Shown here: piece after piece, positions 1-64,000 of the stretch
Layout: every line of letters starts with the position of its first letter
How positions within the stretch are numbered: the stretch's first letter is position 1
The notes under the pieces: model-generated
What the model was told of the DNA's origin: nothing
Database searches by the model: none
The model's input: the letters and a program-made list of their open reading frames with translations, nothing else
Translations under genes and position numbers: made by a program
Assembly (NCBI GenBank): GCA_045121635.1
Contig: JBGVGJ010000058.1
Location: 48,294 to 112,293 of the forward strand
Length of the DNA stretch: 64,000 nt
Origin: Alloprevotella sp.
Lineage (GTDB): Bacteria; Bacteroidota; Bacteroidia; Bacteroidales; Bacteroidaceae
Reading direction: 5' to 3'

Positions 1-1012
1 CTTCCTCCAGATGGCTACTGAAGTCAGCAAGGAATTCCCCGTGGTAGTTTCTCAATTCATGCAGGAAACTAAGGAAATCGAATTCGACGCCGTTGCTCAG
101 AATGGTGAAGTCGTTGAATACGCAATCTCTGAACACGTTGAATTTGCCGGCGTACACTCAGGCGACGCTACACTCGTATTCCCCGCTCAGCAGATATACT
201 TCGCAACAGCACGTCAAATCAAGAAGATTGCACGTCAGATTGCTAAGGAACTCAACATCTCAGGTCCCTTCAACATGCAGTTCCTTGCTAAGGGCAACCA
301 GGTGAAGGTAATTGAATGTAACCTCCGCGCCAGCCGCTCATTCCCCTTCGTTAGTAAGATTTTGAAGCGCAACTTCATCGAAACGGCTACACGCATCATG
401 CTCGATGCACCCTACAGCCGTCCCGACAAGAGCGCGTTCGACATTGACCGCATCGGTGTGAAGGCCAGCCAGTTCTCATTCGCACGCCTTCAGAATGCCG
501 ACCCCGTGCTCGGCGTAGATATGAGTTCAACAGGTGAAGTAGGTTGCCTTGGCGACGACTACCACGAAGCGCTCCTCAACGCCCTCATCGCTACGGGTTA
601 CTCAATCCCCAAGAAGAACATCCTCATCTCTTCTGGCGAAGCTCACGGCAAGGTTGACCTTCTCGAACCCTCACAGATGCTCGCTGCTAACGGTTACACC
701 CTCTACGCAACGAAGGGCACTGCGAAGTTCCTCAAGGAAAACGGCGTTGACGCAATCGAAGTTTCTTGGCCCGATGAAGAAGGCGACAACAAGATCATGG
801 ACATGATTTCCGCTCATGCTTTCGACCTCATCGTAAATGTTCCCAAGAACCACACGAAGCGCGAACTCACTAACGGTTACAAGATTCGTCGCGGAGCAAT
901 CGACCACAACATCCCCTTGCTCACTAACGCACGCCTCGCAAAGGCATTCATCGAATCATTCTGCGCAATGAAGCTCGAAGACATCCAGATTAAGAGCTGG
1001 CAGGAATATTAA
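1..1012 (+). CDS. carB: carbamoyl-phosphate synthase large subunit, C-terminal part (5'-partial; the ORF continues upstream of the window)
   Basis: ORF 11..1012 is open to the window edge. The sequence matches the CarB oligomerisation / MGS-like region (NMQFLAKGNQVKVIECNLRASRSFPFVSK...MGS-like tail). A hairpin plus T-run terminator follows the stop. Confidence 0.8.
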   Translation, partial: FLQMATEVSKEFPVVVSQFMQETKEIEFDAVAQNGEVVEYAISEHVEFAGVHSGDATLVFPAQQIYFATARQIKKIARQIAKELNISGPFNMQFLAKGNQVKVIECNLRASRSFPFVSKILKRNFIETATRIMLDAPYSRPDKSAFDIDRIGVKASQFSFARLQNADPVLGVDMSSTGEVGCLGDDYHEALLNALIATGYSIPKKNILISSGEAHGKVDLLEPSQMLAANGYTLYATKGTAKFLKENGVDAIEVSWPDEEGDNKIMDMISAHAFDLIVNVPKNHTKRELTNGYKIRRGAIDHNIPLLTNARLAKAFIESFCAMKLEDIQIKSWQEY

Positions 1013-1035
1013 TCGACAACTACAATCCCACTATA

Positions 1036-1069
1036 AAGGGCGCATCATTTGTTGGTGCGCCCTTTTTGT
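1036..1069 (+). terminator. rho-independent terminator after carB
   Basis: aagggcgcaTCATTTGTTGgtgcgccc forms a hairpin followed by ttttt. Confidence 0.6.
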
Positions 1070-1374
1070 ATACTTCCCTAAAGTCCATAAACATCAAAAT
1101 TCTAAGACATTACTTCCACCTAAAAACTATATCCGTTTTTGCAGAGAATTATTAGTAACCTAAAAAAAATTATTAGTAAGATAATTAAAAATAGGTTGCT
1201 AATAATTTTCACTACAATAGATTGGATAAAAACGCGCAATTATTTAAGTAAAAATATTAGGCAAGTTGCATCTACTTGCCCTAAATACAAACCTCACCTG
1301 TAAACTCTGTATTTTGCTTTCCAAATTTCACTAATAAATAGTAACTTTGTCAAGTCATTAACAAATTCTCTGAT

Positions 1375-4152
1375 ATGAAAAATTGGAATATTGGAATGCT
1401 GGCATTGGCGGCAGTATCGGAACCAATGGTGGCGCAGGAGCGCGCTGATGTGGAACCTTATTTGAAGATGCGCCCCAATGTGGTGATGATTTATGCCGAC
1501 GACCTCGGTTTTGGCGACTTGGAATGTTATGGCGCCGTTGGGGTGCAAACGCCTAATGTCAACCGATTGGCGGAGGGCGGTGTGCGCTTCACAAATGCGC
1601 ATGCCGTAGCGGCTACGAGTACGCCCTCGCGCTATGCCCTACTCACGGGGCAATATCCTTGGCGCAAGGCGGGTACGGACGTTGCGGCTGGAGATGCGGG
1701 TATGATTATTTCGCCCGACCAACACACCGTGGCTGATGTCTTTAAGGAAGCAGGTTACACTACCGCCGCCTTCGGAAAGTGGCACCTCGGATTGGGTGCT
1801 GAAACGGGCAAGCAGGATTGGAATGCTCCTATTACGCCAGCGTTGGCAGACATTGGTTTTGACTATTCCTACATCATGGCGGCTACGGCCGACCGCGTGC
1901 CGTGTGTGTTCATTGAGAACGGTGCGGTGGCTAACTACGACCCCTCGGCGCCCATCTACGTGAATTACAATAAGAATTTTGACGGCGAACCCACGGGTGC
2001 TGCCAATCCCGAATTGTGTTACAACTTAAAGTCGAGTCACGGACACAACAACTCTATCGTCAACGGCATCGGGCGCATTGGTTACATGAAGGGCGGAGGT
2101 AAGGCGCTTTGGAAGGATGAGAACATTGCCGACAGCATTACGGTGCACGCCGTGGACTTTATCCGTGAGAATCGCGAGAAGCCCTTCTTCATGTACTTTG
2201 CCACGAACGACGTCCACGTGCCCCGCTTCCCCCACGAGCGTTTCCGCGGAAAGAGCGAAATGGGTTTGCGCGGTGATGCCATTGTGCAATTTGACTGGAG
2301 CGTAGGCGAGATTATCCGCACGCTCGAAGAGCAGGGTTTGCTTGAGAATACGGTAATCATCCTTACGAGCGACAACGGCCCTGTGCTTGATGATGGTTAC
2401 GTAGATCAGGCGGAAGAACTCGTGGGCGAACACAGCCCTACGGGAGGTCTTCGTGGCGGTAAGTATAGCGCCTATGAGGGTGGTACACGCGTGCCCTTCA
2501 TCGTTCATTGGCCAGCGGTTATCAAGGAGCAGGCGGTGAGCAATGCCCTTGTTTCGCAGATTGACTTCCTCGACGTTATGGCAAGCATCTCGGGCGCCGG
2601 AAATGGCGAATCACGCTCAATGGATGGTTTCCCCGGAGAGGTCGCAACATGGTTTGGCAACGACACGCAAGGGCGCCCCTTCGCTATGGGAATGGCTCAA
2701 AACCACACGCTCACGCTCCGCACGACTACCTGGAAGTTCATCGAACCCAAGGGCGGTGCGGCAATGATTCCTTGGGGACCGGAGATTGAAACGGGTTACT
2801 CCACCACTCCCCAGATTTTCAAGTACACCGAAAGCACTCCGGATGAAACGCAGAACCTCGCCACTGACAACCCCGCCATTGTGAATAACCTCTCTGCCCA
2901 ACTCGAGAAGATTCGCAACCGACAATATGATGAAATCTCCATCATCGCCAAGGCGGGCGAAACTATCGACTTGACTCCCTATTTCGGGGCACAAGAAGGG
3001 GCCATCGTAACGGGCGACTTCATCTCGGGCGATGCCACCGACCTCAAGAAGATTACCATCAAGAGCGACCTCAGCGACGGTGCACACACGGGAGTTGTGA
3101 CCCTACCCAACGGCACGATATACCTCTTCTCCGTCATCATCAACCCCGAGTTTCATGGTGCCTACCACATCAATTACAACGGCAGTCCCCTATTCATCGG
3201 TTACAACACCACCCACGACAATAGTGGGAGCGAGGGTTACAAACTGATTTCCCCCGACCACTACTCTACCACCGCGCCTGGCGATGAAATCTTCATCATT
3301 CGCCCCTCGGGAGCGGGGTTTATGCTCTCCATGCAAGGCAAAGTCCTTCAGGAACCCAAACTCACCAAGTGGGGACACATCCTCTTTTCCGACAATGAGT
3401 CAGAAGCAGGTAACTACCTTTTTGAAGAGACTTCAACGGCCGACATCTACAAGATTCGTAGCAGTAGCGAGGGTATCAACTACATGAATGTCTATAGGGA
3501 ACACGGTGTAGCGGGCAACGACAAGGCCACCAAGGCAGGGCTTGCCACATATACCATTGAGCAAGTCGCCACCTTTCCCCTCACCTTTCCCTCCGACGGC
3601 GTAACCTCCCTCTGCCTGCCCTTCAATGTCATCATTCCCGAAGGCGTCATTGCCTATGATGCAACGCCGACCGACATCAAGGAGAACGGAGCGAATAGGT
3701 ATAGTTGCACCATGCAAGCCATAGCAGGGGCCGGCGAAACCCTCAAGAGCGGCACGCCCACAATCGTGAGCGGAAGCGAAGGCACGCATCAGTTCGTCAT
3801 CACGATGTCCGATAGCGAAGCCGTTACTTCCCTCCCCTCTTCCCTACTCAAGGGCAACTATGTAGAGGCAAATCTATCACAAACGGGCGATGCAACGAAA
3901 TTCCTCCTTGCCGAAAAAACGTTCAAGGCATTCACTGGTTCGCAACCCATCGCCGCCAACCAATGCTGGTTAGAATGCGACTTAGCACAAGCAAGCGAAA
4001 TCATCGCGGAGTTTAACACCCCCACCGGTATTCAAGGCACGCTCAACTCACAACCACAAAGTAGCACCATCTATAGCGTGGCGGGCAAACGCCTAAGCGC
4101 GCCTCAAAGGGGCATCAATATCATTGACCAGAAAAAGGTGCTTGTGAAGTAG
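1375..4152 (+). CDS. sulfatase (Ser-type) with long C-terminal extension and T9SS C-terminal sorting domain
   Basis: The N-terminal 480 aa is a sulfatase fold (DDLGFGD, active-site S-T-P-S-R in AATSTPSRYALLTGQYP, TSDNGP). The C-terminus ...IYSVAGKRLSAPQRGINIIDQKKVLVK is a typical Por/T9SS CTD. Confidence 0.8.
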   Translation: MKNWNIGMLALAAVSEPMVAQERADVEPYLKMRPNVVMIYADDLGFGDLECYGAVGVQTPNVNRLAEGGVRFTNAHAVAATSTPSRYALLTGQYPWRKAGTDVAAGDAGMIISPDQHTVADVFKEAGYTTAAFGKWHLGLGAETGKQDWNAPITPALADIGFDYSYIMAATADRVPCVFIENGAVANYDPSAPIYVNYNKNFDGEPTGAANPELCYNLKSSHGHNNSIVNGIGRIGYMKGGGKALWKDENIADSITVHAVDFIRENREKPFFMYFATNDVHVPRFPHERFRGKSEMGLRGDAIVQFDWSVGEIIRTLEEQGLLENTVIILTSDNGPVLDDGYVDQAEELVGEHSPTGGLRGGKYSAYEGGTRVPFIVHWPAVIKEQAVSNALVSQIDFLDVMASISGAGNGESRSMDGFPGEVATWFGNDTQGRPFAMGMAQNHTLTLRTTTWKFIEPKGGAAMIPWGPEIETGYSTTPQIFKYTESTPDETQNLATDNPAIVNNLSAQLEKIRNRQYDEISIIAKAGETIDLTPYFGAQEGAIVTGDFISGDATDLKKITIKSDLSDGAHTGVVTLPNGTIYLFSVIINPEFHGAYHINYNGSPLFIGYNTTHDNSGSEGYKLISPDHYSTTAPGDEIFIIRPSGAGFMLSMQGKVLQEPKLTKWGHILFSDNESEAGNYLFEETSTADIYKIRSSSEGINYMNVYREHGVAGNDKATKAGLATYTIEQVATFPLTFPSDGVTSLCLPFNVIIPEGVIAYDATPTDIKENGANRYSCTMQAIAGAGETLKSGTPTIVSGSEGTHQFVITMSDSEAVTSLPSSLLKGNYVEANLSQTGDATKFLLAEKTFKAFTGSQPIAANQCWLECDLAQASEIIAEFNTPTGIQGTLNSQPQSSTIYSVAGKRLSAPQRGINIIDQKKVLVK

Positions 4153-4549
4153 CGAGCGCTTGTTCTACAACGATTGAAACACCAGAATTCATACATCCAC
4201 ATTGCCGATAACAAGGTAGTGTGGATTTCTTTTTTGTTAGGGTTGGTTTGAAAAATGAAACGCTATCTCCTCCCGTTTAACCACCTATTCACTTACAGAA
4301 AACTAAGTCTCTAATAGAAAAAAATATTTGAGACTTAATTAAAATTCTTTGAGACTTAGTTTTTAGCAACTCCCATTCTTTTCAAACACCACCTATTTTA
4401 TGGCTTAAAGAAGGACTCCTCACCCTTACAAAATCTTAAAATACTATAAATATCGTAGTTAATTACTATTTTTATCGTAGAAAGTATTTTCCAATTAAAA
4501 TCTTACTACTATATTTGCCGTAGAAAATAAAAACACAACAATTATAGCT

Positions 4550-4915
4550 ATGAAACAAAAGAATTTGACGAAGGCAGAATTGCAATTGATGAACATACTT
4601 TGGGCGAAAGGTGAAGCCACGGTGAGTGAAATTATTGAGGCAATGGGCGAACCGAAACCTGCTTATACTACGGTGCTCACCGTGATGCAAGTATTGACAC
4701 GCAAGGAAGTAGTATTCCCCGAGCGCCGAGGCAAGGCACACGTATTCCGCCCCCTACTCTCGCGCGAAGAATACATCAACGGCTTCATGCACGAAACGCG
4801 CGACACGCTCTTCCACGGTTCGCTCCGCAACTTCCTCTCTTATTTCGTAAAGAGCGAGAAGTTGAGCAAGGAAGAACTTCAGGAAATTCTTGAAGAAATC
4901 AATGGCGAGAAGTAA
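4550..4915 (+). CDS. BlaI/MecI/CopY-family transcriptional repressor
   Basis: 121-aa winged-helix protein whose N-terminus MKQKNLTKAELQLMNILWAKGEATVSEIIEAM is typical of the penicillinase-repressor family. A BlaR1-family gene follows directly. Confidence 0.8.
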   Translation: MKQKNLTKAELQLMNILWAKGEATVSEIIEAMGEPKPAYTTVLTVMQVLTRKEVVFPERRGKAHVFRPLLSREEYINGFMHETRDTLFHGSLRNFLSYFVKSEKLSKEELQEILEEINGEK

Positions 4916-4966
4916 ACGGAATTACACAAGAGATATTAAACCCATTCAACGAATTTCTCCCGCTCC

Positions 4967-6748
4967 ATGATAAGTTCATTTTATCCCCTGCTCTACGGCT
5001 ACGCCAGCATGATGCTCGTGTCCGTTTTGCTGCTGGTTTTCTACATCATATTCCTCTCCAGGAAGCACTCATTCCGCTTCCAACGCAGTTACTTGCTCGC
5101 CATCCCCGTGGTGTGCTTGTTGCAGGTGGGGGCATCCTTCGCGAAGTCTTATTTTGAGGCACAACAAACACCCGAAGTATTGACGATGACGCAAGCGGAA
5201 GCAGATGTTTACCTCAAGGAGCATCCCGAGGCAGTGATGCAACAAGAGGTAATCCCGACGCTCCCCGAACCGCAAGTAGGAACAGAAATGCCAACCGAGG
5301 AAGTTGCTCCAACGGAAGCGCCATCCGTCATTTCATTCACCGAAGCGTCGTTGCGCACAACCCTCTGCATCGCCCTCCCTGCGGAGTCTGCCGTCTTGCT
5401 CCTCATTATAATAGTGCCCCTCGTGCAATTGCGCTTCAAGATGCGCAAACTCTCGTTCGAGGGTGATAGTTCCAACGGCAATATCCTGCGTGCGGCGTGG
5501 ATACAAACGCCCTTCTCCTTCGGACGCCTGATATTCTTGCCCGCTGGTCGCACACCCGCCGATGAGCGTCTGTTTATCCAACACGAACAAGCCCACATCG
5601 CTTGCCGACATTACATTGATGTGTGGACAATTGAGTTGCTCACGCGCCTCTTGTGGTTCAACCCCGTATTATGGATGGTGCGCAAGACGCTACGCGACCT
5701 TCACGAATTCGAAGCCGACCGCCTCGTACTCGAACAAGGTGCGGATGCCTACACCTATCAGTGCCTACTCGTGGGCGAAGCTTCGGAAGATTGTAGCATT
5801 ATTGCCAACGGTTTCAACAACTCCTTCATCCGCCGTCGCATCAAGGAAATGAAGCGCACGGAGCGCATAGGCGTTAGTCGCTTTGGCAAACTCCTTACCG
5901 CCTTGTGGGTAATTATGCTTATAGGCGCTACGGTTGCCTTTGCCCTACCCCAAAAGCCTGCTACGATTGTGCACATCATAAAAGACACACGCGTTATGGG
6001 CGTTGACACCTGCTATGTAGAAGAAAGCGCTACCCCAACGCAAGTAACCATAACGCAACCCTCATTTATCGTACATGGGCATGGGGATTCCTCGGAGTTT
6101 ACGAGCATCGTTAGCGAGACTCCCGATAGCATGTATTCACAACACTTAATCGTCAAATACCCTGCTCGCTCAAAAGAAGAAGCAACTGCTATTTCGAGTC
6201 GCATACAAAATCAGGTGCAAATCGTGCTCAAATTGTCAGATGTAGATAAGTTGCACCAAGATGCAAAGCAAGCACCTACCGCTCCATCTCCCGCGCCTCA
6301 ACAAGAGGCGAGCGAGGAACCTACCCCACAAAGCACCTCCACCGAATACGAATTTCCCACCCACGACCACAACGGTTGGCGCTATGTCATGGACCTTCCC
6401 TTGCACGACCCCAATGACCAACGTCGCATGTGGATTCGCCACGAGGGAAACGAAACCCACATCACCTTTGCGAAGTACATAAGTAGCGACGACGAACTCG
6501 TGCGCTTCGGAGGCCCCGATAGTTACATTGTTGACACTGCCACAGGTTACCATTACAAGGCCCGCCGTAGCATTCCCGCCTACGCCTGGCATTACTTCCA
6601 CGTCAAAGGCATGAAGGGAAAAACCGTGGACATCACCGTGGTCTTTCCTCGCATCCACGACACTGCCCGATGGATTTCACTCTACCAAGTTACCTCACAT
6701 TTGCAGAGTGGCGAGCGAATCAACGTAAAGCAACATTTGCAGAAATAA
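4967..6748 (+). CDS. BlaR1-family M56 membrane metalloprotease sensor
   Basis: N-terminal TM helices, a HExxH motif in the M56 context (QHEQAHIACRHYIDVW...EFEADR), a Pro-rich linker and a roughly 230-aa C-terminal domain of unknown type (not obviously TonB or PBP). The start could also be the downstream MML. Confidence 0.75.
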   Translation: MISSFYPLLYGYASMMLVSVLLLVFYIIFLSRKHSFRFQRSYLLAIPVVCLLQVGASFAKSYFEAQQTPEVLTMTQAEADVYLKEHPEAVMQQEVIPTLPEPQVGTEMPTEEVAPTEAPSVISFTEASLRTTLCIALPAESAVLLLIIIVPLVQLRFKMRKLSFEGDSSNGNILRAAWIQTPFSFGRLIFLPAGRTPADERLFIQHEQAHIACRHYIDVWTIELLTRLLWFNPVLWMVRKTLRDLHEFEADRLVLEQGADAYTYQCLLVGEASEDCSIIANGFNNSFIRRRIKEMKRTERIGVSRFGKLLTALWVIMLIGATVAFALPQKPATIVHIIKDTRVMGVDTCYVEESATPTQVTITQPSFIVHGHGDSSEFTSIVSETPDSMYSQHLIVKYPARSKEEATAISSRIQNQVQIVLKLSDVDKLHQDAKQAPTAPSPAPQQEASEEPTPQSTSTEYEFPTHDHNGWRYVMDLPLHDPNDQRRMWIRHEGNETHITFAKYISSDDELVRFGGPDSYIVDTATGYHYKARRSIPAYAWHYFHVKGMKGKTVDITVVFPRIHDTARWISLYQVTSHLQSGERINVKQHLQK

Positions 6749-6761
6749 AAAGTAAAAAAAC

Positions 6762-7469
6762 ATGAAGAGATTTCTGTTCCCCCTTATAACCCTTCTTCTC
6801 ATCACGTCATGCGGATGCGGTCCTAAGTATTACATTGTGGCCGAGCGCGATGAACAAGGCAAAATCCTCTCCGTAAGAGAAATGACGGAGGCAGAAAAAG
6901 CGGAGACAATGCGTCTGAAAAAGAACGCACTGACTTACGACACCATCCCCAACTTCCGCCTTGCCACACTCAAAAAGCCTGCCGAGAACTACGACCCCGA
7001 GGATTACAACACCTTTGCCGTCTATACCCATCCGCACACCGTGGCACCCTTACAGAGCCCCCAAGGCACTGACAATTTAGCGATATGGTGCACCAAGGAT
7101 GCCACCTACCTCGCTATCGTGGACGAGCAAATGTGGACCCGCAGATACCATCAAACATCCAAAGATTTTCACCTCCGCGATAGTCAAACAGGCAAAACCT
7201 ACCCCATCATCAAACTCTTGGGTTACCCCTTGGATCAGGTCTTTTGGATAGAAGGTGTGCCGGGCGAATGGCGTTGTCGCCTCCTTGTCTTCCCACCTCT
7301 CACGAAGCAATGCACAACCATTGACATCATCAACGACGGTCCTATGCCCAAGCATGTAAAGGGCACTACAGGTTGGGGCATTCGCAAATCTCTTTACAAA
7401 ATTCCCGTCAGCACACTTCAAGCACAACAACACATCGCCACGTTTAAGGAAACCGTGGTCGTGGAATAA
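6762..7469 (+). CDS. hypothetical lipoprotein, co-transcribed with the BlaI/BlaR1 pair
   Basis: 13-nt gap after the BlaR1-like gene. Signal peptide plus lipobox (LLITSCGCG). No recognisable domain. Confidence 0.6.
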   Translation: MKRFLFPLITLLLITSCGCGPKYYIVAERDEQGKILSVREMTEAEKAETMRLKKNALTYDTIPNFRLATLKKPAENYDPEDYNTFAVYTHPHTVAPLQSPQGTDNLAIWCTKDATYLAIVDEQMWTRRYHQTSKDFHLRDSQTGKTYPIIKLLGYPLDQVFWIEGVPGEWRCRLLVFPPLTKQCTTIDIINDGPMPKHVKGTTGWGIRKSLYKIPVSTLQAQQHIATFKETVVVE

Positions 7470-7491
7470 ACGCATACGCACGAACAACCCT

Positions 7492-7530
7492 GGGGAGCGG
7501 AAGCCCCAAACACCTCCGTTCCCCTTTTTC
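7492..7530 (+). terminator. probable terminator of the blaI-blaR-lipoprotein operon
   Basis: ggggagcgg...ccgttcccc stem followed by ttttt. Confidence 0.45.
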
Positions 7531-7747
7531 ACCCACTGATGTGCTATAAAAATAGTATGACGCAAAACGATATTCCACTTACCAAAAGTTAAGTCGGAGA
7601 TAATTTGAATGAAGTGCCTAATAGTTTTAGGGAGTTCAAAGTTTATTTTGACTTGCTTGGAAATGGTATTTTATAAACCTAATTTTTAGAAACAAATGAG
7701 AAAGGAACTTGCAGATGTCCGCCATTTAGGGATTAGCATTCTTTCAT

Positions 7748-7965
7748 GACGCTGAAGGCGTCACCGCTCAATAACCAGGGTGTTTGAGCGAAGCGAATAC
7801 CCCTGGTAGCGAGACACTGATGAGATGCACCCTGACGGGGTGCCCCAGCACATGCTCCAATTAATGGGGCACACCCTTCGGGGTGCATCGATGGGGAGTA
7901 CCCACATCCCTGGGTATTCGCGATGCTCAAACCCAGGGTTACTGAGCGGAGACGCTTTCAGCGTC
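7748..7965. repeat. MITE-like structured element with long imperfect terminal inverted repeats
   Basis: The termini gacgctgaaggcgtc / gacgctttcagcgtc are each a self-palindrome and together an inverted pair. The adjacent arms ccgctcaataaccagggtgtttgagcg and cgatgctcaaacccagggttactgagcgg are about 85% inverted copies. Internal hairpins include gcacccTGACGgggtgc and gcacacccTTCGgggtgc. No ORF is present. Confidence 0.5.
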
Positions 7966-8107
7966 TAACGTACACTTTGAAAACACCGATTTATTACCCT
8001 ACCAAAAAAATATAAAATTTCCCTAAAAAATCTGTCACAAAAAAGCCTCTCGATCGTTATATAATTAGAGACGCATCTTTTATACTCTGAGTTCAATTCC
8101 TGCACAG

Positions 8108-8143
8108 CCTTAAAACCTTATAACCTCAGAACCTCATAACCTA
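8108..8143. repeat. family-1 repeat, short copy A
   Basis: ccttaaaaccttataacctcagaacctcataacc, upstream of the outer-membrane protein gene. Confidence 0.5.
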
Positions 8144-8196
8144 TGGAGTTGAGCTCTTGCGAAACGACTATCTATAACACTTAACGCATAATTTTC

Positions 8197-11034
8197 ATGA
8201 AACACCTATTCCCCCTCCTCATTGCGCTCTTCGCCCTCTCGGCACAAGCGCAAACCTTCAAGTTCAGCGTGAAGGGAACTATCGTTGAAGAAGGTACAAA
8301 GGACGCACTTCCCACGGTGAAAGTGCAACTGCTCACTACCGACTCCGTGCGTGAATCGCACGCCACAACCAACGAAGAAGGCGCTTTTCTGCTCAAAGCC
8401 AAGAAGGCGGGCAAATACATTGTCTGCGCTGAAATGGTGGGTTTCGAACCCCTCTATCACAATGTGGAGTTTACTACAAAAAAATCCGCCATTGACCTTG
8501 GCAAACTCACCCTTACGGCACAATCTTACCAACTCGACGAAGCGCAAGTAACTGCCCTCTCGCGCATGATGACCGTGAAGGCCGACACCCTCCTGTTTAA
8601 CACCAAAGCCCTGCGCCTTCCGCCCAACGCTTCGCTCGCCGCAATGATGAAGGAGTTGCCCGGCATTTCCATTGACAAAGACGGCAACCTCACCTTTCAG
8701 GGCAAGACAGTGAGTCAGGTGCTCGTGGACGGCAAACCCTTCTTCGGCGATGTGAGTACGGCACTTGCCAACATGCCTACCGACGCCGTGAAGGATGTAA
8801 AGATGTACGAGAAGACGGACGAGGAAAAGGAGTTTCGCGGCGAACTCGACACGGACAAGGCTACCGTGGTTGACCTCACGATTAAGGACGAATATAAGTC
8901 GTCGTGGATGGCAAACATCGACCTCGGCGCCGGCACTCACGACCGCTACATCGGCAAGGTGTTTACCACGAACTTCACCGACCGCCGTCGCACCGCCATC
9001 TTTGGGCAGGTGAACAACGTCAGCCAGAATCAGAGTGTGGACGAAAACGGCAACTGGTCGTATTGGGGTGGCATGAACGGCATCTACACCTATCGCAAGG
9101 CGGGCGCCATGCTTCAATGGGACAACGGCAAGGGCAACAAGGAAGCGGGCAACTTGCGCGTGAACGGTAACGTCAACCTCTGGCACAACGACCAGACGAC
9201 CATCACCGACAACAACAATGAAACCTTCCTCGGAGGCGGAAAGTCGCAATACGGCTTTGCCCACGCTGAGCAAAAGGCGCATCGCGTGGGGGGAGATGCA
9301 AATGCCACCCTCAGGTACAACATCGACTCGCTCAACCGCATCTACTTGAGTGCCAAGTATTCGTATAACGCCAACGATAGTAAGAGCCAATCTTTCTCAT
9401 CCACCTATCACGAAGCGCCCACCGACAATGGCAACTTGGCGGGTAGCCTTATGGCGAACGACGCTCCCGAAGCGCTCCGCCAGCAAGCGGTGAATGCACA
9501 ACGTAGTGCGGGATTGGGCACGTATAACAACCACAGTATGGGCTTCATTGCCAACTATACGCACGTGTTCCAAAAGGCAGGACGCACCATCGACTTTTAC
9601 GTTTCGGGGAAATACAACACTACGGACAACGAGAGCGATGCCCTACAACATTACCGCTACTTCCGCCCCGACGCTCCGCGCCCCGAATTGACCAACCGCC
9701 AATTCACGTATGGTCCCAGCGATAATTATTACTTGAGTGGCGAAGTGAGTTATAGCGAACCCTTGAGCAAGCACCTGAAACTCAAGGCAACTTATAACTA
9801 CACGCACGAGAAGAAGGACAACCGCCACGACCTTTACCAGCTGGACCGCTATGATTACTATGCCAACCCCAACGTGCCCGTAGGTTTCCGCCCCACTCCC
9901 GGCGACTCGTTAGAGTTTGTGCGCAATGTGGAAAACTCTACGTTCTCCGACCTTTACAACAATGCGCACCGCGTCGTTTTGCGCCTTCAGGGGCAATGGG
10001 ATAAGGTGGACATGGCAATTTCTCCGTTGGTAACGCTCAATAATGAAAATCTGTATTATCAGAAGGGTAAGGACTTCTTTGCTCCCACCCGCACATCGGC
10101 ACATTGGAACCTCTTCGGGACATTGAAGTATAAGTTTGACGCTCAAAACTACATTCAGCTCAATTATCAAGGCGCTACCTTCCGCCCCACCCTCCAGGAA
10201 CTGCTCCCCATTCGCGACACGAGCGACCCGATGTCGGAAACGGTGAACAATCCTGACTTGAAGACGGGATGGTATAACAACCTTTATTTCTCCAGCAACT
10301 TCTTCAACACGAAGCGTGGCGACTCCTACAATGTGTGGGGTGGATTCAGCCAATCGTCTAATGACGTAGTGACCATCATGCAGGTTGACCCCGCAACGGG
10401 CTTCACACGTTACAACAAGAAGAACGTGAATGGCAGTTACCACACATATGGTTCCGTAGGCACAGAGCAACCGCTCGACACGGCGCGCCACTGGACGCTC
10501 ACCTCAAGCCTCTACATGAGTTACGACCACTCTACGGGTTTTGTAGGCGCCATGGGCAACGACCTCGGACTTTCCAGCATCAACAATGTTAACACCACCG
10601 CACGCCTCGGACTTCGCTATCGCAAGGACATTTGGAGCGTGTCGCTCAACGGGATGTACGAAGGACGCTACACCCGCTATAAGGAAACACCTCAATACAA
10701 CCAAGACGGACATACCTACGAAGTCATCCTTTCGCCACAAGTGGACCTCCCCTTCGGCATGAAGATTAACTCTCAATGCATTTTCTACACCCGCACGGGC
10801 TTCTCCGACCCCATGCTCAACCACGACCAATGGATTATCAACGCCTCCGTCTCGCAAACCTTCCTGAAGGATAAGTCGCTCACCCTCCAACTCGAAGTCA
10901 CCGACCTCCTACAAGAACGCACCTCGGAATTCAGCCACCTCAGCGCCATCTCGCGCACCTTCAGCCGCACCGAATGCTTCCTCAGCTACGTCATGCTCCA
11001 TGCGATTTATCGTCTGAATTTGGGAGGGAAGTAA
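8197..11034 (+). CDS. TonB-dependent-receptor-like outer-membrane beta-barrel protein with N-terminal carboxypeptidase-regulatory-like domain
   Basis: Signal peptide, CarbopepD_reg-like N-terminus (FKFSVKGTIVEEGTKDALPTVKVQL), a plug-like region (DEAQVTALSRMMTVKADT..) and about 700 aa of alternating beta-strand sequence. No SusC NQxxG signature was seen. Confidence 0.7.
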   Translation: MKHLFPLLIALFALSAQAQTFKFSVKGTIVEEGTKDALPTVKVQLLTTDSVRESHATTNEEGAFLLKAKKAGKYIVCAEMVGFEPLYHNVEFTTKKSAIDLGKLTLTAQSYQLDEAQVTALSRMMTVKADTLLFNTKALRLPPNASLAAMMKELPGISIDKDGNLTFQGKTVSQVLVDGKPFFGDVSTALANMPTDAVKDVKMYEKTDEEKEFRGELDTDKATVVDLTIKDEYKSSWMANIDLGAGTHDRYIGKVFTTNFTDRRRTAIFGQVNNVSQNQSVDENGNWSYWGGMNGIYTYRKAGAMLQWDNGKGNKEAGNLRVNGNVNLWHNDQTTITDNNNETFLGGGKSQYGFAHAEQKAHRVGGDANATLRYNIDSLNRIYLSAKYSYNANDSKSQSFSSTYHEAPTDNGNLAGSLMANDAPEALRQQAVNAQRSAGLGTYNNHSMGFIANYTHVFQKAGRTIDFYVSGKYNTTDNESDALQHYRYFRPDAPRPELTNRQFTYGPSDNYYLSGEVSYSEPLSKHLKLKATYNYTHEKKDNRHDLYQLDRYDYYANPNVPVGFRPTPGDSLEFVRNVENSTFSDLYNNAHRVVLRLQGQWDKVDMAISPLVTLNNENLYYQKGKDFFAPTRTSAHWNLFGTLKYKFDAQNYIQLNYQGATFRPTLQELLPIRDTSDPMSETVNNPDLKTGWYNNLYFSSNFFNTKRGDSYNVWGGFSQSSNDVVTIMQVDPATGFTRYNKKNVNGSYHTYGSVGTEQPLDTARHWTLTSSLYMSYDHSTGFVGAMGNDLGLSSINNVNTTARLGLRYRKDIWSVSLNGMYEGRYTRYKETPQYNQDGHTYEVILSPQVDLPFGMKINSQCIFYTRTGFSDPMLNHDQWIINASVSQTFLKDKSLTLQLEVTDLLQERTSEFSHLSAISRTFSRTECFLSYVMLHAIYRLNLGGK

Positions 11035-11043
11035 TATTTAGAG

Positions 11044-11110
11044 TTAGAGTACAGAGAACAGAGTACAACTTTTTTAGAGTACAGAGTACAGAGTACAGAG
11101 TACAACGACC
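11044..11110. repeat. imperfect tandem 9-mer repeat (AGAGTACAG)n
   Basis: tagagtacagagaacagagtacaac..tagagtacagagtacagagtacagagtacaac, immediately 3' of the outer-membrane protein gene. Confidence 0.6.
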
Positions 11111-11135
11111 TTGCGGGACGAGCGCACCGCATGGT

Positions 11136-11163
11136 TTACTACTCACTCCTAACTACTCACTAC
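11136..11163. repeat. short dispersed repeat TACTCACTCCTAACTACTCACTAC (family 2), copy 1
   Basis: A 24-nt string identical to 56491..56514. A related string occurs at 22460..22490. Confidence 0.6.
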
Positions 11164-11380
11164 ATTTCCGCTACCGCTTCTCATGCGTTCATATCAAGAG
11201 TAAAAACAAATCTTCATTGCGGTAGCATCATGAGGAGGCGACACACCCCGTGCCGTCTCCTTTTTCTTTGCATGAAATAAAAAGTCTGTAAAAAAATTGG
11301 CGGATTTATACCTTCAAAAAAAGAAAATCTGTAATTTTGCTTTTGAAAATATGATTTACCTTTTTAACTAAAATAAGACA

Positions 11381-12406
11381 ATGAAAGCTTTAGTCAAGAA
11401 AGAAGCCCAGAAGGGTATCTGGTTGGAAGAAGTTCCCATGCCCGAAGTAGGCGTGAACGACGTTCTCATCAAGATTAAGAAGACTGCTATTTGCGGTACA
11501 GACTTGCACATCTACAAGTGGGACGAATGGAGCCAAAAGACAATTAAGACTCCTATGACCATTGGTCACGAATACGTAGGCGTAGTAGCTGAAGTAGGTC
11601 CCGGAGTGCGTAATATCAAGGTGGGCGACCGCGTAACAGGTGAAGGTCACATTGCTTGCGGACATTGCCGTAACTGCCGCCGTGGTTTGCAACACATTTG
11701 CGAAAATAGCATCGGCGTAGGCGTTAACCGCGATGGTGCGTTTGCTGAATACCTCTGCATCCCCGAATCAAACGTTGTGAAGCTCGACGATCGTATTTCT
11801 GACGATATGGCGGCTATCATGGACCCCTTCGGTAACGCTACACACACAGCGCTTTCATTCCCCCTCCTCGGTGAAGACGTGCTCATCACTGGTGCTGGTC
11901 TTATCGGCACAATGGCTACCGCTATTGCGAAGTTTGCAGGTGCGAAGAACATCGTTGTAACTGACCTTAGCGACTACCGCTTGGAAATTGCGAAGAAGAT
12001 GGGTGCTACTCACACCGTAAACGCTTCTAAGGGCGAAACCGTTGCTGGAGCAATGGAACAGCTCGGCATCCGTGGTTTTGACGTAGGTCTTGAAATGTCA
12101 GGTTCTCCCATCGCTTTCCGCGACATGGTGAGCAACATGTACAACGGTTCAAAGATTGCACAGCTCGGTATTCTTCCTCCCACAACTACGGTTGACTGGA
12201 GCGAAATCATCTTCAAGGCACTCACAATTAAGGGTATCTACGGCCGCGAAATGTGGGAAACTTGGTACAAGATGGAGCAGATGCTCATCTCTGGCCTCGA
12301 CCTCACTCCCGTTATCACACACAAGTTCCCCATTGCCGACTTCCAGAAGGGCTTCGACATCATGGAATCAGGTCAGTGTGGTAAGGTTATCCTTGAATGG
12401 GATTAA
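11381..12406 (+). CDS. tdh: L-threonine 3-dehydrogenase
   Basis: [55 protein letters not shown] is near-identical in pattern to enterobacterial Tdh. Zn-ADH fold with Rossmann GAGLIG. Confidence 0.9.
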
Positions 12407-12423
12407 TACATTGACACAAATAA

Positions 12424-12458
12424 AAAGGGCGCATCCAAGAGGGTGCGCCTTTTTATTT
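12424..12458 (+). terminator. rho-independent terminator after tdh
   Basis: gggcgcaTCCAAGAGGgtgcgcc followed by tttttattt. Confidence 0.6.
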
Positions 12459-12552
12459 AAAGGAGAAAGGTGAAAGGAGAAAGGAGAAAACCATGCGGGA
12501 CATCAGCGCGCCAGCATCTTTCTCATTTCTCCTTTCTCATTTTTCCTTTTCG
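12459..12552. repeat. palindromic AGGAGAAAGG...CTTTCTCATTTCTC element (family 3), copy 1
   Basis: The arms aaaggagaaaggtgaaaggagaaaggagaaaa and tctttctcatttctcctttctcattttt are inverted, around a spacer containing gcgccagc. It is homologous to 45791..45886. Confidence 0.6.
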
Positions 12553-12559
12553 CAAGATC

Positions 12560-15268
12560 TTACTTCTTGAACAAGCGGAAGATTTCTCCAATCCAAAGCA
12601 CAAGGGATGTGCCGAAGATGCAGAAGAGCCAGTCTTCTGTAGAGAGAGGCGCTACGTTAAACATGGTGCCACCAAGCGTAACGATTGCAATCTGACCGAG
12701 CACGATGACTACGGCAATGCTTACGAAGGAGTTGCAACCCTTGAAGTGGAGCGCTGAAGCACCTGTGAGGTAAGCACGAGCGTTGAACATATTCCAGAAC
12801 TGGAGCATCACGAAGAGCGTGAACATCAAGCTGCGTTCATAAGGCGTAACACCTGTTTCAGCTGGAGTAAGTGCCGAGAGGTTTGCCAATTGCGTGAGCG
12901 AAGTGATGTCGTAAATATTCGCGAGGTAAGCAAAGCCGAGGATGAGCAAGGTGAAGAGGGCGCCAACGGAGAGGATGTTTGCCCACATGGCCTTGTCGAT
13001 AATGAAGTCCTCACGCTTACGGGGAGCGTCCTTCATCACCGCCATTGAGGGAGGAAGTGATGCGAGCGCCATAGCCGCGAAGGTGTCCATAATGAGGTTC
13101 ACCCAAAGCATCTGCGTCACGGTGAGGGGCGTTTCCATGCCGAGGAGTGCTCCGATAAGCACGATGAAGCAGGCACCCATTGTCACCGTCATTTGGAAGA
13201 GGATGAAGCGCTGAATGTTGCGATAGAGTGAGCGTCCCCACATCACGGCACGCGTAATACTTGCAAACGAGTTGTCAACGATTGTAATGTCGCTGGCTTC
13301 CTTTGCCACGCTTGTACCGTCACCCATTGAGAGGCCTACATGCGCCGCCTTGAGTGCGGGAGCGTCGTTCGTACCGTCGCCCGTTACAGCTACTACTTGA
13401 CCGAGGCGCTGGAGGGTTTCTACAAGGCGCTTCTTATCCATAGGACGCGCACGCGCAATGATACGGAGGTCGAGGATGCGCTCTTCGAGTTCGGCATCGG
13501 TGAGTTCGGCAAATTCAGGACCTGTAATCAAGTTGCGCTCCGTAGAGTTTTCGTTCCAAATACCAATTTGGCGACCAATTTCGCGCGCCGTACCGGGTGT
13601 GTCACCCGTCACGATAGTCACATTGATACCTGCGCTCAAGCAATCACCTACGGCCGCAGGTACGTCGCTACGAACGGGGTCGGCAATCGCAACAACACCG
13701 ATGAAGGTGAGGTTCTTTGCCTCTACCACCTTGTCGTTGAAGGTAGCGTCGCCCTCTTCAAGCACCTGGTAAGCGAAACCAAGCGTACGCATGGCGAGGT
13801 TCTGATAATTGAGAAGCATGGCGTCGAGCGCTTCCTTCGTCACATTACCAAGACTCTGCTTACACAAAGCGAAGACATATTCAGGAGCACCCTTGACATA
13901 AAGCACCTTCTTGTTCAACTTTGAAGAATGCACCACGGTAGCCATGTACTTACGCTCCGTAGAGAAGGGCAATTCGCTGATGTATTGCGCATCCGAGCGC
14001 AACTTCATGAAGTCAACGCCCTGAGCGCGCAACCAAAGGATGAGTGCGCCTTCCGTAGGATTACCGAGTGCGCGGGGCTTTTCGCCTGTAAGGTCGAGCG
14101 TAGCGGTTGAGTTCACGGCAATGCCTTCAGCAATGATGTCCGACATTTCGTCTCTTGCCAATTGTTGTGCTTCGGGAAGGCCGAAGAAGCGCGTTTCGTG
14201 AATCTGCATGAGGTTTTGCGTGAGCGTACCCGTCTTATCGGTACAAATCACGGTGGTAGCGCCCATCGTTTCACACGCATGCATCTTACGCACCAAGTTG
14301 TTCGTCTTAAGCATACGGCGCATACTATAAGCAAGACTCAAAGTCACCGCCATAGGAAGACCTTCGGGCACGGCTGCTACGACGAGCGTAACGGCCACCA
14401 TGAACGTTTGAAGCATGTGGCTGAGGAAGAGCATCGTGCCGAAACTTTCTCCCCAGGGGAATGCTACGAGGCGCGCAATGATGATGATACCTGCGAAGGT
14501 GTAACTGATCTTCGTAATCTTCGCCGCAAGTCCGTCAAGTTGCTCATTAAGAGGCGTCTTCACACTATTGTCAATCTGTGCGGCTACGAATACCTTACCG
14601 TTTTCCGTCTTATCCCCCACGGCAAACACACGCGCTACGCCGTGACCTTCCATCACCGTTGTGCCACGCATTACGTGGTTAGAGGGGAAGGTGGCTTCGT
14701 CGTCAAAGTCCTCCTTCACCGTAGTCTTACGGCAAAGGGGTTCGCCCGTAAGCGTTGATTCGTTGAGCGCCATTGCCGACGCTTCAAGCAATTCGGCATC
14801 AGCAGGAACTTCGTTACCCGTAGAAAGGATGATGATGTCTCCCACCACGATGTCCTTCTTCGCCACTTCCGTCGTGTTACCGCCACGGATGACCTGCACG
14901 GGTTCGTCGTCGTTCACCTGATTAAGCAATTCAAACTCCTTGTCGGCCTTCATCTCGAAGTAGAAAGAAAGTCCCGTTGCGAGGAGAATGGCTACGATGA
15001 TACCAATGGGTTCGAGGAACACCTCCATACCCGCACCTTCATGACCGAAGAATTCGTAGAAGGAAATACCTACCGACACGACCGCCGCAACGATAAGAAT
15101 GCGAATGAGGGGGTCGGCAAACTTGCCGAGGAACTTCTTCCAAAGTGGTTCCTTCGCGGGAGGCGTCAGAATGTTTGTGCCGTACTTCGCACGACTCTCC
15201 GCAACTTCTGCTTCAGAGAGCCCTTTATAAATCTCTTTTTCTTGCATAGAAAAGTTTTTGAGGTTCAA
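12560..15268 (-). CDS. calcium-translocating P-type ATPase (PMCA/SERCA-like)
   Basis: P-type ATPase signatures CTDKTGTLTQN, TGDGTNDAPALKAAHVGLSMG and the TGE loop. About 10 TM helices. The size and N-terminus match Ca2+-type pumps. Confidence 0.85.
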   Translation of the reverse strand: MNLKNFSMQEKEIYKGLSEAEVAESRAKYGTNILTPPAKEPLWKKFLGKFADPLIRILIVAAVVSVGISFYEFFGHEGAGMEVFLEPIGIIVAILLATGLSFYFEMKADKEFELLNQVNDDEPVQVIRGGNTTEVAKKDIVVGDIIILSTGNEVPADAELLEASAMALNESTLTGEPLCRKTTVKEDFDDEATFPSNHVMRGTTVMEGHGVARVFAVGDKTENGKVFVAAQIDNSVKTPLNEQLDGLAAKITKISYTFAGIIIIARLVAFPWGESFGTMLFLSHMLQTFMVAVTLVVAAVPEGLPMAVTLSLAYSMRRMLKTNNLVRKMHACETMGATTVICTDKTGTLTQNLMQIHETRFFGLPEAQQLARDEMSDIIAEGIAVNSTATLDLTGEKPRALGNPTEGALILWLRAQGVDFMKLRSDAQYISELPFSTERKYMATVVHSSKLNKKVLYVKGAPEYVFALCKQSLGNVTKEALDAMLLNYQNLAMRTLGFAYQVLEEGDATFNDKVVEAKNLTFIGVVAIADPVRSDVPAAVGDCLSAGINVTIVTGDTPGTAREIGRQIGIWNENSTERNLITGPEFAELTDAELEERILDLRIIARARPMDKKRLVETLQRLGQVVAVTGDGTNDAPALKAAHVGLSMGDGTSVAKEASDITIVDNSFASITRAVMWGRSLYRNIQRFILFQMTVTMGACFIVLIGALLGMETPLTVTQMLWVNLIMDTFAAMALASLPPSMAVMKDAPRKREDFIIDKAMWANILSVGALFTLLILGFAYLANIYDITSLTQLANLSALTPAETGVTPYERSLMFTLFVMLQFWNMFNARAYLTGASALHFKGCNSFVSIAVVIVLGQIAIVTLGGTMFNVAPLSTEDWLFCIFGTSLVLWIGEIFRLFKK

Positions 15269-15287
15269 GGTCGTGACCTACCCCCTA

Positions 15288-16115
15288 TTAACCGTTATAT
15301 TTTTCCAACATTTCAGCCATTTCCTGCTGGAGTTCGCGTGCCTTTTCGCCCGCGACTTCCGCAAAGCGCTCGGTAGTGTCGGCATAGATGATGCCACGGC
15401 TTGAGTTGACGAGCAAACCGCAATCCTTTGTCATGCCGTACTTGCACACATCCTCGAGCGAACCGCCCTGTGCGCCTACACCAGGCACGAGGAGGAAGTG
15501 GTTGGGGGCAATCTTACGGATGTCTTCAAAGAGTTTGCCCTGAGTAGCACCTACGACATACATCATCTGCTCATCGTTTGCCCATTGCTGAGAGGTGCGC
15601 AACACCTTTTCAAACAAGCGTTCGCCTTCAGCGTCCTGCATGAGTTGGAAGTCGTGAGAACCCTTGTTGCTTGTGAGCGCCAAGAGAATCACCCACTTGC
15701 CTTCATACTGGAGGAAGGGAGTCACAGAGTCTTCGCCCATGTAGGGAGCCACGGTGAGCGAATCGATATCCATTTCTTCGAAGAAGCAACGCGCATACAT
15801 CGCTGAAGTGTTACCGATGTCACCACGCTTTGCGTCGGCAATGATGAACTGATCGGGGTAGTTCTGCTTGATATAGTTTACGGTCTTTTCAAACGCAATC
15901 CAACCCTGAAGGCCGAAGCATTCGTAGAACGCCAAATTGGGCTTATACGCCACGGTGTAGGGCGCTGTAGCGTCGATAATTGCCTTATTAAACTCGAAGA
16001 TGGGGTCTTCAGCATCCAAGAGGTGCTTGGGCATCTTCTTCAAGTCAGTGTCGAGACCTACGCAAAGGAAAGACTTCTTCGCGCGAATGTTGTCGATAAG
16101 TTGTTGCTTAGTCAT
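15288..16115 (-). CDS. pyrF: orotidine-5'-phosphate decarboxylase (long type 2)
   Basis: [29 protein letters not shown]... is the typical type-2 PyrF N-terminus. 275 aa. Confidence 0.85.
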
Positions 16116-16267
16116 AGCAGTTTAGAGATTTTATAGGTTCACACAGGGGCGAACACACTTAATTATATAATTACGGTATTTCATGCAAATTTAGAAATTT
16201 CTTCGCGCGCAGGGAAGTAATATTGAGGAAAATCCGTAAGTTTGTGGGAAAATTTAACAAGGTGAAG

Positions 16268-16320
16268 GCGATAGGCGCTATAGACGCTATAGAAACTATG
16301 GAAACTATAAAAACTATAGC
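16268..16320. repeat. tandem about 9-bp repeats (GACGCTATA / GAAACTATG / GAAACTATA / AAAACTATA)
   Basis: ggcgctatagacgctatagaaactatggaaactataaaaactatagcc, just upstream of the FKBP gene. Confidence 0.55.
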
Positions 16321-16340
16321 CCCCTCTCAAAAAAACTACT

Positions 16341-16742
16341 ATGTCTAAAAAGCAAGATTACCTCCGCCAAAACCAAGAGTTTCTCGCCGAAAAGGCGCGA
16401 CAAGAGGGCGTTAAGTCGCTCCCTGGCGGCATACTTTATGAAGTGATTGAAACGGGCGCTGGCGCCGTCTGCCCCACCCTGCGCAGCATCGTTTGTGTGC
16501 ACTACCGAGGCACGCTTGTCAATGGGCGCGAGTTCGACAATAGTTACACACGCGGTTACCCCGAAGCCTTCCGCCTCAACGAGGTCATTGAGGGGTGGCA
16601 AATCGCGCTCAGCCACATGCATGCGGGCGATAAATGGATGGTTTACATCCCCGCCGACAAGGGCTACGGCAAGCGCTCTTCGGGCCCCATTCCAGGCGGT
16701 TCGACACTGATTTTTGAAGTTGAACTTTTAAGTATTGGTTAA
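16341..16742 (+). CDS. FKBP-type peptidyl-prolyl cis-trans isomerase
   Basis: FKBP domain (VHYRGTLVNGREFDNSY..EVIEGWQIALSHMHAGDKWMVYIPADKGYG). Confidence 0.85.
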   Translation: MSKKQDYLRQNQEFLAEKARQEGVKSLPGGILYEVIETGAGAVCPTLRSIVCVHYRGTLVNGREFDNSYTRGYPEAFRLNEVIEGWQIALSHMHAGDKWMVYIPADKGYGKRSSGPIPGGSTLIFEVELLSIG

Positions 16743-16747
16743 AGGGC

Positions 16748-17431
16748 ATGCCACATTTATTCAAGTCAACAAGCGCCCTATTATTCGCCCTCTTCCTTTG
16801 CTTTACAACATCTTGCCGAAGCACCTCTTCCACAACGTGCAACGGCGACGGCATTGACATTTCCCACCATCAAGGGAAAATTAATTGGAAGAAAGTGGCG
16901 CGCCACAAGGACCTTCAATTCGTTTACATCAAAGCTACAGAGGGTGGCACCTATCAAGACCCCAAATACGAGCACAACCTCAAGCAAGCGCGCCGCCGTG
17001 GGTTGAAGGTGGGGAGTTATCACTTCATGCGCACCACGAGTAGCGTGTGGCTCCAATTCCTCAATTTTGTCAGTCATGTCCCCAAAAAGAAGCAGGACCT
17101 CGTACCCGTAATTGACGTGGAAGAATGCAAGAATTGGACTTCTCAGCAACTTGCTGATAGTGTGGCACTCATGTCCAAACTTTTAGAAAAAGTTTACGGT
17201 CAAAAACCGATGATTTATACGGGGCAAAATTTCTACAACAAGTACCTCCAAAACCGCCTTCCGCATCACCCGCTTTGGATAGCTTGTTATAGCAATACGC
17301 CGCCCAAAATTAGTTCGCCCTACCTCATTTGGCAATTCACGCAGAAGGCAAGGTTAAACGGCATTTCTACCACCGTTGACCTCAATCGATTTTCCTCAAA
17401 GGGGAATATTAAAATGCTGGAATTGAAGTGA
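16748..17431 (+). CDS. GH25-family lysozyme/muramidase, secreted
   Basis: Signal peptide, then DISHHQGKINWKKVA..LQFVYIKATEG..SYHF, as in GH25. 6-nt gap after the FKBP gene. Confidence 0.8.
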   Translation: MPHLFKSTSALLFALFLCFTTSCRSTSSTTCNGDGIDISHHQGKINWKKVARHKDLQFVYIKATEGGTYQDPKYEHNLKQARRRGLKVGSYHFMRTTSSVWLQFLNFVSHVPKKKQDLVPVIDVEECKNWTSQQLADSVALMSKLLEKVYGQKPMIYTGQNFYNKYLQNRLPHHPLWIACYSNTPPKISSPYLIWQFTQKARLNGISTTVDLNRFSSKGNIKMLELK

Positions 17432-17451
17432 GGCATTGACAACAGACAATT

Positions 17452-17510
17452 GATAACGGACAACAATCCTAGCATCCGTACTTGGATTGTTGTCCGTTGT
17501 TTTATTTACA
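17452..17510 (+). terminator. terminator after the GH25 gene
   Basis: aacggacaacaatcc...ggattgttgtccgtt followed by gttttattt. Confidence 0.6.
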
Positions 17511-17708
17511 ATCGTTGCACCAACCGTTTACCACATATTATATAAAAACTCCCCTCCCCGCTTGTCGCTTCAATAATAATTTGTATATTTGCGCCTTAAA
17601 AGAAAATAGAAACTAAAAACTAAATTATCCACTTCCTATTTTTGCGGAGCAGCAGAGCGTTATTCTCTCTTGTTTGCCAAGCAAAATGTAAAGAAGGTTA
17701 TACTGACT

Positions 17709-20700
17709 ATGAAATTTCAAGAACGTCAAGGGCTCAACCTCTTTGAGGTGAACCGCGAGGTGCTTGCCGATTGGGACAAGCAAGACCTCTTCCATAAGTC
17801 AATGTCTGAACGCGAGGGGCAGAAGGAATATGTATTCTTCGAAGGTCCTCCCTCGGCAAACGGTCACCCCGGTATCCACCACGTGATGGCGCGTACCATC
17901 AAGGACGTATTCTGCCGCTACAAGACGATGCAGGGCTTCCTTGTGAAGCGTAAGGCGGGTTGGGACACTCACGGGCTCCCCGTAGAACTCGGTGTGGAAA
18001 AGGAACTCGGCATCACCAAGGAAGACATCGGCAAGACAATCAGCATTGAGGAATACAACGCGCAGTGTCGTCGCAATGTGATGATGTTCACACAGGAATG
18101 GGCAGACCTCAGCCACTTGATGGGCTACTGGGTGGATATGGAACACCCCTACATCACTTACGAAAACTCGTACATCGAAACGCTTTGGTGGCTCTTGAAG
18201 CAACTTTACAACAAGGACCTCCTCTATAAGGGTTACACCATTCAGCCCTACTCTCCCGGTGCGGGTACTGGTCTTTCAAGCCACGAATTGAACCAACCCG
18301 GTTGCTACCGCGATGTGAAGGACACTACGGTGACCGCACAATTTGAAATCACCGACGCTCCCGAGGCTTGGAGCGCATGGGGAACGCCCGTGTTCCTTGC
18401 GTGGACAACAACGCCCTGGACGCTTCCCTCTAACACCGCGCTCTGCGTAGGTCCCGCGATTGACTATGTCGTGGTGAAGACTTACAACCCCTACACCGCT
18501 GCTCCCGTAACGGCCGTGATTGCAAAGAGCCGCCTCAACGCTTACTTGAAGGCTGAAGGCGCAGAAATCGCACTTGCCGACTACAAGGCGGGCGACAAGG
18601 TAATCCCCTACGAAGTGATTGCCGAAGTGAAGGGTACAGACCTCGTAGGCATGCACTACAAGCAACTCATGCCCTGGGTGAAGCCCCTTGAAAAGGCAGG
18701 TCACCTCGCGGCAGACTTCGTAAACGCATACGCACAGGAACACCCCGAAAAGGTATTTGCCGTAGGCGCTGACCAGTTTGTAGAACTCTCTGAATTGGCA
18801 TTCCGCGTGATTGCCGGCGACTATGTAACTACGGACGACGGTACGGGTATCGTACACATCGCTCCTACCTTCGGTGCCGACGACGCCAAGGTGGCACGCG
18901 ACGCACAGATCCCCTCGCTCTTCATGATCAACACAAAGGGTGAAACACGCCCCATGGTGGACCTCACAGGTAAGTATTATGTAGAAGCAGAACTCGCTCC
19001 CGAGTTTAAGGCGGCTTGCCTCGACGCTTCTTATGCACACCACGCTGGCGACTATGTGAAGAACGCTTACGCTCCCGAATTTAATGTAGGTGGCAAGTAT
19101 GACGCGGCGGCGGCTGAAAAGGCCGAAGACCTCAACATCGTCATCTGCATGGAAATGAAGCAAGAGGGTTCTGCCTTCAAGATTGAAAAGCATGTCCACA
19201 ACTACCCCCACTGCTGGCGTACGGACAAGCCCGTGCTTTACTATCCCCTCGACTCATGGTTCATCCGTTCAAGCGCCGCTAAGGAGCGTATGATGGAACT
19301 CAATAAGACCATCCTCTGGAAGCCCGAATCAACGGGTACAGGTCGCTTCGGTAAGTGGCTTGAAAACCTCAACGACTGGAACCTCAGCCGCTCACGCTAC
19401 TGGGGTACGCCCCTCCCCATCTGGCGCAATGCTGAAAGCCGCGAAGAAATTTGCATCGGTTCGGTAGAAGAACTCTACAACGAAATCGAAAAGGCGGTAG
19501 TAGCAGGCGTGATGACCGAAAACCCCTTGAAGGCAAAAGGTTTCGTGCCTGGCAACTACGACAAGGCCAACTACGACCTCATCGACCTTCACCGCCCCTA
19601 TGTGGACAACATCAAGCTTGTCAGCGAATCAGGCAAGGTGCTCACACGCGAACTCGACCTCATCGACGTATGGTTTGACTCAGGTGCAATGCCTTACGCA
19701 CAGATTCACTACCCCTTCGAAAACAAGGAAGCGCTCGACAATCGCACTTGTTATCCCGCCGACTTCATTGCGGAAGGTGTTGACCAAACACGCGGTTGGT
19801 TCTATACGCTCCACGCTATCGCAACAATGGTGTTCGACAATGTAGCCTTCAAGGCAGTTATCTCTAACGGTCTTGTGCTTGACAAGTTCGGTCAGAAGAT
19901 GTCAAAGCGCCTCGGCAACGGTATCGACCCCTTCGAATGTATCAAGGAATTTGGTTCTGACCCCGTGCGTTGGTACATGATTACCAACTCTGCACCCTGG
20001 GACAACCTCAAGTTCGACAAGGACGGTGTGAAGGAAGTGGCACGCAGCTTCTTTGCAAAGCTCTTCCAGAGTTACAGTTTCTTTGCAATGTATGCCAATG
20101 TCGATGGTTTCGACAATAGCGCCGCACAAGTGCCCTATGCGAAGCGTCCCGAAATCGACCGTTGGATTCTCTCCGAACTCCAAACGCTCATCAAGGGTGT
20201 TACAGCCGCTTATGAGGAATACGAACCCACGCGTGCGGGTCGCTTGATTGAGACCTTCGTGGCGGACAACCTCTCTAACTGGTATGTGCGCTTGAACCGT
20301 AAACGCTTCTGGGCAGGCGAAATGACAGAGGATAAGATTTCTGCTTATCAGACACTCTACGAATGCCTCCTCACCGTGAGTCACCTCATGGCGCCCATCG
20401 CTCCCTACTATGCCGACCGCCTCTATCGCGACTTGACCGCCGTAGTGAGTGAAAAGGCTGAAAGCGTGCACCTCGCACTCTTCCCCAAGGCAGAAGAAGC
20501 GCTTATCGATAAGAACCTCGAACAGCAGATGCAACTCGCACAGAAGGTCACTTCAATGGTGCTCTCATTGCGTAAGAAGGAACGCATCATCGTGCGTCAG
20601 CCCCTCCAGCGCATCTCTATCCCCGTCAACGACGCCAACATGAAGGCCAACCTCGAAGCGGTGAAGCAACTCATTCTCGACGAAGTGAATGTGAAGCAAC

Positions 20701-21239
20701 TCGAATTCGTGGAAGGCGACATGCTCGAAAAGAAGGTGAAGTGTAACTTCCGCGTCATGGGTAAGAAGTTCGGCAAGATGATGAAGGCCGTAGCAGCTGC
20801 TTGTGAAGCCCTCACAAAGGAACAGATTGCACAACTCGAGCAAGGTCAACTCTCACTCGAAGTGGAAGCAACGCCCATCGTCATTGAGCGCGAAGATGTA
20901 GAAATCATTTCTGAAGACATGCCCGGTTGGACCGTTACCAACGAAGGTGCGCTCACCGTGGCGCTCGACCTCACAATCACCGACGACCTCCGCAAGGAAG
21001 GATTTGCGCGTGAAGTGGTGAAGCGCATTCAGAACTACCGTAAGGAAAGCGGATTCGAAATCACCGACCGCATCTGCATCACCGTTCAACCCAACGAGCA
21101 ACTTACTCCCGCTATTGAAGCTTACCGCGAATACATCTGCGCACAGGTGCTTGCTGACGCACTTGAAATTGCCGACAATAGCGGCGTAGAGTTCGACTTC
21201 GAAGACTTCAAGGTAAATGTAACGATTACAAAGAAATAA
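17709..21239 (+). CDS. ileS: isoleucine--tRNA ligase (long, type 2 form)
   Basis: HIGH-like PPSANGHPGIHH, KMSKRLGNG, the CP1 editing region and a roughly 1175-aa length. The start is likely MKFQERQG at 17709 rather than the upstream in-frame ATG. A candidate promoter TAtaTTTG lies near 17586. Confidence 0.9.
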   Translation: MKFQERQGLNLFEVNREVLADWDKQDLFHKSMSEREGQKEYVFFEGPPSANGHPGIHHVMARTIKDVFCRYKTMQGFLVKRKAGWDTHGLPVELGVEKELGITKEDIGKTISIEEYNAQCRRNVMMFTQEWADLSHLMGYWVDMEHPYITYENSYIETLWWLLKQLYNKDLLYKGYTIQPYSPGAGTGLSSHELNQPGCYRDVKDTTVTAQFEITDAPEAWSAWGTPVFLAWTTTPWTLPSNTALCVGPAIDYVVVKTYNPYTAAPVTAVIAKSRLNAYLKAEGAEIALADYKAGDKVIPYEVIAEVKGTDLVGMHYKQLMPWVKPLEKAGHLAADFVNAYAQEHPEKVFAVGADQFVELSELAFRVIAGDYVTTDDGTGIVHIAPTFGADDAKVARDAQIPSLFMINTKGETRPMVDLTGKYYVEAELAPEFKAACLDASYAHHAGDYVKNAYAPEFNVGGKYDAAAAEKAEDLNIVICMEMKQEGSAFKIEKHVHNYPHCWRTDKPVLYYPLDSWFIRSSAAKERMMELNKTILWKPESTGTGRFGKWLENLNDWNLSRSRYWGTPLPIWRNAESREEICIGSVEELYNEIEKAVVAGVMTENPLKAKGFVPGNYDKANYDLIDLHRPYVDNIKLVSESGKVLTRELDLIDVWFDSGAMPYAQIHYPFENKEALDNRTCYPADFIAEGVDQTRGWFYTLHAIATMVFDNVAFKAVISNGLVLDKFGQKMSKRLGNGIDPFECIKEFGSDPVRWYMITNSAPWDNLKFDKDGVKEVARSFFAKLFQSYSFFAMYANVDGFDNSAAQVPYAKRPEIDRWILSELQTLIKGVTAAYEEYEPTRAGRLIETFVADNLSNWYVRLNRKRFWAGEMTEDKISAYQTLYECLLTVSHLMAPIAPYYADRLYRDLTAVVSEKAESVHLALFPKAEEALIDKNLEQQMQLAQKVTSMVLSLRKKERIIVRQPLQRISIPVNDANMKANLEAVKQLILDEVNVKQLEFVEGDMLEKKVKCNFRVMGKKFGKMMKAVAAACEALTKEQIAQLEQGQLSLEVEATPIVIEREDVEIISEDMPGWTVTNEGALTVALDLTITDDLRKEGFAREVVKRIQNYRKESGFEITDRICITVQPNEQLTPAIEAYREYICAQVLADALEIADNSGVEFDFEDFKVNVTITKK

Positions 21240-21331
21240 TTCACACTAACTCAGTTGGAACGAGTGCAAGGGTGCACTGCTTTAGTGCTCCCTTCCTCGC
21301 CCACCAACCCCTTAATCCAATAGCTATCACC

Positions 21332-21715
21332 ATGGATAACAATCGCCCCAGATACTCTGACGAAGAACTCCAAGAGTTTCGCGAAATTATTGAAAAGAAA
21401 ATTGCCCTTGCCCAGCGTGATTACGAAGACATCATGGACAGCATCAAGCATCCCCATGGCAATGACATCGTAGACACAATGCCCACTTACAAGGCGCTTG
21501 AAGAAGGTAGTCAGACACAATCAACTGAAGAACTCCAGCAGATGGCGGCACGCCAATTGAAGTTCATTCAGGGCCTTCAACAAGCACTCGTGCGCATTGA
21601 AAACAAGACGTACGGCGTGTGTCGCGTAACGGGTCAACTCATCCCCAAGGAACGCCTTCGTGCCGTGCCTCACGCTACGCTCTCTATCGAGGCAAAGCAA
21701 CAACAGGGCAAGTAA
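21332..21715 (+). CDS. DksA/TraR-family protein (degenerate zinc finger)
   Basis: The C-terminal NKTYGVCRVTGQLIPKERLRAVPHATLSIEAK resembles the DksA/TraR C4 region but with a single Cys. The position between ileS and lspA is conserved in Bacteroidales. The start is likely MDNNRPRY. Confidence 0.65.
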   Translation: MDNNRPRYSDEELQEFREIIEKKIALAQRDYEDIMDSIKHPHGNDIVDTMPTYKALEEGSQTQSTEELQQMAARQLKFIQGLQQALVRIENKTYGVCRVTGQLIPKERLRAVPHATLSIEAKQQQGK

Positions 21716-21822
21716 TCCCCAACATGCAGGAACAACAATGGTCAACGGTTGACGATTAACAAGCTATCATTCAGCAAGTTGTCGTTATCCGTTGACCGTT
21801 CATCCTTAATCCCCAATCCCCT

Positions 21823-22446
21823 ATGCGCGCCATTATTCCGGCTATTGTAATTCCCCTTATTATCCTCATTGACCAAGCCACAAAGATTGCCATCAAGACA
21901 TCAATGTGCTTGTACGAAAAGATAGAGATTACCCCATGGTTCCAACTCCTGTTTACCGAAAACAAAGGCATGGCCTTCGGTATGAGTTTTGTTGGCACCA
22001 TGTTTTTGGCATTATTCAGAATCGTTGCCACAGGACTCTTTATCTACTTGCTTTACAAGATAATAAAGGATGAGAAATATCCCAAGGGCCTCATAGTCAT
22101 CGTCTCAATGCTCATTGCCGGGGCGTTGGGTAACTTGGTGGATAATTTCTTCTACGGACTCATCTTCTCCGAAAGCGCTCCCATATACTTCGCACAAGGT
22201 CCCGCTCACTTTGTACCCTTCGGCGAAGGTTACGGCGAATTCCTCTCGGGCAAGGTGGTGGATATGTTCTACTTCCCCCTCTTTGAGTGGCCCGATTGGG
22301 TGCCCCTTATCGGTGGCAATGTCTTCTTCGGTGCCGTCTTCAATGTGGCCGACGCCGCCATCTCCATTGCCTTTGTGTTGGCACTTTGCTTCTATAGTAA
22401 GTACTTGAATTTTAGTTTTAAGAAGTCAAAGGAAAATAATGAGTGA
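21823..22446 (+). CDS. lspA: lipoprotein signal peptidase (signal peptidase II)
   Basis: Four TM helices. LIDQATK, AGALGNLVDN and FNVADAAISIA match the LspA conserved boxes. Confidence 0.85.
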   Translation: MRAIIPAIVIPLIILIDQATKIAIKTSMCLYEKIEITPWFQLLFTENKGMAFGMSFVGTMFLALFRIVATGLFIYLLYKIIKDEKYPKGLIVIVSMLIAGALGNLVDNFFYGLIFSESAPIYFAQGPAHFVPFGEGYGEFLSGKVVDMFYFPLFEWPDWVPLIGGNVFFGAVFNVADAAISIAFVLALCFYSKYLNFSFKKSKENNE

Positions 22447-22493
22447 AAGTGAGAACCTCACTCCTAACTTCTAACTCTTAACTCCTCACTTTT

Positions 22494-23396
22494 ATGCGTA
22501 CGCTCCTCTCCCTCCTCACGCTCTTCTCCCTCCTCACCTTTACGGCATGCTCCAACAAGGGCGATGCCAATGCCGTATTAAGTGCTGACGATATGGAAGA
22601 TGTGCTCTTCGACTACCATTTGGCGCAATCTTTGGTCAATCAGAGCGGAGATAGTGCCGACTTCCGCATTCGTGTGTATGCCGAAGCGGTGTTTAAGAAG
22701 CACGAAATTACGGAGGAGCAATTCAACAATTCACTCCGTTATTACCACCGCCACACCACCGAACTTCATGACATCTACAAGAACATTGAGGAGCGCATGA
22801 ACTTCTTGGTAGGCGATATTACGGAAACAAAGTACACCGCCGAGGGGGATACGGCAGACATTTGGCAGGGTCCTAAACTCTATATGCTGACCGCGGCGCT
22901 TGGTAATTACATCACCTTCTCACAACCCACCGACACACTACTCGCCGAGGGCGACAAGTTGGAATTCAACTTCTCCACAAGATGGCTTTACAAAGAGGGG
23001 CAACGCCAGGGTACGGCCGTGTTAGCCGTTCAGTATGAAGGAGATAGCGTAGTTACTTCTACGCAACAATTCTCGGCAACTGGACCTCAACAAGTTATCT
23101 TGCGCATCGGGAAGAAGAAGATTGAGGGCATCCGTGGCATGATTTATCAGCACACACCTTGGACGGCCGAACCCAAACTCCTCGTCGTTTCCGACATCTC
23201 CCTCATCCGCTATCATAGCACAACGCCCAAACTTTCAGAAAAGCCCATCTCGCTGAATCCCGATTCGACAAAACTTCAGCGTCGCCAGCATGTCACGGAT
23301 AGCGTGCGCAATAGCGACAAGAGAGCGCGTAAGCCCTTCCGTGAGGTAGAACCTCAACCCGTACAACAAAAGCAGTTTCACCTCGGAAATCATTAA
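22494..23396 (+). CDS. DUF4296-like lipoprotein
   Basis: Lipobox LLTFTACSNKG. ADDMEDVLFDYHLAQSL is typical of DUF4296 proteins, which follow lspA in Bacteroidales. Confidence 0.65.
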   Translation: MRTLLSLLTLFSLLTFTACSNKGDANAVLSADDMEDVLFDYHLAQSLVNQSGDSADFRIRVYAEAVFKKHEITEEQFNNSLRYYHRHTTELHDIYKNIEERMNFLVGDITETKYTAEGDTADIWQGPKLYMLTAALGNYITFSQPTDTLLAEGDKLEFNFSTRWLYKEGQRQGTAVLAVQYEGDSVVTSTQQFSATGPQQVILRIGKKKIEGIRGMIYQHTPWTAEPKLLVVSDISLIRYHSTTPKLSEKPISLNPDSTKLQRRQHVTDSVRNSDKRARKPFREVEPQPVQQKQFHLGNH

Positions 23397-23398
23397 CA

Positions 23399-23560
23399 AT
23401 GAAACGCATTGCATATGCCCAAGTGGAATTGCCTGATGGCACACTACTCAAGCGCCAAGTCGTAGAATTCTCCGAAGGAAAGTACCTCCGCCACTACCCT
23501 CTCACCGAGGAACTCCCCTTTACGGAGTGGCGAAATGAAAGATATGAAGTAAGGTTGTGA
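23399..23560 (+). CDS. small hypothetical protein (53 aa), below the ORF-track cutoff
   Basis: ATG 3 nt after the DUF4296 stop. MKRIAYAQVELPDGTLLKRQVVEFSEGKYLRHYPLTEELPFTEWRNERYEVRL has a balanced composition. Its stop lies inside a family-1 repeat. Confidence 0.3.
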   Translation: MKRIAYAQVELPDGTLLKRQVVEFSEGKYLRHYPLTEELPFTEWRNERYEVRL

Positions 23561-23644
23561 GGTTATAAGGTCGCTCATAGGTTTTAAGAACCATGCGACA
23601 AGAGGGAGAGTCCCTATAACCTGAAAACCTCATAACCTAAAACC
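23555..23644. repeat. family-1 palindromic intergenic repeat (AACCTCATAACC type), copy B
   Basis: gtgaggttataaggtcgc...ccctataacctgaaaacctcataacctaaaacc, directly 5' of the 23653 gene. Confidence 0.6.
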
Positions 23645-23652
23645 TTTTCCCC

Positions 23653-24150
23653 ATGGTTACAATCAAAGACGAACAACTCCGCATAGCAGCACAAGAGGGC
23701 ATGGACGCCTTCGTAAAATGCATTGCCGACGCTATTAAAGATAGTGTGGGTGGTGAACTCAATGCAGAAGCCTTTCAACAACTCAATGGTGACCAAATCA
23801 CCCTTTGGGGCTACACCATCCTTCATGAAGAACTCATGGACGGCGGTTTCATCCAACTCATTCACAACGGCTACGGTCCCTTCTTCTTCGACAATCCTTT
23901 CGCCAAAGCCATGCGCCTCTGGGGGCTTAAGGATTTCTCAAAACTCATCTACAAGGCAAAGGAACTCTACGATGAGCACAAGGAAGAACTCACGCGCGAA
24001 TGCACCGACGATGAATTTATGGCGCTCTTCGAACAATACCCAGCCTTCGACAACCTCGACGATGCCTTTATTGAAGACGAAGAGAACATCACGGCACGCA
24101 TTGCTTGCTATGTGGATGACCACCTCAACGATTTCGTTGAAATTCAATAA
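23653..24150 (+). CDS. hypothetical protein
   Basis: 165-aa acidic protein with no signal peptide. Clean ORF flanked by family-1 repeats. Confidence 0.55.
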   Translation: MVTIKDEQLRIAAQEGMDAFVKCIADAIKDSVGGELNAEAFQQLNGDQITLWGYTILHEELMDGGFIQLIHNGYGPFFFDNPFAKAMRLWGLKDFSKLIYKAKELYDEHKEELTRECTDDEFMALFEQYPAFDNLDDAFIEDEENITARIACYVDDHLNDFVEIQ

Positions 24151-24164
24151 GGTCTTATGGAGGT

Positions 24165-24250
24165 GTGAGGTTATAAGGTTTTAAGAACCTTGCGGACGCC
24201 TCTTATAACCTTTAACCTTAAAGCGAAGCGACCTAAAACCTAATAACACT
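24165..24250. repeat. family-1 repeat, copy C
   Basis: gtgaggttataaggttttaagaaccttgcgg...ccttaaagcgaagcgacctaaaacctaataac, ending at the smpB ATG. Confidence 0.6.
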
Positions 24251-24718
24251 ATGGCAAAGAAACTCAAGCCTAAAAACAATATAAATATCAAGAATCGCCG
24301 TGCGGAATATGACTACCACATCATTGACCGCTACACGGCGGGCATTGTGCTTACGGGTACGGAAATCAAAAGCATCCGTATCGGTAAGGCGGGACTTGTT
24401 GATACCTTCTGCTACATCCATAACGCCGAAGTGTGGGTGAAGAACATGTACATTGCCGAATACGAATTCGGAAGTTACAACAACCACCTCACCCGTCGCG
24501 ACCGCAAACTCCTCCTCAATAAGAAAGAGATTTACAACCTCATGAACGAGACAAAGGCCCCTGGTTTCACCCTCGTCCCCCTGCGCCTCTACATTGACGA
24601 GAACGGACGTGCCAAACTCGTCATCGGTCTTTGCCGTGGTAAGAAGGAATACGACAAACGTGTTTCCATCAAGGAAAAAGAAGACCGCCGAGAAATGGAC
24701 CGTGCGATGAAACGATAA
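24251..24718 (+). CDS. smpB: SsrA-binding protein
   Basis: [41 protein letters not shown] matches SmpB throughout. 155 aa. Confidence 0.9.
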
Positions 24719-24830
24719 ATATACAATGCTTAACCTTTCCGAATGGTGTACTTTCTTACGATTCATAGTGAGAGCGCCATTCGGATTTTTCTTCTTCTAC
24801 AAGCAGCAATTAAAAATTGATTTCCACCCT

Positions 24831-25772
24831 ATGCTACGCCTTCTATTCCCCCTCCTTTTTGCCTTCTTCATCTTCCTCCCCAATCATTCACAAAACATCA
24901 CTCCTATAGCATGGATGAAGCAACTCCCCGACTCCATCCCGCTCTGTCACCTATCCATCCCCGCCACTCACGATAGCGGGGCGATTGAGGGAGGAGAAGC
25001 CTTCCAAACACAAGACCTTACTCTGAAGGAACAACTTGAATTGGGTGTCCGAGGATTTGACATCCGCCTGAAGGCATGCGACAACAACCTCCTCGGCGTG
25101 TACCATAGCATCGTGTTTCAGGATATGTATTGGGAAACCGAGGTGCTCCCTACCTTCATCAACTTTCTTAAAGAACACCCCTCCGAAACACTCATCGTAT
25201 TCGTAAAAAAGGAAGGTGGAAGCAACACCGCATTTACTGACCTGCTCACGCAAAGTATTGCCTCGCCCCAGAACGCTCCGTATTTCGTAAGCACATTCAC
25301 CAAAAACATCACACTCGGCACTTGTCGCGGAAAAATCATTTTGATCCATCGCGACAACCTACTCACCGACTTCCCTGGTGCGCAATGCCACGGTTGGCAA
25401 AACAACACCTCAAGCAGAGTCACCTTAAAGGACAGACACGGCAATGAAGTGGAAGCATCCGTTGAAGACCATTACCAATTCCCCACGGCGGAAAGTGCTA
25501 AAGAGAAATCCGCCCTTGCATGGTCACACATGAAGCAATCCATGAATGCAGATAAGCATTCTCACAAATGGCACTTCACCTTTGCTAGCGCCACCGCCCT
25601 CCCCGAGGATGGTCCTCAAGCATTTGCCACAATCGTAAATGCACAACTCGCCCCACTTACGCAAACCCGCCCTGCTACCTACGGAACGGTCTTCATGGAC
25701 TTTGTAGGTACTACCGACGGTCGCTCACTTGTACAAAACCTTATCCAAGCTAATTTTGAGATTCTAAAATAG
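24831..25772 (+). CDS. PI-PLC X-domain-like phosphodiesterase, secreted
   Basis: Signal peptide (MLRLLFPLLFAFFIFL), then LSIPATHDSGA and GVRGFDIRL, typical of the bacterial PI-PLC / PLC-like TIM-barrel family. Confidence 0.65.
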   Translation: MLRLLFPLLFAFFIFLPNHSQNITPIAWMKQLPDSIPLCHLSIPATHDSGAIEGGEAFQTQDLTLKEQLELGVRGFDIRLKACDNNLLGVYHSIVFQDMYWETEVLPTFINFLKEHPSETLIVFVKKEGGSNTAFTDLLTQSIASPQNAPYFVSTFTKNITLGTCRGKIILIHRDNLLTDFPGAQCHGWQNNTSSRVTLKDRHGNEVEASVEDHYQFPTAESAKEKSALAWSHMKQSMNADKHSHKWHFTFASATALPEDGPQAFATIVNAQLAPLTQTRPATYGTVFMDFVGTTDGRSLVQNLIQANFEILK

Positions 25773-25846
25773 GACAAAATAAGAATAGGAGATACCCCAC
25801 GGAAAAGGTACCTCCTATTTTTCATTTATCTGCTCTTCGTATTGTC

Positions 25847-28078
25847 CTAAAAATAGAAACCGGCATTGACGAAGAAGTTCATCTTCCTGGTGTAAGGCGA
25901 ATATCCCAACAGGGCTTGCAAGGGACCGAGTTTCGTATCCAAGGCATACCCCACGGAACCTCCGTAGATGGGGGCATGGCGGAAAATGGTGTTCACTTCG
26001 TGCCCCGCAACGGCAATGCTCGCGGAAAGGGTAGCATAGTGGTTCTTCGCAATGCGTTGGCGGAACTTCAGATTGCCCACAAGCGCCGCGCGGTCTACCG
26101 TCTCTATATGCGTTATCCCATCAAAGGGCAACTGGTGGGGCAATAAGTAACCCGGGCGCTCACCTCCCAAGGCATTGTAATAGAGCGGTGAGGTGTTTTT
26201 ACCGATTACGGTTCTGCCGTGTACGGAGGGTTGCAACACACTACGACGCCCCAAGCGCACGACACGCTCCCACGTGGCCTCAACAACGCTAAAGGGAGAA
26301 TTGCCATCATAGCCGTAAAAATTATCCGTCACTAAGTTATACCCTGCGCTAAACATACTTCCTCGCTTGGGGAAATAACTGCTATCATAAGAGTTATAGC
26401 GGAGGCGGAAGAAGTAGTTTACAAACCAACTATCTTCAAAGATAGGTAAGTTCGTGGCCGTAGGAACCGTGAGCAGATCTATCTGGGTGTAGGCATCGGC
26501 ACTTATCCCAAGGTCATAACGGAAATTGCGCCACCACACATTGGAATAGTTTACCTCCACCGTGTGTCGGTCGTAAGTAGCGTTCAGCAAGCGGTCGCCC
26601 TTCTGAAAAATGTCGCAATCGCCGTGGTAATACTGATAGGAGCAATTGACGTGCTTCATCAACCCTGGCGTCAAGCGGTAGTCAATGCGCCCCAAGTGGC
26701 GCTTCCCCACCCTGCCCGTAAGCGAGAGGCGAGAGGGGACGGGAGTGTTAAAGCGCAAACTGGCATTGAGCATCACCGAGGCTATTTCCTCCGTATCAAA
26801 GCGCGCACCGACATTGAGGTTCACCTCCTTCTTTCTTTGGAAAGAAAAATGCAATCTGTGTCCATCGCCCTCATTGTAGAGTTGATACGTCACATCGGCA
26901 TACGCCAATTCGTCACGCATGATTGCCACCGCCGTTTCTATCTGACTCAACGTGCCGTGTTGACCCTCCTTAAGGCGAGAACGCTTCAGCAAATGTTGTT
27001 CTTCGCTGGGCGTAGTGCCCGAGAAAGTGATTTTATTCAAAATGATTCCCTGCCCTGTGGCATACGAAGCATAGGGTTCGGGAGACGTCACGCACTCTTC
27101 GGGGGGCAGTCCTATTTTTGTGCGCAATGCTTGAAGGGCATCAAAGTGCTGACGTGCCGTATTTTCGCCAATGATGAGCAACGAATCTACCGCTTCGTGT
27201 GAGAAACTTATCGTGGTGTATGGATGGGTATCTACATGGATAAACACATCCGTAAGACCGATGTTCTCCTCTAATTTGTCTTGCGACATAAAACTCATCA
27301 CACGCATCAGCAAGTCTGACATGTTTGACAAGTCGTCATCCGTTTGCAACTTTTCTTGCACACTCACCCCAATCACAATATCTGCACCCATGGCACGTGC
27401 CACATCGGCGGGATAATTGTTGCGCATACCGCCATCGAGCAATACCATACTATCGAGCAACACGGGGGCAAACACTCCAGGGAACGCCATACTCGCCCTT
27501 ATTGCCGTAGGCAGGTCACCACTTCTGAAGATATGCTCGCGCCCCGTCTGCATCTCCGTAGCGATACAGGCAAAGGGGCGTGGTAAACTATCAAAATCCA
27601 ACGCTCCATGATACCCCACGGTGAGTTCGGAAAACAAAGTGTTGAGATTTTCTCCGTTAATCAACCCACTCACCTTAGGATGCTTGCGATGCAGAGGCAC
27701 ACTCAACAAATAGCGCTCCGCCTGCTCACGCTCCATAAGGCTTCGCTTGGGGGCTCTCACACGGTCGCTCAACAACACATCCCACTCCAACCTGCGCGCC
27801 ATACTATCCAACTGCTCGGGGGTATAACCAATCGAATACAAGCCCCCTACAATAGCGCCGATACTCGTACCCACCACCATATCTACTGGCACTCCCGCCT
27901 CTTCAATCACCTTGATGGCACCAATATGCGCCGCCCCTTTCGCTCCGCCACCGCTCAACACAAGCGCCACCTTCTTACGCTTGCCTTGCTCCGCCCTTCC
28001 CTTTTGGGGAACAAACATCATCATGCTCACACAAATAAGCAAGCATAAGGCACGTCGACCTATTTTTGAGTTCAGCAT
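25847..28078 (-). CDS. patatin-like phospholipase fused to Omp85/BamA-type beta-barrel (type Vd-autotransporter-like)
   Basis: Patatin G-rich loop LVLSGGGAKGAAHIGAIKVIEEAG, serine hydrolase GTSIGA and catalytic DGG. The C-terminal roughly 400 aa is beta-barrel-like and ends NAGFYF. The start was chosen at MLNSKIGRR, before the signal peptide. Confidence 0.75.
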   Translation of the reverse strand: MLNSKIGRRALCLLICVSMMMFVPQKGRAEQGKRKKVALVLSGGGAKGAAHIGAIKVIEEAGVPVDMVVGTSIGAIVGGLYSIGYTPEQLDSMARRLEWDVLLSDRVRAPKRSLMEREQAERYLLSVPLHRKHPKVSGLINGENLNTLFSELTVGYHGALDFDSLPRPFACIATEMQTGREHIFRSGDLPTAIRASMAFPGVFAPVLLDSMVLLDGGMRNNYPADVARAMGADIVIGVSVQEKLQTDDDLSNMSDLLMRVMSFMSQDKLEENIGLTDVFIHVDTHPYTTISFSHEAVDSLLIIGENTARQHFDALQALRTKIGLPPEECVTSPEPYASYATGQGIILNKITFSGTTPSEEQHLLKRSRLKEGQHGTLSQIETAVAIMRDELAYADVTYQLYNEGDGHRLHFSFQRKKEVNLNVGARFDTEEIASVMLNASLRFNTPVPSRLSLTGRVGKRHLGRIDYRLTPGLMKHVNCSYQYYHGDCDIFQKGDRLLNATYDRHTVEVNYSNVWWRNFRYDLGISADAYTQIDLLTVPTATNLPIFEDSWFVNYFFRLRYNSYDSSYFPKRGSMFSAGYNLVTDNFYGYDGNSPFSVVEATWERVVRLGRRSVLQPSVHGRTVIGKNTSPLYYNALGGERPGYLLPHQLPFDGITHIETVDRAALVGNLKFRQRIAKNHYATLSASIAVAGHEVNTIFRHAPIYGGSVGYALDTKLGPLQALLGYSPYTRKMNFFVNAGFYF

Positions 28079-28284
28079 AGTATTATTACTTAGATATTTA
28101 GTACGTAAAAAACATTTTACACAGTGCAAATATAAACAAAAGAATTTATGTAGATCTCGTATTTTAATCCTGGGTTTAATTTGTAGCAATTTTATACTAC
28201 ATATACAAACTATAAAAGAAAAAAGAAGTCCGATTTGATCGAACTTCTTGTATTACATTAAAAGAAGATTATAACATATAGATG

Positions 28285-28839
28285 TTACCAATCACCTTCA
28301 TTTTTATATTCAATTATGTCAAAAACTGCCTTGTTAAGTAGACCTGTAATTGTTTCACGAGCTTTAGTTGCCTGTTTACCTTTCCCAGGTTTACCCTTTA
28401 CAAATATTTTATGATTTTTCACAATATGCAAACCTCCTTCTACTTTGTGTGCGCCCATTTGAAAAGCTTTAATTTTGGGGGCTCTAACTCTTATTTTATT
28501 ATCTTTGAACTCAAATTTAAGCCAATAGTGTAACCCATAATATTGAGTTACAATCATATCTTTAAAAATTAAAGCCTCAGGACTGAATCCCTCCAAGATA
28601 ATAGACTCATTTTCTTTACAGATAATAGATTCATTAGAATATTTCTGTAAAGACATAATTGCGGAGAGCGTTTGATTATACAAATCTTCCGCAGAAAGAG
28701 AATCTCTGCTTACAATTAAGTAGTCATGACCATCTATTGTTTTAGTCGTTAAATCTGGTTGAAGAATAAAACCTTGCTCTTGTGAGTATGCGCAAATACC
28801 CAACAAGATAAAGATGTTTAAAATAAAAAATCTAAGCAT
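28285..28839 (-). CDS. orphan secreted hypothetical protein in a low-GC islet
   Basis: The ORF and surrounding 28190..29330 are markedly AT-rich against roughly 50% GC flanks. Signal peptide MLRFFILNIFILLGICAYSQEQ. No recognisable domain. Confidence 0.55.
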   Translation of the reverse strand: MLRFFILNIFILLGICAYSQEQGFILQPDLTTKTIDGHDYLIVSRDSLSAEDLYNQTLSAIMSLQKYSNESIICKENESIILEGFSPEALIFKDMIVTQYYGLHYWLKFEFKDNKIRVRAPKIKAFQMGAHKVEGGLHIVKNHKIFVKGKPGKGKQATKARETITGLLNKAVFDIIEYKNEGDW

Positions 28840-29329
28840 AATTTTAATAATAAGACATGGAAACTTATACTCCAAAAGTTGAATTGCATTATTTCTGATT
28901 ATCAATGAATCTCGATATTATAATGAGTCAAAATTAAAGCGTGCGAATTCTCGTTCTTATGTACATTATTCTTAAGACTATATCAATACAAAGTCTCCTG
29001 AAGTTATGCAAAGTTACAATATTTTATTAAAATACGATTACCCATCTTAGTAAAGTTTAACTTCATATTATCTAAGGAAGCACCACATACATTGCGACAA
29101 TTATGATGGATAGGTTTATATTTAACATAGATGATTCTTAGACATATACACATTAGTCTATATTTTACTATTCACAATAAAATCCACAACGAACTATTTT
29201 GTGGTTCATGTAGGGAAAAAGCTGAGAATATTATTACATTTGCACTAGTATTGTAAATAATAGGTTCCCAGTCTCAAGGTAATATAAATCATTATGACGA
29301 ACACGAAAGACTATAGCAAAACGAAGCTG

Positions 29330-30457
29330 GCGTGTCACCTCTGATTTGTAACACAAGCCATTGTGGCAAATTTCACACCGCTGCTCTTTATTGCGTTTCA
29401 CCATGAGTACAAGGTTTCGATAGCCAGTTTGGCACTCATCCCTGCGGTGTTTTACATCGTTCAACTAATCACAGACTTGCTTTGCGCCAAGTTTAAGAAT
29501 TACTGCTGCCTTTGGACTTATCGGGTTGGCATTCATCCCTTCCCTTTTCTCCAACCCCATGATTGGGATTCTCATTTGCGTCACCATTTATGCCGTAGGT
29601 AGTGGATTGATAGAAGTATTGTGTAGCCCGATTATTGAAGCGTGCCCTTTCCCCAACAAGGAAGGCATGATGAACCTGCTTCATTCCTTCTATTGATGGG
29701 GTGCCGTGGGTGTCATTATAGGTTCTACCCTCTTCTTTACCTGTTTCGGGTTGGAAAATTGGCGCATTTTGGCATGCCTTTGGGCACTGATTCCGCTCTA
29801 TAACATTTACAACTTCGCCACGTGCCCCATCGAACCCATTGTAGCGGAAGCCGAGAGTATGAGCATGACGCAATTACTCAAGAACCGTGTTTTGTGGATG
29901 TTCCTCCTCCTGATGGTTGCCGCGCGTGCCTCGGAAAGTACGATGGCACAATGGACTTCAGCCTTTGCCGAAGCATCGTTAGGGGTCGATAAAGCAATTG
30001 GCGACTTGGCAGGTCCTTGCGGATTTGCATTTTGCATGGGACTCGGACGCTTATGGTACGGCAAAAAGGGTGAAAACCTAAATCTATCAGCTTACATGAT
30101 GTGCGCTGGCATCCTTTGCTTTATAGCCTACTTAATTGCGTCCCTCTCCTCCATCCCTATGATGAGTTTGGCGGATGTATGATCAGTGGTTTGGCGGTAG
30201 GCATCATGTGGCCCGGTTCTATTAGTCTTACCTCAGCACGTATCCCCACGGGAGGCACCGCCCTCTTTGCCCTACTCGCTTTAGGGGGCAACATGGGAGG
30301 CACCCTCGGTCCTTCACTTGTAGGACTCTACACAAAATCTGCCGAAAACGACATTCAAAGCGGTATCCTTGCCGCTTCCATCTTCCCCATTATGCTCGTC
30401 GTTTGCCTTCTCTTTATCCGTAGAGAGCAACGCATGAGAAAGCGAGAGGGGAACTAA
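29330..30457 (+). pseudogene. MFS transporter (sugar-porter-like), C-terminal half only, with at least two frameshifts/stops
   Basis: Three consecutive ORF fragments (29363..29602, 29706..30182, 30101..30457) in different frames each carry MFS TM segments (..GLIGLAFIPSLFSNPMIGILICVTIYAVGSGL.., ..ALFALLALGGNMGGTLGPSLVG..). The N-terminal half is absent and replaced by the AT-rich islet. Confidence 0.7.
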
Positions 30458-30480
30458 CTCACCAACGAAGGAAAAATAAA

Positions 30481-30530
30481 GAGGCGAACCACCAATAGCA
30501 TTTCTATTGACGGTTCGCCTCATTTTTATA
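30481..30530 (+). terminator. terminator after the MFS remnant
   Basis: gaggcgaaccaccaatagcatttctattgacggttcgcctc followed by atttttat. Confidence 0.55.
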
Positions 30531-30532
30531 AA

Positions 30533-30990
30533 AAAGAACAGAGGAGCGATAAGCCGGGTTCTGTACCCTCAGGGCATTACGGAGGTGTAACTTCCCAGAA
30601 ACGAGGGTGCTTATCATTTATCCGCACGCACCATCACTGATGCGCTCTATCGTTCTACCCTCCGGCGCGCTTTGTTCACGAGGAACAAAATCTCGAACGG
30701 GCAATCCTCATTCGCCGGTATACATGAACTTTCAGCCTCCGATGTGCACAGCTCGTATGTCGCCACACGACTGGTGGGCTCTTACCCCACCTTCTCACCC
30801 TTACCTATGAAGCTGTCATCTTGAAAACAAGACGCGCCAAGGAGGTTATTTTCTTCTGCACGACTTAACCCTCACGGACTACTTCCCATTAAGAAGCGGA
30901 GCGCCCTATGCTGCCCGGACTTTCCTCCTGCACCACTTACATTGCGCAAGGCAACGGGATGCACGCGATAAGCAGCTCTTCTGTTCTCTA
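30533..30990 (-). ncRNA. rnpB: RNase P RNA (bacterial type A)
   Basis: The minus strand reads ...GGAGGAAAGUCCGGGCAGCAUAGGGC near the 5' end and ...ACAGAACCCGGCUUA near the 3' end; these are the universally conserved P4 strands. The P1 helix GAGAACAGAAGAGC / GCUCCUCUGUUCUU closes the molecule. ORF 30607..30810 inside it is spurious. Confidence 0.85.
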
Positions 30991-30995
30991 TATTT

Positions 30996-31100
30996 TTAGG
31001 TTTTAAGGTTGTAGGTTTTGAGGTTTAAAGGACCATTCGGTTTGCAAGGTCGTACAACCTTTAAGCGAAGCGACCTAATAACCTTCTACCTCATCCCACA
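30996..31100. repeat. family-1 repeat, copy D (divergent region between rnpB and the 31151 gene)
   Basis: ttttaggttttaaggttgtaggttttgaggtttaaagg...caacctttaagcgaagcgacctaataacc. Each arm reads AACCT..AACC toward its flanking gene. Confidence 0.6.
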
Positions 31101-31150
31101 TTTCCATTTTCAAGTGCGAAGTTATAAAAAAATATCATTACTTTTGCAAG

Positions 31151-32383
31151 ATGAAGTCTCTTTTCCTCTCTCTCGCCTTGATATTGGGCAGTATCGGCAT
31201 TCACGCACAACAAATGCGCGCGTTTGCCCCCAATATTATGACGCCTCGCCTGCAACCTGCGGATGAGGTGAGAGGTTTGCCGATTCTTCCGCTCAAAGGC
31301 GAGAAGCAATTGGAATTTAGTTTTGACGACCTCGACACGAATTACGAGCGCTACTTCTACCGCGTAGAACATTGCGACCAACACTTCCGCCCTACGGAGC
31401 AACTCTTGGAAAGTAGTTACTTGCAAGCCACGGAAAACACTTTGCCCATCGACAACTACGAGCCTTCGCGCAACACGACGGTAAATTACAACCACTACTC
31501 CCTCTTGCTCCCCAACGAAGACCTTCGCATGCTCCTACCGGGGAACTACCGCTTGAGCATCTTGCGTGAAGCGGAGGACGAGAAGGAAGAATTTGTCACC
31601 GTAGCCGAAGCATTCTTCATGGTGGGCGAACAACGCGTGAGCATCAACCCCTCGCTCACTACGATGACGGATGCGGATTACAACAACCGCCACCAGCAAC
31701 TCACCATAGAGGTGGATTTCAGCGCCTTGCGCCTCAGCAGGCCTGAAGAGGAGTTGAGCGTTTACATCGTTCAGAACCGCCGTTGGAGCGACATCCGCAA
31801 GTGTCCTGCGCCAACCTTCTTAACGCTTAACAAGATGAAGTGGCAACATTGCCGTGACCTTATCTTTAGCGCGGGCAATGAGTTTCGTAAGTTTGAAACG
31901 ATTTCAACGGAATACCCCAGCCTTCATGTCGACCAAATGAAGTGGGATGCCGAGCGCTACACTTACGCCGCAACGCTCTACACCGACGAGGTGCGCAAGA
32001 ATTACCTCTATGATGAAGACCAAACGGGTGGGTTCATCATCCGCAACACGGACAATTACGACAACGACACGGAGAGCGATTACATAGATGTGCGCTTCCG
32101 CCTCAATGCCCCCTTGCGCCTTGATTGCCCCATTTATGTGTACGGCACTTGGGCAACGAATGCCGATCGTGAGACATATCGCATGCACTATAACGAGGAA
32201 ACGAACCTCTACGAAGCCAGCGTTACGCTCAAGCAGGGATATTACAACTACTATTACGACACCCCCGACGATAGCGTAGAGGGCAATTTCTATCAAACCA
32301 AGAATGAGTACCTCATCCTCGTTTACGCACGCCCCTTTGGCGCACGCTACGATAGTTTGGTGGGATGGAAGGTGGTAAAGTAA
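31151..32383 (+). CDS. DUF5103 / T9SS-plug-like domain protein (tentative family call), secreted
   Basis: Signal peptide MKSLFLSLALILGSIGIHAQQ, 410 aa, and the N-terminal pattern LEFSFDDLDTNYERYFYRVEHCD recalled from DUF5103-family proteins. The assignment is from memory only. Confidence 0.5.
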   Translation: MKSLFLSLALILGSIGIHAQQMRAFAPNIMTPRLQPADEVRGLPILPLKGEKQLEFSFDDLDTNYERYFYRVEHCDQHFRPTEQLLESSYLQATENTLPIDNYEPSRNTTVNYNHYSLLLPNEDLRMLLPGNYRLSILREAEDEKEEFVTVAEAFFMVGEQRVSINPSLTTMTDADYNNRHQQLTIEVDFSALRLSRPEEELSVYIVQNRRWSDIRKCPAPTFLTLNKMKWQHCRDLIFSAGNEFRKFETISTEYPSLHVDQMKWDAERYTYAATLYTDEVRKNYLYDEDQTGGFIIRNTDNYDNDTESDYIDVRFRLNAPLRLDCPIYVYGTWATNADRETYRMHYNEETNLYEASVTLKQGYYNYYYDTPDDSVEGNFYQTKNEYLILVYARPFGARYDSLVGWKVVK

Positions 32384-32509
32384 AGTGTTGCATTTTACAC
32401 CATTAGACTTACCCGAAAATAAGTCGGACTTAATTAAAATTATCTCGGACATAAATTAAAATATGTCGGACTTAATTTTCACAAGCTCCGACCTTCTAAA
32501 AACCGCATC

Positions 32510-32557
32510 ACACTACGACCTTAAAAACTCATAACCTTAAAACCTCATAACCTTACC
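32510..32557. repeat. family-1 repeat, copy E
   Basis: ccttaaaaactcataaccttaaaacctcataaccttacccc, ending at the 32562 ATG. Confidence 0.55.
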
Positions 32558-32561
32558 CCTT

Positions 32562-33518
32562 ATGACCATCGTATTTCTCGATAGTTACACGCTCAACCCA
32601 GGCGATTTGAGTTGGGATGTGTTTCACCCCTTTGGCACTTTCATCACCTACGACTGCACCTTGCCTTCAGAAGTCATTGAGCGCGCCAAGGATGCCGAAG
32701 TAATCATTACGAATAAAGTGCGCCTCGGAGAAGCGGAATTTGCCCTACTCCCGAAGCTCAAATTAGTGCTCGTAGCCGCAACGGGTTATGATGTAATTGA
32801 CACGGTGGCGGCTCGCCATCACGGCGTATGCGTTTGTAATTGTGCAGGTTATAGTTCGCGCGCCGTTGCGCAAATGGTGTTTGCCCACCTGCTTGAAGTG
32901 TGCTCATCCGTAGGGCATTACGCACGCCTCAATGCGGAAGAGAAGATGTGGGCAAAGAGTCGCGACTTCTGTTGTTGGCACAACCCCTTGACCGAACTTT
33001 GCGGTAAGCGCATCGCTATCGTGGGTTACGGAAACATTGGGCGCGAGGTTGAACGCCTGGCAAAAGCCTTCTACATGGAAGTGTTTGCCGTAAGTTCAAA
33101 GCCCCAAAGTCAACTCCCCGAAGGCGTAACGAAGATTAACCTTGAGGATGCCGTAGCAACTTGTGATGTTGTCAGCCTTTGCTGCCCTCTCACGAAAGAC
33201 AACGAGCGCATGATTAACGCCGCGCTTTTGAGCAAGGCAAACCCCAACCTTATCGTCGTAAACACGGCGCGTGGCAAACTCATTGACGAACCCGCCATGG
33301 CGGATGCCTTGAAGGAAAATCGCATTAAGGCCTTCTGCGCAGATGTGCTCTCAAGCGAACCTCCCACGCTCGACAATCCCCTACTCTCTGCGCCCCGCGC
33401 CTTCATCACGCCCCACATTGCTTGGGCTACACGCGAAGCACGCGGACGCATCATTGACATCCTCGTGGGCAATCTCAAGGCTTTTTTGAATGGTGCGCCG
33501 ACGAATGTAGTAAATTAA
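32562..33518 (+). CDS. D-isomer-specific 2-hydroxyacid dehydrogenase (glycerate/hydroxypyruvate reductase-like)
   Basis: NAD-binding GYGNIGREVERLAKAF and a catalytic-domain layout typical of the 2-hydroxyacid dehydrogenase family. Confidence 0.8.
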   Translation: MTIVFLDSYTLNPGDLSWDVFHPFGTFITYDCTLPSEVIERAKDAEVIITNKVRLGEAEFALLPKLKLVLVAATGYDVIDTVAARHHGVCVCNCAGYSSRAVAQMVFAHLLEVCSSVGHYARLNAEEKMWAKSRDFCCWHNPLTELCGKRIAIVGYGNIGREVERLAKAFYMEVFAVSSKPQSQLPEGVTKINLEDAVATCDVVSLCCPLTKDNERMINAALLSKANPNLIVVNTARGKLIDEPAMADALKENRIKAFCADVLSSEPPTLDNPLLSAPRAFITPHIAWATREARGRIIDILVGNLKAFLNGAPTNVVN

Positions 33519-33587
33519 AAGTCGGTGGTAAAATCGCTTCAATCAAGACCTCCAAACTCTCAACCCTTAAACCTCACATCCCCACAT

Positions 33588-34211
33588 ATGTTATTCGACA
33601 TCAGTTTCTACTCTGCTTGCGACTACATCGGTACGCTTGCATTCGCCATCTCGGGTGTGCGCCTCGCTTCGGCAAAGCGCTTTGACCTCTTTGGTGCTTA
33701 CATCGTAGGTATCGCCACGGCTATTGGTGGTGGTACGACGCGTGACATTATGCTCAATGTCCCTATCTTCTGGTTGAAAGACCCCACTTACTTGCTCATT
33801 TGCGCCTTTGCCGTATTTTGGGTAGTAGTCTTCCGCAAGCACTTGGTGAAGCAAGACAACACATGGTTCATTTTCGACACCATTGGTCTTGCCGTCTTCG
33901 CCATTACGGGGATTGAGAAGACGCTCGACAACGGTTTCCCCTATTGGACAGCCATTCTCATGGGTACTTTGACGGGTGCCGGTGGTGGTGTGCTTCGCGA
34001 CATCTTTATCAATGTAGAACCCCTCATTTTCCGCAAGGAAATTTATGCCCTTGCGTGCGTCATCGGCGGTATCTTCTATTGGTTATGCCACGAGTTTTTT
34101 GGTTTCAACTACGTATGGTCGGGTATCGTTTGTGCGGGCGCCGTTATCATCATGCGCTTGCTTGCCGTGCGCTATAAACTTCACCTTCCCAACTTGAAGG
34201 GTGAAGATTAA
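33588..34211 (+). CDS. UPF0126 (TRIC-type) membrane protein
   Basis: Two internal repeats, each with GGG(T/V)xRD (IGGGTTRDIM, AGGGVLRDIF). Seven TM helices. The start was chosen at MLFDISFY. Confidence 0.7.
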   Translation: MLFDISFYSACDYIGTLAFAISGVRLASAKRFDLFGAYIVGIATAIGGGTTRDIMLNVPIFWLKDPTYLLICAFAVFWVVVFRKHLVKQDNTWFIFDTIGLAVFAITGIEKTLDNGFPYWTAILMGTLTGAGGGVLRDIFINVEPLIFRKEIYALACVIGGIFYWLCHEFFGFNYVWSGIVCAGAVIIMRLLAVRYKLHLPNLKGED

Positions 34212-34232
34212 CCCTCACATTTCCATTTAGTT

Positions 34233-34838
34233 ATGGCAAAGAAAGAAACATCTCCCGTTCAGCGTCTCTCACAAGAGAGTAAGGAGGACATTCGTCGCGC
34301 CGTTGAAGTGATGAATCAGGGTGGCGTAATTCTCTACCCCACCGATACGATTTGGGGACTCGGTTGCGATGCCACAAATCCCGAAGCCGTAAAGCGCATT
34401 TACGAAATCAAGCAACGCACAGACGCAAAGGCGCTCATATCGCTCGTTGACTCGGAAACGAAGGTGCAATTCTATGTCAAGGAAGTGCCCGAGGTAGCGT
34501 GGGACGTGATGGAGCTCTCCGAGAAGCCCATGACCGTCGTTTTTGACGGAGGCAGAAACCTTGCGCCCAACCTCTTGGCGGAGGATGGCTCCGTGGCTAT
34601 TCGCATCACCAAGGAAGCCTTCAGCAAGGAGCTCTGCATGCGCATGAAGCGCGCCGTTGTTTCGACCTCGGCTAATATCAGCGGACAACCCGCTCCGCGT
34701 TGCTTCTCCGAGATTTCGGAAGAAATTAAAAAGGCAGTTGACTACATCTGCACCTCTCGCCAAGACGAACCTCCCACACAAACGGCTTCAAGCATTATCA
34801 AGCTTGGTGCGGGTGGAGAAGTTACAATCATACGCTAA
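34233..34838 (+). CDS. tsaC: L-threonylcarbamoyladenylate synthase (YrdC/TsaC type)
   Basis: VILYPTDTIWGLGCDATNPEAVKRIYEIKQR and ..STSANISG match YrdC/Sua5 boxes. 201 aa, so the short TsaC form. Confidence 0.85.
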   Translation: MAKKETSPVQRLSQESKEDIRRAVEVMNQGGVILYPTDTIWGLGCDATNPEAVKRIYEIKQRTDAKALISLVDSETKVQFYVKEVPEVAWDVMELSEKPMTVVFDGGRNLAPNLLAEDGSVAIRITKEAFSKELCMRMKRAVVSTSANISGQPAPRCFSEISEEIKKAVDYICTSRQDEPPTQTASSIIKLGAGGEVTIIR

Positions 34839-34847
34839 ACACACTAT

Positions 34848-36624
34848 GTTTCAGTATTTAAGAATATGGTGTAATAAGCACCTCACACAGAGGCAGTTCA
34901 TCCTCGTGCTCAGCCTTTTTGTGGGTATCGGTGCGGCACTTGCGGCACAGGCATTGAAGTGGCTTATTCACGAAATAGAAGGATTGCTCACCCATAGTTT
35001 TGACACCACGCAATCCAACTGGCTTTACCTCGTTTATCCCGTCGTAGGTATCTTCCTCACCGCACTCTTTATTAAGTATGTGGTGCGTGATGACATTGGC
35101 CACGGGGTGACAAAGATTCTCTATGCCCTCTCGCGCAAGCAGGGGCGCATCCGCAATCACAATTGCTACACGAGCGTAGTTGCCTCTGCCATCACCATCG
35201 GTTTTGGGGGATCAGTTGGGGCAGAGTCGCCTATTGTCTTGACGGGTTCCGCCATTGGTTCTTCATTAGGCAAAGCCTTTCGCCTTGACCATAAGACGCT
35301 GATGTTGCTCATCGGTTGTGGCGCGTCGGGAGCCGTGGCAGGTATCTTCAAAGCACCAATTGCAGGTCTTGTCTTCACGCTTGAAGTGCTGATGATTGAC
35401 CTCACGATGGCTTCGCTTCTGCCGTTGCTCACGAGTTGCATCACCGCCACATGCCTCACCTACTTCCTTTCGGGAGATATGCAGGCGCTCTTCCCCTTCT
35501 CGTTGAAGACACCCTTCACCGTTGAGGATGTGCCCACGGTAATCCTTCTCGGCATCTTCTGTGGCTTGATTTCCCTCTACTTCACGAAGGCGATGAATGC
35601 TTTTGAAAAGGTGTTCTCACGCTTCGGCACGGGGATGTTCTCACGCTTGGCACTCGGGGGCACCGTGCTGGCGTTGCTCATCTACCTTTTCCCACCGCTT
35701 TACGGAGAAGGTTATTCTACTATCACCATGCTCCTCAACAGTTCGGGGCAGGAGAATGCAACGGATGTACTTAACAACTCATTCTTCTACGGGCATTCAG
35801 AATTCCTGTTGCTTTACCTCGGTTTGATTCTCCTCACCAAGGTGTTTGCCACTTCGGCTACTAATGGTGGTGGCGGTTGCGGGGGGACTTTTGCGCCCAG
35901 TCTTTTCTTGGGTTGTATCGGTGGTTTTATCTTCGCACAATTGTGGAATAGTTACGGCTTGTGGGATGTTGCTACACCCGAAGAAAACTATGCCTTGCTG
36001 GGTATGGCGGGAGTCATGGCGGGAGTATTCCACGCTCCGCTTACGGGTGTCTTCCTCATTGCCGAACTCACGGGTGGCTACGACCTCTTCCTCCCTTTGA
36101 TGATTGTTTCTGGGTGCTCTTACTTGGTGATTCGCTCTTTCGAACCTCACAGCATTTACGCCATGCGTCTTGCGCGCCGAGGTCAACTCTTGACGCACGA
36201 CAAGGATAGTTCTGTACTCACGCTCATGTCGCTCGATGAAGTGATTATCAAGGACACCCCCACCCTTTCAGCCGACATGAACCTCGGTCAGTTGGTGCGC
36301 ATTATCTCTAACGAACGCTCCGATGTATTCGCCGTGGTGGATAAGAAGAACCTGCTCGTGGGAGTCATCGGCTTGCGAAGCATCCGCAAGATTATCTTCC
36401 GTAGCGAACTCTACCGCCTCTACACGGTTGAGCAACTCATGCACACGCCCACCATCCTTCTTTCTACGGCCGACCCCATGCAAGTGGTGATGGACAAACT
36501 CGAACAAACGCCTTACTCCACCCTTCCCGTTCTCAACACCGACGGCACCTTCGCCGGCTTCGTGTCACGCACAAAATTCTATGCGCACTACCGACAGGTG
36601 ATGAAGGACTTCTCGCAAGAGTAA
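34848..36624 (+). CDS. ClC-family voltage-gated chloride channel with C-terminal CBS pair
   Basis: GGSVGAESPIVLTGSAIGS and GIFKAPIAGLVF selectivity-filter-like segments. About 10 TM helices. C-terminal CBS-like region. The start was chosen at MFQYLRIW. Confidence 0.8.
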
Positions 36625-36688
36625 ATAATCCATGAGGGGGGGGCGAAAATCTCGTTTACTCGTACCTCTTAAACTTGTCTACTTTCTC

Positions 36689-37657
36689 ATGACCAAACAA
36701 GACTTACGCATCATCTATATGGGCACTCCCGAATTTGCCGTGGAGAGCCTTCATGCCCTCGTTGAAGGGGGATATAATGTCGTGGCGGTGGTCACTATGC
36801 CCGACAAACCCATTGGGCGCCACCAAACGGAACTCCAGGCATCGCCCGTCAAGCAATATGCCGTGTCTCAGGGACTTCGTGTGCTCCAACCCGAGCGCTT
36901 GAAGGATGAAGCATTCATCAACGAACTCCGTGAACTCCGTGCCGACCTGCAAATCGTGGTGGCCTTCCGCATGCTTCCCGAAGTGGTGTGGAACATGCCT
37001 CCCCTCGGCACCTTCAACCTCCACGCCTCACTCCTTCCCCAATACCGCGGTGCGGCTCCCATCAACTGGGCGGTTATCAATGGCGACACCGAAACGGGTA
37101 TTACGACCTTCTTCCTCCAACACGAAATTGACACGGGTAATGTCATCCAACAAGTGCGCGTACCCATTGCCGACACCGACAATGTGGAGATTGTTTACGA
37201 CAAACTCATGCACCTCGGTGGCACCCTCGTGACGGAAACCGTTGACAATATCATTGCGGGCACCGTGAAGCCCATTCCTCAAGAAGAGATGGCGACCAGC
37301 GAAGAACTCCGCCCTGCTCCCAAGATTTTCAAAGAGACTTGTCGCATTGATTGGACAAAGGGTGTGAAGCGCTGTTACGACTTCGTACGCGGCCTTTCTC
37401 CCTACCCCGCCGCATGGACGGAACTCACCGCTGGTGGCAAGACTTTGGTGCTCAAAGTGTATGAAACCGAAAAGGAATTCACCACACACGCACACGCCCT
37501 CGGCACCCTCCACACCGATGGTAAGACCTACCTCAAAGTGGCCCTTTCCGATGGTTACCTCCACCTCCGCCAAATCCAACTTGCGGGCAAGAAGCGCATG
37601 GCAACCACCGACTTTCTCCGTGGATTTAAAGCAGATGGCGAGATGAAGGTGGAATAA
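36689..37657 (+). CDS. fmt: methionyl-tRNA formyltransferase
   Basis: LRIIYMGTPEFAV..L and NLHASLLPQYRGAAPINWAVINGD formyltransferase boxes, plus the Fmt C-terminal domain. Confidence 0.9.
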   Translation: MTKQDLRIIYMGTPEFAVESLHALVEGGYNVVAVVTMPDKPIGRHQTELQASPVKQYAVSQGLRVLQPERLKDEAFINELRELRADLQIVVAFRMLPEVVWNMPPLGTFNLHASLLPQYRGAAPINWAVINGDTETGITTFFLQHEIDTGNVIQQVRVPIADTDNVEIVYDKLMHLGGTLVTETVDNIIAGTVKPIPQEEMATSEELRPAPKIFKETCRIDWTKGVKRCYDFVRGLSPYPAAWTELTAGGKTLVLKVYETEKEFTTHAHALGTLHTDGKTYLKVALSDGYLHLRQIQLAGKKRMATTDFLRGFKADGEMKVE

Positions 37658-37690
37658 TTGGTTTTATAAGAATCTCTTTAAAATACACAT

Positions 37691-37735
37691 GAAAGCGAAC
37701 CCGGTAGCAATCAATCACCGAGTTCGCTTTTATTT
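37691..37735 (+). terminator. terminator after fmt
   Basis: gaaagcgaacccggtagcaatcaatcaccgagttcgcttt followed by tattt. Confidence 0.55.
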
Positions 37736-37848
37736 ATATCCCTTCGTTCTCATCAACTATATCTATACTCTTATAGATTTTATCTGTTTGCACAATTCAA
37801 AATTGCTTCCTACCTTTGCATCATCAAATAGAAAAACAGAATACAATT

Positions 37849-38310
37849 ATGCTAAACATTGGAGATAAGATACCCGAAGTATTCGGCACGAATGAAGCGG
37901 GAGTTGAAGTGACACGCTCACAATTCAACGGTCAGAAATTAGTCATTTATTTCTACCCCAAGGACAACACATCCGGTTGCACGGCGCAAGCATGCAGTTT
38001 GAGAGATAACTATCACGAATTGGCAAAGCTCGGTTACAACGTCATCGGCGTGAGTAGCAACTCGGCAGCATCGCATCAGAAGTTTATTGAGAAGAACAAC
38101 CTTCCCTTCACGCTGATTGCCGACACCGATCTCAACTTGCACCAGCTCTTTGGCACATGGGGCGAAAAGTCAATGTGCGGAAGAAAATACATGGGCACAC
38201 TTCGCACGACCTACGTTGCCGATGAAACGGGCACCATCACCCACATCTTCACCCCCAAGCAAATCAACACAAAAACACATGCCCAGCAACTCATCAAGGC
38301 ATTGAGTTAA
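37849..38310 (+). CDS. bcp: peroxiredoxin Bcp (thiol peroxidase)
   Basis: FYPKDNTSGCTAQACSLRD has the peroxidatic Cys in the Bcp/PrxQ context. A candidate -7 box TAccTTTG lies at 37813. Confidence 0.85.
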   Translation: MLNIGDKIPEVFGTNEAGVEVTRSQFNGQKLVIYFYPKDNTSGCTAQACSLRDNYHELAKLGYNVIGVSSNSAASHQKFIEKNNLPFTLIADTDLNLHQLFGTWGEKSMCGRKYMGTLRTTYVADETGTITHIFTPKQINTKTHAQQLIKALS

Positions 38311-38379
38311 ACAAAGAATACCTATTAACCATTCAGTCCCCTAATACCTAATTACCTTACAAACAAAAATTTTACGACT

Positions 38380-38556
38380 ATGGAAACAAAGAATAAAGTA
38401 CTCGCAACTATGAAGGAAGCAGGCGAACCCCTCAACGCAGGTAAGATTGCTGAACTCTCAGGGCTTGACCGCAAGGAAGTAGACAAGGCTATGAAGCAAC
38501 TCAAGGAAGAAGGCGCCATCGTTTCTCCCGTCCGTTGCAAATGGACAGTGGCATAA
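38380..38556 (+). CDS. small hypothetical protein (58 aa), below the ORF-track cutoff
   Basis: [58 protein letters not shown] has an HTH-like composition. It is followed by a strong hairpin at 38593..38630. Confidence 0.5.
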
Positions 38557-38766
38557 AACTACCGCATCACTAATCTAATACATAATACATTAAGGGCTGC
38601 ACCGAATAATGAAATTGGCGCAGCCCTTGGTATGTCAGAGGGGTGGAGATTATGACGGATACAGTAGGGACGCACGGCGCGTGCGTCCTAATCCGAACTC
38701 TCTGAATATATTACAATGCTTCCCATTTGAGGACGCACGAACCGTACGTCCCTACTTATCAAGTGT

Positions 38767-39225
38767 TTACCCCACCCTTCTCAACAACTCCCCACAAGCA
38801 TCTTCAAGCAGGGTCACTACAAGTTCAAAGGCTTCGGGACCGTCGTAATAAGGGTCGGGAATGTAGGAGTAATTGTGCTCCGTGAGGTAATCCGCCATGC
38901 GCACGACCTTTTGCTTTGCCTCTTCCGAGAGGGCGGCGTTATGAAGTTGGCGCACGTTGTTGTCGTCCATCGCCACGATAAGGTCGAAGCGCGTGAAATC
39001 TTCCTTACGCACAGGGCGCGAACGGTGTGTGAGGTGATACCCACGGCGCTGGGCGCAAGCACGCATACGGCTATCGGCCAATTCGCCTTCGTGATAGTCA
39101 ATCATGCCCGCCGAATCAACCGTAAACTGGTTGCCCACACCTGCTCGATTGGCAAGCGTGCGAAAGACTTCTTCCGCCGTGACGGAGCGACAGATGTTGC
39201 CGAGGCATACGAAGAGGATGTTCAT
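38767..39225 (-). CDS. low-molecular-weight protein-tyrosine phosphatase (ArsC/LMW-PTP fold)
   Basis: MNILFVCLGNICRSVTAEEVF carries the CX5R P-loop. The start was chosen at that Met. Confidence 0.8.
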   Translation of the reverse strand: MNILFVCLGNICRSVTAEEVFRTLANRAGVGNQFTVDSAGMIDYHEGELADSRMRACAQRRGYHLTHRSRPVRKEDFTRFDLIVAMDDNNVRQLHNAALSEEAKQKVVRMADYLTEHNYSYIPDPYYDGPEAFELVVTLLEDACGELLRRVG

Positions 39226-39300
39226 TGGGTGAAGGTTATGAGGGGATGAGTTTTGCCGTTCGTTTTTTTCGCAACACACAGAAAACCATTCGTATTGGGG

Positions 39301-39732
39301 TTATCCAATACTTACAGAAACGCTATCTCCGTGTTGTAATTCTTCATTGATATAATCTGTAGGATTTTCTTTTGGGAATGTCACAATAGTACCTACATTT
39401 ATTGTGGTTGTTCCATTTTTCATTGTGATAACACAAACTGAAGCACTACCTTCACCTTTAACGAACGGGATTTGTGTACTCTTTTCGTTTATTGCTACAA
39501 CAAAGTTTGAAGGAGGGCTATCAGCCTCTTTGGAAGAAGACAAACGTGAAATACCAAAACTATCAGGAGTGTGGATGATGATATTTATCATATCCCCTAC
39601 ACGGCAAAGGATGTCGCGACGAGATTTATTTTTTGTAAATACATTGAGAAATGTACCTTCTTTATTATTACAAATAGTAACACCCCCTACGCTTCCTTCG
39701 GGTATGTAAAATGTGTCTTCCATCTCAATCAC
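39301..39732 (-). CDS. orphan hypothetical protein in a low-GC insertion at the 3' end of trmD
   Basis: GC roughly 32% against roughly 55% for the adjacent trmD. It starts 3 nt after the trmD stop. No signal peptide and no recognisable domain. Confidence 0.55.
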   Translation of the reverse strand: MIEMEDTFYIPEGSVGGVTICNNKEGTFLNVFTKNKSRRDILCRVGDMINIIIHTPDSFGISRLSSSKEADSPPSNFVVAINEKSTQIPFVKGEGSASVCVITMKNGTTTINVGTIVTFPKENPTDYINEELQHGDSVSVSIG

Positions 39733-39735
39733 TAT

Positions 39736-40410
39736 TTACTCCAATAAATCTGGACGCAAGCGCTTGGTGCGCTCCAAGGATTGTTGCAATTCCCACTCCT
39801 TAATCTTTGCCTCGTGCCCCGAGAGGAGCACGTCGGGCACGCGCCACCCTTTATATTCCGCGGGACGGGTGTAAACGGGTGCGGCAAGGAGGTTGTCCTG
39901 GAAGGAGTCGGAAAGGGCGCTCTGTTCGTCGCCAATCACTCCGGGAATGAGGCGCACGATGCTGTCCGTCATCACCGCCGCCGCCAATTCGCCACCCGTG
40001 AGGACATAGTCGCCGATGGACACTTCCTTCGTAATCAGGTGCTCACGAATGCGGTAATCCACGCCCTTGTAGTGGCCACAAAGGATGATGATGTTCTTCT
40101 TCATCGAGAGCGTGTTGGCCATGGGTTGGTTGAACTGCTCACCGTCGGGCGAGGTGAAGATAATCTCGTCGTACTCACGCTCCGCCTTGAGCGCCGCAAT
40201 GCAATCATCAATGGGTTGACACTGCATCACCATGCCCGCAAATCCGCCAAAGGGATAGTCGTCCACACGGCGGTGCTTGTCCTTGGTGTAGTCGCGAAGG
40301 TTGTGAACATAGATCTCCACAAGCCCCTTCTTCTGTGCGCGACCAAGGATGGAGAGGTTCATAAAGTCGTGCAACATCTCGGGCACAACGGTGATGATAT
40401 CGATACGCAT
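39736..40410 (-). CDS. trmD: tRNA (guanine37-N1)-methyltransferase
   Basis: [41 protein letters not shown] is the classic TrmD N-terminus. SPOUT fold length. Confidence 0.9.
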
Positions 40411-40437
40411 AGTTTTTTTCTATAAAGATGGTTCTAA

Positions 40438-42525
<2,088 letters not shown>

Positions 42526-42685
42526 GGGGAAAGGCAGGGCAAAATGTCATTGCGAAAGCGTAAGCCCGAAGAATGAATGCAGAATGTAAGAAAAATTCTC
42601 AAACTTTTTAACTTTCGCACATCTGAATTGCAGAAAATCCTTAAATTTGCAAACTGAAATTCCTAACACAAAGTCTAACTACATA

Positions 42686-43561
42686 ATGAGACAAAATATC
42701 TTCAAGGGCCTCGGCGTAGCAGTTGTCACTCCCTTCATGGAGGACGGTAGCGTAGATTTCGAAGCCCTCGCTCGACTTATAGACAACCAATTGGAAGGAG
42801 GCATTGACTTCTTCTGTGTGCTCGGCACAACGGCCGAAACGCCCACGCTCAACATGGAAGAGCGCCGTGCCATCACCCGCTTCTTTATTGATCGTGTAGC
42901 GGGCAGAGTACCCCTTCTGCTCGGTGCTGGTGGCAATGACACACGCAAGGTCATTGAAGGGCTCAAGGATATCCCCGAAGGCATTGACGGATTGCTCATC
43001 GTAGCGCCCTATTACAATAAGCCCTCACAAGAAGGACTCTATCAGCACTACAAGGCCGTAGCATCAGCCACCGACCTTCCCGTGGTGGTTTATAACGTAC
43101 CCGGAAGAACGGGCGTAAACATCACCGCCGAAACCACCCTCCGCATCGCTCGCGATTGTCCCAATGTCATTGCTACGAAGGAAGCATCGGGCAACATCGG
43201 GCAGATTGAAGAAATCATCGTTGGCGCACCCGAAGGTTTTGAAGTGTTGAGTGGCGACGACGGCATTGCATTCGAACTCATGAGCGCAGGAGCAACAGGT
43301 GCCATCACCGTAATCGGTAACTCCCACCCCCGCGAATTTGCCGAAATGATTCACGCCATCCAAGCTGGCGACCTTCAAAAGGCACAAACCATCCACCATA
43401 GTTTCAACGACTATTACAAACTCCTCTTCGTGGACGGCAACCCTTCAGGCGTGAAGTGCACCCTCGCCCTCCAGGGCACCATCAAAAACGTACTCCGCCT
43501 CCCCTTGGTACCTGCCCGCAAAGAAACGGAAGCAAAGATTGCCGGGTTTTTGAAGTCATAA
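42686..43561 (+). CDS. dapA: 4-hydroxy-tetrahydrodipicolinate synthase
   Basis: GVAVVTPF, VLGTTAETPTLNMEER and the active-site Lys region (ATKEASG) match DapA. Confidence 0.85.
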   Translation: MRQNIFKGLGVAVVTPFMEDGSVDFEALARLIDNQLEGGIDFFCVLGTTAETPTLNMEERRAITRFFIDRVAGRVPLLLGAGGNDTRKVIEGLKDIPEGIDGLLIVAPYYNKPSQEGLYQHYKAVASATDLPVVVYNVPGRTGVNITAETTLRIARDCPNVIATKEASGNIGQIEEIIVGAPEGFEVLSGDDGIAFELMSAGATGAITVIGNSHPREFAEMIHAIQAGDLQKAQTIHHSFNDYYKLLFVDGNPSGVKCTLALQGTIKNVLRLPLVPARKETEAKIAGFLKS

Positions 43562-43637
43562 GATTTAAGCAATCAAGAATATCTAGAGTGTCTAGAATAT
43601 CTATAGCATCTATTGAAATCAAAAAAATCCCCCAAGC

Positions 43638-43682
43638 AAAAAAGAGAATGCACTCCCAACGGAAATGCATTCTCTTTTTTAT
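43638..43682. terminator. bidirectional terminator between convergent dapA and pheS
   Basis: aaaaagagaatgcactcccaacggaaatgcattctctttttt is a hairpin flanked by A-run and T-run. Confidence 0.6.
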
Positions 43683-43699
43683 ATGTGTAACTTTCGCTA

Positions 43700-44719
43700 T
43701 TAGTTTGCCGACATAAAGTTTTCGAGGAAGCGGGTGTCGTTTTCGGAGAAGAGGCGGAGGTCCTTCACTTGGTACTTCAAGTTTGTGATGCGCTCTACAC
43801 CCATACCGAAGGCGTAACCCTTATACTTCTTGCTATCAATGCCGTTTGCTTCAAGCACATTGGGGTCTACCATGCCGCATCCGAGGATTTCTACCCAACC
43901 CGTGTGCTTACAGAATCCACAACCCGTACCGCCACAGATGTTACATGAGATGTCCATTTCCGCCGAGGGTTCAGTGAAGGGGAAGTATGAGGGGCGGAGG
44001 CGAATCTTAGTGTCGGCGCCAAACATTTCGCGAGCAAAAGTGAGGAGCACCTGCTTGAGGTCGGTGAACGAAACGTCTTCGTCGATGTAAAGACCTTCTA
44101 CCTGATGGAAGAAGCAGTGTGCGCGCGCAGAGATGGCTTCATTACGGTACACACGTCCGGGGCAAATTACGCGGATGGGAGGCTGTGACTGCTCCATTAC
44201 GCGGCTCTGCACAGAGCTGGTGTGCGTGCGGAGGATGATGTCGGGGCGCGCTTCGATGAAGAAGGTGTCCTGCATGTCGCGTGCGGGGTGATCATCGGCA
44301 AAGTTCATCGAACCAAACACGTGCCAGTCGTCTTCCACTTCAGGACCCTCCGCCATAGCGAAACCGAGGCGTGCGAAGATGTCAATGATTTCGCGCTTCG
44401 TGAGCGAAAGGGGGTGGCGTGTGCCGAGTTTCACGGGATATGCCGTGCGCGTAAGGTCGAGGTCTGAAAGGTCGTCCTCAGAAGTAGCGATATTGAGGCG
44501 AAGCTCTGCCAACTTCTCTTGAAGCGCCGTCTTAAGTTCGTTGATGCGCATACCCACTTCGCGCTTCTGTTCGCCAGGAACGTTGCGGAAGTCTGCCATG
44601 AGGTCGTTCAAAAGACCCTTCTTCGAAAGATATTTAATACGGAGCGCTTCGAGTTCCTTCTCATCAGCTGCGCTCAAAGTTTGGATTTCACCGAGTAAAT
44701 TTGAAATGCGTTCTAACAT
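43700..44719 (-). CDS. pheS: phenylalanine--tRNA ligase alpha subunit
   Basis: Class II motifs (FPFTEPSAEMDI..., GWVEILGCGMVDPNV). 339 aa. Confidence 0.9.
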   Translation of the reverse strand: MLERISNLLGEIQTLSAADEKELEALRIKYLSKKGLLNDLMADFRNVPGEQKREVGMRINELKTALQEKLAELRLNIATSEDDLSDLDLTRTAYPVKLGTRHPLSLTKREIIDIFARLGFAMAEGPEVEDDWHVFGSMNFADDHPARDMQDTFFIEARPDIILRTHTSSVQSRVMEQSQPPIRVICPGRVYRNEAISARAHCFFHQVEGLYIDEDVSFTDLKQVLLTFAREMFGADTKIRLRPSYFPFTEPSAEMDISCNICGGTGCGFCKHTGWVEILGCGMVDPNVLEANGIDSKKYKGYAFGMGVERITNLKYQVKDLRLFSENDTRFLENFMSAN

Positions 44720-44737
44720 AGTTAATTGAGGTAATAG

Positions 44738-44870
44738 GTCGTGAGGTTTTAAGGTTTTAAGGTCGCTTTGCTATGAGGGTTTGAGGCTATTCTCCGCAAG
44801 GTCCTTACGACCTGACAACCTCATAACCTGATAACCTTAACCATACGAACCTCAAACCCTTGTTGAGATT
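44738..44870. repeat. family-1 repeat, copy G (divergent region between pheS and the 44965 gene)
   Basis: gtgaggttttaaggttttaaggtcgctttgctatgagggtttgaggctattctccgcaaggtcc...caacctcataacctgataacc. It is homologous, in inverted orientation, to copy H. Confidence 0.6.
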
Positions 44871-44964
44871 TTCGTGCAAAGTTAGGTATTTTATTTGAGA
44901 AAGGTCGGTAAGTTTCGGAGAAAAAGGTGTAAATTTGCTTCTTGTAACTACTCAAAATTAACGG

Positions 44965-45786
44965 ATGAAAAGAAGTTTGTGGTTGGGGTTGCTCTTAATG
45001 ACCATTTTTACGGCGTGTCGAAAGGCGCCCGTAGAGGAAAAGCGCCCCTCTATCAACATAGATTCTGTGCTTGCCCTACCGCCCGACACGTTGGAGTGGG
45101 AAGAACTTGAGATTCCCTCGGGTGCCGATGGGTTGTTTGACGACTTCATGTTCAACTTCGTGCGCAATAGCCGCTTCCAGGAGGAGCGCATTACCTTCCC
45201 CCTACCCGTACAGAATGGCAGGGAGATGAGCACCATTGAGCGCGAGGAGTGGACCTTCGACCGCTTGGAAGTGCTTGAAGAGGTCAACACGATGATTTTC
45301 GACGAGGAGGCAGACATGACTTGTGCCCAAGACACGAGCGTAAACGAGGTGAAGGTGGAGTTCATCTTCTTCCATTGTGATAGTGTGAAGCAGTATGTCT
45401 TCAAGCGCTTGGAAGGTCGCTGGAAACTCACGGGACTTAATTGGCAATCGTTTAAGCGCCATGCCAACGGTGAGTTCTACACCTTCTACAAGCAATTTGC
45501 CACCGACTCCGTCTTCCAGCGCAAGCGCATTCGCAATCCTTATGTGTTTAAGACCTACGACGAATACAGCAACGAGGAAGTCTTTGGCGACGTTTCGGCG
45601 GATACGTGGTGGGATTACTCCCCCGAATTGCCCAAGGAGATGCTCACAAACATCAACTACGGACAGTGCCGACGCGACTCCCACGAGCGCTACTTGGTCA
45701 TCACAAGCCCCTCAACAGGCATCTCATCAACCCTCAAATTTCGCTTGATTAAGTGGCAATGGAAGTTGGTGCAATTGGAAAACTGA
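44965..45786 (+). CDS. hypothetical lipoprotein
   Basis: Lipobox LLMTIFTACRK. 273 aa with no recognisable catalytic motif. Confidence 0.55.
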   Translation: MKRSLWLGLLLMTIFTACRKAPVEEKRPSINIDSVLALPPDTLEWEELEIPSGADGLFDDFMFNFVRNSRFQEERITFPLPVQNGREMSTIEREEWTFDRLEVLEEVNTMIFDEEADMTCAQDTSVNEVKVEFIFFHCDSVKQYVFKRLEGRWKLTGLNWQSFKRHANGEFYTFYKQFATDSVFQRKRIRNPYVFKTYDEYSNEEVFGDVSADTWWDYSPELPKEMLTNINYGQCRRDSHERYLVITSPSTGISSTLKFRLIKWQWKLVQLEN

Positions 45787-45790
45787 TTTG

Positions 45791-45886
45791 TAAAGGAGAA
45801 AGGAAAAAGGAGAAAGGAGAAAGACCATGTTGAACTTAAGTGCGCCAGCTACTTTCTCATTTCTCATTTCTCATTTCTCATTTCCC
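45791..45886. repeat. family-3 palindromic element, copy 2
   Basis: aaggagaaaggaaaaaggagaaaggagaaagaccatg...gtgcgccagctactttctcatttctcatttctcatttctcatttcc. It sits between the lipoprotein stop and the probable murB start. Confidence 0.6.
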
Positions 45887-45890
45887 TCCT

Positions 45891-46898
45891 ATGTTTATCA
45901 AAGAAAATTACTCACTCCTCCCCCATAACACCTTTGGCATTGACGCCAAGTGTAAGCGCTTCGTGGAATACTCCAGCGAGGCGGAATTGCAAGAATTTCT
46001 CCGCTCACGCGATGCTGAAGAACCCCTTCTGCACATCGGTGAGGGGAGTAATCTCGTTTTTACAAAGGACTTCGACGGCACCATTCTTCACTCCGCCATC
46101 AAGGGCAAGCAGGCATTTGCAGGTCCCGACATGGTGATGCTCATTGTGGGCGCGGGTGAAAACTGGGACGATCTCGTGGCGTGGTGCGTAGAACAGGGGT
46201 ATCACGGCCTTGAAAACCTCTCGCTCATCCCTGGTGAAGTGGGTGCGGCGGCGGTGCAAAACATCGGCGCGTACGGCGTAGAAATTGCTGATTTCGTGGC
46301 GAATGTAGAGACCATCAACCTCGAAACGGGCGTTCACGAATTCTTTAGCGACAGCGCTTGCAAATACGGTTATCGCGAGAGCGTGTTCAAGAAGGAAGGC
46401 AAGGGTGCGTACGCCATTACCCGCGTGCATTTGCGCCTCAACCGCACATTCACACCGAAGTGTGCCTACGGCACCATTGAGCAAGAACTCGCCAAGCGCG
46501 GTATCACGACTCCTACCGCATCACAACTCCGCCAAGTCATCATCGACATCCGCAACGCGAAACTCCCCGACCCCAAAGAAGTGGGAAGTGCGGGTTCCTT
46601 CTTCATGAATCCCGTAGTGAGCGAGGCGGAATTTGAGCGCCTCAAAGCCTCCAACCCCGACATACCCAACTACCCCCAAGCAGAGGGCATAAAAATCCCC
46701 GCAGGGTGGCTCATTGAGCAGTGCGGATGGAAGGGCAAATCGCTCGGTAGAGCAGGCGTGTATGAAAAACAAGCCCTCGTGCTCGTCAATCGCGGTGGTG
46801 CAACGGGCGTTGAAGTAGCGACGCTTGCAAACACCATCGTAGCAGATGTGCGCCAAAAGTTTGGCATCACAATTACGCCGGAGGCAAATATTATTTAG
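45891..46898 (+). CDS. murB: UDP-N-acetylenolpyruvoylglucosamine reductase
   Basis: FAD-binding GEGSNLVF.. plus the C-terminal MurB domain (GSAGSFFMNP, GWLIEQCG). The start was chosen at MFIKENYSLL because the upstream in-frame Met is encoded by the family-3 repeat. Confidence 0.85.
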   Translation: MFIKENYSLLPHNTFGIDAKCKRFVEYSSEAELQEFLRSRDAEEPLLHIGEGSNLVFTKDFDGTILHSAIKGKQAFAGPDMVMLIVGAGENWDDLVAWCVEQGYHGLENLSLIPGEVGAAAVQNIGAYGVEIADFVANVETINLETGVHEFFSDSACKYGYRESVFKKEGKGAYAITRVHLRLNRTFTPKCAYGTIEQELAKRGITTPTASQLRQVIIDIRNAKLPDPKEVGSAGSFFMNPVVSEAEFERLKASNPDIPNYPQAEGIKIPAGWLIEQCGWKGKSLGRAGVYEKQALVLVNRGGATGVEVATLANTIVADVRQKFGITITPEANII

Positions 46899-47044
46899 TG
46901 AGGTTATTAGGTTTTAAGGTTTTAAGGACCTTGCGGAGAATACTCATAAACTTACAACCTCAAAGCAAAGCGACCTCACAACCTCAAACCTCATAACCTT
47001 ACAACCTCAAAGCGAAGCGACCTCACAACCTCATAACCTCATTT
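46899..47044. repeat. family-1 repeat, copy H (longest copy)
   Basis: gtgaggttattaggttttaaggttttaaggaccttgcggagaatactcataaacttacaacctcaaagcaaagcgacctcacaacctcaaacctcataaccttacaacctcaaagcgaagcgacctcacaacctcataacctcatttccc, ending at the 47048 ATG. Confidence 0.65.
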
Positions 47045-47047
47045 CCC

Positions 47048-47881
47048 ATGCGCCTTACCATCCTCGGCACCGGCACCAGTACGGGTGTGCCTCAAGTAGG
47101 TTGCACATGCCCTGTGTGCACCTCTTCTGACCCTCGCGATAAGCGCTTGCGCTGTTCTGCCCTCTTGGAAGGCGACAATGGCGAGTGCATCCTGATTGAT
47201 TGTAGTGCGGACTTCCGCCAACAAGTATTGAACTTTCAAGCCCTTCACCCTGCGACGCTCCGCGAAGTGGGAAGTGGCGACCCTGATAATCCTCACCACT
47301 TGCGCCTCTTCCCCATTGACGCCTTGCTCATCACGCATGAGCATGCCGACCACACGGCGGGAATTGACGATTTGCGCCCCTTCCAAGTGTTTGGAGACGT
47401 GTGTATTTACGCCGAAGAGATGGTGGCAAACAACTTACGCCAACGCCTCCCCTATTGTTTCCGAACGAACAAATATCCAGGAGTGCCCAGCATCGAACTT
47501 CGCCACATTCGCCCGCATGAGGAACTAACGATTGGAGGCATAAGTATTCTCCCCCTCCGCGTGATGCACGGCAATTTGCCCATCCTTGGTTTTATCTTCA
47601 ACAACCGCCTGGCGTACATCACCGACATGAAGTCTATCCCCGAAGAGGATGAAACACTTCTCCAGGGTATTGACACCCTCATCGTTAACGGACTTCGCGT
47701 ACAACCGCATAACACTCACCAATCTATCTCCGAGGCGGTTGCCTTCGCCCAACGCGTTGGAGCGCGCCAAACGTGGCTCACGCATTTCTCACATTCAGCA
47801 GGTCTTCACGCCGAAAGTGCGCAACTCTTGCCCGAGAATGTGGCATTTGCCTACGACAATCTTGATATTTTCATTCACTAA
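47048..47881 (+). CDS. MBL-fold metallo-hydrolase (PhnP/ElaC-like)
   Basis: HEHADH metal-binding motif and LGTGTSTGVP N-terminus. Confidence 0.7.
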   Translation: MRLTILGTGTSTGVPQVGCTCPVCTSSDPRDKRLRCSALLEGDNGECILIDCSADFRQQVLNFQALHPATLREVGSGDPDNPHHLRLFPIDALLITHEHADHTAGIDDLRPFQVFGDVCIYAEEMVANNLRQRLPYCFRTNKYPGVPSIELRHIRPHEELTIGGISILPLRVMHGNLPILGFIFNNRLAYITDMKSIPEEDETLLQGIDTLIVNGLRVQPHNTHQSISEAVAFAQRVGARQTWLTHFSHSAGLHAESAQLLPENVAFAYDNLDIFIH

Positions 47882-47914
47882 CTCCTATAGATTATTCACA
47901 TACTCCATATAGAT

Positions 47915-49333
47915 ATGGCTCGTAAAAAGAAAGAACTCCCCCTTCTCGAGAATATTCTCATCACCGACGTTGCCGCCGAAGGAAAGGCTATTGCTAAGGT
48001 GGACAACCTTGTAATTTTTGTGCCCTACGTAGTACCTGGCGACATCGTTGACCTCCAAATCAAGCGTAAGAAGCATAGTTATGCCGAGGCAGAGGCGGTG
48101 AAATTCCACAAACTCTCTGACCAGCGCGTGGCTCCCGTATGTCAGCACTTCGGTGTGTGCGGCGGTTGCAAGTGGCAATGCTTGGCGTATGAGCATCAGT
48201 TGGCTTACAAGCAAAAGCAAGTGGTGGACAACCTCACACGTATCGGAAAAATTGAACTCCCCGAGATTTCGCCCATCCTTGGGAGCAAGGACACTTACGG
48301 TTACCGCAACAAGTTGGAGTTTGGTTTCTCTAACAAGAAATGGTTGACCCTCGAGCAGGTGAAATCTGGCGTTAAGTTCGACAACATGAACGCCGTTGGT
48401 TTCCACATCACTGGGGCGTTTGACAAGATTCTCGACATCGAGAAGTGCCATCTCATGGACGACATCAACAATCGCCTTCGCAATGGCATTCGTGACTATG
48501 CCTTCGAACACGGTCTCACCTTCTTCGACCTTCGCAACCAAGGCGGACTCCTCCGTAACATGATGTTGCGCAACTCTGCCACGGGCGAACTCATGCTCGT
48601 CATGCAATTCCACTACACCACCCGCGAGGAAGAAGCACAAGCCATGCAACTCCTTGAGCACATCAAGCAAAACTTCCCCGAAGTGACTTCCTTGCTATAC
48701 GTCAACAATTTGAAGTGTAACGACACGATTGGCGACCTCGACATTAAGACCTATCACGGCACGGATTTCATCTACGAAGTGATGGAGGACTTGAAGTTTA
48801 AAGTAGGTCCCAAGAGTTTCTACCAAACCAACACCGAGCAAGCCTACGAACTCTATAAAGTGGCACGCGACTTTGCCGGATTAACGGGCGAAGAACTCGT
48901 TTACGACCTTTATACGGGTACGGGCACCATTGCTAACTTCGTAGCGAAGAAGGCCAAGAAAGTCATTGGTATTGAGTACGTTCCCGAAGCTATAGAAGAC
49001 GCTAAGGTTAACGCTCAAATCAATAATTTGGACAACACTCTTTTCTTCGCGGGCGACATGAAGGACATCCTCAACCGCGAGTTTATTGAAACTTACGGCC
49101 GTCCTGAAGTCATCATCACCGACCCTCCCCGCGCAGGCATGCACCAAGATGTAATTGACACCATCCTTTTTGCACACCCCAAGCGCATTGTCTATGTAAG
49201 TTGTAACCCCGCCACTCAAGCGCGCGACCTCCAACTCCTCGACACCCATTACCGCGTCGTTAAGGTGCAACCCGTGGATATGTTCCCCCAGACGCACCAC
49301 GTTGAAAACGTAGTGCTATTAGAAGTGAGATAA
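47915..49333 (+). CDS. rlmD: 23S rRNA (uracil-C5)-methyltransferase RlmD/RumA
   Basis: TRAM domain, a 4Fe-4S cluster Cys (CQHFGVCGGCKWQ) and the MTase DLYTGTGTI and DPPRAG motifs. Confidence 0.85.
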   Translation: MARKKKELPLLENILITDVAAEGKAIAKVDNLVIFVPYVVPGDIVDLQIKRKKHSYAEAEAVKFHKLSDQRVAPVCQHFGVCGGCKWQCLAYEHQLAYKQKQVVDNLTRIGKIELPEISPILGSKDTYGYRNKLEFGFSNKKWLTLEQVKSGVKFDNMNAVGFHITGAFDKILDIEKCHLMDDINNRLRNGIRDYAFEHGLTFFDLRNQGGLLRNMMLRNSATGELMLVMQFHYTTREEEAQAMQLLEHIKQNFPEVTSLLYVNNLKCNDTIGDLDIKTYHGTDFIYEVMEDLKFKVGPKSFYQTNTEQAYELYKVARDFAGLTGEELVYDLYTGTGTIANFVAKKAKKVIGIEYVPEAIEDAKVNAQINNLDNTLFFAGDMKDILNREFIETYGRPEVIITDPPRAGMHQDVIDTILFAHPKRIVYVSCNPATQARDLQLLDTHYRVVKVQPVDMFPQTHHVENVVLLEVR

Positions 49334-49418
49334 CCCCACAAGTTACAACAAGGCGTTAATCTAAATGTCCCGTAAGTTGCGACGGCGTCGCAACTTACTC
49401 ACCCTAATTCTCCCCCCC

Positions 49419-50108
49419 ATGCTCCGCCGCCACAATCCCATCCTCCGCCAGCGCCTCCTGCAACCTTTGCAAGCGGGCGACATCAAGGGTTTGCAAGACA
49501 TTCTTGCAAACCTCAAGAGCATGGACTTCAAGACGGCAGGATTCTTGCTTGCCGAGGACTTACTTCCCTCCCTCAACGAGACTTTGTTTTGGGAATGCTT
49601 CACAACCATCGTGCCCACAAACCCAAAAGCCTACTTGGGTACCTTCCTTAAAGGCGCGATAGCCTTGCACCGTCAAGGATCACTCACACTCACCCACGAG
49701 GCACTGAGCACGTATGCCCAATCGGGCATCTCTACCATTGATTGCCGCAAGGTACTTGAAGCATTACTTCCCCTCGCTCGTAAGCATGAGGAAATAACCT
49801 TCCTGTTGCAACACTTCACGGCTGACGTGCAACAACGCATTGCGCTCTTATTACGCATCACCACCCTCCCTGCCGCCTACGCTCTGTTCCAAGAAATGAA
49901 GACCGAAGAAGAAGACGCCTCCCTACTCCGCTCGACCTGCCTCGCACTCATGAAACGCGGAGACGCTCTGGCTTTCCGCTTGGCAAGCATCTGTACGTCC
50001 TACTTTGGATTGGAAGAACTCCCAGGCACCTTCTCACTCACGCTTCAACCTTACGAACTTTCGCGACTTGACCAAAGTTATGAGACCTTCAAGGCGTGCT
50101 TTGATTAA
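49419..50108 (+). CDS. hypothetical all-alpha protein
   Basis: Clean ORF. The upstream in-frame ATG at 49365 lies inside a perfect 13-bp palindrome, so the start was moved to MLRRHNPILRQ. Confidence 0.5.
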   Translation: MLRRHNPILRQRLLQPLQAGDIKGLQDILANLKSMDFKTAGFLLAEDLLPSLNETLFWECFTTIVPTNPKAYLGTFLKGAIALHRQGSLTLTHEALSTYAQSGISTIDCRKVLEALLPLARKHEEITFLLQHFTADVQQRIALLLRITTLPAAYALFQEMKTEEEDASLLRSTCLALMKRGDALAFRLASICTSYFGLEELPGTFSLTLQPYELSRLDQSYETFKACFD

Positions 50109-50194
50109 AACTTAATCCATTACAATTAAAATTAGGTCCCTTATAATTTTAATTAGGTCCCTTATAATTCTGACTAATTCCCATACGATCAGCA

Positions 50195-52540
50195 ATGAAA
50201 TACCTCTTCTCACTCCTCTTACTTGCTTCGTTGCTAACAATAGCCCCCATCCACGCTATTGCCCAAGAGCAAACCACCACACAAAAGGGGTTGTTCACCG
50301 TTACCCAGAAGGGCGAAAATTATTTCTTTGAAATTCCCGATTCGCTCGTTGGTCGCCTGTTCCTCGCAACGGTGCGCTACACAAACACTCCCGCCAACAC
50401 CTCAAAATATGGCGGTGAGCAAGCCAATCAGCAGTCTGTTTATTGGGAAAAGGCACCAGGCAACAAACTCTTGCTCCGTGCAAATATGTTTTTTGCCGAC
50501 ACCGATTCTACCGACAACATCAGTCGCTCGGTGTATGTCTCTTCTTCCGACCCCATCATCGGTGCCTTTAAGATTGAAGGCACTTCTGAGCGTGGCTATA
50601 AAATTAAGGTGAATTCCTTCTTTGAGGACGATGATCCCGCTCTCGGACTCAACCGTAGCGCAAAGACTACCCTGGGCGTTTCAAGCCTTCAGCGCGATCT
50701 TTCCTACATTGAGAGCATCAAGAGTTACCCCACAAACGTGGAGGTGCGCCTCGTAAAAACTTACTATGCCTCAAGCGGAAGCATCAGTGCGCAACGTACG
50801 GGAAATGCTACGATTGGTTTGAACATCTCCTTTGTGCTTCTTCCCAAAGAACCCATGCACCAACGCCTTTTCGACCCTCGCGTGGGATACTTCGCCAATC
50901 GTTGCGTGCCCTTCACGGATGACCAGCAAACGGTTAGCACACAAACGTTCATTACACGCTATCGCCTCGAACCCAAGGACTCACTTGCGGCCGACTCTAT
51001 GCGTCGCGGATTCCTTGTTGAACCCAAGAAACCCATCGTTTACTACATCGACCCCGCAACTCCCAAGCAATGGATACCCTACCTCATTCAGGGCGTAAAC
51101 GATTGGCAAGTGGCCTTCGAAAAAGCAGGTTTCAAGAATGCCATTATCGGTAAGGAATGGCCCAATGACCCCAGCATGTCGCTCGAAGACGCACGCTTTA
51201 GCGTCATCCGCTACCTTGCTTCTAACATTGAGAATGCCTACGGACCTAATGTTCATGATCCACGCTCAGGAGAGATTATCGAGAGTCACGTATGCTGGTA
51301 CCACAACGTGATGACCTTACTCCACGACTGGTATATGATTCAAGCGGGCACACTTGACGAAGCCGCGCGCAAGATGAAGTTTGACACCGAACTCATGGGT
51401 GAACTCATCCGCTTCGTGTCCAGTCATGAAGTTGGCCACTCCATGGGTTTGCGCCACAATTTCGGAGCCTCAAGTCTCTCGCCCGTAGATAGTCTGCGCA
51501 ATAAGGAATGGGTGGAAAAGCATGGGCACACCGCTTCCATCATGGACTATGCGCGCTTCAACTACGTTGCTCAACCCGAAGATAGCATCTCACGCAAGGG
51601 ACTCTTCCCCAGAATCAACGATTACGATATCTGGGCCATCCAATGGGGTTACACTCCCATGTTCGACGCTTACGATGCCGAAAGCGACCATTGGGAACTC
51701 GAGAAACTCGTTCAGGCAAACCTTCCCCACAATCCCCGACTCTGGTTTGGTGATGGCGAAACAAACAAGACCAATGACCCACGTTGTCAAACGGAAGACC
51801 TTGGCGACGACGCGATGAAGGCAAGCCATTACGGCATTCTCAACCTCAAGCTTGTCATTAAGAATCTCCCTGAGTGGACCTACGAAAGCAATGACATTTA
51901 TCACACAAACTTAAAGCGTGGTCTTGGAAATGTCTTCAACCAATACAGACGTTATATGGGGCATGTGGCACGTAATATCGGCGGTGTGCAATACAATTAC
52001 CGCACCGTGGATGAACCTGGTCAGGTTTACACTCCCACATCACGCGAAAAGCAACTCCGCGCCCTCGATTTCATTGATGAGCACGTCTTTACCTGTCCCT
52101 CATGGCTCATTGACGAACCCTTCGTAGCACGGCTCTATCCCCGTCCTGCCGACCTCACAGATAAGTATTGCGAAGATGTTTTGCACAACTACATTTTCGA
52201 CATTAGTGGTTGGATTGTGGGAGATGCCTTCAACGAAGAACTTCCTTTTGAAGACTATCTTGAAGAAGTTGACAAGCGCCTCTTCCGTGGCTTGGACATG
52301 GGCACAACCCTTGACGCTCATCGCCGACTTATGCAAACTACGGCGGTTGTTCAGCTCAACGATGCCTACCGTCGCTTCTCGGAATACGCAACTGATAGTC
52401 CACAACGCCCCTACTTCATGGATTATTACGAACGCCTTCACCGCCGACTCCTCAATGCGCGCGCATCGGACAAGGACACACGCCTCCACTACGCCAACCT
52501 TGCCGACCTTATCACTAAGGCGAAAGACGCGTTGAAGTAA
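50195..52540 (+). CDS. secreted zinc-dependent metalloprotease (DUF4953/DUF5117-type)
   Basis: Signal peptide, then HEVGHSMGLRHNF as the zincin motif. 781 aa. Confidence 0.75.
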   Translation: MKYLFSLLLLASLLTIAPIHAIAQEQTTTQKGLFTVTQKGENYFFEIPDSLVGRLFLATVRYTNTPANTSKYGGEQANQQSVYWEKAPGNKLLLRANMFFADTDSTDNISRSVYVSSSDPIIGAFKIEGTSERGYKIKVNSFFEDDDPALGLNRSAKTTLGVSSLQRDLSYIESIKSYPTNVEVRLVKTYYASSGSISAQRTGNATIGLNISFVLLPKEPMHQRLFDPRVGYFANRCVPFTDDQQTVSTQTFITRYRLEPKDSLAADSMRRGFLVEPKKPIVYYIDPATPKQWIPYLIQGVNDWQVAFEKAGFKNAIIGKEWPNDPSMSLEDARFSVIRYLASNIENAYGPNVHDPRSGEIIESHVCWYHNVMTLLHDWYMIQAGTLDEAARKMKFDTELMGELIRFVSSHEVGHSMGLRHNFGASSLSPVDSLRNKEWVEKHGHTASIMDYARFNYVAQPEDSISRKGLFPRINDYDIWAIQWGYTPMFDAYDAESDHWELEKLVQANLPHNPRLWFGDGETNKTNDPRCQTEDLGDDAMKASHYGILNLKLVIKNLPEWTYESNDIYHTNLKRGLGNVFNQYRRYMGHVARNIGGVQYNYRTVDEPGQVYTPTSREKQLRALDFIDEHVFTCPSWLIDEPFVARLYPRPADLTDKYCEDVLHNYIFDISGWIVGDAFNEELPFEDYLEEVDKRLFRGLDMGTTLDAHRRLMQTTAVVQLNDAYRRFSEYATDSPQRPYFMDYYERLHRRLLNARASDKDTRLHYANLADLITKAKDALK

Positions 52541-52556
52541 ATACTCATATAACTCA

Positions 52557-52608
52557 CGATTGGGTGTGTCAAAAAGCAAATTGACACACCCAATTTCTTT
52601 TTTTTGCA
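52557..52608 (+). terminator. strong rho-independent terminator after the metalloprotease gene
   Basis: cgattgggtgtgtcaaaaagcaaattgacacacccaat followed by ttctttttttt. Confidence 0.7.
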
Positions 52609-52782
52609 AGAAGAGCTTCGTGTAAATTACAAGGCTTTTTCACAGAATAATTTCTCATCTTCTACCAATTTGTCAAACACATATTTCAAAGCAAACGGAT
52701 AGGACGAAAAACTTTCAGAGAAATACTATTTTTCCGCGTAAATCTTTTTGTATCAACAATAAAGGGCGTAACTTTGCATCGC

Positions 52783-53004
52783 TTAACACAGCTAAACTAG
52801 ACCTGACTAAGCTTAAATTTAGGACGGTTCCAGTTTATTTAAAGAGGGGAACCCGGACATTTAAAGAATGATTAAGTAAAGATTATTAGATTAGTGAATG
52901 AATCCGCCCTGCTTTGCTTCACATAGGCAATTGTAGTGCACCGAAATGAGTAAAAACTTGTTTCAAAGTCCGAGAGGCGAAAGCCCCTCTTTTTTTGTTT
53001 TTAG
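52783..53004 (+). ncRNA. candidate small RNA (promoter-to-terminator unit without ORF; possibly 6S-like)
   Basis: A Bacteroidetes-type promoter sits upstream, with TTTG at 52747..52750 and TAACTTTG at 52769..52776. About 215 nt follow with no ORF. A GC-rich GAAA-tetraloop hairpin gaggcGAAAgcccctc plus ttttttt lies at 52972..53004. A second hairpin with a T-run lies at 53020..53046. Confidence 0.4.
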
Positions 53005-53479
53005 GGCTATTGCGTCCGAACAGAAACGCATTTTTTTACGACGCCCACCTCCCCTGCATTTTTCCTCATTTTTCACTCAAAACTTTAACACATATTAACA
53101 TTCGCATAGCTTAAAATCGCATCAAAATCTATTCTTGGAAGCACAATTTGTACGCTCGGCGCAAAAATAAGTTACCTTGAAAAAACGATAATACTCATTT
53201 TTGCCCCAAAATAAGTAACCTTGTGAACGAAAAAAAGTGAAGATAACCCCGATTCCAGGGACTATCTCCACTTCCGTAGTACAAAGATACATCATTTCAG
53301 AGCGAAAAGCAAATGCGTTAACACTTGTTAACGCTATAATTATTTTACTTTTTTCTTCATTTTTGATATTTAATCTTCCAATACAGACAAAAAGAAAACC
53401 CACAGGAACACCTGTGGGCTCTAAAACGTGTCTATGCTCGGCTATCGCTCAGCTAACACGTCTTTCGCTTGGCTGTAAA

Positions 53480-53659
53480 TTAAGCAGCAACTGTGTCAGC
53501 AGCAACTGTGTCAGCAGCAACTGAATCAACAACTGTAGTATCAACTACTGTAGTGTCGATTGAATCAGCAGCAACTTCAGCAGCGGGAGTAGCGTTACCA
53601 CCGCAAGAAGCGAAAGAAACTGCAGCGAAAGCAGCGAACATGAAAACCAACTTCTTCAT
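53480..53659 (-). CDS. small repetitive lipoprotein (59 aa), below the ORF-track cutoff
   Basis: The minus strand encodes MKKLVFMFAAFAAVSFASCGGNATPAAEVAADSIDTTVVDTTVVDSVAADTVAADTVAA, with a signal peptide, a lipobox FASC and DTVAA-type repeats. A minus-strand terminator (cccacaggtgttcctgtggg followed by ttttcttttt) lies at 53389..53421. Confidence 0.55.
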   Translation of the reverse strand: MKKLVFMFAAFAAVSFASCGGNATPAAEVAADSIDTTVVDTTVVDSVAADTVAADTVAA

Positions 53660-53934
53660 TTTCTTTGTTAATTTTTAAAAGTGATACAATTAATTGTCCT
53701 ATTAAAACGGTGCAAAATTACAGACTTTTTCCATTCCGAAAAAAATATCCATTAAAAAAATATACTTTTTTGCAGAAAATTTAACAATTTAACATTCTAA
53801 GTACCTGTTTTGTTATGCTGATTTTACAAATAAATAAAACATCTTCAAGACATTACGAAAAATAGAACAAAAATTTCGTGGGATAAAATACGGGGTGTGT
53901 CTGGCTTTTGTTGTAAATTTGTAGCAAATAAGGA

Positions 53935-54036
53935 TATAAGGTTATAGGTTGTAGGTCGCTACACTTTAAGGGATAAGACTATGCGGCTTGATTCCACACC
54001 TTATAACCTCATAACCTCATAACCTCATAACCTTAC
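53935..54036. repeat. family-1 repeat, copy I
   Basis: aaggatataaggttataggttgtaggtcgctacactttaag...ccacaccttataacctcataacctcataacctcataacc, upstream of mtaB. Confidence 0.6.
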
Positions 54037-54057
54037 ATATACTATATAATATATTTT

Positions 54058-55395
54058 GTGAATTCTCCTTTATTAAATAAGAAAGCAGCCTTTCACACAT
54101 TAGGTTGCAAACTCAATTTCGCGGAAACCTCCTCACTTCAAGACGCCCTGCGCCTGCGTGGCATGCAGATGGCAGAGAAGGGCGAGGTAGCGGACTTGTG
54201 CATCATTAATACCTGTAGTGTGACCGACACTGCCGACTCCAAGTGCCGCCAAACGATTCACCGCTTTACGCGCAAACACCCCGGTGCGTTCGTTGTGGTG
54301 ATGGGGTGTTACGCCCAGTTGCAACCCGATACGATTGCGGCATTTGAGGGTGTGGACCTAGTGGTGGGCATGGAGCATAAGGGCGAGGTGATCCGCCTGA
54401 TCGAAGAGCGTTGGGCAAAGAAGGGAACGCTGGCGCAGGGCGAGGCGTGCCACGAAGCGATTGCCGTACCTACGCGCGAGATTTCGACCTTCGTGCCCTC
54501 ATGTTCGCACGGCGACCGCACGCGCTACTTCCTCAAGGTTCAGGATGGTTGCAACTATTACTGCACCTACTGCACCATCCCCATGGCACGTGGGAAGAGC
54601 AGAAACGGAACGATTGAAAGCCTCGTTAGTCAAGCACAAGAAGTGGCGACTGAGGGAGGCAAGGAAATTGTTATCACGGGTGTGAACATCGGTGACTTTG
54701 GCCGCTCCACGGGCGAGACGTTCTTTGACCTCGTAAAGGCTTTGGATGCCGTGGAAGGCATTGAGCGCTACCGCATTTCGTCGATCGAACCCAACTTGCT
54801 CACTACGGAGATTATTGACTTCTGCGCGCAGTCGAAGAAGTTTATGCCCCATTTCCACATTCCCCTTCAAAGTGGTAGCGATGCGGTACTTAAGTTGATG
54901 CGCCGCCGCTATGACACCGCCCTTTTTGCTGAAAGAATCAACTACATCAAGCAGGTAATGCCCGATGCCTTTATCGGGGTGGACGTCATCGTGGGGATGC
55001 GTGGCGAGACGGACGAACTGTTTGAGGAGGCGTACAATTTTATTAAGGGGCTTGAGATTTCGCAACTCCATGTGTTCTCTTATTCCGAACGCCCCGGCAC
55101 ACGCGCACTTGAAATTCCCTACAAAGTGGATGCACAAACCAAGCACGAGCGCAGCCAACGCCTTATCGAACTCTCAGAAGAGAAGCGCAAGGCACACTAT
55201 GCCGCTCACATCGGCACAACCCGCCCCGTGCTTTGGGAGCATGCCAAGAACGGCGCGCCATTGAGCGGATTTACAGATAATTATATTAAAGTGACGCAAG
55301 CAGAAGGCTGCGAAGCGACAGACAATACGCTCTCTGTAGTGCGCCTCGGCGAATTTACTGAAGACCAAGAAACTTTATGGGCAACACAAGCATGA
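54058..55395 (+). CDS. mtaB: radical-SAM methylthiotransferase (MiaB/RimO/MtaB family, MtaB-like)
   Basis: N-terminal MTTase Cys triad (GCKLN...NTCSVT), the radical SAM CxxxCxxC (CNYYCTYCTIP) and a TRAM-like C-terminus. Apparent GTG start. Confidence 0.75.
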   Translation: MNSPLLNKKAAFHTLGCKLNFAETSSLQDALRLRGMQMAEKGEVADLCIINTCSVTDTADSKCRQTIHRFTRKHPGAFVVVMGCYAQLQPDTIAAFEGVDLVVGMEHKGEVIRLIEERWAKKGTLAQGEACHEAIAVPTREISTFVPSCSHGDRTRYFLKVQDGCNYYCTYCTIPMARGKSRNGTIESLVSQAQEVATEGGKEIVITGVNIGDFGRSTGETFFDLVKALDAVEGIERYRISSIEPNLLTTEIIDFCAQSKKFMPHFHIPLQSGSDAVLKLMRRRYDTALFAERINYIKQVMPDAFIGVDVIVGMRGETDELFEEAYNFIKGLEISQLHVFSYSERPGTRALEIPYKVDAQTKHERSQRLIELSEEKRKAHYAAHIGTTRPVLWEHAKNGAPLSGFTDNYIKVTQAEGCEATDNTLSVVRLGEFTEDQETLWATQA

Positions 55396-56414
55396 AGACA
55401 GAAAAGAAGATTGCCGTAGTCATCCTCAACTGGAACGGCAAGGAGATGATGCGCCAGTTTCTGCCCTCGGTGGTGCGCTTCAGCGAAGAATTGGCGGATG
55501 TTATCGTGGCAGATAATGCTTCTACCGACGGTTCGTTAGAGATGCTGGCAGCGGAGTTTCCCACAGTTGGAACTATCGTACTTGACCAGAATTATGGCTT
55601 TGCAGAAGGCTATAATCGTGCCCTTGCGCAGGTCAGTCACCCCTACTTACTCCTGCTCAACTCGGATGTAGAAGTGAGCGAAGGGTGGTTGCGCCCCCTA
55701 CTCTCCTACATGGAAGAAAATAAGGAAGTTGCAGCGTGCCAACCCAAGCTTTTGAGTCAGCGCGAGAAGGATATGTTTGAATATGCGGGTGCTTCAGGCG
55801 GTTACCTTGATAGATATGGGTATCCCTTCTGCCGCGGCAGAATTTTTCATGTCGTAGAAAAGGATTGTGGTCAGTATAACGATATCAAAGATGTGCTTTG
55901 GGCAACGGGTGCCGCACTAATGGTGCGCCGTGAGGACTGGGTAAGTTCGGGCGGATTGGACGGTCGCTTCTTTGCCCACATGGAAGAGATAGACTTGTGC
56001 TGGCGTCTGAGAAATAGAGGCCGACGCATTGTGTGCGTACCGCAAAGTGTGGCGTACCATGTTGGGGGTGCTACTCTCGACCAGGGAAATCCGCGCAAGA
56101 CCTTCCTCAACTTCCGCAACAACCTCCTGATGCTTTACAAGAACCTACCCGAAGCAGAACTCCATTCGGTAATGCGCACGCGCGCCCTTCTGGATTATGT
56201 GGCAGCCTTCAAGTTCTTGGCAACCTTTGACTTCCCCAACTTCCGTGCCGTCCTTAAGGCGCGTAAGGAATACCAACGCATGCGCCCCGACTTCACGCCC
56301 CAGCGCGTGGAAAACTTGCAGAAGACCGTGAATGATTCACTCCCCGAGCGCATGAACTTCAGCATCCTCTGGCAGTTTTATGCGAGGGGGAAGAAGTTGT
56401 TTGCGGAATTGTAG
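55392..56414 (+). CDS. family 2 glycosyltransferase
   Basis: GT-A fold N-terminus (IAVVILNWNG..., DNASTDGS, DxD-like LNSDVEV). Its start overlaps the mtaB stop by ATGA. Confidence 0.7.
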   Translation: MKTEKKIAVVILNWNGKEMMRQFLPSVVRFSEELADVIVADNASTDGSLEMLAAEFPTVGTIVLDQNYGFAEGYNRALAQVSHPYLLLLNSDVEVSEGWLRPLLSYMEENKEVAACQPKLLSQREKDMFEYAGASGGYLDRYGYPFCRGRIFHVVEKDCGQYNDIKDVLWATGAALMVRREDWVSSGGLDGRFFAHMEEIDLCWRLRNRGRRIVCVPQSVAYHVGGATLDQGNPRKTFLNFRNNLLMLYKNLPEAELHSVMRTRALLDYVAAFKFLATFDFPNFRAVLKARKEYQRMRPDFTPQRVENLQKTVNDSLPERMNFSILWQFYARGKKLFAEL

Positions 56415-56483
56415 GGGGACTGGCAATAGGCCGTTACAGGCAGCGACAGGCCTTAACAAGCCATAACAATCGCCGCCCCACTC

Positions 56484-56514
56484 CGCAAGGCATTACTCAC
56501 TACTCACTCCTAAC
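56484..56514. repeat. family-2 repeat, copy 2
   Basis: ttactcactactcactcctaactactcactac, about 15 nt upstream of the 56529 ATG. Confidence 0.6.
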
Positions 56515-56528
56515 TACTCACTACCACA

Positions 56529-57242
56529 ATGCCCTTATACCTCATCCCCGTAACCCTTGGTGACACACCGCATGAGCGCGTGTTGCCCGCATATAATAAA
56601 GAAGTGATACTCGGTTTGCGCCACTTCATCGTAGAAGAGTTGCGCACCGCCCGACGCTTCTTGAAGCAAGTAGAGAAGTCGATTGATATTGACAGTCTTC
56701 AGTTTTACACCATGGGCAAGCACGCTGATGCGGCGCTCTTCTCCAAGTATTTAGAACCGCTCCGCCGTGGTGAGTCGATAGGTGTGATTTCCGAAGCTGG
56801 ATGTCCCGCCGTGGCTGACCCGGGTGCAGATATTGTTGCCATTGCACAGCGTGAGGGGCATCAGGTAGTGCCCCTCGTAGGACCTTCGTCCATTCTCTTA
56901 GCAGTGATGGCGAGTGGGTTTAACGGACAAAGTTTTGCCTTTCACGGGTATCTGCCCATCGATGCTTCCGACCGCAGCAAGCGCCTGAAGCAGTTGGAAC
57001 AGCGCTCCATGCATGAGAACCAAACACAGCTCTTTATTGAGACTCCCTACCGCAATGCCAAACTCTTTGCCGACATCCTTTCTGCCTGTGCGCCCCAAAC
57101 GCGACTCTGCGTAGCGGCAGGCATTACGACGGAGCAGGAATACATCCGTTCAATGACGCTTAAGGAATGGAAGCAAAAGGGACTGCCCGACCTTGGAAAG
57201 ATTCCTGCTATCTTCGCCATCTATGCGGGAGGACGGAAATAA
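56529..57242 (+). CDS. tetrapyrrole-methylase-fold SAM-dependent methyltransferase (RsmI-like)
   Basis: MPLYLIPVTLGD..., VISEAGCPAVADPG and GPSSILLA are typical of the RsmI/YraL family. Confidence 0.7.
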   Translation: MPLYLIPVTLGDTPHERVLPAYNKEVILGLRHFIVEELRTARRFLKQVEKSIDIDSLQFYTMGKHADAALFSKYLEPLRRGESIGVISEAGCPAVADPGADIVAIAQREGHQVVPLVGPSSILLAVMASGFNGQSFAFHGYLPIDASDRSKRLKQLEQRSMHENQTQLFIETPYRNAKLFADILSACAPQTRLCVAAGITTEQEYIRSMTLKEWKQKGLPDLGKIPAIFAIYAGGRK

Positions 57243-57364
57243 TAATCGAGAAAGTTTTTTTACAACGTGATGTTATATACTGCAAACTTATTTATATATT
57301 TGCAGTAACAAGGTTGCAAACAATTTGACATTAAGATTATAGACCTTAAGACTATAAATATCTA

Positions 57365-57958
57365 ATGATTATGGAACACTATTGGAATTTGTACACAGAA
57401 CTTCCTACGCTGATGCAAATCTTTTGGGGATGTGCCCTGATTAGCACAACGATTATGGTAGTTCAGTTTATCCTTTCACTTTGCGGAATTGGCGATGTTG
57501 AAATGGATGTTGATTTTGACTCGGCAGACGGATTAGACGCAGCAACAGCAGGAGACCTTTTCTCAATTAAAAACCTCATTATATTCTTTGTAGGTTTCGG
57601 TTGGGCAGGTATCAGTTTCCGCGATGTAATCCCCCAAGACACACTCTTAATTCTTGCTGCTGTAGTATGCGGATGCTTCTTCGTAATTTCGTTTATTTTA
57701 ATTTTCAAGCAGTTGATGAAGTTCGAAGGCAATGGCGCCGTACGCATGGAAGCAGCAGTGGGCAAAAAGGGCGAAGTATATCTCCGCATTCCCGCCAAGC
57801 GCAATGGCAAGGGTAAGGTAACGGTGAGCCTCAACGGTGTAGCCCGCGAATACAATGCCGTTACTAATGATGACGAGATGATTCCCTCAGGAAAAATCGT
57901 GGATATCATTGGCAGCACAGGTGAAGGCACCTTACTTGTTACAGCACGCCTCTCCTAA
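57365..57958 (+). CDS. NfeD-like membrane protein (C-terminal OB-fold)
   Basis: N-terminal TM helices plus a C-terminal beta domain (GKKGEVYLRIPAKRNGKGKVTVSLNGVAREYNAV). It immediately precedes the flotillin gene. Confidence 0.65.
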   Translation: MIMEHYWNLYTELPTLMQIFWGCALISTTIMVVQFILSLCGIGDVEMDVDFDSADGLDAATAGDLFSIKNLIIFFVGFGWAGISFRDVIPQDTLLILAAVVCGCFFVISFILIFKQLMKFEGNGAVRMEAAVGKKGEVYLRIPAKRNGKGKVTVSLNGVAREYNAVTNDDEMIPSGKIVDIIGSTGEGTLLVTARLS

Positions 57959-58000
57959 ACAACTCTCAAGAATTACAATAACTTAAATACTTTATAAGAT

Positions 58001-59371
58001 ATGGAAATTATTATTATTGGCGTCGTTATTGGTGTATTCACCATCGTAGCACTTCTTAATCGCTACCGCCGTTGTCCTTCCGACAAGATTCTCGTCATCT
58101 ATGGTAATAAGGGTAAAGGTTCTGCCAAGTGTATTCATGGTGGCGGTGCATTTGTATGGCCCGTTATTGAAGATTATGCTTACTTAAGTCTTATCCCTAT
58201 TTCAATTGATGCAAACCTTACAAACGCATTGAGCCGCCAGAACATCCGCGTGGACGTACCCAGCCGCTTTACCGTGGGTATTTCTACCGACCCCGACTAT
58301 ATGTTGGCAGCCGCAGAACGTCTTCTTGGCCTTTCTCCCACACAGATTCAAGAATTGGCACGCGATATTCTCTTCGGTCAACTCCGTTTGGTTATCGCTA
58401 CCATGAGTATTGAAGAATTGAACAACGACCGTGACAAGTTCTTGGAACAGATTTCTGCTAACGTGGAAGTGGAATTGAAGAAGATTGGTCTCCGCCTCAT
58501 CAACGTAAACGTAACGGACATCAAGGACGAGTCTGGTTACATCGAAGCCCTCGGTCGTGAAGCTGCAGCACGCGCTATCAACGAAGCAAAGGTACGCGTT
58601 GCAGAACAGGAAAAGGTCGGTGAAATCGGTAAGGCAGAAGCAGTTAGAGAAACTCGTATTCGTACTGCAGAAGCCAACGCTCAGGCCGTAAAGGGTGAGA
58701 ATGAAGCGAAGGTAGAAATCGCTAATTCTGAAGCATACCGCCGTGAGCGCGAAGCGGAAGCACAGCGTAAGGCAAGTGCTGCTGAAAAGGTGCAACAGGC
58801 TAAGGCGCTTGAAGAAGCATACGCAGCTGAACGCGACGCTGAATTGGCGCGTGCACAGCGTGAACGCAGTACAGAAACAGCCAATGTGATTGTGCCTCAA
58901 GAAATCGAAAAGCAGCGTCTTATTATCGCCGCAGAAGCTGAAGCAGAACAGAAGCGCGTAAACGCAAAGGGTGAAGCCGACGCTATCTATGCGAAGATGG
59001 AAGCTGAAGCAAAGGGTCTCTATGAAATCCTTACCAAGCAGGCTGCCGGTTACGACAAGATGGTGCAAGCAGCAGGCGGAGATGCCAACAAGGCTTACAT
59101 GTTGCTCTTGCTTGAAAAGCTTCCCGAACTCGTTAAGACTCAGGTTGAAGCCGTTAAGGGTATCAACATCGACCACGTTACTGTTTGGGACAGCGGTCAG
59201 GGTGCTAACGGTGGCAAGGGTTCTACTGCGAACTTCGTTTCTGGACTCATGCAGAGCGTTCCTCCCCTCAACGAACTCTTTGACATGGCTGGGTTGAACC
59301 TCCCCGAATACCTTGCGAAGAAGAAGCAAGAACCTGTTCAGGAAGCTGAAGTTGTAGAAGTGAAGAAGTAA
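58001..59371 (+). CDS. flotillin-family SPFH/band-7 protein
   Basis: N-terminal TM, an SPFH domain and a long Ala/Glu-rich coiled coil (EAEAQRKASAAEKVQQAKALEEAYAAERDAELARAQRE). Confidence 0.8.
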   Translation: MEIIIIGVVIGVFTIVALLNRYRRCPSDKILVIYGNKGKGSAKCIHGGGAFVWPVIEDYAYLSLIPISIDANLTNALSRQNIRVDVPSRFTVGISTDPDYMLAAAERLLGLSPTQIQELARDILFGQLRLVIATMSIEELNNDRDKFLEQISANVEVELKKIGLRLINVNVTDIKDESGYIEALGREAAARAINEAKVRVAEQEKVGEIGKAEAVRETRIRTAEANAQAVKGENEAKVEIANSEAYRREREAEAQRKASAAEKVQQAKALEEAYAAERDAELARAQRERSTETANVIVPQEIEKQRLIIAAEAEAEQKRVNAKGEADAIYAKMEAEAKGLYEILTKQAAGYDKMVQAAGGDANKAYMLLLLEKLPELVKTQVEAVKGINIDHVTVWDSGQGANGGKGSTANFVSGLMQSVPPLNELFDMAGLNLPEYLAKKKQEPVQEAEVVEVKK

Positions 59372-59395
59372 TTCTCCCCCCTCTTAAAAGGAATA

Positions 59396-59430
59396 AAACA
59401 CCGCTCGCACTGCGACGCGGTGTTTTTTAT
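59396..59430 (+). terminator. terminator after the flotillin gene
   Basis: aaaacaccgctcgcactgcgacgcggtg followed by ttttttat. Confidence 0.65.
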
Positions 59431-59498
59431 ATATGTGTATCTCTTAAATTTTCAAAAATATATAGTAACTTTGCACGACAAATTAAATTCTCATAACT

Positions 59499-59939
59499 AT
59501 GAACACCAGCGAACACACGCTTCAGCAAATCGGACGCGCCCTCAAAAAGGTGGCGCAGAAATTCAAGATTGAACTTGAAAATCAACCCTTGACCGATATT
59601 CATATACAGGTTAACCCAGAAAGCGGTGAGTTGCTCGTGTTCAATGACGAGGACATCGAGATTACGCGTTGTGTGGTGGAAGAGTGGATTAACTACCACA
59701 ATGAAAACTTCTACGACATCGTTAAGCAGCAGTTGCTCAAGGCAATTCAGGAGCACAAGGAGGAACTTGAAAACCTCTGCATCTTGAAACCCTACTCTTT
59801 CGTGCTTGTCGATGAAGACCACGAAACGATTTGCGACCTCTACCTCGTTGACGATGACACCATCGTGCTTGATGGCGAACTCATGGCGGGATTGAGCGAC
59901 GACCTTGATAGTTTCTGGGAGGAACTTTCAAGCAGATAA
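59499..59939 (+). CDS. hypothetical acidic protein
   Basis: 146-aa clean ORF with no recognisable motif. Confidence 0.5.
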   Translation: MNTSEHTLQQIGRALKKVAQKFKIELENQPLTDIHIQVNPESGELLVFNDEDIEITRCVVEEWINYHNENFYDIVKQQLLKAIQEHKEELENLCILKPYSFVLVDEDHETICDLYLVDDDTIVLDGELMAGLSDDLDSFWEELSSR

Positions 59940-59988
59940 CCGCCTCAACACAATATTCTAAACGAAACTAAAAATTTTACAACATACT

Positions 59989-61353
59989 ATGTTTGATTCA
60001 CTTAGCGAACGCTTAGAGCGTTCTTTCAAAATACTTAAGGGGGAAGGCAAGATTACCGAAATCAACATTGCCGAAGCCCTCAAAGATGTGCGCCGCGCAC
60101 TTATCGAAGCCGACGTAAACTACAAGGTTGCAAAAACCTTTATTGACACGGTAAAAGAAAAGGCGCTCGGTCAGAATGTGCTTATTTCCGTAAAGCCTAA
60201 GGAAATGATTATCAAAATTGTGCACGATGAATTGGCACAATTGATGGGTGGAGAAACGGCAGAACTTAACCTTCAGAGCCGCCCCTCAGTCATCCTTATG
60301 GCAGGTCTTAATGGTGCGGGTAAAACAACCCTTTCGGGTAAGCTCGCCCTCCTTTTGAAGAGCAAGAAGCACCGCAATCCCCTTCTCGTAGCATGTGACG
60401 TTTACCGTCCTGCGGCAGTTGAGCAACTCCGCGTGCTTGCAGAGCAGATTGAAGTGCCTATCTACATGAACTTGGAGTCTAAAGATCCCGTTCAGATTGC
60501 ACGCGAAGGTGTTCTTGAAGCAAAGTCAAAGGGTTACGACACTGTTATTGTCGACACAGCGGGTCGCCTTGCCATCGACGAGGAATTGATGCAAGAAATT
60601 GCGGCAATTAAGGACGCTTGTCAGCCCGATGAAACACTCTTCGTGGTAGACGCGATGACCGGTCAGGACGCTGTAAACACGGCAAAGGAATTTAACGACC
60701 GCTTGGACTACGACGGTGTTGTTCTCACCAAATTGGACGGTGACACTCGCGGTGGTGCTGCAATTTCTATCCGCACTGTTGTCAACAAACCCATTAAGTT
60801 TGTCGGCACAGGCGAAAAGATGGAAGCGCTTGACCAGTTCCATCCCAGCCGTATGGCGGACCGCATCCTCGGCATGGGCGACATCATTTCGCTTGTTGAG
60901 CGTGCGCAACAACAGTTTGACGAAAAGGAAGCGCGCAAGCTCCAGGAGAAGATTCAGAAGAACAAGTTTGACTTCGAAGACTTCTACAATCAGATTCAGC
61001 AAATCAAGAAGATGGGTAATATCAAGGACCTCGCTTCTATGATTCCCGGTGTGGGCAAGGCGCTTAAGGATGTAGATATTGACGACAACGCTTTCAAGTC
61101 TATCGAAGCCATTATCCAGTCAATGACTCCCAAGGAACGCCGCAATCCCGACCTTTTGATGCGCCAGGCAACTCGCAAAACGCGTATCGCAAAGGGTTCG
61201 GGCACAAGCATTCAGGATGTAAACCGCCTCATCAAGCAGTTCGACCAAATGCGTAAGATGATGAAGATGATGACAGGCGGAAATATGAAAAACATGATGT
61301 CTCAAATGAAGCAGATGCAGCAGTTGCAGCAGATGCAAGGCATGAGACGCTAA
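59989..61353 (+). CDS. ffh: signal recognition particle protein
   Basis: N domain, a GTPase G domain (GLNGAGKTT, DTAGR, TKLDG) and a Met-rich M domain ending QMQQLQQMQGMRR. Confidence 0.9.
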   Translation: MFDSLSERLERSFKILKGEGKITEINIAEALKDVRRALIEADVNYKVAKTFIDTVKEKALGQNVLISVKPKEMIIKIVHDELAQLMGGETAELNLQSRPSVILMAGLNGAGKTTLSGKLALLLKSKKHRNPLLVACDVYRPAAVEQLRVLAEQIEVPIYMNLESKDPVQIAREGVLEAKSKGYDTVIVDTAGRLAIDEELMQEIAAIKDACQPDETLFVVDAMTGQDAVNTAKEFNDRLDYDGVVLTKLDGDTRGGAAISIRTVVNKPIKFVGTGEKMEALDQFHPSRMADRILGMGDIISLVERAQQQFDEKEARKLQEKIQKNKFDFEDFYNQIQQIKKMGNIKDLASMIPGVGKALKDVDIDDNAFKSIEAIIQSMTPKERRNPDLLMRQATRKTRIAKGSGTSIQDVNRLIKQFDQMRKMMKMMTGGNMKNMMSQMKQMQQLQQMQGMRR

Positions 61354-61365
61354 ATCATAGATAAG

Positions 61366-61412
61366 GTATTGGGTTAAAGGTCGCTTCGCTTTCAGGTTAT
61401 AAGACGCGTGGC
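61366..61412. repeat. family-1 repeat, copy J (inverted orientation)
   Basis: ggttaaaggtcgcttcgctttcaggttataag is the reverse complement of the cttataacctgaaagcgaagcgacctttaacc arm. Confidence 0.55.
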
Positions 61413-61508
61413 GAATCTTAACGAACACCTTATTCTACTATAGTAACAGCAAACGGGTGCGGTGTCGCAATAGTGATTCCGCACTTTTATTTTTTCAGAA
61501 AAATTCTT

Positions 61509-62384
61509 ATGACAATTATAGACGGAAAGGCAACTGCCGCACAAATTAAACAAGAAATTGCGGCCGAAGTGGAAGCGCTTGTTGCTGCAGGTAAGAAGCG
61601 TCCGCACCTTGTGGCAATCCTTGTGGGCCACGACGGAGGTAGCGAAACCTATGTCAAAAATAAAATGCTCGCTTGCGAAGCCTGCGGATTCAAGTCCTCA
61701 CTTGTTCGCTTCGACACCGATGTTACAGAAGAAACACTCCTTGCTGAAGTGGCGCGCCTCAACAACGATGACGATGTAGACGGTTTCATCGTGCAACTCC
61801 CCTTGCCCAAGCACATTTCAGAGCAACGCGTTACCGAAGCCATCGACTTCCGCAAGGACGTTGACGGTTTCCACCCCATCAATGTGGGCAGACTTTCTAT
61901 CGGTCTCCCATGTTATATCTCTGCGACTCCTAAGGGCATTCTCGAACTCCTCCGCCGTTACAACATCCCCACAAGCGGCAAGCACTGTGTCATTATCGGG
62001 CGCAGCAATATCGTGGGCAAGCCCATGGCATCCTTAATGCTTCAAAAGGAACTCGGAGATGCTACGGTGACAGTCGTACATAGTCACACGCAAAACATCA
62101 AGGAGGAATGTCGCCGTGCGGATATTCTCATCGCCGCCCTCGGTCGCCCCGAATTTGTTACGGTAGACATGGTGAAACCCGGCGCTACGGTCATCGATGT
62201 AGGCACAACGCGCGTACCCGATGCTTCACGCCCCAACGGATTCCGCCTTTGTGGCGATGTATGCTTCTCAGAAGTTGCTCCGCTTTGCGAAGCCATCACT
62301 CCCGTTCCCGGTGGCGTAGGCCCTATGACCATTTGCATGCTCATGCTTAACACGCTTGAAGCAGCCAAAGGACTGATGAAATAA
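61509..62384 (+). CDS. folD: bifunctional 5,10-methylene-THF dehydrogenase/cyclohydrolase
   Basis: [28 protein letters not shown] and [10 protein letters not shown] are FolD boxes. Confidence 0.9.
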
Positions 62385-62409
62385 TTTTGCACAGACACCG
62401 CAAAAACTA

Positions 62410-62470
62410 TTCGGCACTTAGTTGAAATTATCTGAGAGATAAATCAAACTAAGTGCCGAATATTTTTTTG
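62410..62470 (+). terminator. terminator after folD
   Basis: attcggcacttagtt...aactaagtgccgaat followed by atttttttg. Confidence 0.6.
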
Positions 62471-62823
62471 CAAGTCGGAGACAGTTTTACGAAATGCTGG
62501 AACAGTGAATAATCCACGCAAAACATAGTTGCATTTACGCCCCTCGTTACTCCTACTCTTCATTCATCCAATTTGAACAATCCCACGGACTCTTGTATTT
62601 GTTTATTGCCGAAGGTTTAATCTCACTTCCACCGACAGGAATGCGGTCGGTGCTTGCGGCGAGCATCGCCTCCAAGTGAAGTTCCATCACCCGAAGTTGG
62701 GGTTGGATATAGTTTTGTTTCATAGTTTTAGTTTTTTAAGTTGATAAGGTTAAAGTCGACAAATGGTTTGTACATTCCGCACTGCGCTCTATTGAGAGCA
62801 CCATGCGGATAAGTCTTCACGAC

Positions 62824-64000
62824 TTACTTTATCACTACCTTTTTACCGTTCATAATATAAACCCCACCCTTCTGAGGCACAGACACACGGCGTCCGCTAA
62901 GGTCGTAGATTTCAGAGTTCACTGCTCCGTTTTGTCCACCGAGTTCCTCGATACCCGTTGTACCACCGTCGCCCAACACGCGTATGTTGATGCGGCGAAT
63001 GTGAGGAGCATTTACCGGTGTTCCTGAGCGTGGTATGATGGTGAGGTATGCACGGAAGGGGTTAAGTCCTTCGGTTCGCCACCAGCCACCTTCGGTAGAT
63101 ATTGCATAGTGAGTGCCATACATCTCCTCAAAGTCTAATTGCCCCATTCGTTCGTATATACCTCTAAGTTCAAATATTGATCTTACCGATTGACAGGAAA
63201 CAGTTCTTCCTACTGTAGATTCCACTAACGCATTCTCGACTACCAGGTTCATATCCATTGCTTCAGTATTCTTTGCACGGATGAAGTAAGGGTAATTCGC
63301 CTTTAGTGTACCGTTCTTTATCTTGATGATTTCCATCTCCATCTGATCGATGCTGCCGTCGGCGTCGGCGTCATAGGTATGCATATTGTTCATGTAGGCC
63401 ACCTCATAGTCCTCCAGCAGTTCATCGGTCACCTCAATCTCGAAGGGCACATACAGCGAGTTCCACTCCTGGTTGGGCAGCTCGCGGTAGTAGGTAAGTT
63501 TTTCCACGTCGTAATCATCATCTATAATGACCCTGCTGTAATAGCCGTCGTAGATTTCCACCTCGGTGGCATCGGCATCAAAGTGTCCGCAGTCGATGCA
63601 GATACTGCCGTGGTAATTGTGGGCTTCTGTTACGGTAGTACCACAGAGAGAACAGGTGTAGGTGTGCTGGGAACCATCATAGGTGGGTGCATAAGTAAGC
63701 TCACCGCCTTCGTGCGTACAGGAACAATAACCGCAGTTATCGCAAATGATGCCTGTAAAGGAGTGCTCGCCCTCGCAGGTTCCATCTTCCTTGAGCAGAC
63801 CGCCCAGTGCGCCGTATTTTACGACCTTATCAGTGGTTATGGCATCCAATCCAGTGTAACAGTAAATAGTACTGCTCTTTACCGAGCCACCTTCGCCACA
63901 GTTAATACTACCTGTAGCGTGATAACCACCTTCTTCACCCATTTCATCTCCCAAATATCCAATATAGTCAGAATACGGGTTGTATCTAAAGGTATGTATT
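62824..64000 (-). CDS. Cys-rich secreted protein with T9SS C-terminal sorting domain (5'-partial; continues beyond the window end)
   Basis: The reading frame stays open to position 64000. The C-terminus ...SEIYDLSGRRVSVPQKGGVYIMNGKKVVIK is a canonical T9SS CTD. There are multiple CxxC / CGH motifs. Confidence 0.7.
   Translation of the reverse strand, partial: IHTFRYNPYSDYIGYLGDEMGEEGGYHATGSINCGEGGSVKSSTIYCYTGLDAITTDKVVKYGALGGLLKEDGTCEGEHSFTGIICDNCGYCSCTHEGGELTYAPTYDGSQHTYTCSLCGTTVTEAHNYHGSICIDCGHFDADATEVEIYDGYYSRVIIDDDYDVEKLTYYRELPNQEWNSLYVPFEIEVTDELLEDYEVAYMNNMHTYDADADGSIDQMEMEIIKIKNGTLKANYPYFIRAKNTEAMDMNLVVENALVESTVGRTVSCQSVRSIFELRGIYERMGQLDFEEMYGTHYAISTEGGWWRTEGLNPFRAYLTIIPRSGTPVNAPHIRRINIRVLGDGGTTGIEELGGQNGAVNSEIYDLSGRRVSVPQKGGVYIMNGKKVVIK

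Follow-up and report, generated by a model that had tools for sequence, protein, structure and literature searches.

A self-complementary 218-nt block upstream of an outer-membrane protein gene in Alloprevotella is very probably a gene-less copy of a Y1-transposase element family dispersed in Bacteroidales

The DNA analysed here, hereafter the window, is a stretch of 64,000 nt from a contig of Alloprevotella sp. Between two plus-strand genes of the window lies a block of 218 nt (7748–7965) that is GC-rich, almost wholly self-complementary and set in AT-rich intergenic DNA (GC fraction of 0.57–0.61 in the block, compared to 0.26–0.34 in the surrounding intergenic DNA). Its upstream neighbour is a 235-aa ORF without a Pfam family (6762–7469, plus strand), itself located downstream of a BlaR1/M56-like gene, and its downstream neighbour encodes a 945-aa outer-membrane beta-barrel protein (OMP_b-brl_3, CarboxypepD_reg; 8197–11034, plus strand); both genes are context and lie outside the block. 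An initial annotation, made from the sequence alone, had described the block as MITE-like, and every feature it had described at 7748–7965 was found there. It had also put the block about 230 nt upstream of the outer-membrane protein start, and the distance from the end of the block to the ATG at 8197 is 231 nt. Its statement that no ORF is present needs a qualification: a 65-aa ORF with a TTG start can be called mechanically on the minus strand (7733–7930), and nothing supports its status as a gene. The promoter and terminator scan gave nothing informative, the terminal hairpins having no T-run, and no tRNA or tmRNA was found within the 64-kb window.

The block consists of two inverted arms and is in all likelihood a complete non-autonomous doublet, composed of the left and the right arm of a Y1-transposase element; its parts are recorded as unstranded features. 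The left arm opens with a terminal hairpin, H1 (GACGC-TGAAG-GCGTC, 7748–7762), whose stem T7747 and A7763 lengthen to 6 bp, and runs through a conserved linker (ACCGCTCAATAACC, 7763–7776; family consensus CCGCTCAGTAACC) and an inner module, H2 (CCAGGG...CCCTGG, 7775–7806), to a central hairpin, H3 (GCACCC-TGACG-GGGTGC, 7827–7843). Beyond a centre or junction (7844–7868), which is the site of a 444-nt tnpA ORF in gene-bearing relatives, follow the right central hairpin H3' (GCACACCC-TTC-GGGGTGC, 7869–7886), the right inner module H2' (7909–7938), the right linker (GGTTACTGAGCGGA, 7937–7950) and the right terminal hairpin H1' (GACGC-TTTCA-GCGTC, 7951–7965), the stem of which is closed by A7950 and T7966. 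Both termini are palindromes and inverted copies of one another, as had been proposed, and the two near-duplicate GC hairpins noticed earlier in the centre are H3 and H3', which are also complementary to each other (7824–7839 with 7874–7889, 88%). Pairing between the arms extends over 29 nt at the outer ends (7748–7776 with 7937–7965, 90% complementary) and over a further 21 nt inside them (7782–7802 with 7912–7932, 86%), in agreement with the ~85% inverted identity given for the adjacent parts of the arms. The inverted ends of 55–60 bp claimed by the initial annotation are real as inverted arms and were drawn too short, the symmetry spanning about the whole element as two arms of ~100 nt. H2 has two possible folds, either a local imperfect hairpin or pairing with 7909–7938, and in many family members H2' differs in sequence type from the left H2.

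As RNA, the plus strand of the block folds with a minimum free energy of −140.7 kcal/mol, compared to −75.9±4.6 for dinucleotide shuffles (z=−14.2, with 0 of 200 shuffles as good), and the minus strand reaches z=−11.8. Such an extremely stable fold, in a block that lies upstream of, and is possibly co-oriented with, the outer-membrane protein gene, speaks for a structured RNA that serves this gene and is reused at many others, be it a cis-regulatory leader, a riboswitch or a small RNA. Against this explanation, both strands fold equally well, and the Rfam comparison proposed at the outset returned two chance-level microRNA matches (E 0.5–0.95) at permissive settings on 7000–8700 and no further family even at E≤1; at gathering scores, applied to the full window, the element had no match, and RNase P was recognised elsewhere.

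The initial annotation had called the block the only copy in the window; the mismatch search, the fuzzy terminus search and the family nhmmer profile agree on this, the profile matching 7748–7965 with an E-value of 3e-58, and neither a second copy nor a tnpA gene was found in the 64 kb. Copies in other genomes were located with the pattern GCGTCWCCGCTCARTAACC, which covers 19 nt of the terminus and fits both arms, in a scan of one genome per species. At least 114 loci match this terminus pattern, in ~40 genomes of Prevotellaceae, Alloprevotella and Bacteroidales. Among the matches listed, the hosts are almost all ruminant or gut Prevotellaceae, Alloprevotella and other Bacteroidales, many genomes are represented by several contigs, and UBA4361 and Alloprevotella JAZQXH contribute 17 and 9 loci, respectively; Bacteroidales bacterium KHT7, which has a doublet (L115), is the sole listed record not labelled as a MAG or uncultured. 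Five loci come from unrelated phyla, where the pattern alone matches (in L027, 23 nt around it) and the rest of the element is missing. They are consistent with chance, since by our own arithmetic about 17 chance matches to the pattern are expected in 596 Gb. Alignment columns 17–29, in the linker, are nearly invariant across the family, which is partly forced, as the linker is part of the search pattern; the 19 fixed nucleotides bias conservation estimates for H1 and the linker in general.

Pairing of the termini gives 61 complete doublets among the matches listed, or 62 with the window copy, of 193–245 nt in length and with modes at 196 and 215–221 nt. All of them fold with 67–90 base pairs, and none of the 62 lies inside a long ORF; copies sit between co-directional, divergent and convergent pairs of ORFs, beside unrelated genes. 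Half-units of ~100 nt also occur, as do tandem arrays, made of right halves in L084 (period 139) and of a 28-nt terminus in L112 and L097 (period 51). Up to 13 doublets are present per genome among the matches listed, and within a genome their identity reaches 99.5–100% across different contigs, showing recent amplification of the family in some genomes. The genes on either side of the element were also met on two Logan contigs of a single sample; the first stops at window position 7775 and the second begins at 7747, which places a branch of the assembly graph precisely at the element's left end and hints at more copies in that sample. Neither blastn of the element against collections of phages and plasmids nor a scan of viral contigs with the pattern gave a match. 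Our literature searches returned no description of this family in Prevotellaceae, nor of repeats tied to TnpA subclass 1.2. We conclude that the family, whose non-coding repeats are spread through Prevotellaceae of the rumen and gut and through other Bacteroidales, is an ordinary kind of miniature mobile DNA. The preference of the initial annotation for a MITE-like mobile insertion over a riboswitch or leader is borne out by a multi-copy family dispersed over many genomes and contexts, with gene-bearing relatives that share its ends.

These relatives were recognised as seven tnpA genes, found by tblastn among the matches listed in seven different genomes, one of them (L114) frameshifted. In L084 a left arm and a right half enclose an ORF encoding a Y1_Tnp protein (Pfam PF01797, E 9e-22), and in this and five further copies (L090, L040, L047, L086 and L114) the tnpA ORF lies between the two H3 hairpins, with an arm of ~100 nt (H1, linker, H2, H3) on each side; in the seventh copy, L014, the arm upstream of the tnpA ORF is not recognisable. 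A full gene-bearing unit of ~660 nt is composed of a left arm of ~100 nt, tnpA and an inverse right arm of ~105 nt, and tnpB is present in none of these units. Positions 1 to ~103 of the window copy show about 80% identity, over ~100 nt, to the arms upstream of tnpA, and positions ~115–218 show 75–82% identity to the arms downstream of it. Because its two halves align to the flanking arms in this way, the window element corresponds to a left and a right end from which the gene is missing. We therefore regard it as highly likely that 7748–7965 is a non-autonomous copy of a small Y1-transposase element family, with two arms joined and no gene between them. Its polarity relative to tnpA is balanced, as both orientations align and score alike; a TAA at 7863–7865, considered as a remnant of the stop codon, was too weak as a sign of polarity.

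All six intact transposases are 147 aa long and carry the motifs DH[IV]H and YI[IM]NQK.HH. The protein scores 67.9 bits against the NCBIfam IS200/IS605 model (cut-off 55), whereas REP_Tyr_transpos, with a cut-off of 80, gives it 16.6 bits. Among solved structures, the nearest are those of IS200/IS605-family TnpA, namely 2fyx (a putative Y1 transposase), 2xm3 and ISHp608, and RAYT structures gave no PDB match at E≤1. A classical RAYT is thus ruled out by the NCBIfam score, the motif and the PDB neighbours. The Y---Q--HH signature published by Quentin et al. in 2018 for TnpA(Y1) subclass 1.2, a low-copy group of Bacteroidetes and Cyanobacteria (PMC6006769), would place the enzyme in that subclass, an assignment made from the motif and not from the authors' profiles. 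A protein search returned about 120 clusters of relatives with 37–98% identity, many of them on contigs of 0.6–2 kb. Two of these, P0098 and P0052, were each seen as an identical protein in one fixed genomic context, in six places shown apiece. The P0052 locus (L128) has two nested arm pairs, one of 64 nt with 98% complementarity and one of 71 nt with 82%. Flanking inverted repeats are missing from P0098 (52% identity), which indicates that the association with arms is not general to all homologues. Each sampled genome shows at most one tnpA, as opposed to up to 13 doublets, and the transposase behaves as a single-copy gene, REPtron- or TIRtron-like, rather than as a jumping IS.

This distribution bears on the possibility that an ordinary multi-copy IS200, with the behaviour of TnpA subclass 1.1, has decayed here to a relic, produced by a simple internal deletion outside any RAYT-like system. 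Such an origin would agree with a protein that scores above the IS200/IS605 cut-off and below that for REP_Tyr_transpos, with its closest structures and with the frameshift in L114. The resemblance to IS200/IS605 elements includes the Y1/HUH catalytic family, hairpin ends, a lack of target-site duplication and deletion derivatives that keep only the ends, and PATEs of haloarchaea are gene-less IS200/IS605 derivatives of this kind. However, the ends of IS200/IS605 elements are asymmetric and without long inverted repeats, unlike the arms described here, these elements are usually multi-copy, and tnpB is missing here. A relic of this kind is further at odds with the count of one tnpA at most per sampled genome, with identical TnpA proteins recurring in one fixed context across samples, and with a signature that marks the low-copy subclass 1.2 (PMC6006769). 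We consider it exceedingly improbable, and retain the interpretation of the block as the gene-less form of a small Y1-transposase element.

The ends of the doublets were compared in all 62 copies. Their two flanks share 1 nt (T/T or A/A) in 51 of the 62, 2–3 nt in six and none in five, which is no greater than the sharing in randomly paired flanks, and there is no target-site duplication at the ends, shifted boundaries included. The shared base and position 16 of the arm close stems of 6 bp, T-GACGC...GCGTC-A on the left and A-GACGC...GCGTC-T on the right, and the closing T.A pair of H1 is kept in 54 of 57 oriented copies. The initial annotation had expected a MITE to occur in multiple copies with target-site duplications; the copies exist in other genomes, and the duplications at the doublet ends do not.

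In the alifold consensus of the family alignment there is almost no covariation between the arms, and there is none among the orthologues of the window copy. In contrast to this, 94.8% of the cells in five local hairpins are paired, and six pairs with 30 cells are changed on both sides, values reached by 0 of 500 shuffles; these counts refer to related sequences, not to independent events, and the search pattern fixed part of H1 and the linker. The left H3 is paired in 99.1% of cells and the right H3' in 100%, each with one pair that goes from C-G to U-A in seven copies, independently of the other side: the seven with a changed left hairpin keep the right one as it is, and seven others show the converse. 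Pair 30/57 of H2 is G-C in 32 copies and A-U in four, pair 37/49 is U-A in 25 and G-C in eight, and pair 223/231 of H1' is G-C in 31 and A-U in three. The gene-bearing copies have variant H1 stems (GACGG/CCGTC and GACCGC/GCGGTC) in which pairing is retained, and in L057, an orthologue of the window copy, A30/T57 is replaced by G/C and T164/A188 by C/G, both in the local H2 hairpins. Selection appears to act on single hairpins and not on pairing between the arms. The local compensation fits recognition hairpin by hairpin on one DNA strand, the mode established for IS200/IS605 TnpA and REP/RAYT, and does not fit recognition of a double-stranded TIR.

In some other genomes (UBA4361, CALCHM), where copies are 99–100% identical, the repeated unit is longer than the doublet. 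These composite units have the doublet in the centre, outer TIRs of their own and 8–10-bp AT-rich direct repeats around them (TAAAATAA in L020, TTAATCATT in L100, ATTAATAA in L097, ATATTTAA in L019 and TAAATATAA in L110). An automated screen found outer direct repeats in 9 of 62 copies, compared to 0 of 200 mismatched controls. The outer TIRs are of three unrelated types (GGCAATGATATAGCAGTTGACCC, TAAACTTTCCCATC and AATGATTATCCGCA), and the first type was found with other cargo too. As three unrelated types of outer TIR carry the same doublet and one of them has other cargo, the doublet is an independent module. It either inserts preferentially in the centres of palindromic elements or is carried along by them, and the recent spread of the composite units may have been driven by a DDE-type transposase rather than by the Y1 enzyme. 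A 390-aa ORF in L108 was considered as the autonomous form of the element with the first type of outer TIR and rejected, its translation not being transposase-like.

The composite units are what favours an origin as a classical TIR MITE, one that a DDE transposase mobilises, duplicating the target site, and in which the Y1 gene is an occasional passenger: it is they, with the doublet at their centre and with outer TIRs and direct repeats, that reach 99–100% identity within a genome. However, neither the window copy nor any of the seven gene-bearing copies has a convincing outer TIR or target-site duplication; the candidate at the window copy amounted to a 12-nt match, equalled in 92 of 200 controls. 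The recurrence of one doublet in three unrelated types of outer TIR, and of the first type with other cargo, speaks against such an origin, as do the intra-arm hairpins kept by compensatory changes, for which double-stranded TIR recognition has no need, and the fact that the only gene found between the arms is that of a Y1/HUH transposase. We regard this origin as improbable. Classical MITEs (RUP, Correia/NEMIS, ERIC) share with the doublet a size of 70–300 bp, a non-coding nature, inverted ends, multiple copies adjacent to genes and strong hairpins if transcribed. They differ from it in having TIRs of 15–30 bp with target-site duplications and a DDE origin, whereas the doublet is without a target-site duplication and has a Y1 partner; it is only the larger composite units of other genomes that resemble them. 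The block thus falls outside the classical TIR/TSD MITEs of DDE transposases, and its partner is a Y1/HUH, IS200-like transposase.

As for the window locus itself, L106, L081, L065 and L057, four relatives at species level, have the element in the identical position; its identity is 96.3–98.6% in the three close ones and 89.9% in L057. Values for the outer-membrane protein gene are 93.7–94.7%, for the right intergenic flank 90–97% and for the left flank, in the three close relatives, 91–93.5%. The insertion is therefore old and at most mildly constrained. The initial annotation had set a mobile insertion against an ordinary conserved leader by presence or absence in relatives: the block is kept in the four related species and is absent from one relative, L120. 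This relative comes from a metagenome and has an outer-membrane protein gene of 92% identity; window positions 7634–8004 are missing from it and about 60 unrelated nt are present instead. L120 was rejected as a clean empty site, ~370 nt being replaced there by ~60 nt. In two others (L117 and L121) the upstream region differs from 8176 leftwards.

These observations return us to the structured RNA. In its favour, the identity of the block in the four species, 90–98.6%, is somewhat above that of the left flank (91–93.5%). Against it, conservation of the right intergenic flank (94–97%) matches that of the element, the outer-membrane protein gene of L120 does without the block and two other relatives have a different upstream region. 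Nor is it easily reconciled with copies that occur in all orientations of ORF pairs, beside unrelated genes, and that flank a transposase gene. Together with the equal folding of both strands and the empty Rfam result, this makes a leader, riboswitch or small RNA very improbable. An effect on the outer-membrane protein gene of so stable a hairpin, within its leader or ahead of it, through transcription or mRNA stability, is possible. Fixation in four species fits either an old, possibly immobile relic or a copy kept for a host function; most likely, the copy at the window locus is a long-resident passenger.

Taken as the gene-less form of a Y1-transposase element, the doublet invites comparison with the REPIN/RAYT (REPtron) systems of Proteobacteria, reportedly described by Nunvar in 2010, by Bertels and Rainey in 2011 and by Ton-Hoang in 2012. 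The two have in common extragenic, GC-rich palindromic units that form inverted doublets folding into a long hairpin; many non-coding copies as opposed to a low-copy Y1/HUH transposase, the gene of which is flanked by inverted units; a lack of target-site duplication; and tandem or mosaic, BIME-like arrays. Some of our doublets are embedded in larger palindromes, like the REP dimers reported by Di Nocera et al. (PMC3733652). Unlike a REP, which is a single unit of 20–40 nt, the arm described here measures ~100 nt and holds three hairpins; there is no unpaired GTAG (or CGTC) tag, the terminal ...GCGTC being part of a stem; the transposase is of class 1 (Y---Q--HH), whereas RAYTs are of class 2 (Y---NP); and the hosts are Bacteroidota.

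Closest to our element among published descriptions are the TIRtrons with their TIRYTs (Di Nocera et al. 2013, PMC3733652) and TnpA subclass 1.2 (PMC6006769). As in TIRtrons, a Y1 gene lies between long terminal inverted repeats, some of which are self-complementary in the published cases, and the repeats belong to families of moderate abundance in which dimers are frequent (PMC3733652). Most described TIRYTs belong to class 2.1, all of those with a C-terminal HTH domain, and the TIRs of most of them share a GGGGWSAS motif (PMC6006769); the enzyme described here is, by contrast, a 147-aa class 1 protein, and its arms have different sequences. With subclass 1.2 it shares the Y---Q--HH signature in six of six intact proteins, a short length, an apparently low copy number and Bacteroidetes hosts. 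However, that subclass was described in 2018 without recognisable end structures or associated repeats (PMC6006769), whereas the genes found here are flanked by structured arms that are also dispersed as doublets. We conclude that the block is a REPIN/TIRtron-like non-autonomous element. We would add, as a tentative proposal that we hold at rather less than even weight, that the DNA partners missing so far for TnpA(Y1) subclass 1.2 may be these doublets.

The steps by which such a doublet would move are modelled on IS200/IS605 TnpA and on REP/RAYT systems. A single transposase gene elsewhere in the genome would supply the enzyme, which would recognise the hairpins in single-stranded DNA, such as that exposed at replication forks, and would cut at or next to the terminal hairpins by way of a 5'-phosphotyrosine intermediate. 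The doublet would then be moved or copied in trans, and the target would not be duplicated.

For genome annotation, the block and the dozens like it in Prevotellaceae should be read as repeat or mobile DNA, and not taken for riboswitches or small RNAs. Repeats of this kind also account for places where contigs break off in assembled rumen and gut metagenomes, as with the two contigs of one sample that end at the boundary of the element. For a branch of the Y1/HUH transposases that is poorly characterised, the family offers a concrete, testable substrate DNA. If the doublets are indeed the partners of subclass 1.2, they would represent a second, independent arrangement of the REPIN/RAYT kind, in which a single-copy class 1 transposase maintains a population of three-hairpin doublets, and those found within unrelated, TSD-forming TIR elements may either target the tips of hairpins or hitch-hike.

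The copies of the doublet family (the 218-nt hairpin block at 7748-7965 and its relatives) that are near-identical within one genome are composite units, in which the doublet lies centrally within a bigger element bearing its own outer terminal inverted repeats (TIRs), of three unrelated types, and flanked by AT-rich target-site duplications of 8-10 bp. In UBA4361, a genome with many family loci, such units are found at L020 (5394-5670), L100, L055, L030, L024 and L048 (L-numbers denote loci or contigs from other genomes or metagenomes), and further ones are present at L006, L019, L079, L097 and L107, as well as at L110. Copies of the outer TIR motif (G)GCAATRATATAGCAGTTGACCC that lack the doublet are present at ~897 and ~1059 in L007, ~460 in L072, ~3087 in L079, ~5413 in L028, ~5715 in L042, ~3915 in L053, ~1808 in L082 and ~264 in L116, and at several of these sites another GC-rich repeat (ACCCCTCC...GGTACTCCCCCTA...) comes after the motif. 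This pattern suggests that at least one additional MITE-like family may be present in the same genomes. Family half-units (single arms of ~100 nt) and outer-TIR motifs typical of Prevotellaceae loci were also seen in L113 (contig JAZRDC010000032.1), which is labelled as a Clostridia bacterium MAG and is probably either mis-binned or the product of horizontal transfer.

Parts of the family also form tandem arrays. Some repeat every 51 nt, each unit consisting of a 28-nt terminus (end hairpin plus linker) and an almost constant 23-nt spacer; these were found at L112 5022-5175, L097 2395-2495, L032 207-257 and L098 7207-7257, with a full doublet adjoining. A CRISPR-like reading of these arrays was rejected because the spacers resemble one another. 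In L084, the right half is repeated three times with a period of 139 nt (4028-4417), immediately after tnpA, the Y1 transposase gene, and is followed by a complete doublet at 4502-4722; this cluster of tnpA, three right halves and a full doublet resembles BIME/REPtron clusters.

At the locus itself, a short tandem 8-nt repeat (CCTTAAAA/CCTTATAA/CCTCAGAA/CCTCATAA) lies at 8108-8139, closely upstream of the outer-membrane protein gene (8197-11034, + strand). The stretch containing it, 8073-8175, differs among relatives: it is missing from L081, while L117 and L121 carry different short tandem motifs before the gene and are wholly divergent from the window leftwards of 8176. A further type of short repeat, GAGTACAGAGTACAAC..., with CCATCCGGATGG palindromes, was noted at ~420-560 in L121 and at 3300-3345 in L084; it recurs intergenically near doublet-family members and upstream of one orthologue of the outer-membrane protein gene. 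Elsewhere, the sole gathering-level Rfam match across the window is a bacterial RNase P class A RNA at 30534-30984 on the - strand (187.5 bits, E 5e-59).

On the left side of the element, clear homology between the window and L057, which holds the orthologous locus in a more distant relative, starts at the element's left end (7745-7748), and a ~46-nt tandem repeat (GGTCGCAAAACG.CAAATAGATCTATTTGG.GCAATCCGA) directly adjoins the element in L057 (~2050-2190). Further upstream, a BlaI/Penicillinase_R-like repressor and BlaR1/Peptidase_M56-like sensor pair (4967-6748 and L001 2789-3154) immediately precedes a 235-aa ORF without a Pfam family (6762-7469, + strand). This ORF shows 73-77% nucleotide identity to L106, L065, L057 and L120, whereas its flanking genes are 90-95% identical in the same relatives; L081 is 96.6% identical to the window over the ORF. 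As divergence from the first four relatives rises abruptly and locally here, the comparison suggests that allelic replacement or recombination may have taken place around the intergenic region.

Follow-up and report, generated by a model that had tools for sequence, protein, structure and literature searches.

Among the dispersed repeats described in bacteria, the REP/BIME elements of E. coli and other enterobacteria resemble the family described here in organisation. REP sequences are reportedly dispersed extragenic palindromes that are transcribed, many of them lying at most about 15 nt from a stop codon; they typically number hundreds per genome and go with a cognate RAYT (Y1 transposase) gene, as a rule flanked by the repeats. 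The Correia element of Neisseria (NEMIS/CREE) is an inverted-repeat MITE of about 100-150 bp with 26-bp terminal repeats and a TA target duplication; it is gene-adjacent and co-transcribed, forms long hairpins and differs in presence or absence among strains. The pneumococcal BOX element is modular (boxA, a variable boxB and boxC, with modules of about 45-60 nt), intergenic and non-coding, with a stable predicted structure. Tandem heptamers have also been reported in intergenic DNA, GGGAATC in Xanthomonas and GGGGAYT in Nostoc, mostly between co-oriented genes and near an ORF; they sometimes form inverted pairs, and their length varies among relatives (PMC4692102). In Prevotella intermedia/nigrescens, the 188-bp repeat PINSR occurs at about 180 copies per genome, is confined to the P. 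intermedia group and was reported without terminal inverted repeats (PMC4755523). A Porphyromonas gingivalis element is reported to be a MITE combined with internal tandem repeats, a minisatellite (PMC4596501).

In the present study, we analysed 64 kb of Alloprevotella sp. (the window), in which the copies of the repeat were lettered A-J by position. Like REP/BIME, the family consists of short, imperfectly palindromic sequences built on a conserved core, has many dispersed copies at extragenic sites within predicted transcription units, either between cistrons or behind the last gene, and forms mosaics of modules. It differs in that its arms consist of tandem 8-nt units kept in phase, most junctions of which contain a stop codon, in its strict polarity with a purine-rich 5' and a G-free 3' arm, and in its frequent location in 5' UTRs abutting starts. 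Furthermore, beside the 119 loci listed (about 0.9 Mb) we found no recurrent neighbour gene family, including the RAYT-type transposase. The likeness to Correia lies in inverted repeats, gene-adjacent sites, hairpins, presence/absence differences and co-transcription, which is predicted here; however, the ends consist of a variable number of 8-mers, and the single clean empty/filled site shows no duplication. The terminal inverted repeats that characterise a MITE are present, since the arms are imperfect inverted repeats. The Xanthomonas and Nostoc heptamers and the cyanobacterial STRRs likewise scatter tandem units of 7-8 nt through intergenic DNA, and head-to-tail intergenic units in the STRR range (6-9 nt) occur here. 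Those repeats are G-rich, quadruplex-prone single arrays, whereas the present family has inverted pairs around a core hairpin and extra modules, which exceed that class, and it occupies both gene boundaries with fixed polarity. BOX is similar in modularity, intergenic site, predicted structure and lack of coding capacity, but its sequence is unrelated, and it is not known to have short-period arms or a stop/start polarity. PINSR and the P. gingivalis MITE are likewise lineage-specific, intergenic and non-coding. PINSR was set aside as the identity of the family because it was reported without inverted repeats, and neither its description nor that of the P. gingivalis MITE mentions 8-nt periodic inverted arms.

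The copies were detected by an nhmmer profile built from 54 elements, all from other genomes, with the window sequence excluded. Every matched site (Table 1) was found on both strands, with E values from 3e-4 to 6e-19. In addition, AACCTCATAACC with at most 2 mismatches has 40 matches in the window against 4.5 +/- 2.2 expected, a number reached by none of 100 shuffles, and AAAGCGAAGCGACC at the same tolerance has 7 against 0.64 expected. A sequence-only reading of this DNA had listed about ten copies, all intergenic. The independent profile recovered nine of them and missed the tenth (33541-33580, copy F), and the predicted genes of the window contain no profile match, which upholds the intergenic placement. 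Copy F is probably a decayed remnant, because the orthologous spacer in an Alloprevotella MAG locus (L119), which is 83-94% identical to the window, contains a complete element, about 250 nt long. The same reading found no named match. At Rfam gathering thresholds, RNase P alone reaches its score in the window; when the search around copies G and H was relaxed to E 5, only chance matches were added to RNase P, the best one overlapping H being a plant miRNA model (E = 1.5). No description of the family was found in the published literature on Prevotella repeats, REP/MITE and hairpin or operon elements, or by its sequence motif. Thus the family is real, dispersed, palindromic and non-coding, it is found in Alloprevotella and relatives, and it is apparently without a name so far.

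Table 1. Positions of the repeat copies, their parts and neighbouring features in the 64-kb window
Feature	Position	Strand	nhmmer profile match	Remarks
Copy A, half element	8099..8143	+	8099-8143	AACCT arm only; 54 nt before start 8197
Small hairpin module	8148..8170			just after copy A
Sister-family element	11037..11163	+		AGAGTAC-type arms; both core halves, GACCTTGCGG at 11109 and CCGCATGGTT at 11127
Copy B	23550..23648	+	23550-23648	ends 7 nt before DMP19-like gene, start 23653
Copy C	24149..24247	+	24149-24247	whole spacer between stop at 24150 and smpB start 24251
Copy D	30993..31093	-	30993-31093	between rnpB 5' end (30984) and conserved back-to-back promoter region
Candidate rnpB -7 box TAACTTCG	31117..31124	-		1 mismatch from TAnnTTTG; conserved in L119
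Copy E, half element	32514..32557	+	32514-32557	AACCT arm only; ends 8 nt before start 32562
Copy F, "weak"	33541..33580	+		no profile match
pheS	43700..44719	-		
Copy G	44736..44870	-	44742-44853	predicted pheS 5' UTR
-7 box TAACTTTG, exact	44877..44884	-		reads through G toward pheS
Sister-family element	45792..45884	+		7-mer arms AAAGGAG / TTTCTCA; same core (AGACCATGTTG); occupies DUF4348-murB spacer
murB	45891..46898			beside copy H; stop TAG at 46896-46898
Copy H, focal	46899..47044	.	46898-46993 and 46994-47041	whole murB-MBL-hydrolase intercistronic spacer
H 5' arm	46899..46925	+		3 AGGTTDTR units directly after murB stop
H core half-site GGACCTTGCGG	46926..46936	+		right half CCGCAAGGTCC missing from H
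H 3' arm	46943..47042	+		YAHAACCT units; ends about 6-9 nt 5' of ATG at 47048
H module AAAGCAAAGCGACC	46962..46975	+		variant of GCGAAGC mini-hairpin unit
H module AAAGCGAAGCGACC	47009..47022	+		
MBL gene	47048..47881			beside copy H
-7 box TAAATTTG, exact	53914..53921	+		directly upstream of copy I, reads into I
Copy I	53937..54036	+	53937-54036	predicted 5' UTR of MiaB-like radical-SAM gene, start 54058
Copy J, half element	61362..61418	+	61362-61418	purine-rich arm with AGGTCGCTTCGCTTT; 8 nt past ffh stop (61353)

A full unit is laid out as 5'-(AGGTTDTR)n, a core inverted repeat of RACCWTGCGG and CCGCAWGGTY around a variable loop, and (YAHAACCT)n-3'. Tandem Repeats Finder gave period 8 at every full copy. 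Across 748 units from many species the consensus is A-G-G-T-T-D-T-R, and seven of the eight positions are strongly conserved (position 7 is T in 96% and position 8 is R in 90%), which is more than a hairpin alone requires. Since 86% of the units end in T-R, TAA or TGA is created at each such unit junction. The arms of some copies also carry a 16-nt module, AAGCGAAGCGACCT, which stays in phase with the 8-nt units, includes a GCGAAGC mini-hairpin and is present at more than 119 loci. One array (L031) is about 380 nt long. The imperfect inverted repeat described from the sequence alone holds for both arms and core halves, with the left arm followed by the right in 93 adjacencies and the reverse order in 3, all within tandem arrays. 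The modules said to be shared by the copies fared less evenly: GGACCTTGCGGAGAAT is exact only in G and H, and it is the shorter core RACCWTGCGG that the copies have in common. Copies G and H, which had been called one element in opposite orientation, are related over 51 nt at 82% complementarity, including an exact 16-mer.

The core with inverted arms recurs at 9 window sites and at least 119 loci. It lies at the inner arm end of five copies with AGGTT/AACCT arms (C, D, G, H and I) and of four elements of sister families in the window, where at least five sister-family elements accompany the nine family copies. Hence the explanation we consider best, at somewhat better than even confidence, makes the family a member of a large, Prevotellaceae-wide superfamily of modular palindromic non-coding repeats. 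At least 119 genome stretches carry the family; among the matches listed, 110 of 119 are labelled Bacteroidales by their record titles, 53 of them Alloprevotella, and one MAG (JAZQXH01) gives about 29 of the fetched loci. The window itself holds 9 copies per 64 kb. Judged from these matches, the family is lineage-specific and spread across the Prevotellaceae, which agrees with its first description as a lineage-specific REP/MITE-like dispersed palindrome.

The earlier reading had also placed the repeat next to promoters. In Bacteroidetes the sigma-A -7 box is TAnnTTTG, with an upstream TTTG, a consensus drawn from Bacteroides promoters; our promoter and operon assignments are predictions from exact matches to it. 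Thirty of the 55 exact boxes in the window fall in intergenic DNA, which makes up 15% of it, and none of these 30 lies inside any copy. The gene-proximal arm cannot hold a -7 box because it has almost no G. Boxes near G and I, and probably also D (rnpB), lie outside the element and read into it. For the other copies the window scan gave no exact box in the stretch that separates the element from the gene upstream of it. Copy H is preceded by a predicted promoter box of an operon (44930-44937) and followed by a terminator-like hairpin (52558-52595). The element is therefore predicted to be transcribed from promoters upstream of it, as the boxes are outside and reading in or the copy is operon-internal. 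Across all loci listed, boxes within 30 nt of elements point inward 12 times and outward 7 times, a weak enrichment, so that a 5' UTR directly behind a promoter fits a minority of copies. On these predictions the copies probably sit in transcribed untranslated DNA: in gaps between cistrons, in 5' UTRs, in the leader of one RNA gene and in some 3'-3' spacers. A promoter within the element was rejected by the same scan. In the rumen genomes GAAGCTTGCGAAAGTTGAG, which stands beside many copies, was tried as a promoter; its match to the -7 box is poor, and a small terminal hairpin module is the better reading.

That the repeat is a promoter-linked element, or a binding site for a transcription factor, driving or controlling transcription of the adjacent gene is accordingly the least probable of the explanations considered. 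The closeness of the arms to starts speaks for it, but the copies contain no -7 box, some lie within predicted operons, convergent spacers are occupied at the background rate, and the promoter box stays conserved at orthologous sites where the element next to it has been swapped or is missing. Promoter-proximal specificity also fails because the other arm adjoins upstream stops as tightly, at -1 nt in C (whose upstream stop codon TAA sits within the first unit), 2 nt in H and 8 nt in J. The claim that the AACCT arm lies near starts stood in large part: it abuts starts in the window (7-9 nt in B, C, E and H, 16 in G, 24 in I) and at the 119 independent loci listed, but A is 54 nt away and D is 66 nt from the plus-strand gene start, about 10 nt from the rnpB 5' end. 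That the arms face outward in divergent regions is true and automatic for any palindrome. The copy at rnpB had been taken to suggest a role in transcription. With the predicted boxes outside the copies and D in the predicted rnpB 5' leader (-31.4 kcal/mol, z = -2.4), a role in transcription is not supported; by its position in that leader, and not as a promoter, copy D counts against a purely translational role. The genes beside the copies (those for SmpB, Ffh, FolD, MurB, PheS, whose identity comes from Pfam matches, and a MiaB-like protein) have no common function.

The placement between genes was measured on a gene map from our own ORF and codon-usage caller. In the 98 co-directional spacers among the matches listed, the element lies at a median of 11 nt from the upstream stop and 16 nt from the next start, the start distances being biased downward by the choice of start codon, and it takes up the whole gap in 40. 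At most 20 nt are left over in 32% of filled spacers, and spacers that short hold 0.8% of empty-spacer nucleotides. The elements thus follow gene boundaries per spacer and not per nucleotide. Convergent spacers carry elements at 11% against a background of 12%, and tight copies are found between convergent stop codons as well. The polarity is strict, with the purine-rich arm after stops and the G-free arm before starts. Among the matches listed, 16 of 20 solo purine-rich arms are closer to the stop and 21 of 24 solo AACCT arms closer to the start. Because the purine-rich arm is always 5' and the G-free arm always 3', a transcript of either strand meets the AGGTT arm after a stop and the AACCT arm before a start. 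Selection for function would yield strict polarity and boundary tracking as readily as tolerance would.

All 37 tight spacers fold as one enclosing hairpin, with a median of -45 kcal/mol (z = -5.3); by the medians, the helix begins 3 nt past the stop and leaves 17 nt between its end and the start. Copy H, the focal one, also has a better fold than its shuffles, both on the plus strand (z = -3.2) and on the minus strand (z = -2.6), and G in the pheS-sense RNA reaches -48 kcal/mol (z = -4.0). Bacteroidetes as a rule start translation without Shine-Dalgarno pairing and prefer A-rich, unstructured leaders. A possible, still tentative alternative is a selected cis-acting module by which translation of the downstream gene would be coupled or tuned in a phylum without such pairing. 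The purine arm would close all frames past the stop, the hairpin would bring stop and start together, and a terminating ribosome would melt the helix base and so expose the G-free tail as an unstructured landing site. The helix just past the stop, the unpaired, G-poor 17 nt before the start, the stop codons from 86% of the units and the strict, boundary-hugging polarity are consistent with this alternative, as are the lower G content of the last 35 nt before starts (8% with elements, 12% without) and the same layout in sister families despite different units. Against it stand copy D in the leader of an RNA gene and the tight copies between convergent stops. In a related locus (L121) the arms of the H spacer are non-complementary and fold no better than shuffles (z = +1.2), and in a distant relative (L125) the murB-MBL gap is 8 nt, without the element. 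A longer start-proximal arm was sought in vain, with 20 longer on one side and 20 on the other. Moreover, G:U pairs are outnumbered by A:C in mRNA-sense stems, 64 to 117 before masking, a count that the orientation of the GCGAAGC module distorts, and 39 to 68 with the module masked (p = 0.0065). This A:C excess is the opposite of what selection on a sense-strand stem predicts, and since it persists after masking, a selected sense-strand RNA stem is unsupported.

Long hairpins, C-rich 3' arms free of G (28% C, 8% G) and some copies between convergent genes would also suit an intrinsic or Rho-dependent terminator or attenuator in which the C-rich, G-free arm serves as a Rho loading site. The copies are followed by a short A- or C-rich stretch and then ATG, with no T-run behind the stems. 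A terminator scan of 43600-63500 flagged none of G, H, I and J and found 52558-52595 and 59407-59423, while canonical terminators with hairpin and T-run stand separately at predicted operon ends (52558-52595 and 62402-62468). As the 40 of 98 co-directional copies that fill their gap leave no room for a new promoter, efficient termination would silence housekeeping genes, among them smpB and murB partners. This explanation is quite unlikely, and we rejected it on the missing T-run, the operon-internal copies and the separate canonical terminators.

The conservation of seven of the eight unit positions could also point to a tandem binding array for an oligomeric RNA- or ssDNA-binding protein like TRAP or HutP, which bind spaced triplet repeats. 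Such a protein would read the 7-nt TRAGGTT every 8 nt and compete with the hairpin; the 8-nt spacing mismatches the helical repeat of dsDNA and may suit single strands, and (UAAGGUUU)4, as RNA or ssDNA, is a candidate bait. However, sister families with quite different units (AAAGGAG, AGAGTAC) occupy the same positions, no gene co-occurs with the 119 loci listed, and no candidate protein was identified, so that we consider a binding array very unlikely.

Comparison of related genomes bears on how the copies arise. In one 5' UTR, L003 has 17 nt where L067 has a 101-nt element, the flanks being 93% identical, and at this single clean empty/filled case there is no flanking direct repeat that would mark a target-site duplication. 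At L121, G is replaced and H is half-swapped within flanks of about 90-95% nucleotide identity, and the box beside G and its flank are conserved although G is replaced. Orthologous copies are 57-96% identical against 84-93% for their flanks. These comparisons indicate that between related species copies change fast, being replaced, swapped by halves, or present in one and absent from another. In the fetched loci, no long left-right arm pairs 0.3-4 kb apart enclosing a transposase or a transposase-like recurring ORF were found. In-place growth from short seeds by replication slippage, microsatellite- or STRR-like and with no copying between loci, would explain the variable unit number, the long array at L031 and the internal tandem duplication of 47 nt in the 3' arm of H (2.1 copies, 94% matches), and dispersed intergenic heptamers of this kind are known in Xanthomonas and Nostoc (PMC4692102). 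It is nevertheless unlikely, as complex modules recur at unlinked loci and in different species (the 16-mer GGACCTTGCGGAGAAT in G and H, AAGCGAAGCGACCT, the core), and slippage alone leaves whole-cassette replacement at fixed boundaries unexplained.

Overall, the reading that we favour, at a confidence somewhat above even, is that of a REP/BIME-like, non-autonomous, co-transcribed spacer repeat, comparable to MITEs. The family changes by gain and loss of 8-nt units and by internal duplication; half-elements are exchanged with sister families of the same core, nested insertions occur at the core, and whole cassettes are replaced. This turnover, like the anatomy, distribution, placement, polarity and predicted folding, is shown by the sequences compared. 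Copies would be dispersed in trans and co-transcribed with the neighbouring genes. Any effect would be exerted through the RNA, where the long imperfect hairpin from stop to start may influence mRNA processing, stability or downstream initiation, and most copies would be tolerated passengers and not dedicated regulators. A bolder and doubtful reading is that the elements are exchangeable polar UTR cassettes, made up of a purine arm rich in stops, the core hairpin and a landing arm free of G, with which Prevotellaceae would set translation (re)initiation and mRNA processing between genes throughout the genome without Shine-Dalgarno pairing; an oligomeric protein that reads TRAGGTT might take part. 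If this were true, changes in unit number and swaps would be a fast-evolving expression rheostat, and the family, instead of being junk, would constitute a new type of cis-regulatory repeat in bacteria.

The Prevotellaceae are dominant bacteria of the gut, the rumen and the mouth, and their non-coding DNA is poorly described. In Alloprevotella, the family and its sister families appear to account for a large part of the DNA that is transcribed but untranslated. These repeats will confound gene-start calling, assembly and structured-RNA searches in these genomes, and since the cassettes differ among close relatives they could serve as a strain-typing marker. If the copies are passive passengers, they offer a clean example of how selection at gene boundaries shapes where selfish repeats survive. 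With their fixed polarity and the way they fit flush between stop and start, the elements provide a testable handle on operon translation in a phylum that lacks Shine-Dalgarno initiation.

In the present analysis, the repeat with AGGTT and AACCT arms, which the sequence-only reading had listed at ten sites of the window (copies A to J, with H in the spacer between murB and the MBL-hydrolase gene as the focal copy), was confirmed as a dispersed family. The motif AACCTCATAACC, with at most two mismatches, has 40 matches in the window against 4.5 expected, AAAGCGAAGCGACC has 7 against 0.64, and Tandem Repeats Finder gave a period of 8 nt at each full copy. An nhmmer profile made from 54 elements of other genomes only recovered nine of the ten sites, each on both strands (E 3e-4 to 6e-19), and had zero matches in the coding DNA of the window. 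The listed site that it missed, the weak copy at 33541-33580, looks like a remnant, because a full element is present in the orthologous spacer of a relative. The proposal that G and H are one element in opposite orientations held, with an exact 16-mer common to both, and H, described as an imperfect inverted repeat, gives on either strand a more stable fold than its shuffles.

The full element has three parts, namely 5' AGGTTDTR units (the purine arm), a core inverted repeat (RACCWTGCGG ... loop ... CCGCAWGGTY) and complementary 3' YAHAACCT units (the AACCT arm). H and G have a single core half only, A, E and J are half elements, and the loops vary strongly among genomes. In a tally of 748 units, where positions 1-4 were set by the search pattern, T was found at position 5 in 92% and at position 7 in 96%, and A or G at position 8 in 90%; therefore, TAA or TGA stands at 86% of the unit junctions. 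The 8-nt period brings stops in all three frames within three units, and the symmetry of the palindrome offers them to a ribosome from either side and on either strand. Some arms contain AAGCGAAGCGACCT, whose fuller reading YAAAGCGAAGCGACCT keeps the 8-nt phase because it spans 16 nt, and which includes GCGAAGC, known as an unusually stable DNA mini-hairpin. An array of ~380 nt between convergent genes in another genome (L031 6474-6854), made solely of AACCT units and AAGCGAAGCGACCT modules with 8 pattern matches, shows that arms can grow far past hairpin size. That the repeats serve as an array for a repeat-binding protein is a less likely reading. In rumen and gut Prevotellaceae, many elements are adjoined at their outer end by a conserved small hairpin module, CTCAACT-GAAGCTTGCGAA-AGTTGAG, which fits the -7 box poorly. 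Purine arms in the AGGTT/AACCT family, like those in the AAAGGAG family, are generally Shine-Dalgarno-like, in a phylum without such pairing, and that of copy C has a perfect GGAGGTG at 24160-24166, 85 nt 5' of the smpB start.

Sister families with other arm units, of 7 nt, were also found in the window. Four of their five sites have a form of the core RACCWTGCGG, the CCTAACT site being arm repeats only, and all five lie near a stop or start codon, as the AGGTT/AACCT copies do. Single elements can combine arms from different families, and the bond of the superfamily is the core together with the layout of purine 5' and G-free 3' arms. Two further repeats were noted. A 218-nt G+C-rich nested palindrome at 7748-7965 (arm pairs of 29, 21 and 16 nt), unrelated to AGGTT/AACCT, recurs in an Alloprevotella MAG (L045 3970-4190), matching in both orientations, and probably represents a second family of dispersed palindromes. 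The 21-nt AAATTATCTCGGACTTAATTT family, sometimes tandemly multiplied, resembles ordinary intrinsic terminators by its inverted pairs and T-run; its array at 50104-50182 is absent in the relative L121.

Coordinates of the elements and associated features (positions in the window unless loci of other genomes are named)
Feature	Position or locus	Strand	Remark
H, 5' arm	46899-46925		short
H, core half	46926-46936		one only
H, 3' arm	46943-47042		long, with 47-nt internal duplication
AAAGGAG/CTCCTTT arms	12459-12549, 45792-45884		sister family
AGAGTAC-type arms	11037-11163, 56483-56524		sister family
CCTAACT arms	22456-22494		sister family
-7 box reading through G into pheS	44884-44877	minus	exact TAnnTTTG
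-7 box reading through I into MiaB-like gene	53914-53921	plus	exact TAnnTTTG
TAACTTCG, sole candidate box between D and next gene	31124-31117	minus	one mismatch
CTCAACT-GAAGCTTGCGAA-AGTTGAG module	8148-8170
CTCAACT-GAAGCTTGCGAA-AGTTGAG module	L009, L012, L027, L047, L051, L080, L087, L092, L096, L097, L103, L108		outer AACCT-arm end
AAATTATCTCGGACTTAATTT family	1147-1192, 4300-4358, 32416-32492, 50104-50182, 62402-62468

An exact-pattern scan with one genome per species gave at least 119 stretches, which were ascertained via the one module AAGCGAAGCGACCT, so that sampling is biased among subfamilies, and several of which are syntenic and hence not independent observations. By record titles, the matches listed comprise 53 stretches from Alloprevotella, 27 from Prevotellaceae, 15 from Prevotella, 15 from 'Bacteroidaceae' or 'Bacteroidales' MAGs and 9 under other names, at least some of which look like mis-binned contigs. 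In two archaeal matches the repeats stand in another context, and chance may account for them. Across 10 kb, the window shares 83-94% identity with an Alloprevotella MAG and is hence of Alloprevotella-like origin.

Genes in all loci were called by an ORF and codon-usage model (at H the calls match the public ones, and after copy I a Pfam domain boundary is consistent with them), and 196 arm clusters were located. By type, the spacers with elements (98 co-directional, 21 divergent, 15 convergent) matched the background (384, 66 and 61), which shows no preference for promoter-bearing regions across all loci. In the co-directional spacers the median distance was 11 nt from stop to element and 16 nt from element to next start, the latter biased downward by taking the first ATG/GTG/TTG after the stop; since both distances are at most 30 nt in 40 of the 98, the element is there the whole spacer. 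The leftover length of filled spacers, counted per spacer, has the distribution of empty spacers. It is at most 20 nt in 32% of them, whereas 0.8% of empty-spacer nucleotides lie in spacers that short, and this distribution is at odds with random insertion per nucleotide. The polarity is strict: the order was purine-then-AACCT in 93 cases and the reverse in 3, all within tandem arrays, while solo purine arms were near a stop in 16 of 20 and solo AACCT arms near a start in 21 of 24. The main rival explanation holds that selection maintains this layout as a module for translation and processing, the phylum being one that lacks Shine-Dalgarno initiation. Geometry, polarity and the distribution per spacer speak for it; copies in convergent spacers, and copy D beside rnpB, an RNA gene, speak against it.

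The consensus of the Bacteroidetes -7 box is TAnnTTTG. It behaves as a real signal in the window, because 30 of its 55 exact matches are in intergenic DNA, which makes up 15% of the sequence. None was found within any copy by the exact-match scan, and for B, C, E, H and J the scan found none in the stretch from the upstream gene to the element. H lies between a box at 44930-44937 and, directly 3' of the last gene in that run, a strong terminator-like hairpin at 52558-52595; the separate canonical hairpin-plus-T-run terminators, such as 62402-62468, belong to another repeat family. Since nearby boxes are outside and read in, and the terminators are separate, the copies are predicted to be transcribed spacer or leader sequence. 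Beside rnpB, TAACTTCG stands back-to-back with an exact box at 31139-31146, and in the relative L119 this segment is nearly invariant, whereas the adjacent element D is merely 65-68% identical. Because this conserved candidate box lies beyond D, D is predicted to be within a ~125-nt 5' leader of the rnpB precursor. On this predicted map, a promoter-proximal transcriptional role, suggested from the sequence alone, is disfavoured by boxes outside the copies and by the absence of bias to promoter-bearing spacers. The map also speaks against a promoter-upstream element, as nearby boxes read into the copies, and against a terminator, as the canonical ones are separate elements. The promoter and terminator readings are less likely, and the element bears the marks of neither, the terminator scan of 43600-63500 having picked up none of G, H, I and J. 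In the promoter-like pair at 31113-31146, minus-strand TAACTTCG points toward rnpB, and plus-strand TACTTTTG ends 4 nt 5' of the ATG at 31151, a plus-strand geometry that would imply a nearly leaderless mRNA for a T9SS-plug-domain gene. Separately, the ~1.3 kb at 52600-53900 is without a convincing ORF. Both strands have several -7 boxes there, and the stretch, with its perfect 15-nt tandem repeats (53483-53554) and three terminator-like hairpins, all strong (52558-52595, 53275-53233, 53422-53395), may encode small RNAs.

One enclosing hairpin was found in all 37 non-redundant tight spacers (median -45 kcal/mol, z = -5.3 with mononucleotide-shuffled controls). The helix begins 3 nt past the stop and leaves 17 nt to the start; G in the pheS sense gave -48 kcal/mol (z = -4.0). 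In mRNA-sense stems with the module masked, A:C mismatches (68) exceeded G:U pairs (39; p = 0.0065), the more stable strand was the antisense in 27 of the 37, and the H spacer of L121, with a hybrid arm, folded no better than chance (z = +1.2). All three speak against strong selection for an mRNA stem, and the mismatch bias and the non-folding hybrid weigh also against the translation and processing module. Guanine upstream of starts is 12% without elements and 8% with them; as this region is G-poor even without elements, the fixed polarity could be a filter that arises because initiation has to take place in G-poor, unstructured sequence.

The elements change far more quickly than the DNA beside them: identity is 57-96% between orthologous copies, with many whole-unit indels, and 84-93% in the flanks. 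In two Alloprevotella MAGs with flanks 93% identical, 17 nt of 5' UTR in one correspond to a 101-nt element in the other, with breakpoints 9 nt 3' of the -7 box and 6 nt 5' of the ATG, and no target duplication was seen at this single clean case. In L121, at ~90-95% nucleotide identity in the flanks, an AAAGGAG-arm element takes the place of G with boundaries unchanged, a TTTCTCC arm that of the right half of H, and another spacer has 23 nt versus 86 nt. The more distant L125 keeps the gene order with a murB-MBL gap of 8 nt and DUF4348 and murB overlapping, so the compact operon is probably ancestral. Mobility of the elements is suggested by modules that unlinked loci have in common, and by copies that are present, absent or replaced at sites which stay fixed; in-place slippage of repeats is less likely. 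No transposase-like gene, RAYT-type ones included, and no otherwise recurrent gene was found near the elements in the 119 loci. In one element, a G+C-rich palindrome of ~230 nt stands exactly at the core (L018 1694-1925 versus L102 2160-2130), bracketed by GCCGTCCGGA and GCCATGCGGA, which may mark the core as a preferred place for insertion or recombination.

Among known systems, REP/BIME comes nearest in behaviour. The arms are built most like the dispersed heptamer repeats found in Xanthomonas and Nostoc (PMC4692102), and in size and turnover the best match is to Correia-type MITEs, though the target duplication of a MITE is missing in the one available case. PINSR of Prevotella intermedia, a 188-bp repeat, is set apart by its description as lacking inverted termini (PMC4755523). 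No Rfam family matches, and no description was found in the searchable literature. The evidence best supports a superfamily of non-autonomous repeats that resemble REP/BIME or MITE elements. It would colonise transcribed, untranslated gaps between genes and be co-transcribed with them; any effect, if present, would come via the RNA hairpin between a stop and the following start, and there is a minority chance that it is a real regulatory system.

What the first reader, a model, noticed from the sequence alone, without database searches (positions are those of the whole stretch)
52783..53004. Candidate small RNA: consensus Bacteroidetes promoter to GAAA-tetraloop terminator, about 215 nt, no ORF
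The previous transcript ends at a strong terminator (52557-52608). A -33 TTTG (52747-50) and a -7 TAACTTTG (52769-76) are spaced 18 nt apart, matching the Bacteroides sigma-A promoter consensus. About 200 nt downstream there is a GC-rich hairpin gaggcGAAAgcccctc followed by seven T residues, then a second hairpin with a T-run (53020-53046). No ORF longer than about 30 codons lies between. The 5' segment aagaggggaacccggac can pair with the 3' segment gtccgagaggc...cccctc, which would close a roughly 150-nt domain. The length and closing-stem architecture are compatible with 6S RNA, which has no conserved primary sequence, so the identity remains open.
Basis: partly seen in the sequence, partly recalled or inferred. 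Interest (0 to 1): 0.55.

Follow-up and report, generated by a model that had tools for sequence, protein, structure and literature searches.

The report
New clade-specific Alloprevotella small RNA
This is very probably a real, previously undescribed non-coding RNA gene of about 215 nt, found only in a narrow group of uncultured Alloprevotella-like gut bacteria; it is an ordinary kind of bacterial small RNA, it is not 6S RNA, and its target is unknown.

Summary
A Bacteroidetes-type promoter (TTTG 52747-50, TAACTTTG 52769-76) is followed about 215 nt later by a GNRA-capped hairpin and a run of seven T (52972-52996). No conserved ORF lies between them.

Twelve related sequences carry the same unit just downstream of the same Met-zincin gene. 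They come from MAGs, metagenome contigs and ENA/Logan assemblies. The -7 box, an AAAGAGGGG element, a 38-nt invariant block inside a C-free stretch (52859-52903) and the terminator never change. Two internal hairpins change sequence but keep pairing, with 6 pairs showing double changes. Third-codon positions of the neighbouring gene are only 64-79% identical, so the RNA is under selection.

No Rfam 15 family matches, including 6S, Bacteroidales-1 (the Bacteroidales 6S) and 6S-Flavo. The fold is multi-branched, not rod-like, so the 6S suggestion is not supported. DNA downstream of the terminator differs between lineages, which argues against a cis-leader.

The best reading is a clade-restricted trans-acting sRNA whose unstructured invariant core is the functional interface, for pairing or protein binding. 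Two unusual details stand out. A 21-22-nt module carrying AAAGAGGGG varies from 1 to 4 tandem copies between strains. This element can pair either locally or with the 3' strand of the terminator. No target was found and no expression data were available.

The parts
52666..52691 (+). Conserved upstream box (cAATTTGtCAAACaCATATTTCAAAg; TTTCAAA invariant), about 90-115 nt upstream of the start site. Candidate binding site for a transcription regulator (inferred).
   Evidence: Alignment of 11 upstream regions (also visible). It stays conserved while the surrounding intergenic DNA cannot be aligned.
52747..52750 (+). -33 element TTTG
   Evidence: Present in the window-type and L002-type sequences; degenerate (TTTA/GTTG) in the L004 and L006 lineages.
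52769..52776 (+). -7 element TAACTTTG (TAnnTTTG consensus)
   Evidence: Invariant in all homologues whose promoter region was recovered.
52781..52996 (+). Predicted sRNA transcript, about 215 nt. The start site is inferred at 52781-52785 and the 3' end within the T-run 52990-52998.
   Evidence: Promoter and terminator positions. nhmmer and covariance-model matches in 12 related loci. No Rfam family matches.
52793..52810 (+). Conserved 5' segment UAAACUAGACCUGACUAA, mostly unpaired in predictions. Possible second interaction site.
   Evidence: Alignments; per-sequence folds. Not conserved in the L004 lineage.
52826..52853 (+). Local hairpin P0 (GGUUCC 52826-31 : GGAACC 48-53) with AAAGAG in its loop. 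Alternative to, or pseudoknotted with, the long-range helix.
   Evidence: Per-lineage folds. In 3 of 4 lineages the native upstream/spacer combination is 2-6.6 kcal/mol more stable than cross-lineage swaps; the hairpin is absent in the L006 lineage.
52841..52849 (+). Invariant AAAGAGGGG, the 5' strand of the possible long-range helix P1. Part of the 21-22-nt module that is tandemly expanded in some strains.
   Evidence: Invariant in all sequences. Perfect complement of 52984-92, duplex -13.7 kcal/mol. Tandem copies: 4.5 in L002 and 2.4 in L004; 2 in L085/L087 and 1 in L082.
52859..52903 (+). C-free core (UUUAAAGAAUGAUUAAGUAAAGAUUAUUAGAUUAGUGAAUGAAU). 52863-52900 is invariant apart from one 2-nt insertion in L006. 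Proposed functional interface, either a seed or a protein-binding platform.
   Evidence: Invariant columns. Longest C-free run on the + strand of the window. Three TAAAGA and three GATTA motifs fall within 52840-52893. Third-codon identity of the neighbouring gene is only 64-79%.
52906..52939 (+). Hairpin P2
   Evidence: Forms in all sequences despite different sequences. 3 pairs show changes on both sides.
52943..52964 (+). Hairpin P3
   Evidence: Forms in all sequences. 3 pairs show changes on both sides.
52972..52996 (+). Intrinsic terminator: GAGAGGC-GAAA-GCCCCUC plus U7. CCCCUCUUU (52984-92) is also the 3' strand of P1.
   Evidence: Hairpin -8.8 kcal/mol. Invariant except the loop, GAAA to GUAA, which remains a GNRA tetraloop.

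Best explanation
This is an independently transcribed, non-coding small RNA gene of about 215 nt, specific to a narrow Alloprevotella-like clade and lying just downstream of a DUF4953 Met-zincin gene.

Shown: a Bacteroidetes sigma-A-type promoter and an intrinsic terminator bracket the unit, and both are retained in relatives. Two internal hairpins (P2, P3) are maintained by compensatory changes. A 38-nt block within a 45-nt C-free stretch, the AAAGAGGGG element and the terminator are invariant, although neutral sites nearby have diverged by 20-35%.

Inferred: the RNA acts in trans. The hairpins and terminator would give stability. The unstructured invariant core would be the working surface, either base-pairing with A/U/C-rich mRNA segments such as translation-initiation regions or docking an RNA-binding protein, as in Bacteroides GibS/FopS with RbpB. 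The AAAGAGGGG element can sit in a local hairpin (P0) alongside the terminator hairpin, or pair with the 3' strand of the terminator (P1) after release. The mature RNA may therefore be bistable.
For: Promoter and terminator are in the sequence, and the promoter pattern is above chance. Homologues sit at the same locus in L001-L004, L006, L066, L081-L087. The covariance model scores them at 158-183 bits and finds nothing credible elsewhere in 803 kb. Covariation: 97.3% of cells are paired against 33-59% for slid partners, 6 pairs have double changes, and 0 of 500 shuffles reach the covariation score. P2 and P3 fold in every sequence. The invariant core contrasts with 64-79% third-codon identity in the adjacent gene. 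No ORF is conserved. No match was found in Rfam, phages or plasmids. Downstream DNA differs between lineages, so the unit ends at the terminator. The closing-stem fold is the MFE in 8 of 10 sequences, by 1.4-6.7 kcal/mol. Clade-restricted intergenic sRNAs with these promoter motifs are the norm in Prevotellaceae and Bacteroides, and they act through single-stranded seeds and RbpB.
Against: There are no expression data, so the transcript itself is unobserved. No target was found. Complementarity of the conserved segments to 49 start regions in the window does not exceed shuffled controls. The best neighbour-gene site is missing in L001 and L002, which do carry the sRNA. The single 14-nt perfect complement lies in a 3'UTR and is expected by chance about 0.1 times. 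An invariant block of about 38 nt is much longer than a typical seed. Single-strandedness of the core is predicted, not measured. Two genomes whose zincin is 94-95% identical to the window's (L005, L080) lack the RNA at this locus, so it is dispensable or located elsewhere.
Confidence: 0.6

Rival explanations
1. Protein-sequestering (sponge-type) RNA. The repeated short motifs would be multiple binding sites for an RNA-binding protein, and module copy number would tune capacity. The motifs are UAAAGA x3 and GAUUA x3 in the window copy, with more in strains carrying 2-4 tandem AAAGAGGGG modules.
For: 3 of the 17 TAAAGA on the + strand of the 64-kb window fall within 40 nt of this RNA. The invariant stretch is far longer than a normal seed. 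The same module has expanded independently in two lineages, and copy numbers of 1, 2 and 4 are seen in three closely related L002-type assemblies. RbpB of B. thetaiotaomicron binds long (41-55 nt) single-stranded conserved sRNA segments.
Against: The expansions are flanked by an 8-10-nt direct repeat (TATTAAAGA), so replication slippage alone can explain them. No protein partner is known or testable here. Most strains carry one module.
Confidence: 0.2
2. 6S RNA or another RNA-polymerase-binding housekeeping RNA.
For: The length of about 200 nt and a possible 5'/3' closing helix.
Against: No hit to 6S, 6S-Flavo or Bacteroidales-1 at E<=10, and no Rfam family reaches its gathering score in any of 11 homologous loci. 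The Bacteroidales 6S is the Bacteroidales-1 RNA. The architecture is multi-branched with a conserved primary-sequence core, the opposite of 6S, which conserves structure rather than sequence. The RNA is restricted to one small clade and absent from this locus in L005 and L080, which does not fit a housekeeping RNA.
Confidence: 0.02
3. Cis-acting attenuator or riboswitch-like leader. P0 plus the terminator would give termination, and P1 (AAAGAGGGG with the 3' strand of the terminator) would give read-through into downstream sequence.
For: There is three-strand competition among a covarying local hairpin, a weak terminator (-8.8 kcal/mol) and a stronger 9-bp alternative (-13.7 kcal/mol).
Against: Nothing conserved lies downstream on the + strand. 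Sequence after the T-run differs completely among lineages, and no gene follows within about 1 kb in the window. The terminator's 5' strand is adjacent to its 3' strand and so has the kinetic advantage.
Confidence: 0.05
4. mRNA for a micro-peptide, or a dual-function RNA. Candidates are the invariant AUG AUU AAG UAA mini-ORF at 52868-52879 and the 12-codon ORF from 52898.
For: The start codon of the mini-ORF has A at -3 and lies in the invariant core.
Against: The 2-nt insertion in L006 changes the frame and product (MIK* becomes MIISKDY*). The second ORF changes freely in sequence and length in a pattern that fits hairpin P2, not a peptide. There are no Pfam hits.
Confidence: 0.03
5. A DNA-level element, such as a recombination or integration site or a protein-binding region, rather than an RNA.
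For: The DNA immediately downstream is a hot spot of lineage-specific replacement, as seen next to tRNA/tmRNA integration sites.
Against: Compensatory changes in two hairpins, strand-asymmetric composition, and a conserved promoter and GNRA-capped terminator all point to selection on a transcript. No similarity to phages or plasmids was found.
Confidence: 0.05

Closest known systems
GibS and FopS sRNAs of Bacteroides thetaiotaomicron (RbpB-associated, PMC11697453)
   Same: Intergenic unit with a canonical Bacteroidetes sigma-A promoter and an intrinsic terminator. A long, conserved, predicted single-stranded segment serves as the likely functional surface. The organism belongs to a phylum without Hfq or ProQ.
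   Different: No sequence or covariance-model similarity. About 215 nt against about 65-145 nt. Single copy in the 64-kb window and one per related locus, not a multicopy family. The conserved segment lies in the middle, between a 5' hairpin module and two 3' hairpins. Targets and protein partner are unknown.
Segatella copri intergenic sRNAs such as SrcF, 272 nt (bioRxiv 10.1101/2024.04.05.588293)
   Same: Same family of bacteria (Prevotellaceae), the same promoter type, sizes of 90-300 nt, and conservation limited to a species complex.
   Different: Those sRNAs are reported as absent outside the Segatella complex. SrcF has transcript and phenotype data, and this RNA has none.
6S RNA / Bacteroidales-1 RNA (Rfam RF00013, RF01693, RF01685)
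   Same: Similar length and a possible pairing of 5' and 3' segments.
   Different: No model match. A branched rather than rod-like fold. Conserved primary sequence. Narrow distribution.
CsrB/RsmZ-type protein-sponge RNAs
   Same: Short sequence motifs repeated along the RNA, and a variable number of repeat modules between strains.
   Different: No GGA-in-loop motifs. Bacteroidota lack CsrA. Only 1-4 modules. Protein binding is untested.

Membership tests
6S RNA (RF00013; Bacteroidales-1 RF01693; 6S-Flavo RF01685) | Match to a family covariance model | tested here: not met
   No hit at gathering score anywhere in the window. No 6S-type hit at E<=10 in 52500-54200. No Rfam family reaches its gathering score in 11 homologous loci.
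6S RNA (RF00013; Bacteroidales-1 RF01693; 6S-Flavo RF01685) | Rod-like fold of closing stem, large central bubble and apical stem, with structure conserved and sequence variable | tested here: not met
   The consensus is a multi-branch domain with two side-by-side hairpins and an invariant single-stranded block of about 38 nt.
6S RNA (RF00013; Bacteroidales-1 RF01693; 6S-Flavo RF01685) | Binds RNA polymerase holoenzyme, templates pRNA and accumulates in stationary phase | not testable with these tools
   Needs biochemistry or RNA-seq.
Independent intergenic sRNA gene of Bacteroidota (kind, not a homology family) | Own promoter of the TTTG / TAnnTTTG type, conserved in relatives | tested here: met
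   The -7 box is invariant in all homologues whose promoter region was recovered.
Independent intergenic sRNA gene of Bacteroidota (kind, not a homology family) | Intrinsic terminator at a fixed distance, conserved in relatives, with sequence unrelated beyond it | tested here: met
Independent intergenic sRNA gene of Bacteroidota (kind, not a homology family) | No conserved reading frame | tested here: met
Independent intergenic sRNA gene of Bacteroidota (kind, not a homology family) | RNA-level selection, meaning compensatory base-pair changes | tested here: met
   6 pairs with double changes in P2 and P3; controls; per-sequence folds.
Independent intergenic sRNA gene of Bacteroidota (kind, not a homology family) | Detected transcript of the predicted size | not testable with these tools
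   No transcriptome data were reachable.
Independent intergenic sRNA gene of Bacteroidota (kind, not a homology family) | Identified target or partner | tested here: inconclusive
   Only 64 kb plus the loci were searchable, and nothing rose above the shuffled controls.
GibS/FopS family (Rfam) | Sequence or structure homology to the family model | tested here: not met
   No such hit.
Cis-regulatory leader / riboswitch / attenuator | Conserved downstream gene in the same orientation under its control | tested here: not met
   Downstream sequence and genes differ among lineages.
ToxI-like (type III TA) repeat RNA | Tandem repeat array followed by a toxin gene | tested here: not met
   Most strains have a single module and no gene follows.

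The most novel reading that the evidence does not exclude
The RNA is a bistable, modular decoy. A covarying 5' hairpin plus the GNRA-capped terminator alternates with a 9-bp long-range helix between the invariant AAAGAGGGG and the 3' strand of the terminator. This switch would gate exposure of an invariant C-free platform that titrates an RNA-binding protein or another RNA. Strains would tune the switch by expanding the 21-22-nt AAAGAGGGG module from 1 to 4 copies. That would be a new regulatory RNA class for a phylum in which post-transcriptional regulators are still poorly known.
Probability: 0.12. Interest if true: 0.55.

Novelty: new member of a known kind. Interest (0 to 1): 0.3.

Why it matters
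Post-transcriptional regulation in Prevotellaceae is barely charted, and uncultured Alloprevotella-like gut bacteria have no described sRNAs. This gives a well-delimited candidate that can be looked for directly in metatranscriptomes. It has a promoter, a terminator, a covariation-supported structure and a covariance model (R1). It also gives an invariant 38-nt segment to use as a probe or as bait for target and protein-partner searches. It does not change any general picture, because clade-restricted sRNAs of this type are expected in Bacteroidota.

Tried and rejected
1. Rfam identity. A gathering-score scan of the whole window, an E<=10 scan of the intergenic region and a gathering-score scan of 11 homologous loci found only RNase P elsewhere in the window.

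2. 6S RNA was rejected (see membership test).

3. Mobile-element origin. No match in phage or plasmid collections, and the core 20-mer is absent from viral contigs.

4. Wider family.
   - nhmmer --max and the covariance model R1 over 803 kb found no credible extra member. These searches covered syntenic loci from about 70 more distant Prevotellaceae with zincin identity of 63% or less.
   - The L077 hit (17 bits) is a gene end plus a promoter.
   - The protein search shows no intermediate relatives between 88% and 63% identity.

5. Target prediction.
   - RNAduplex against start regions was uninformative.
   - Ungapped complementarity did not exceed shuffled controls.
   - The best neighbour-gene site, at -11 to -1 of the 247-aa ORF, is absent in L001 and L002, which carry the sRNA.
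   - The 14-nt perfect complement at 38567-80 is in a 3'UTR and is near chance expectation.
   - The G-free stretch downstream (53057-53103) does not pair with the core better than average.

6. Peptide coding was rejected by a frame-shifting indel and non-conservative change.

7. A formal column-wise covariation test of hairpin P0 failed, because the register differs between lineages in the MAFFT alignment. It was replaced by a native-versus-swapped stability comparison.

8. Literature search for the core sequence and for Alloprevotella sRNAs found nothing.

Full report
**Observation.**
- TTTG lies at 52747-50 and TAACTTTG at 52769-76, 18 nt apart.
- About 200 nt further on is GAGAGGC-GAAA-GCCCCTC (52972-89), followed by seven T. 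The terminator scan also lists this hairpin.
- The upstream gene (50195-52540) is a DUF5118/DUF5117/DUF4953 Met-zincin. It has its own 15-bp terminator at 52558-95.
- The full promoter pattern TTTG-N17-21-TAnnTTTG occurs 5 times in the window against 1.15 expected.
- No ORF of 30 codons or more lies within the unit. The two ORFs that cross the terminator are not conserved.
- The 'second hairpin' at 53020-46 is weak and not conserved.

**Organism and relatives.** A genome scan with the Met-zincin protein returned 80 loci.
- The closest loci (89-95% protein identity) are MAGs named Alloprevotella sp., Prevotella sp. or Bacteroidaceae, from yak and other animal guts.
- All other loci are at 63% identity or less. 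The 5.8-billion-protein search shows the same gap, so the clade is isolated.
- The intergenic unit is present directly downstream of the zincin gene in L001, L002, L003, L004, L006 and L066.
- The invariant 20-mer found three metagenome contigs, L081-L083.
- Exact-protein look-ups added L084 (identical to the window), L085, L086 (cut off inside the repeat) and L087.
- L005 and L080 have 94-95% identical zincins but lack the unit within 4 kb.
- nhmmer and covariance model R1 found no credible copy in the window outside this locus or in the distant loci.

**Evidence for a selected RNA.** The pattern of conservation is mosaic.
- Invariant in every sequence:
  - the -7 box;
  - AAAGAGGGG (52841-49);
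  - a 38-nt block (52863-52900) inside a 45-nt C-free run (52859-52903), with one 2-nt insertion in L006;
  - the terminator, except GAAA to GUAA in its loop, which is still a GNRA tetraloop.
- Third-codon positions of the adjacent gene are only 64-79% identical to the window. A 38-nt invariant block across all lineages is therefore not neutral.
- Between the core and the terminator, two hairpins form in every sequence although their sequences differ. These are P2 (52906-39) and P3 (52943-64).
- On alignment A2, 97.3% of cells pair, against 33-59% when partners are slid. Six pairs carry changes on both sides, and 0 of 500 shuffles reach the covariation score.
- The DNA after the T-run is unrelated between lineages, so the conserved unit ends at the terminator.
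- A further conserved box (52666-91, TTTCAAA invariant) lies about 100 nt upstream of the start. It may be a regulator site.

**Architecture and the closing stem.** AAAGAGGGG is a perfect 9-bp complement of CCCCUCUUU (52984-92), which is the 3' strand of the terminator plus the first three U.
- A 9-mer match of this kind in 190 nt has a chance of about 7e-4.
- With this helix enforced, the fold is the MFE in 8 of 10 sequences, by 1.4-6.7 kcal/mol. Both strands are invariant, so covariation cannot test it.
- Two competing local structures have some support:
  - the terminator hairpin, whose loop stays GNRA;
  - a 5' hairpin P0 (GGUUCC:GGAACC in the window). Its two strands differ between lineages but remain complementary: CGGUUUC:GAAGCCG, CGGAG:CUCCG and CUGGAGU:GCUCCGG.
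- For P0, native combinations are 2-6.6 kcal/mol more stable than cross-lineage swaps in three of four lineages. P0 is absent in the L006 lineage.
- P0 and P1 cross. They are therefore either alternatives or a pseudoknot. This remains open.

**Module expansion.** The 21-22-nt unit (C)TATTAAAGAGGGG(G)CTCCG(G/C)A is tandemly repeated.
- L002 has 4.5 copies and L004 has 2.4, all 100% identical.
- L085 and L087 have 2 copies. L082, which is otherwise nearly the same as L002, has 1.
- The unit differs between the two lineages, so the expansions are independent.
- The unit is flanked by the direct repeat TATTAAAGA, so slippage is a sufficient mutational explanation. Whether copy number matters is unknown.

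**What it is not.**
- *Not in Rfam.* Rfam 15 has no match at gathering score in the window or in 11 homologous loci. Nothing relevant appears at E<=10 in the intergenic region.
- *Not 6S.* In Bacteroidales the 6S homologue is the Bacteroidales-1 RNA, which is in Rfam and does not hit. The branched fold with conserved primary sequence is unlike 6S.
- *Not a cis-leader.* Nothing conserved lies downstream.
- *Not a peptide gene.* The L006 indel changes the only invariant mini-ORF, and the other ORFs vary as a hairpin would.
- *Not phage or plasmid DNA*.

**Most likely function.** The best-supported reading is a clade-restricted trans-acting sRNA.
- S. copri and B. thetaiotaomicron have many such RNAs. 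They have the same promoter type, little conservation beyond a species complex, single-stranded conserved seeds and association with the RRM protein RbpB.
- The invariant C-free core, predicted to be unstructured, is the natural candidate interface.
- Its length and its repeated UAAAGA and GAUUA motifs leave a protein-binding or sponge role open.
- Target searches in the 64-kb window and in the loci gave nothing above chance.
- No expression data could be consulted, so the transcript remains predicted.

**Verdict.** This is a real and previously undescribed ncRNA family, of a known general kind. The 6S idea is rejected. I put the probability at about 0.85 that this is a genuine selected RNA gene, and at about 0.6 for the full statement including trans action through the core. 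Interest is modest (0.3). The bistable pairing and the copy-number-variable module are the only unusual features.

Noticed in passing
window 53226-53313 (- strand): A second full promoter consensus (TTTG-N20-TATCTTTG, 53313..53282) is followed at once by an 18-bp hairpin plus T7 (53275..53233; -24.2 kcal/mol, z = -5.4). This could be a minus-strand RNA of about 50 nt, convergent with the main candidate. The hairpin is kept, with changes, in L066, where the -7 box is weaker.
   Followed up: partly
window 8112-8142, 23552-23638, 24168, 32523-32553, 39233, 44815-44837, 46901-47039, 53931-54033: A dispersed intergenic repeat made of tandem octamers (ATAACCTC)n, often with an inverted (AGGTTAT)n partner. 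There are 21 matches against 0.12 expected. It looks like a REP/MITE-like element of this genome. L080 carries similar arrays downstream of the zincin gene.
   Followed up: partly
window 30534-30984 (- strand): Bacterial RNase P RNA class A (Rfam 187.5 bits), the only Rfam family found in the window.
   Followed up: no
window 53480-53659 (- strand): A 59-aa ORF with a lipoprotein-like signal (MKKLVFMFAAFAAVSFASCGG) and a C-terminal part built from 15-nt tandem repeats (AGCAGCAACTGTGTC). Its terminator is at 53422-53395. It is conserved in L066 and L004, with a different repeat content.
   Followed up: partly
window 38567-38580 (+ strand): A perfect 14-nt complement (TCACTAATCTAATA) of the sRNA core 52884-97. 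It lies between the stop codon of a small wHTH-like ORF and its terminator. It is expected about 0.1 times by chance, and its conservation in relatives could not be checked.
   Followed up: partly
window 53159-53223; L001 about 4880-4950; L003 about 6935-7005: Short direct repeats lie just downstream of the sRNA: AAATAAGTWACCTTG x2 in the window, and AATTATTAGTAAC x2 plus one inverted copy in L001 and L003. They share ATTATTAG with the sRNA core. Their meaning is unknown.
   Followed up: no
L006 6974-7179: A tandem array (42-nt period, 4.8 copies; or 84 nt, 2.5 copies) lies about 180 nt downstream of the sRNA terminator in this lineage only. More generally, the DNA after the terminator is replaced in every lineage, which makes it a local hot spot of variation.
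   Followed up: partly
L005 and L080, 6343-7400: Two genomes whose zincin genes are 94-95% identical to the window's lack the sRNA. They carry unrelated sequence instead. In L080 this includes GC-rich palindromes (cccctgaaagggg, cccagggcaacgccctggg) with no Rfam match.
   Followed up: partly
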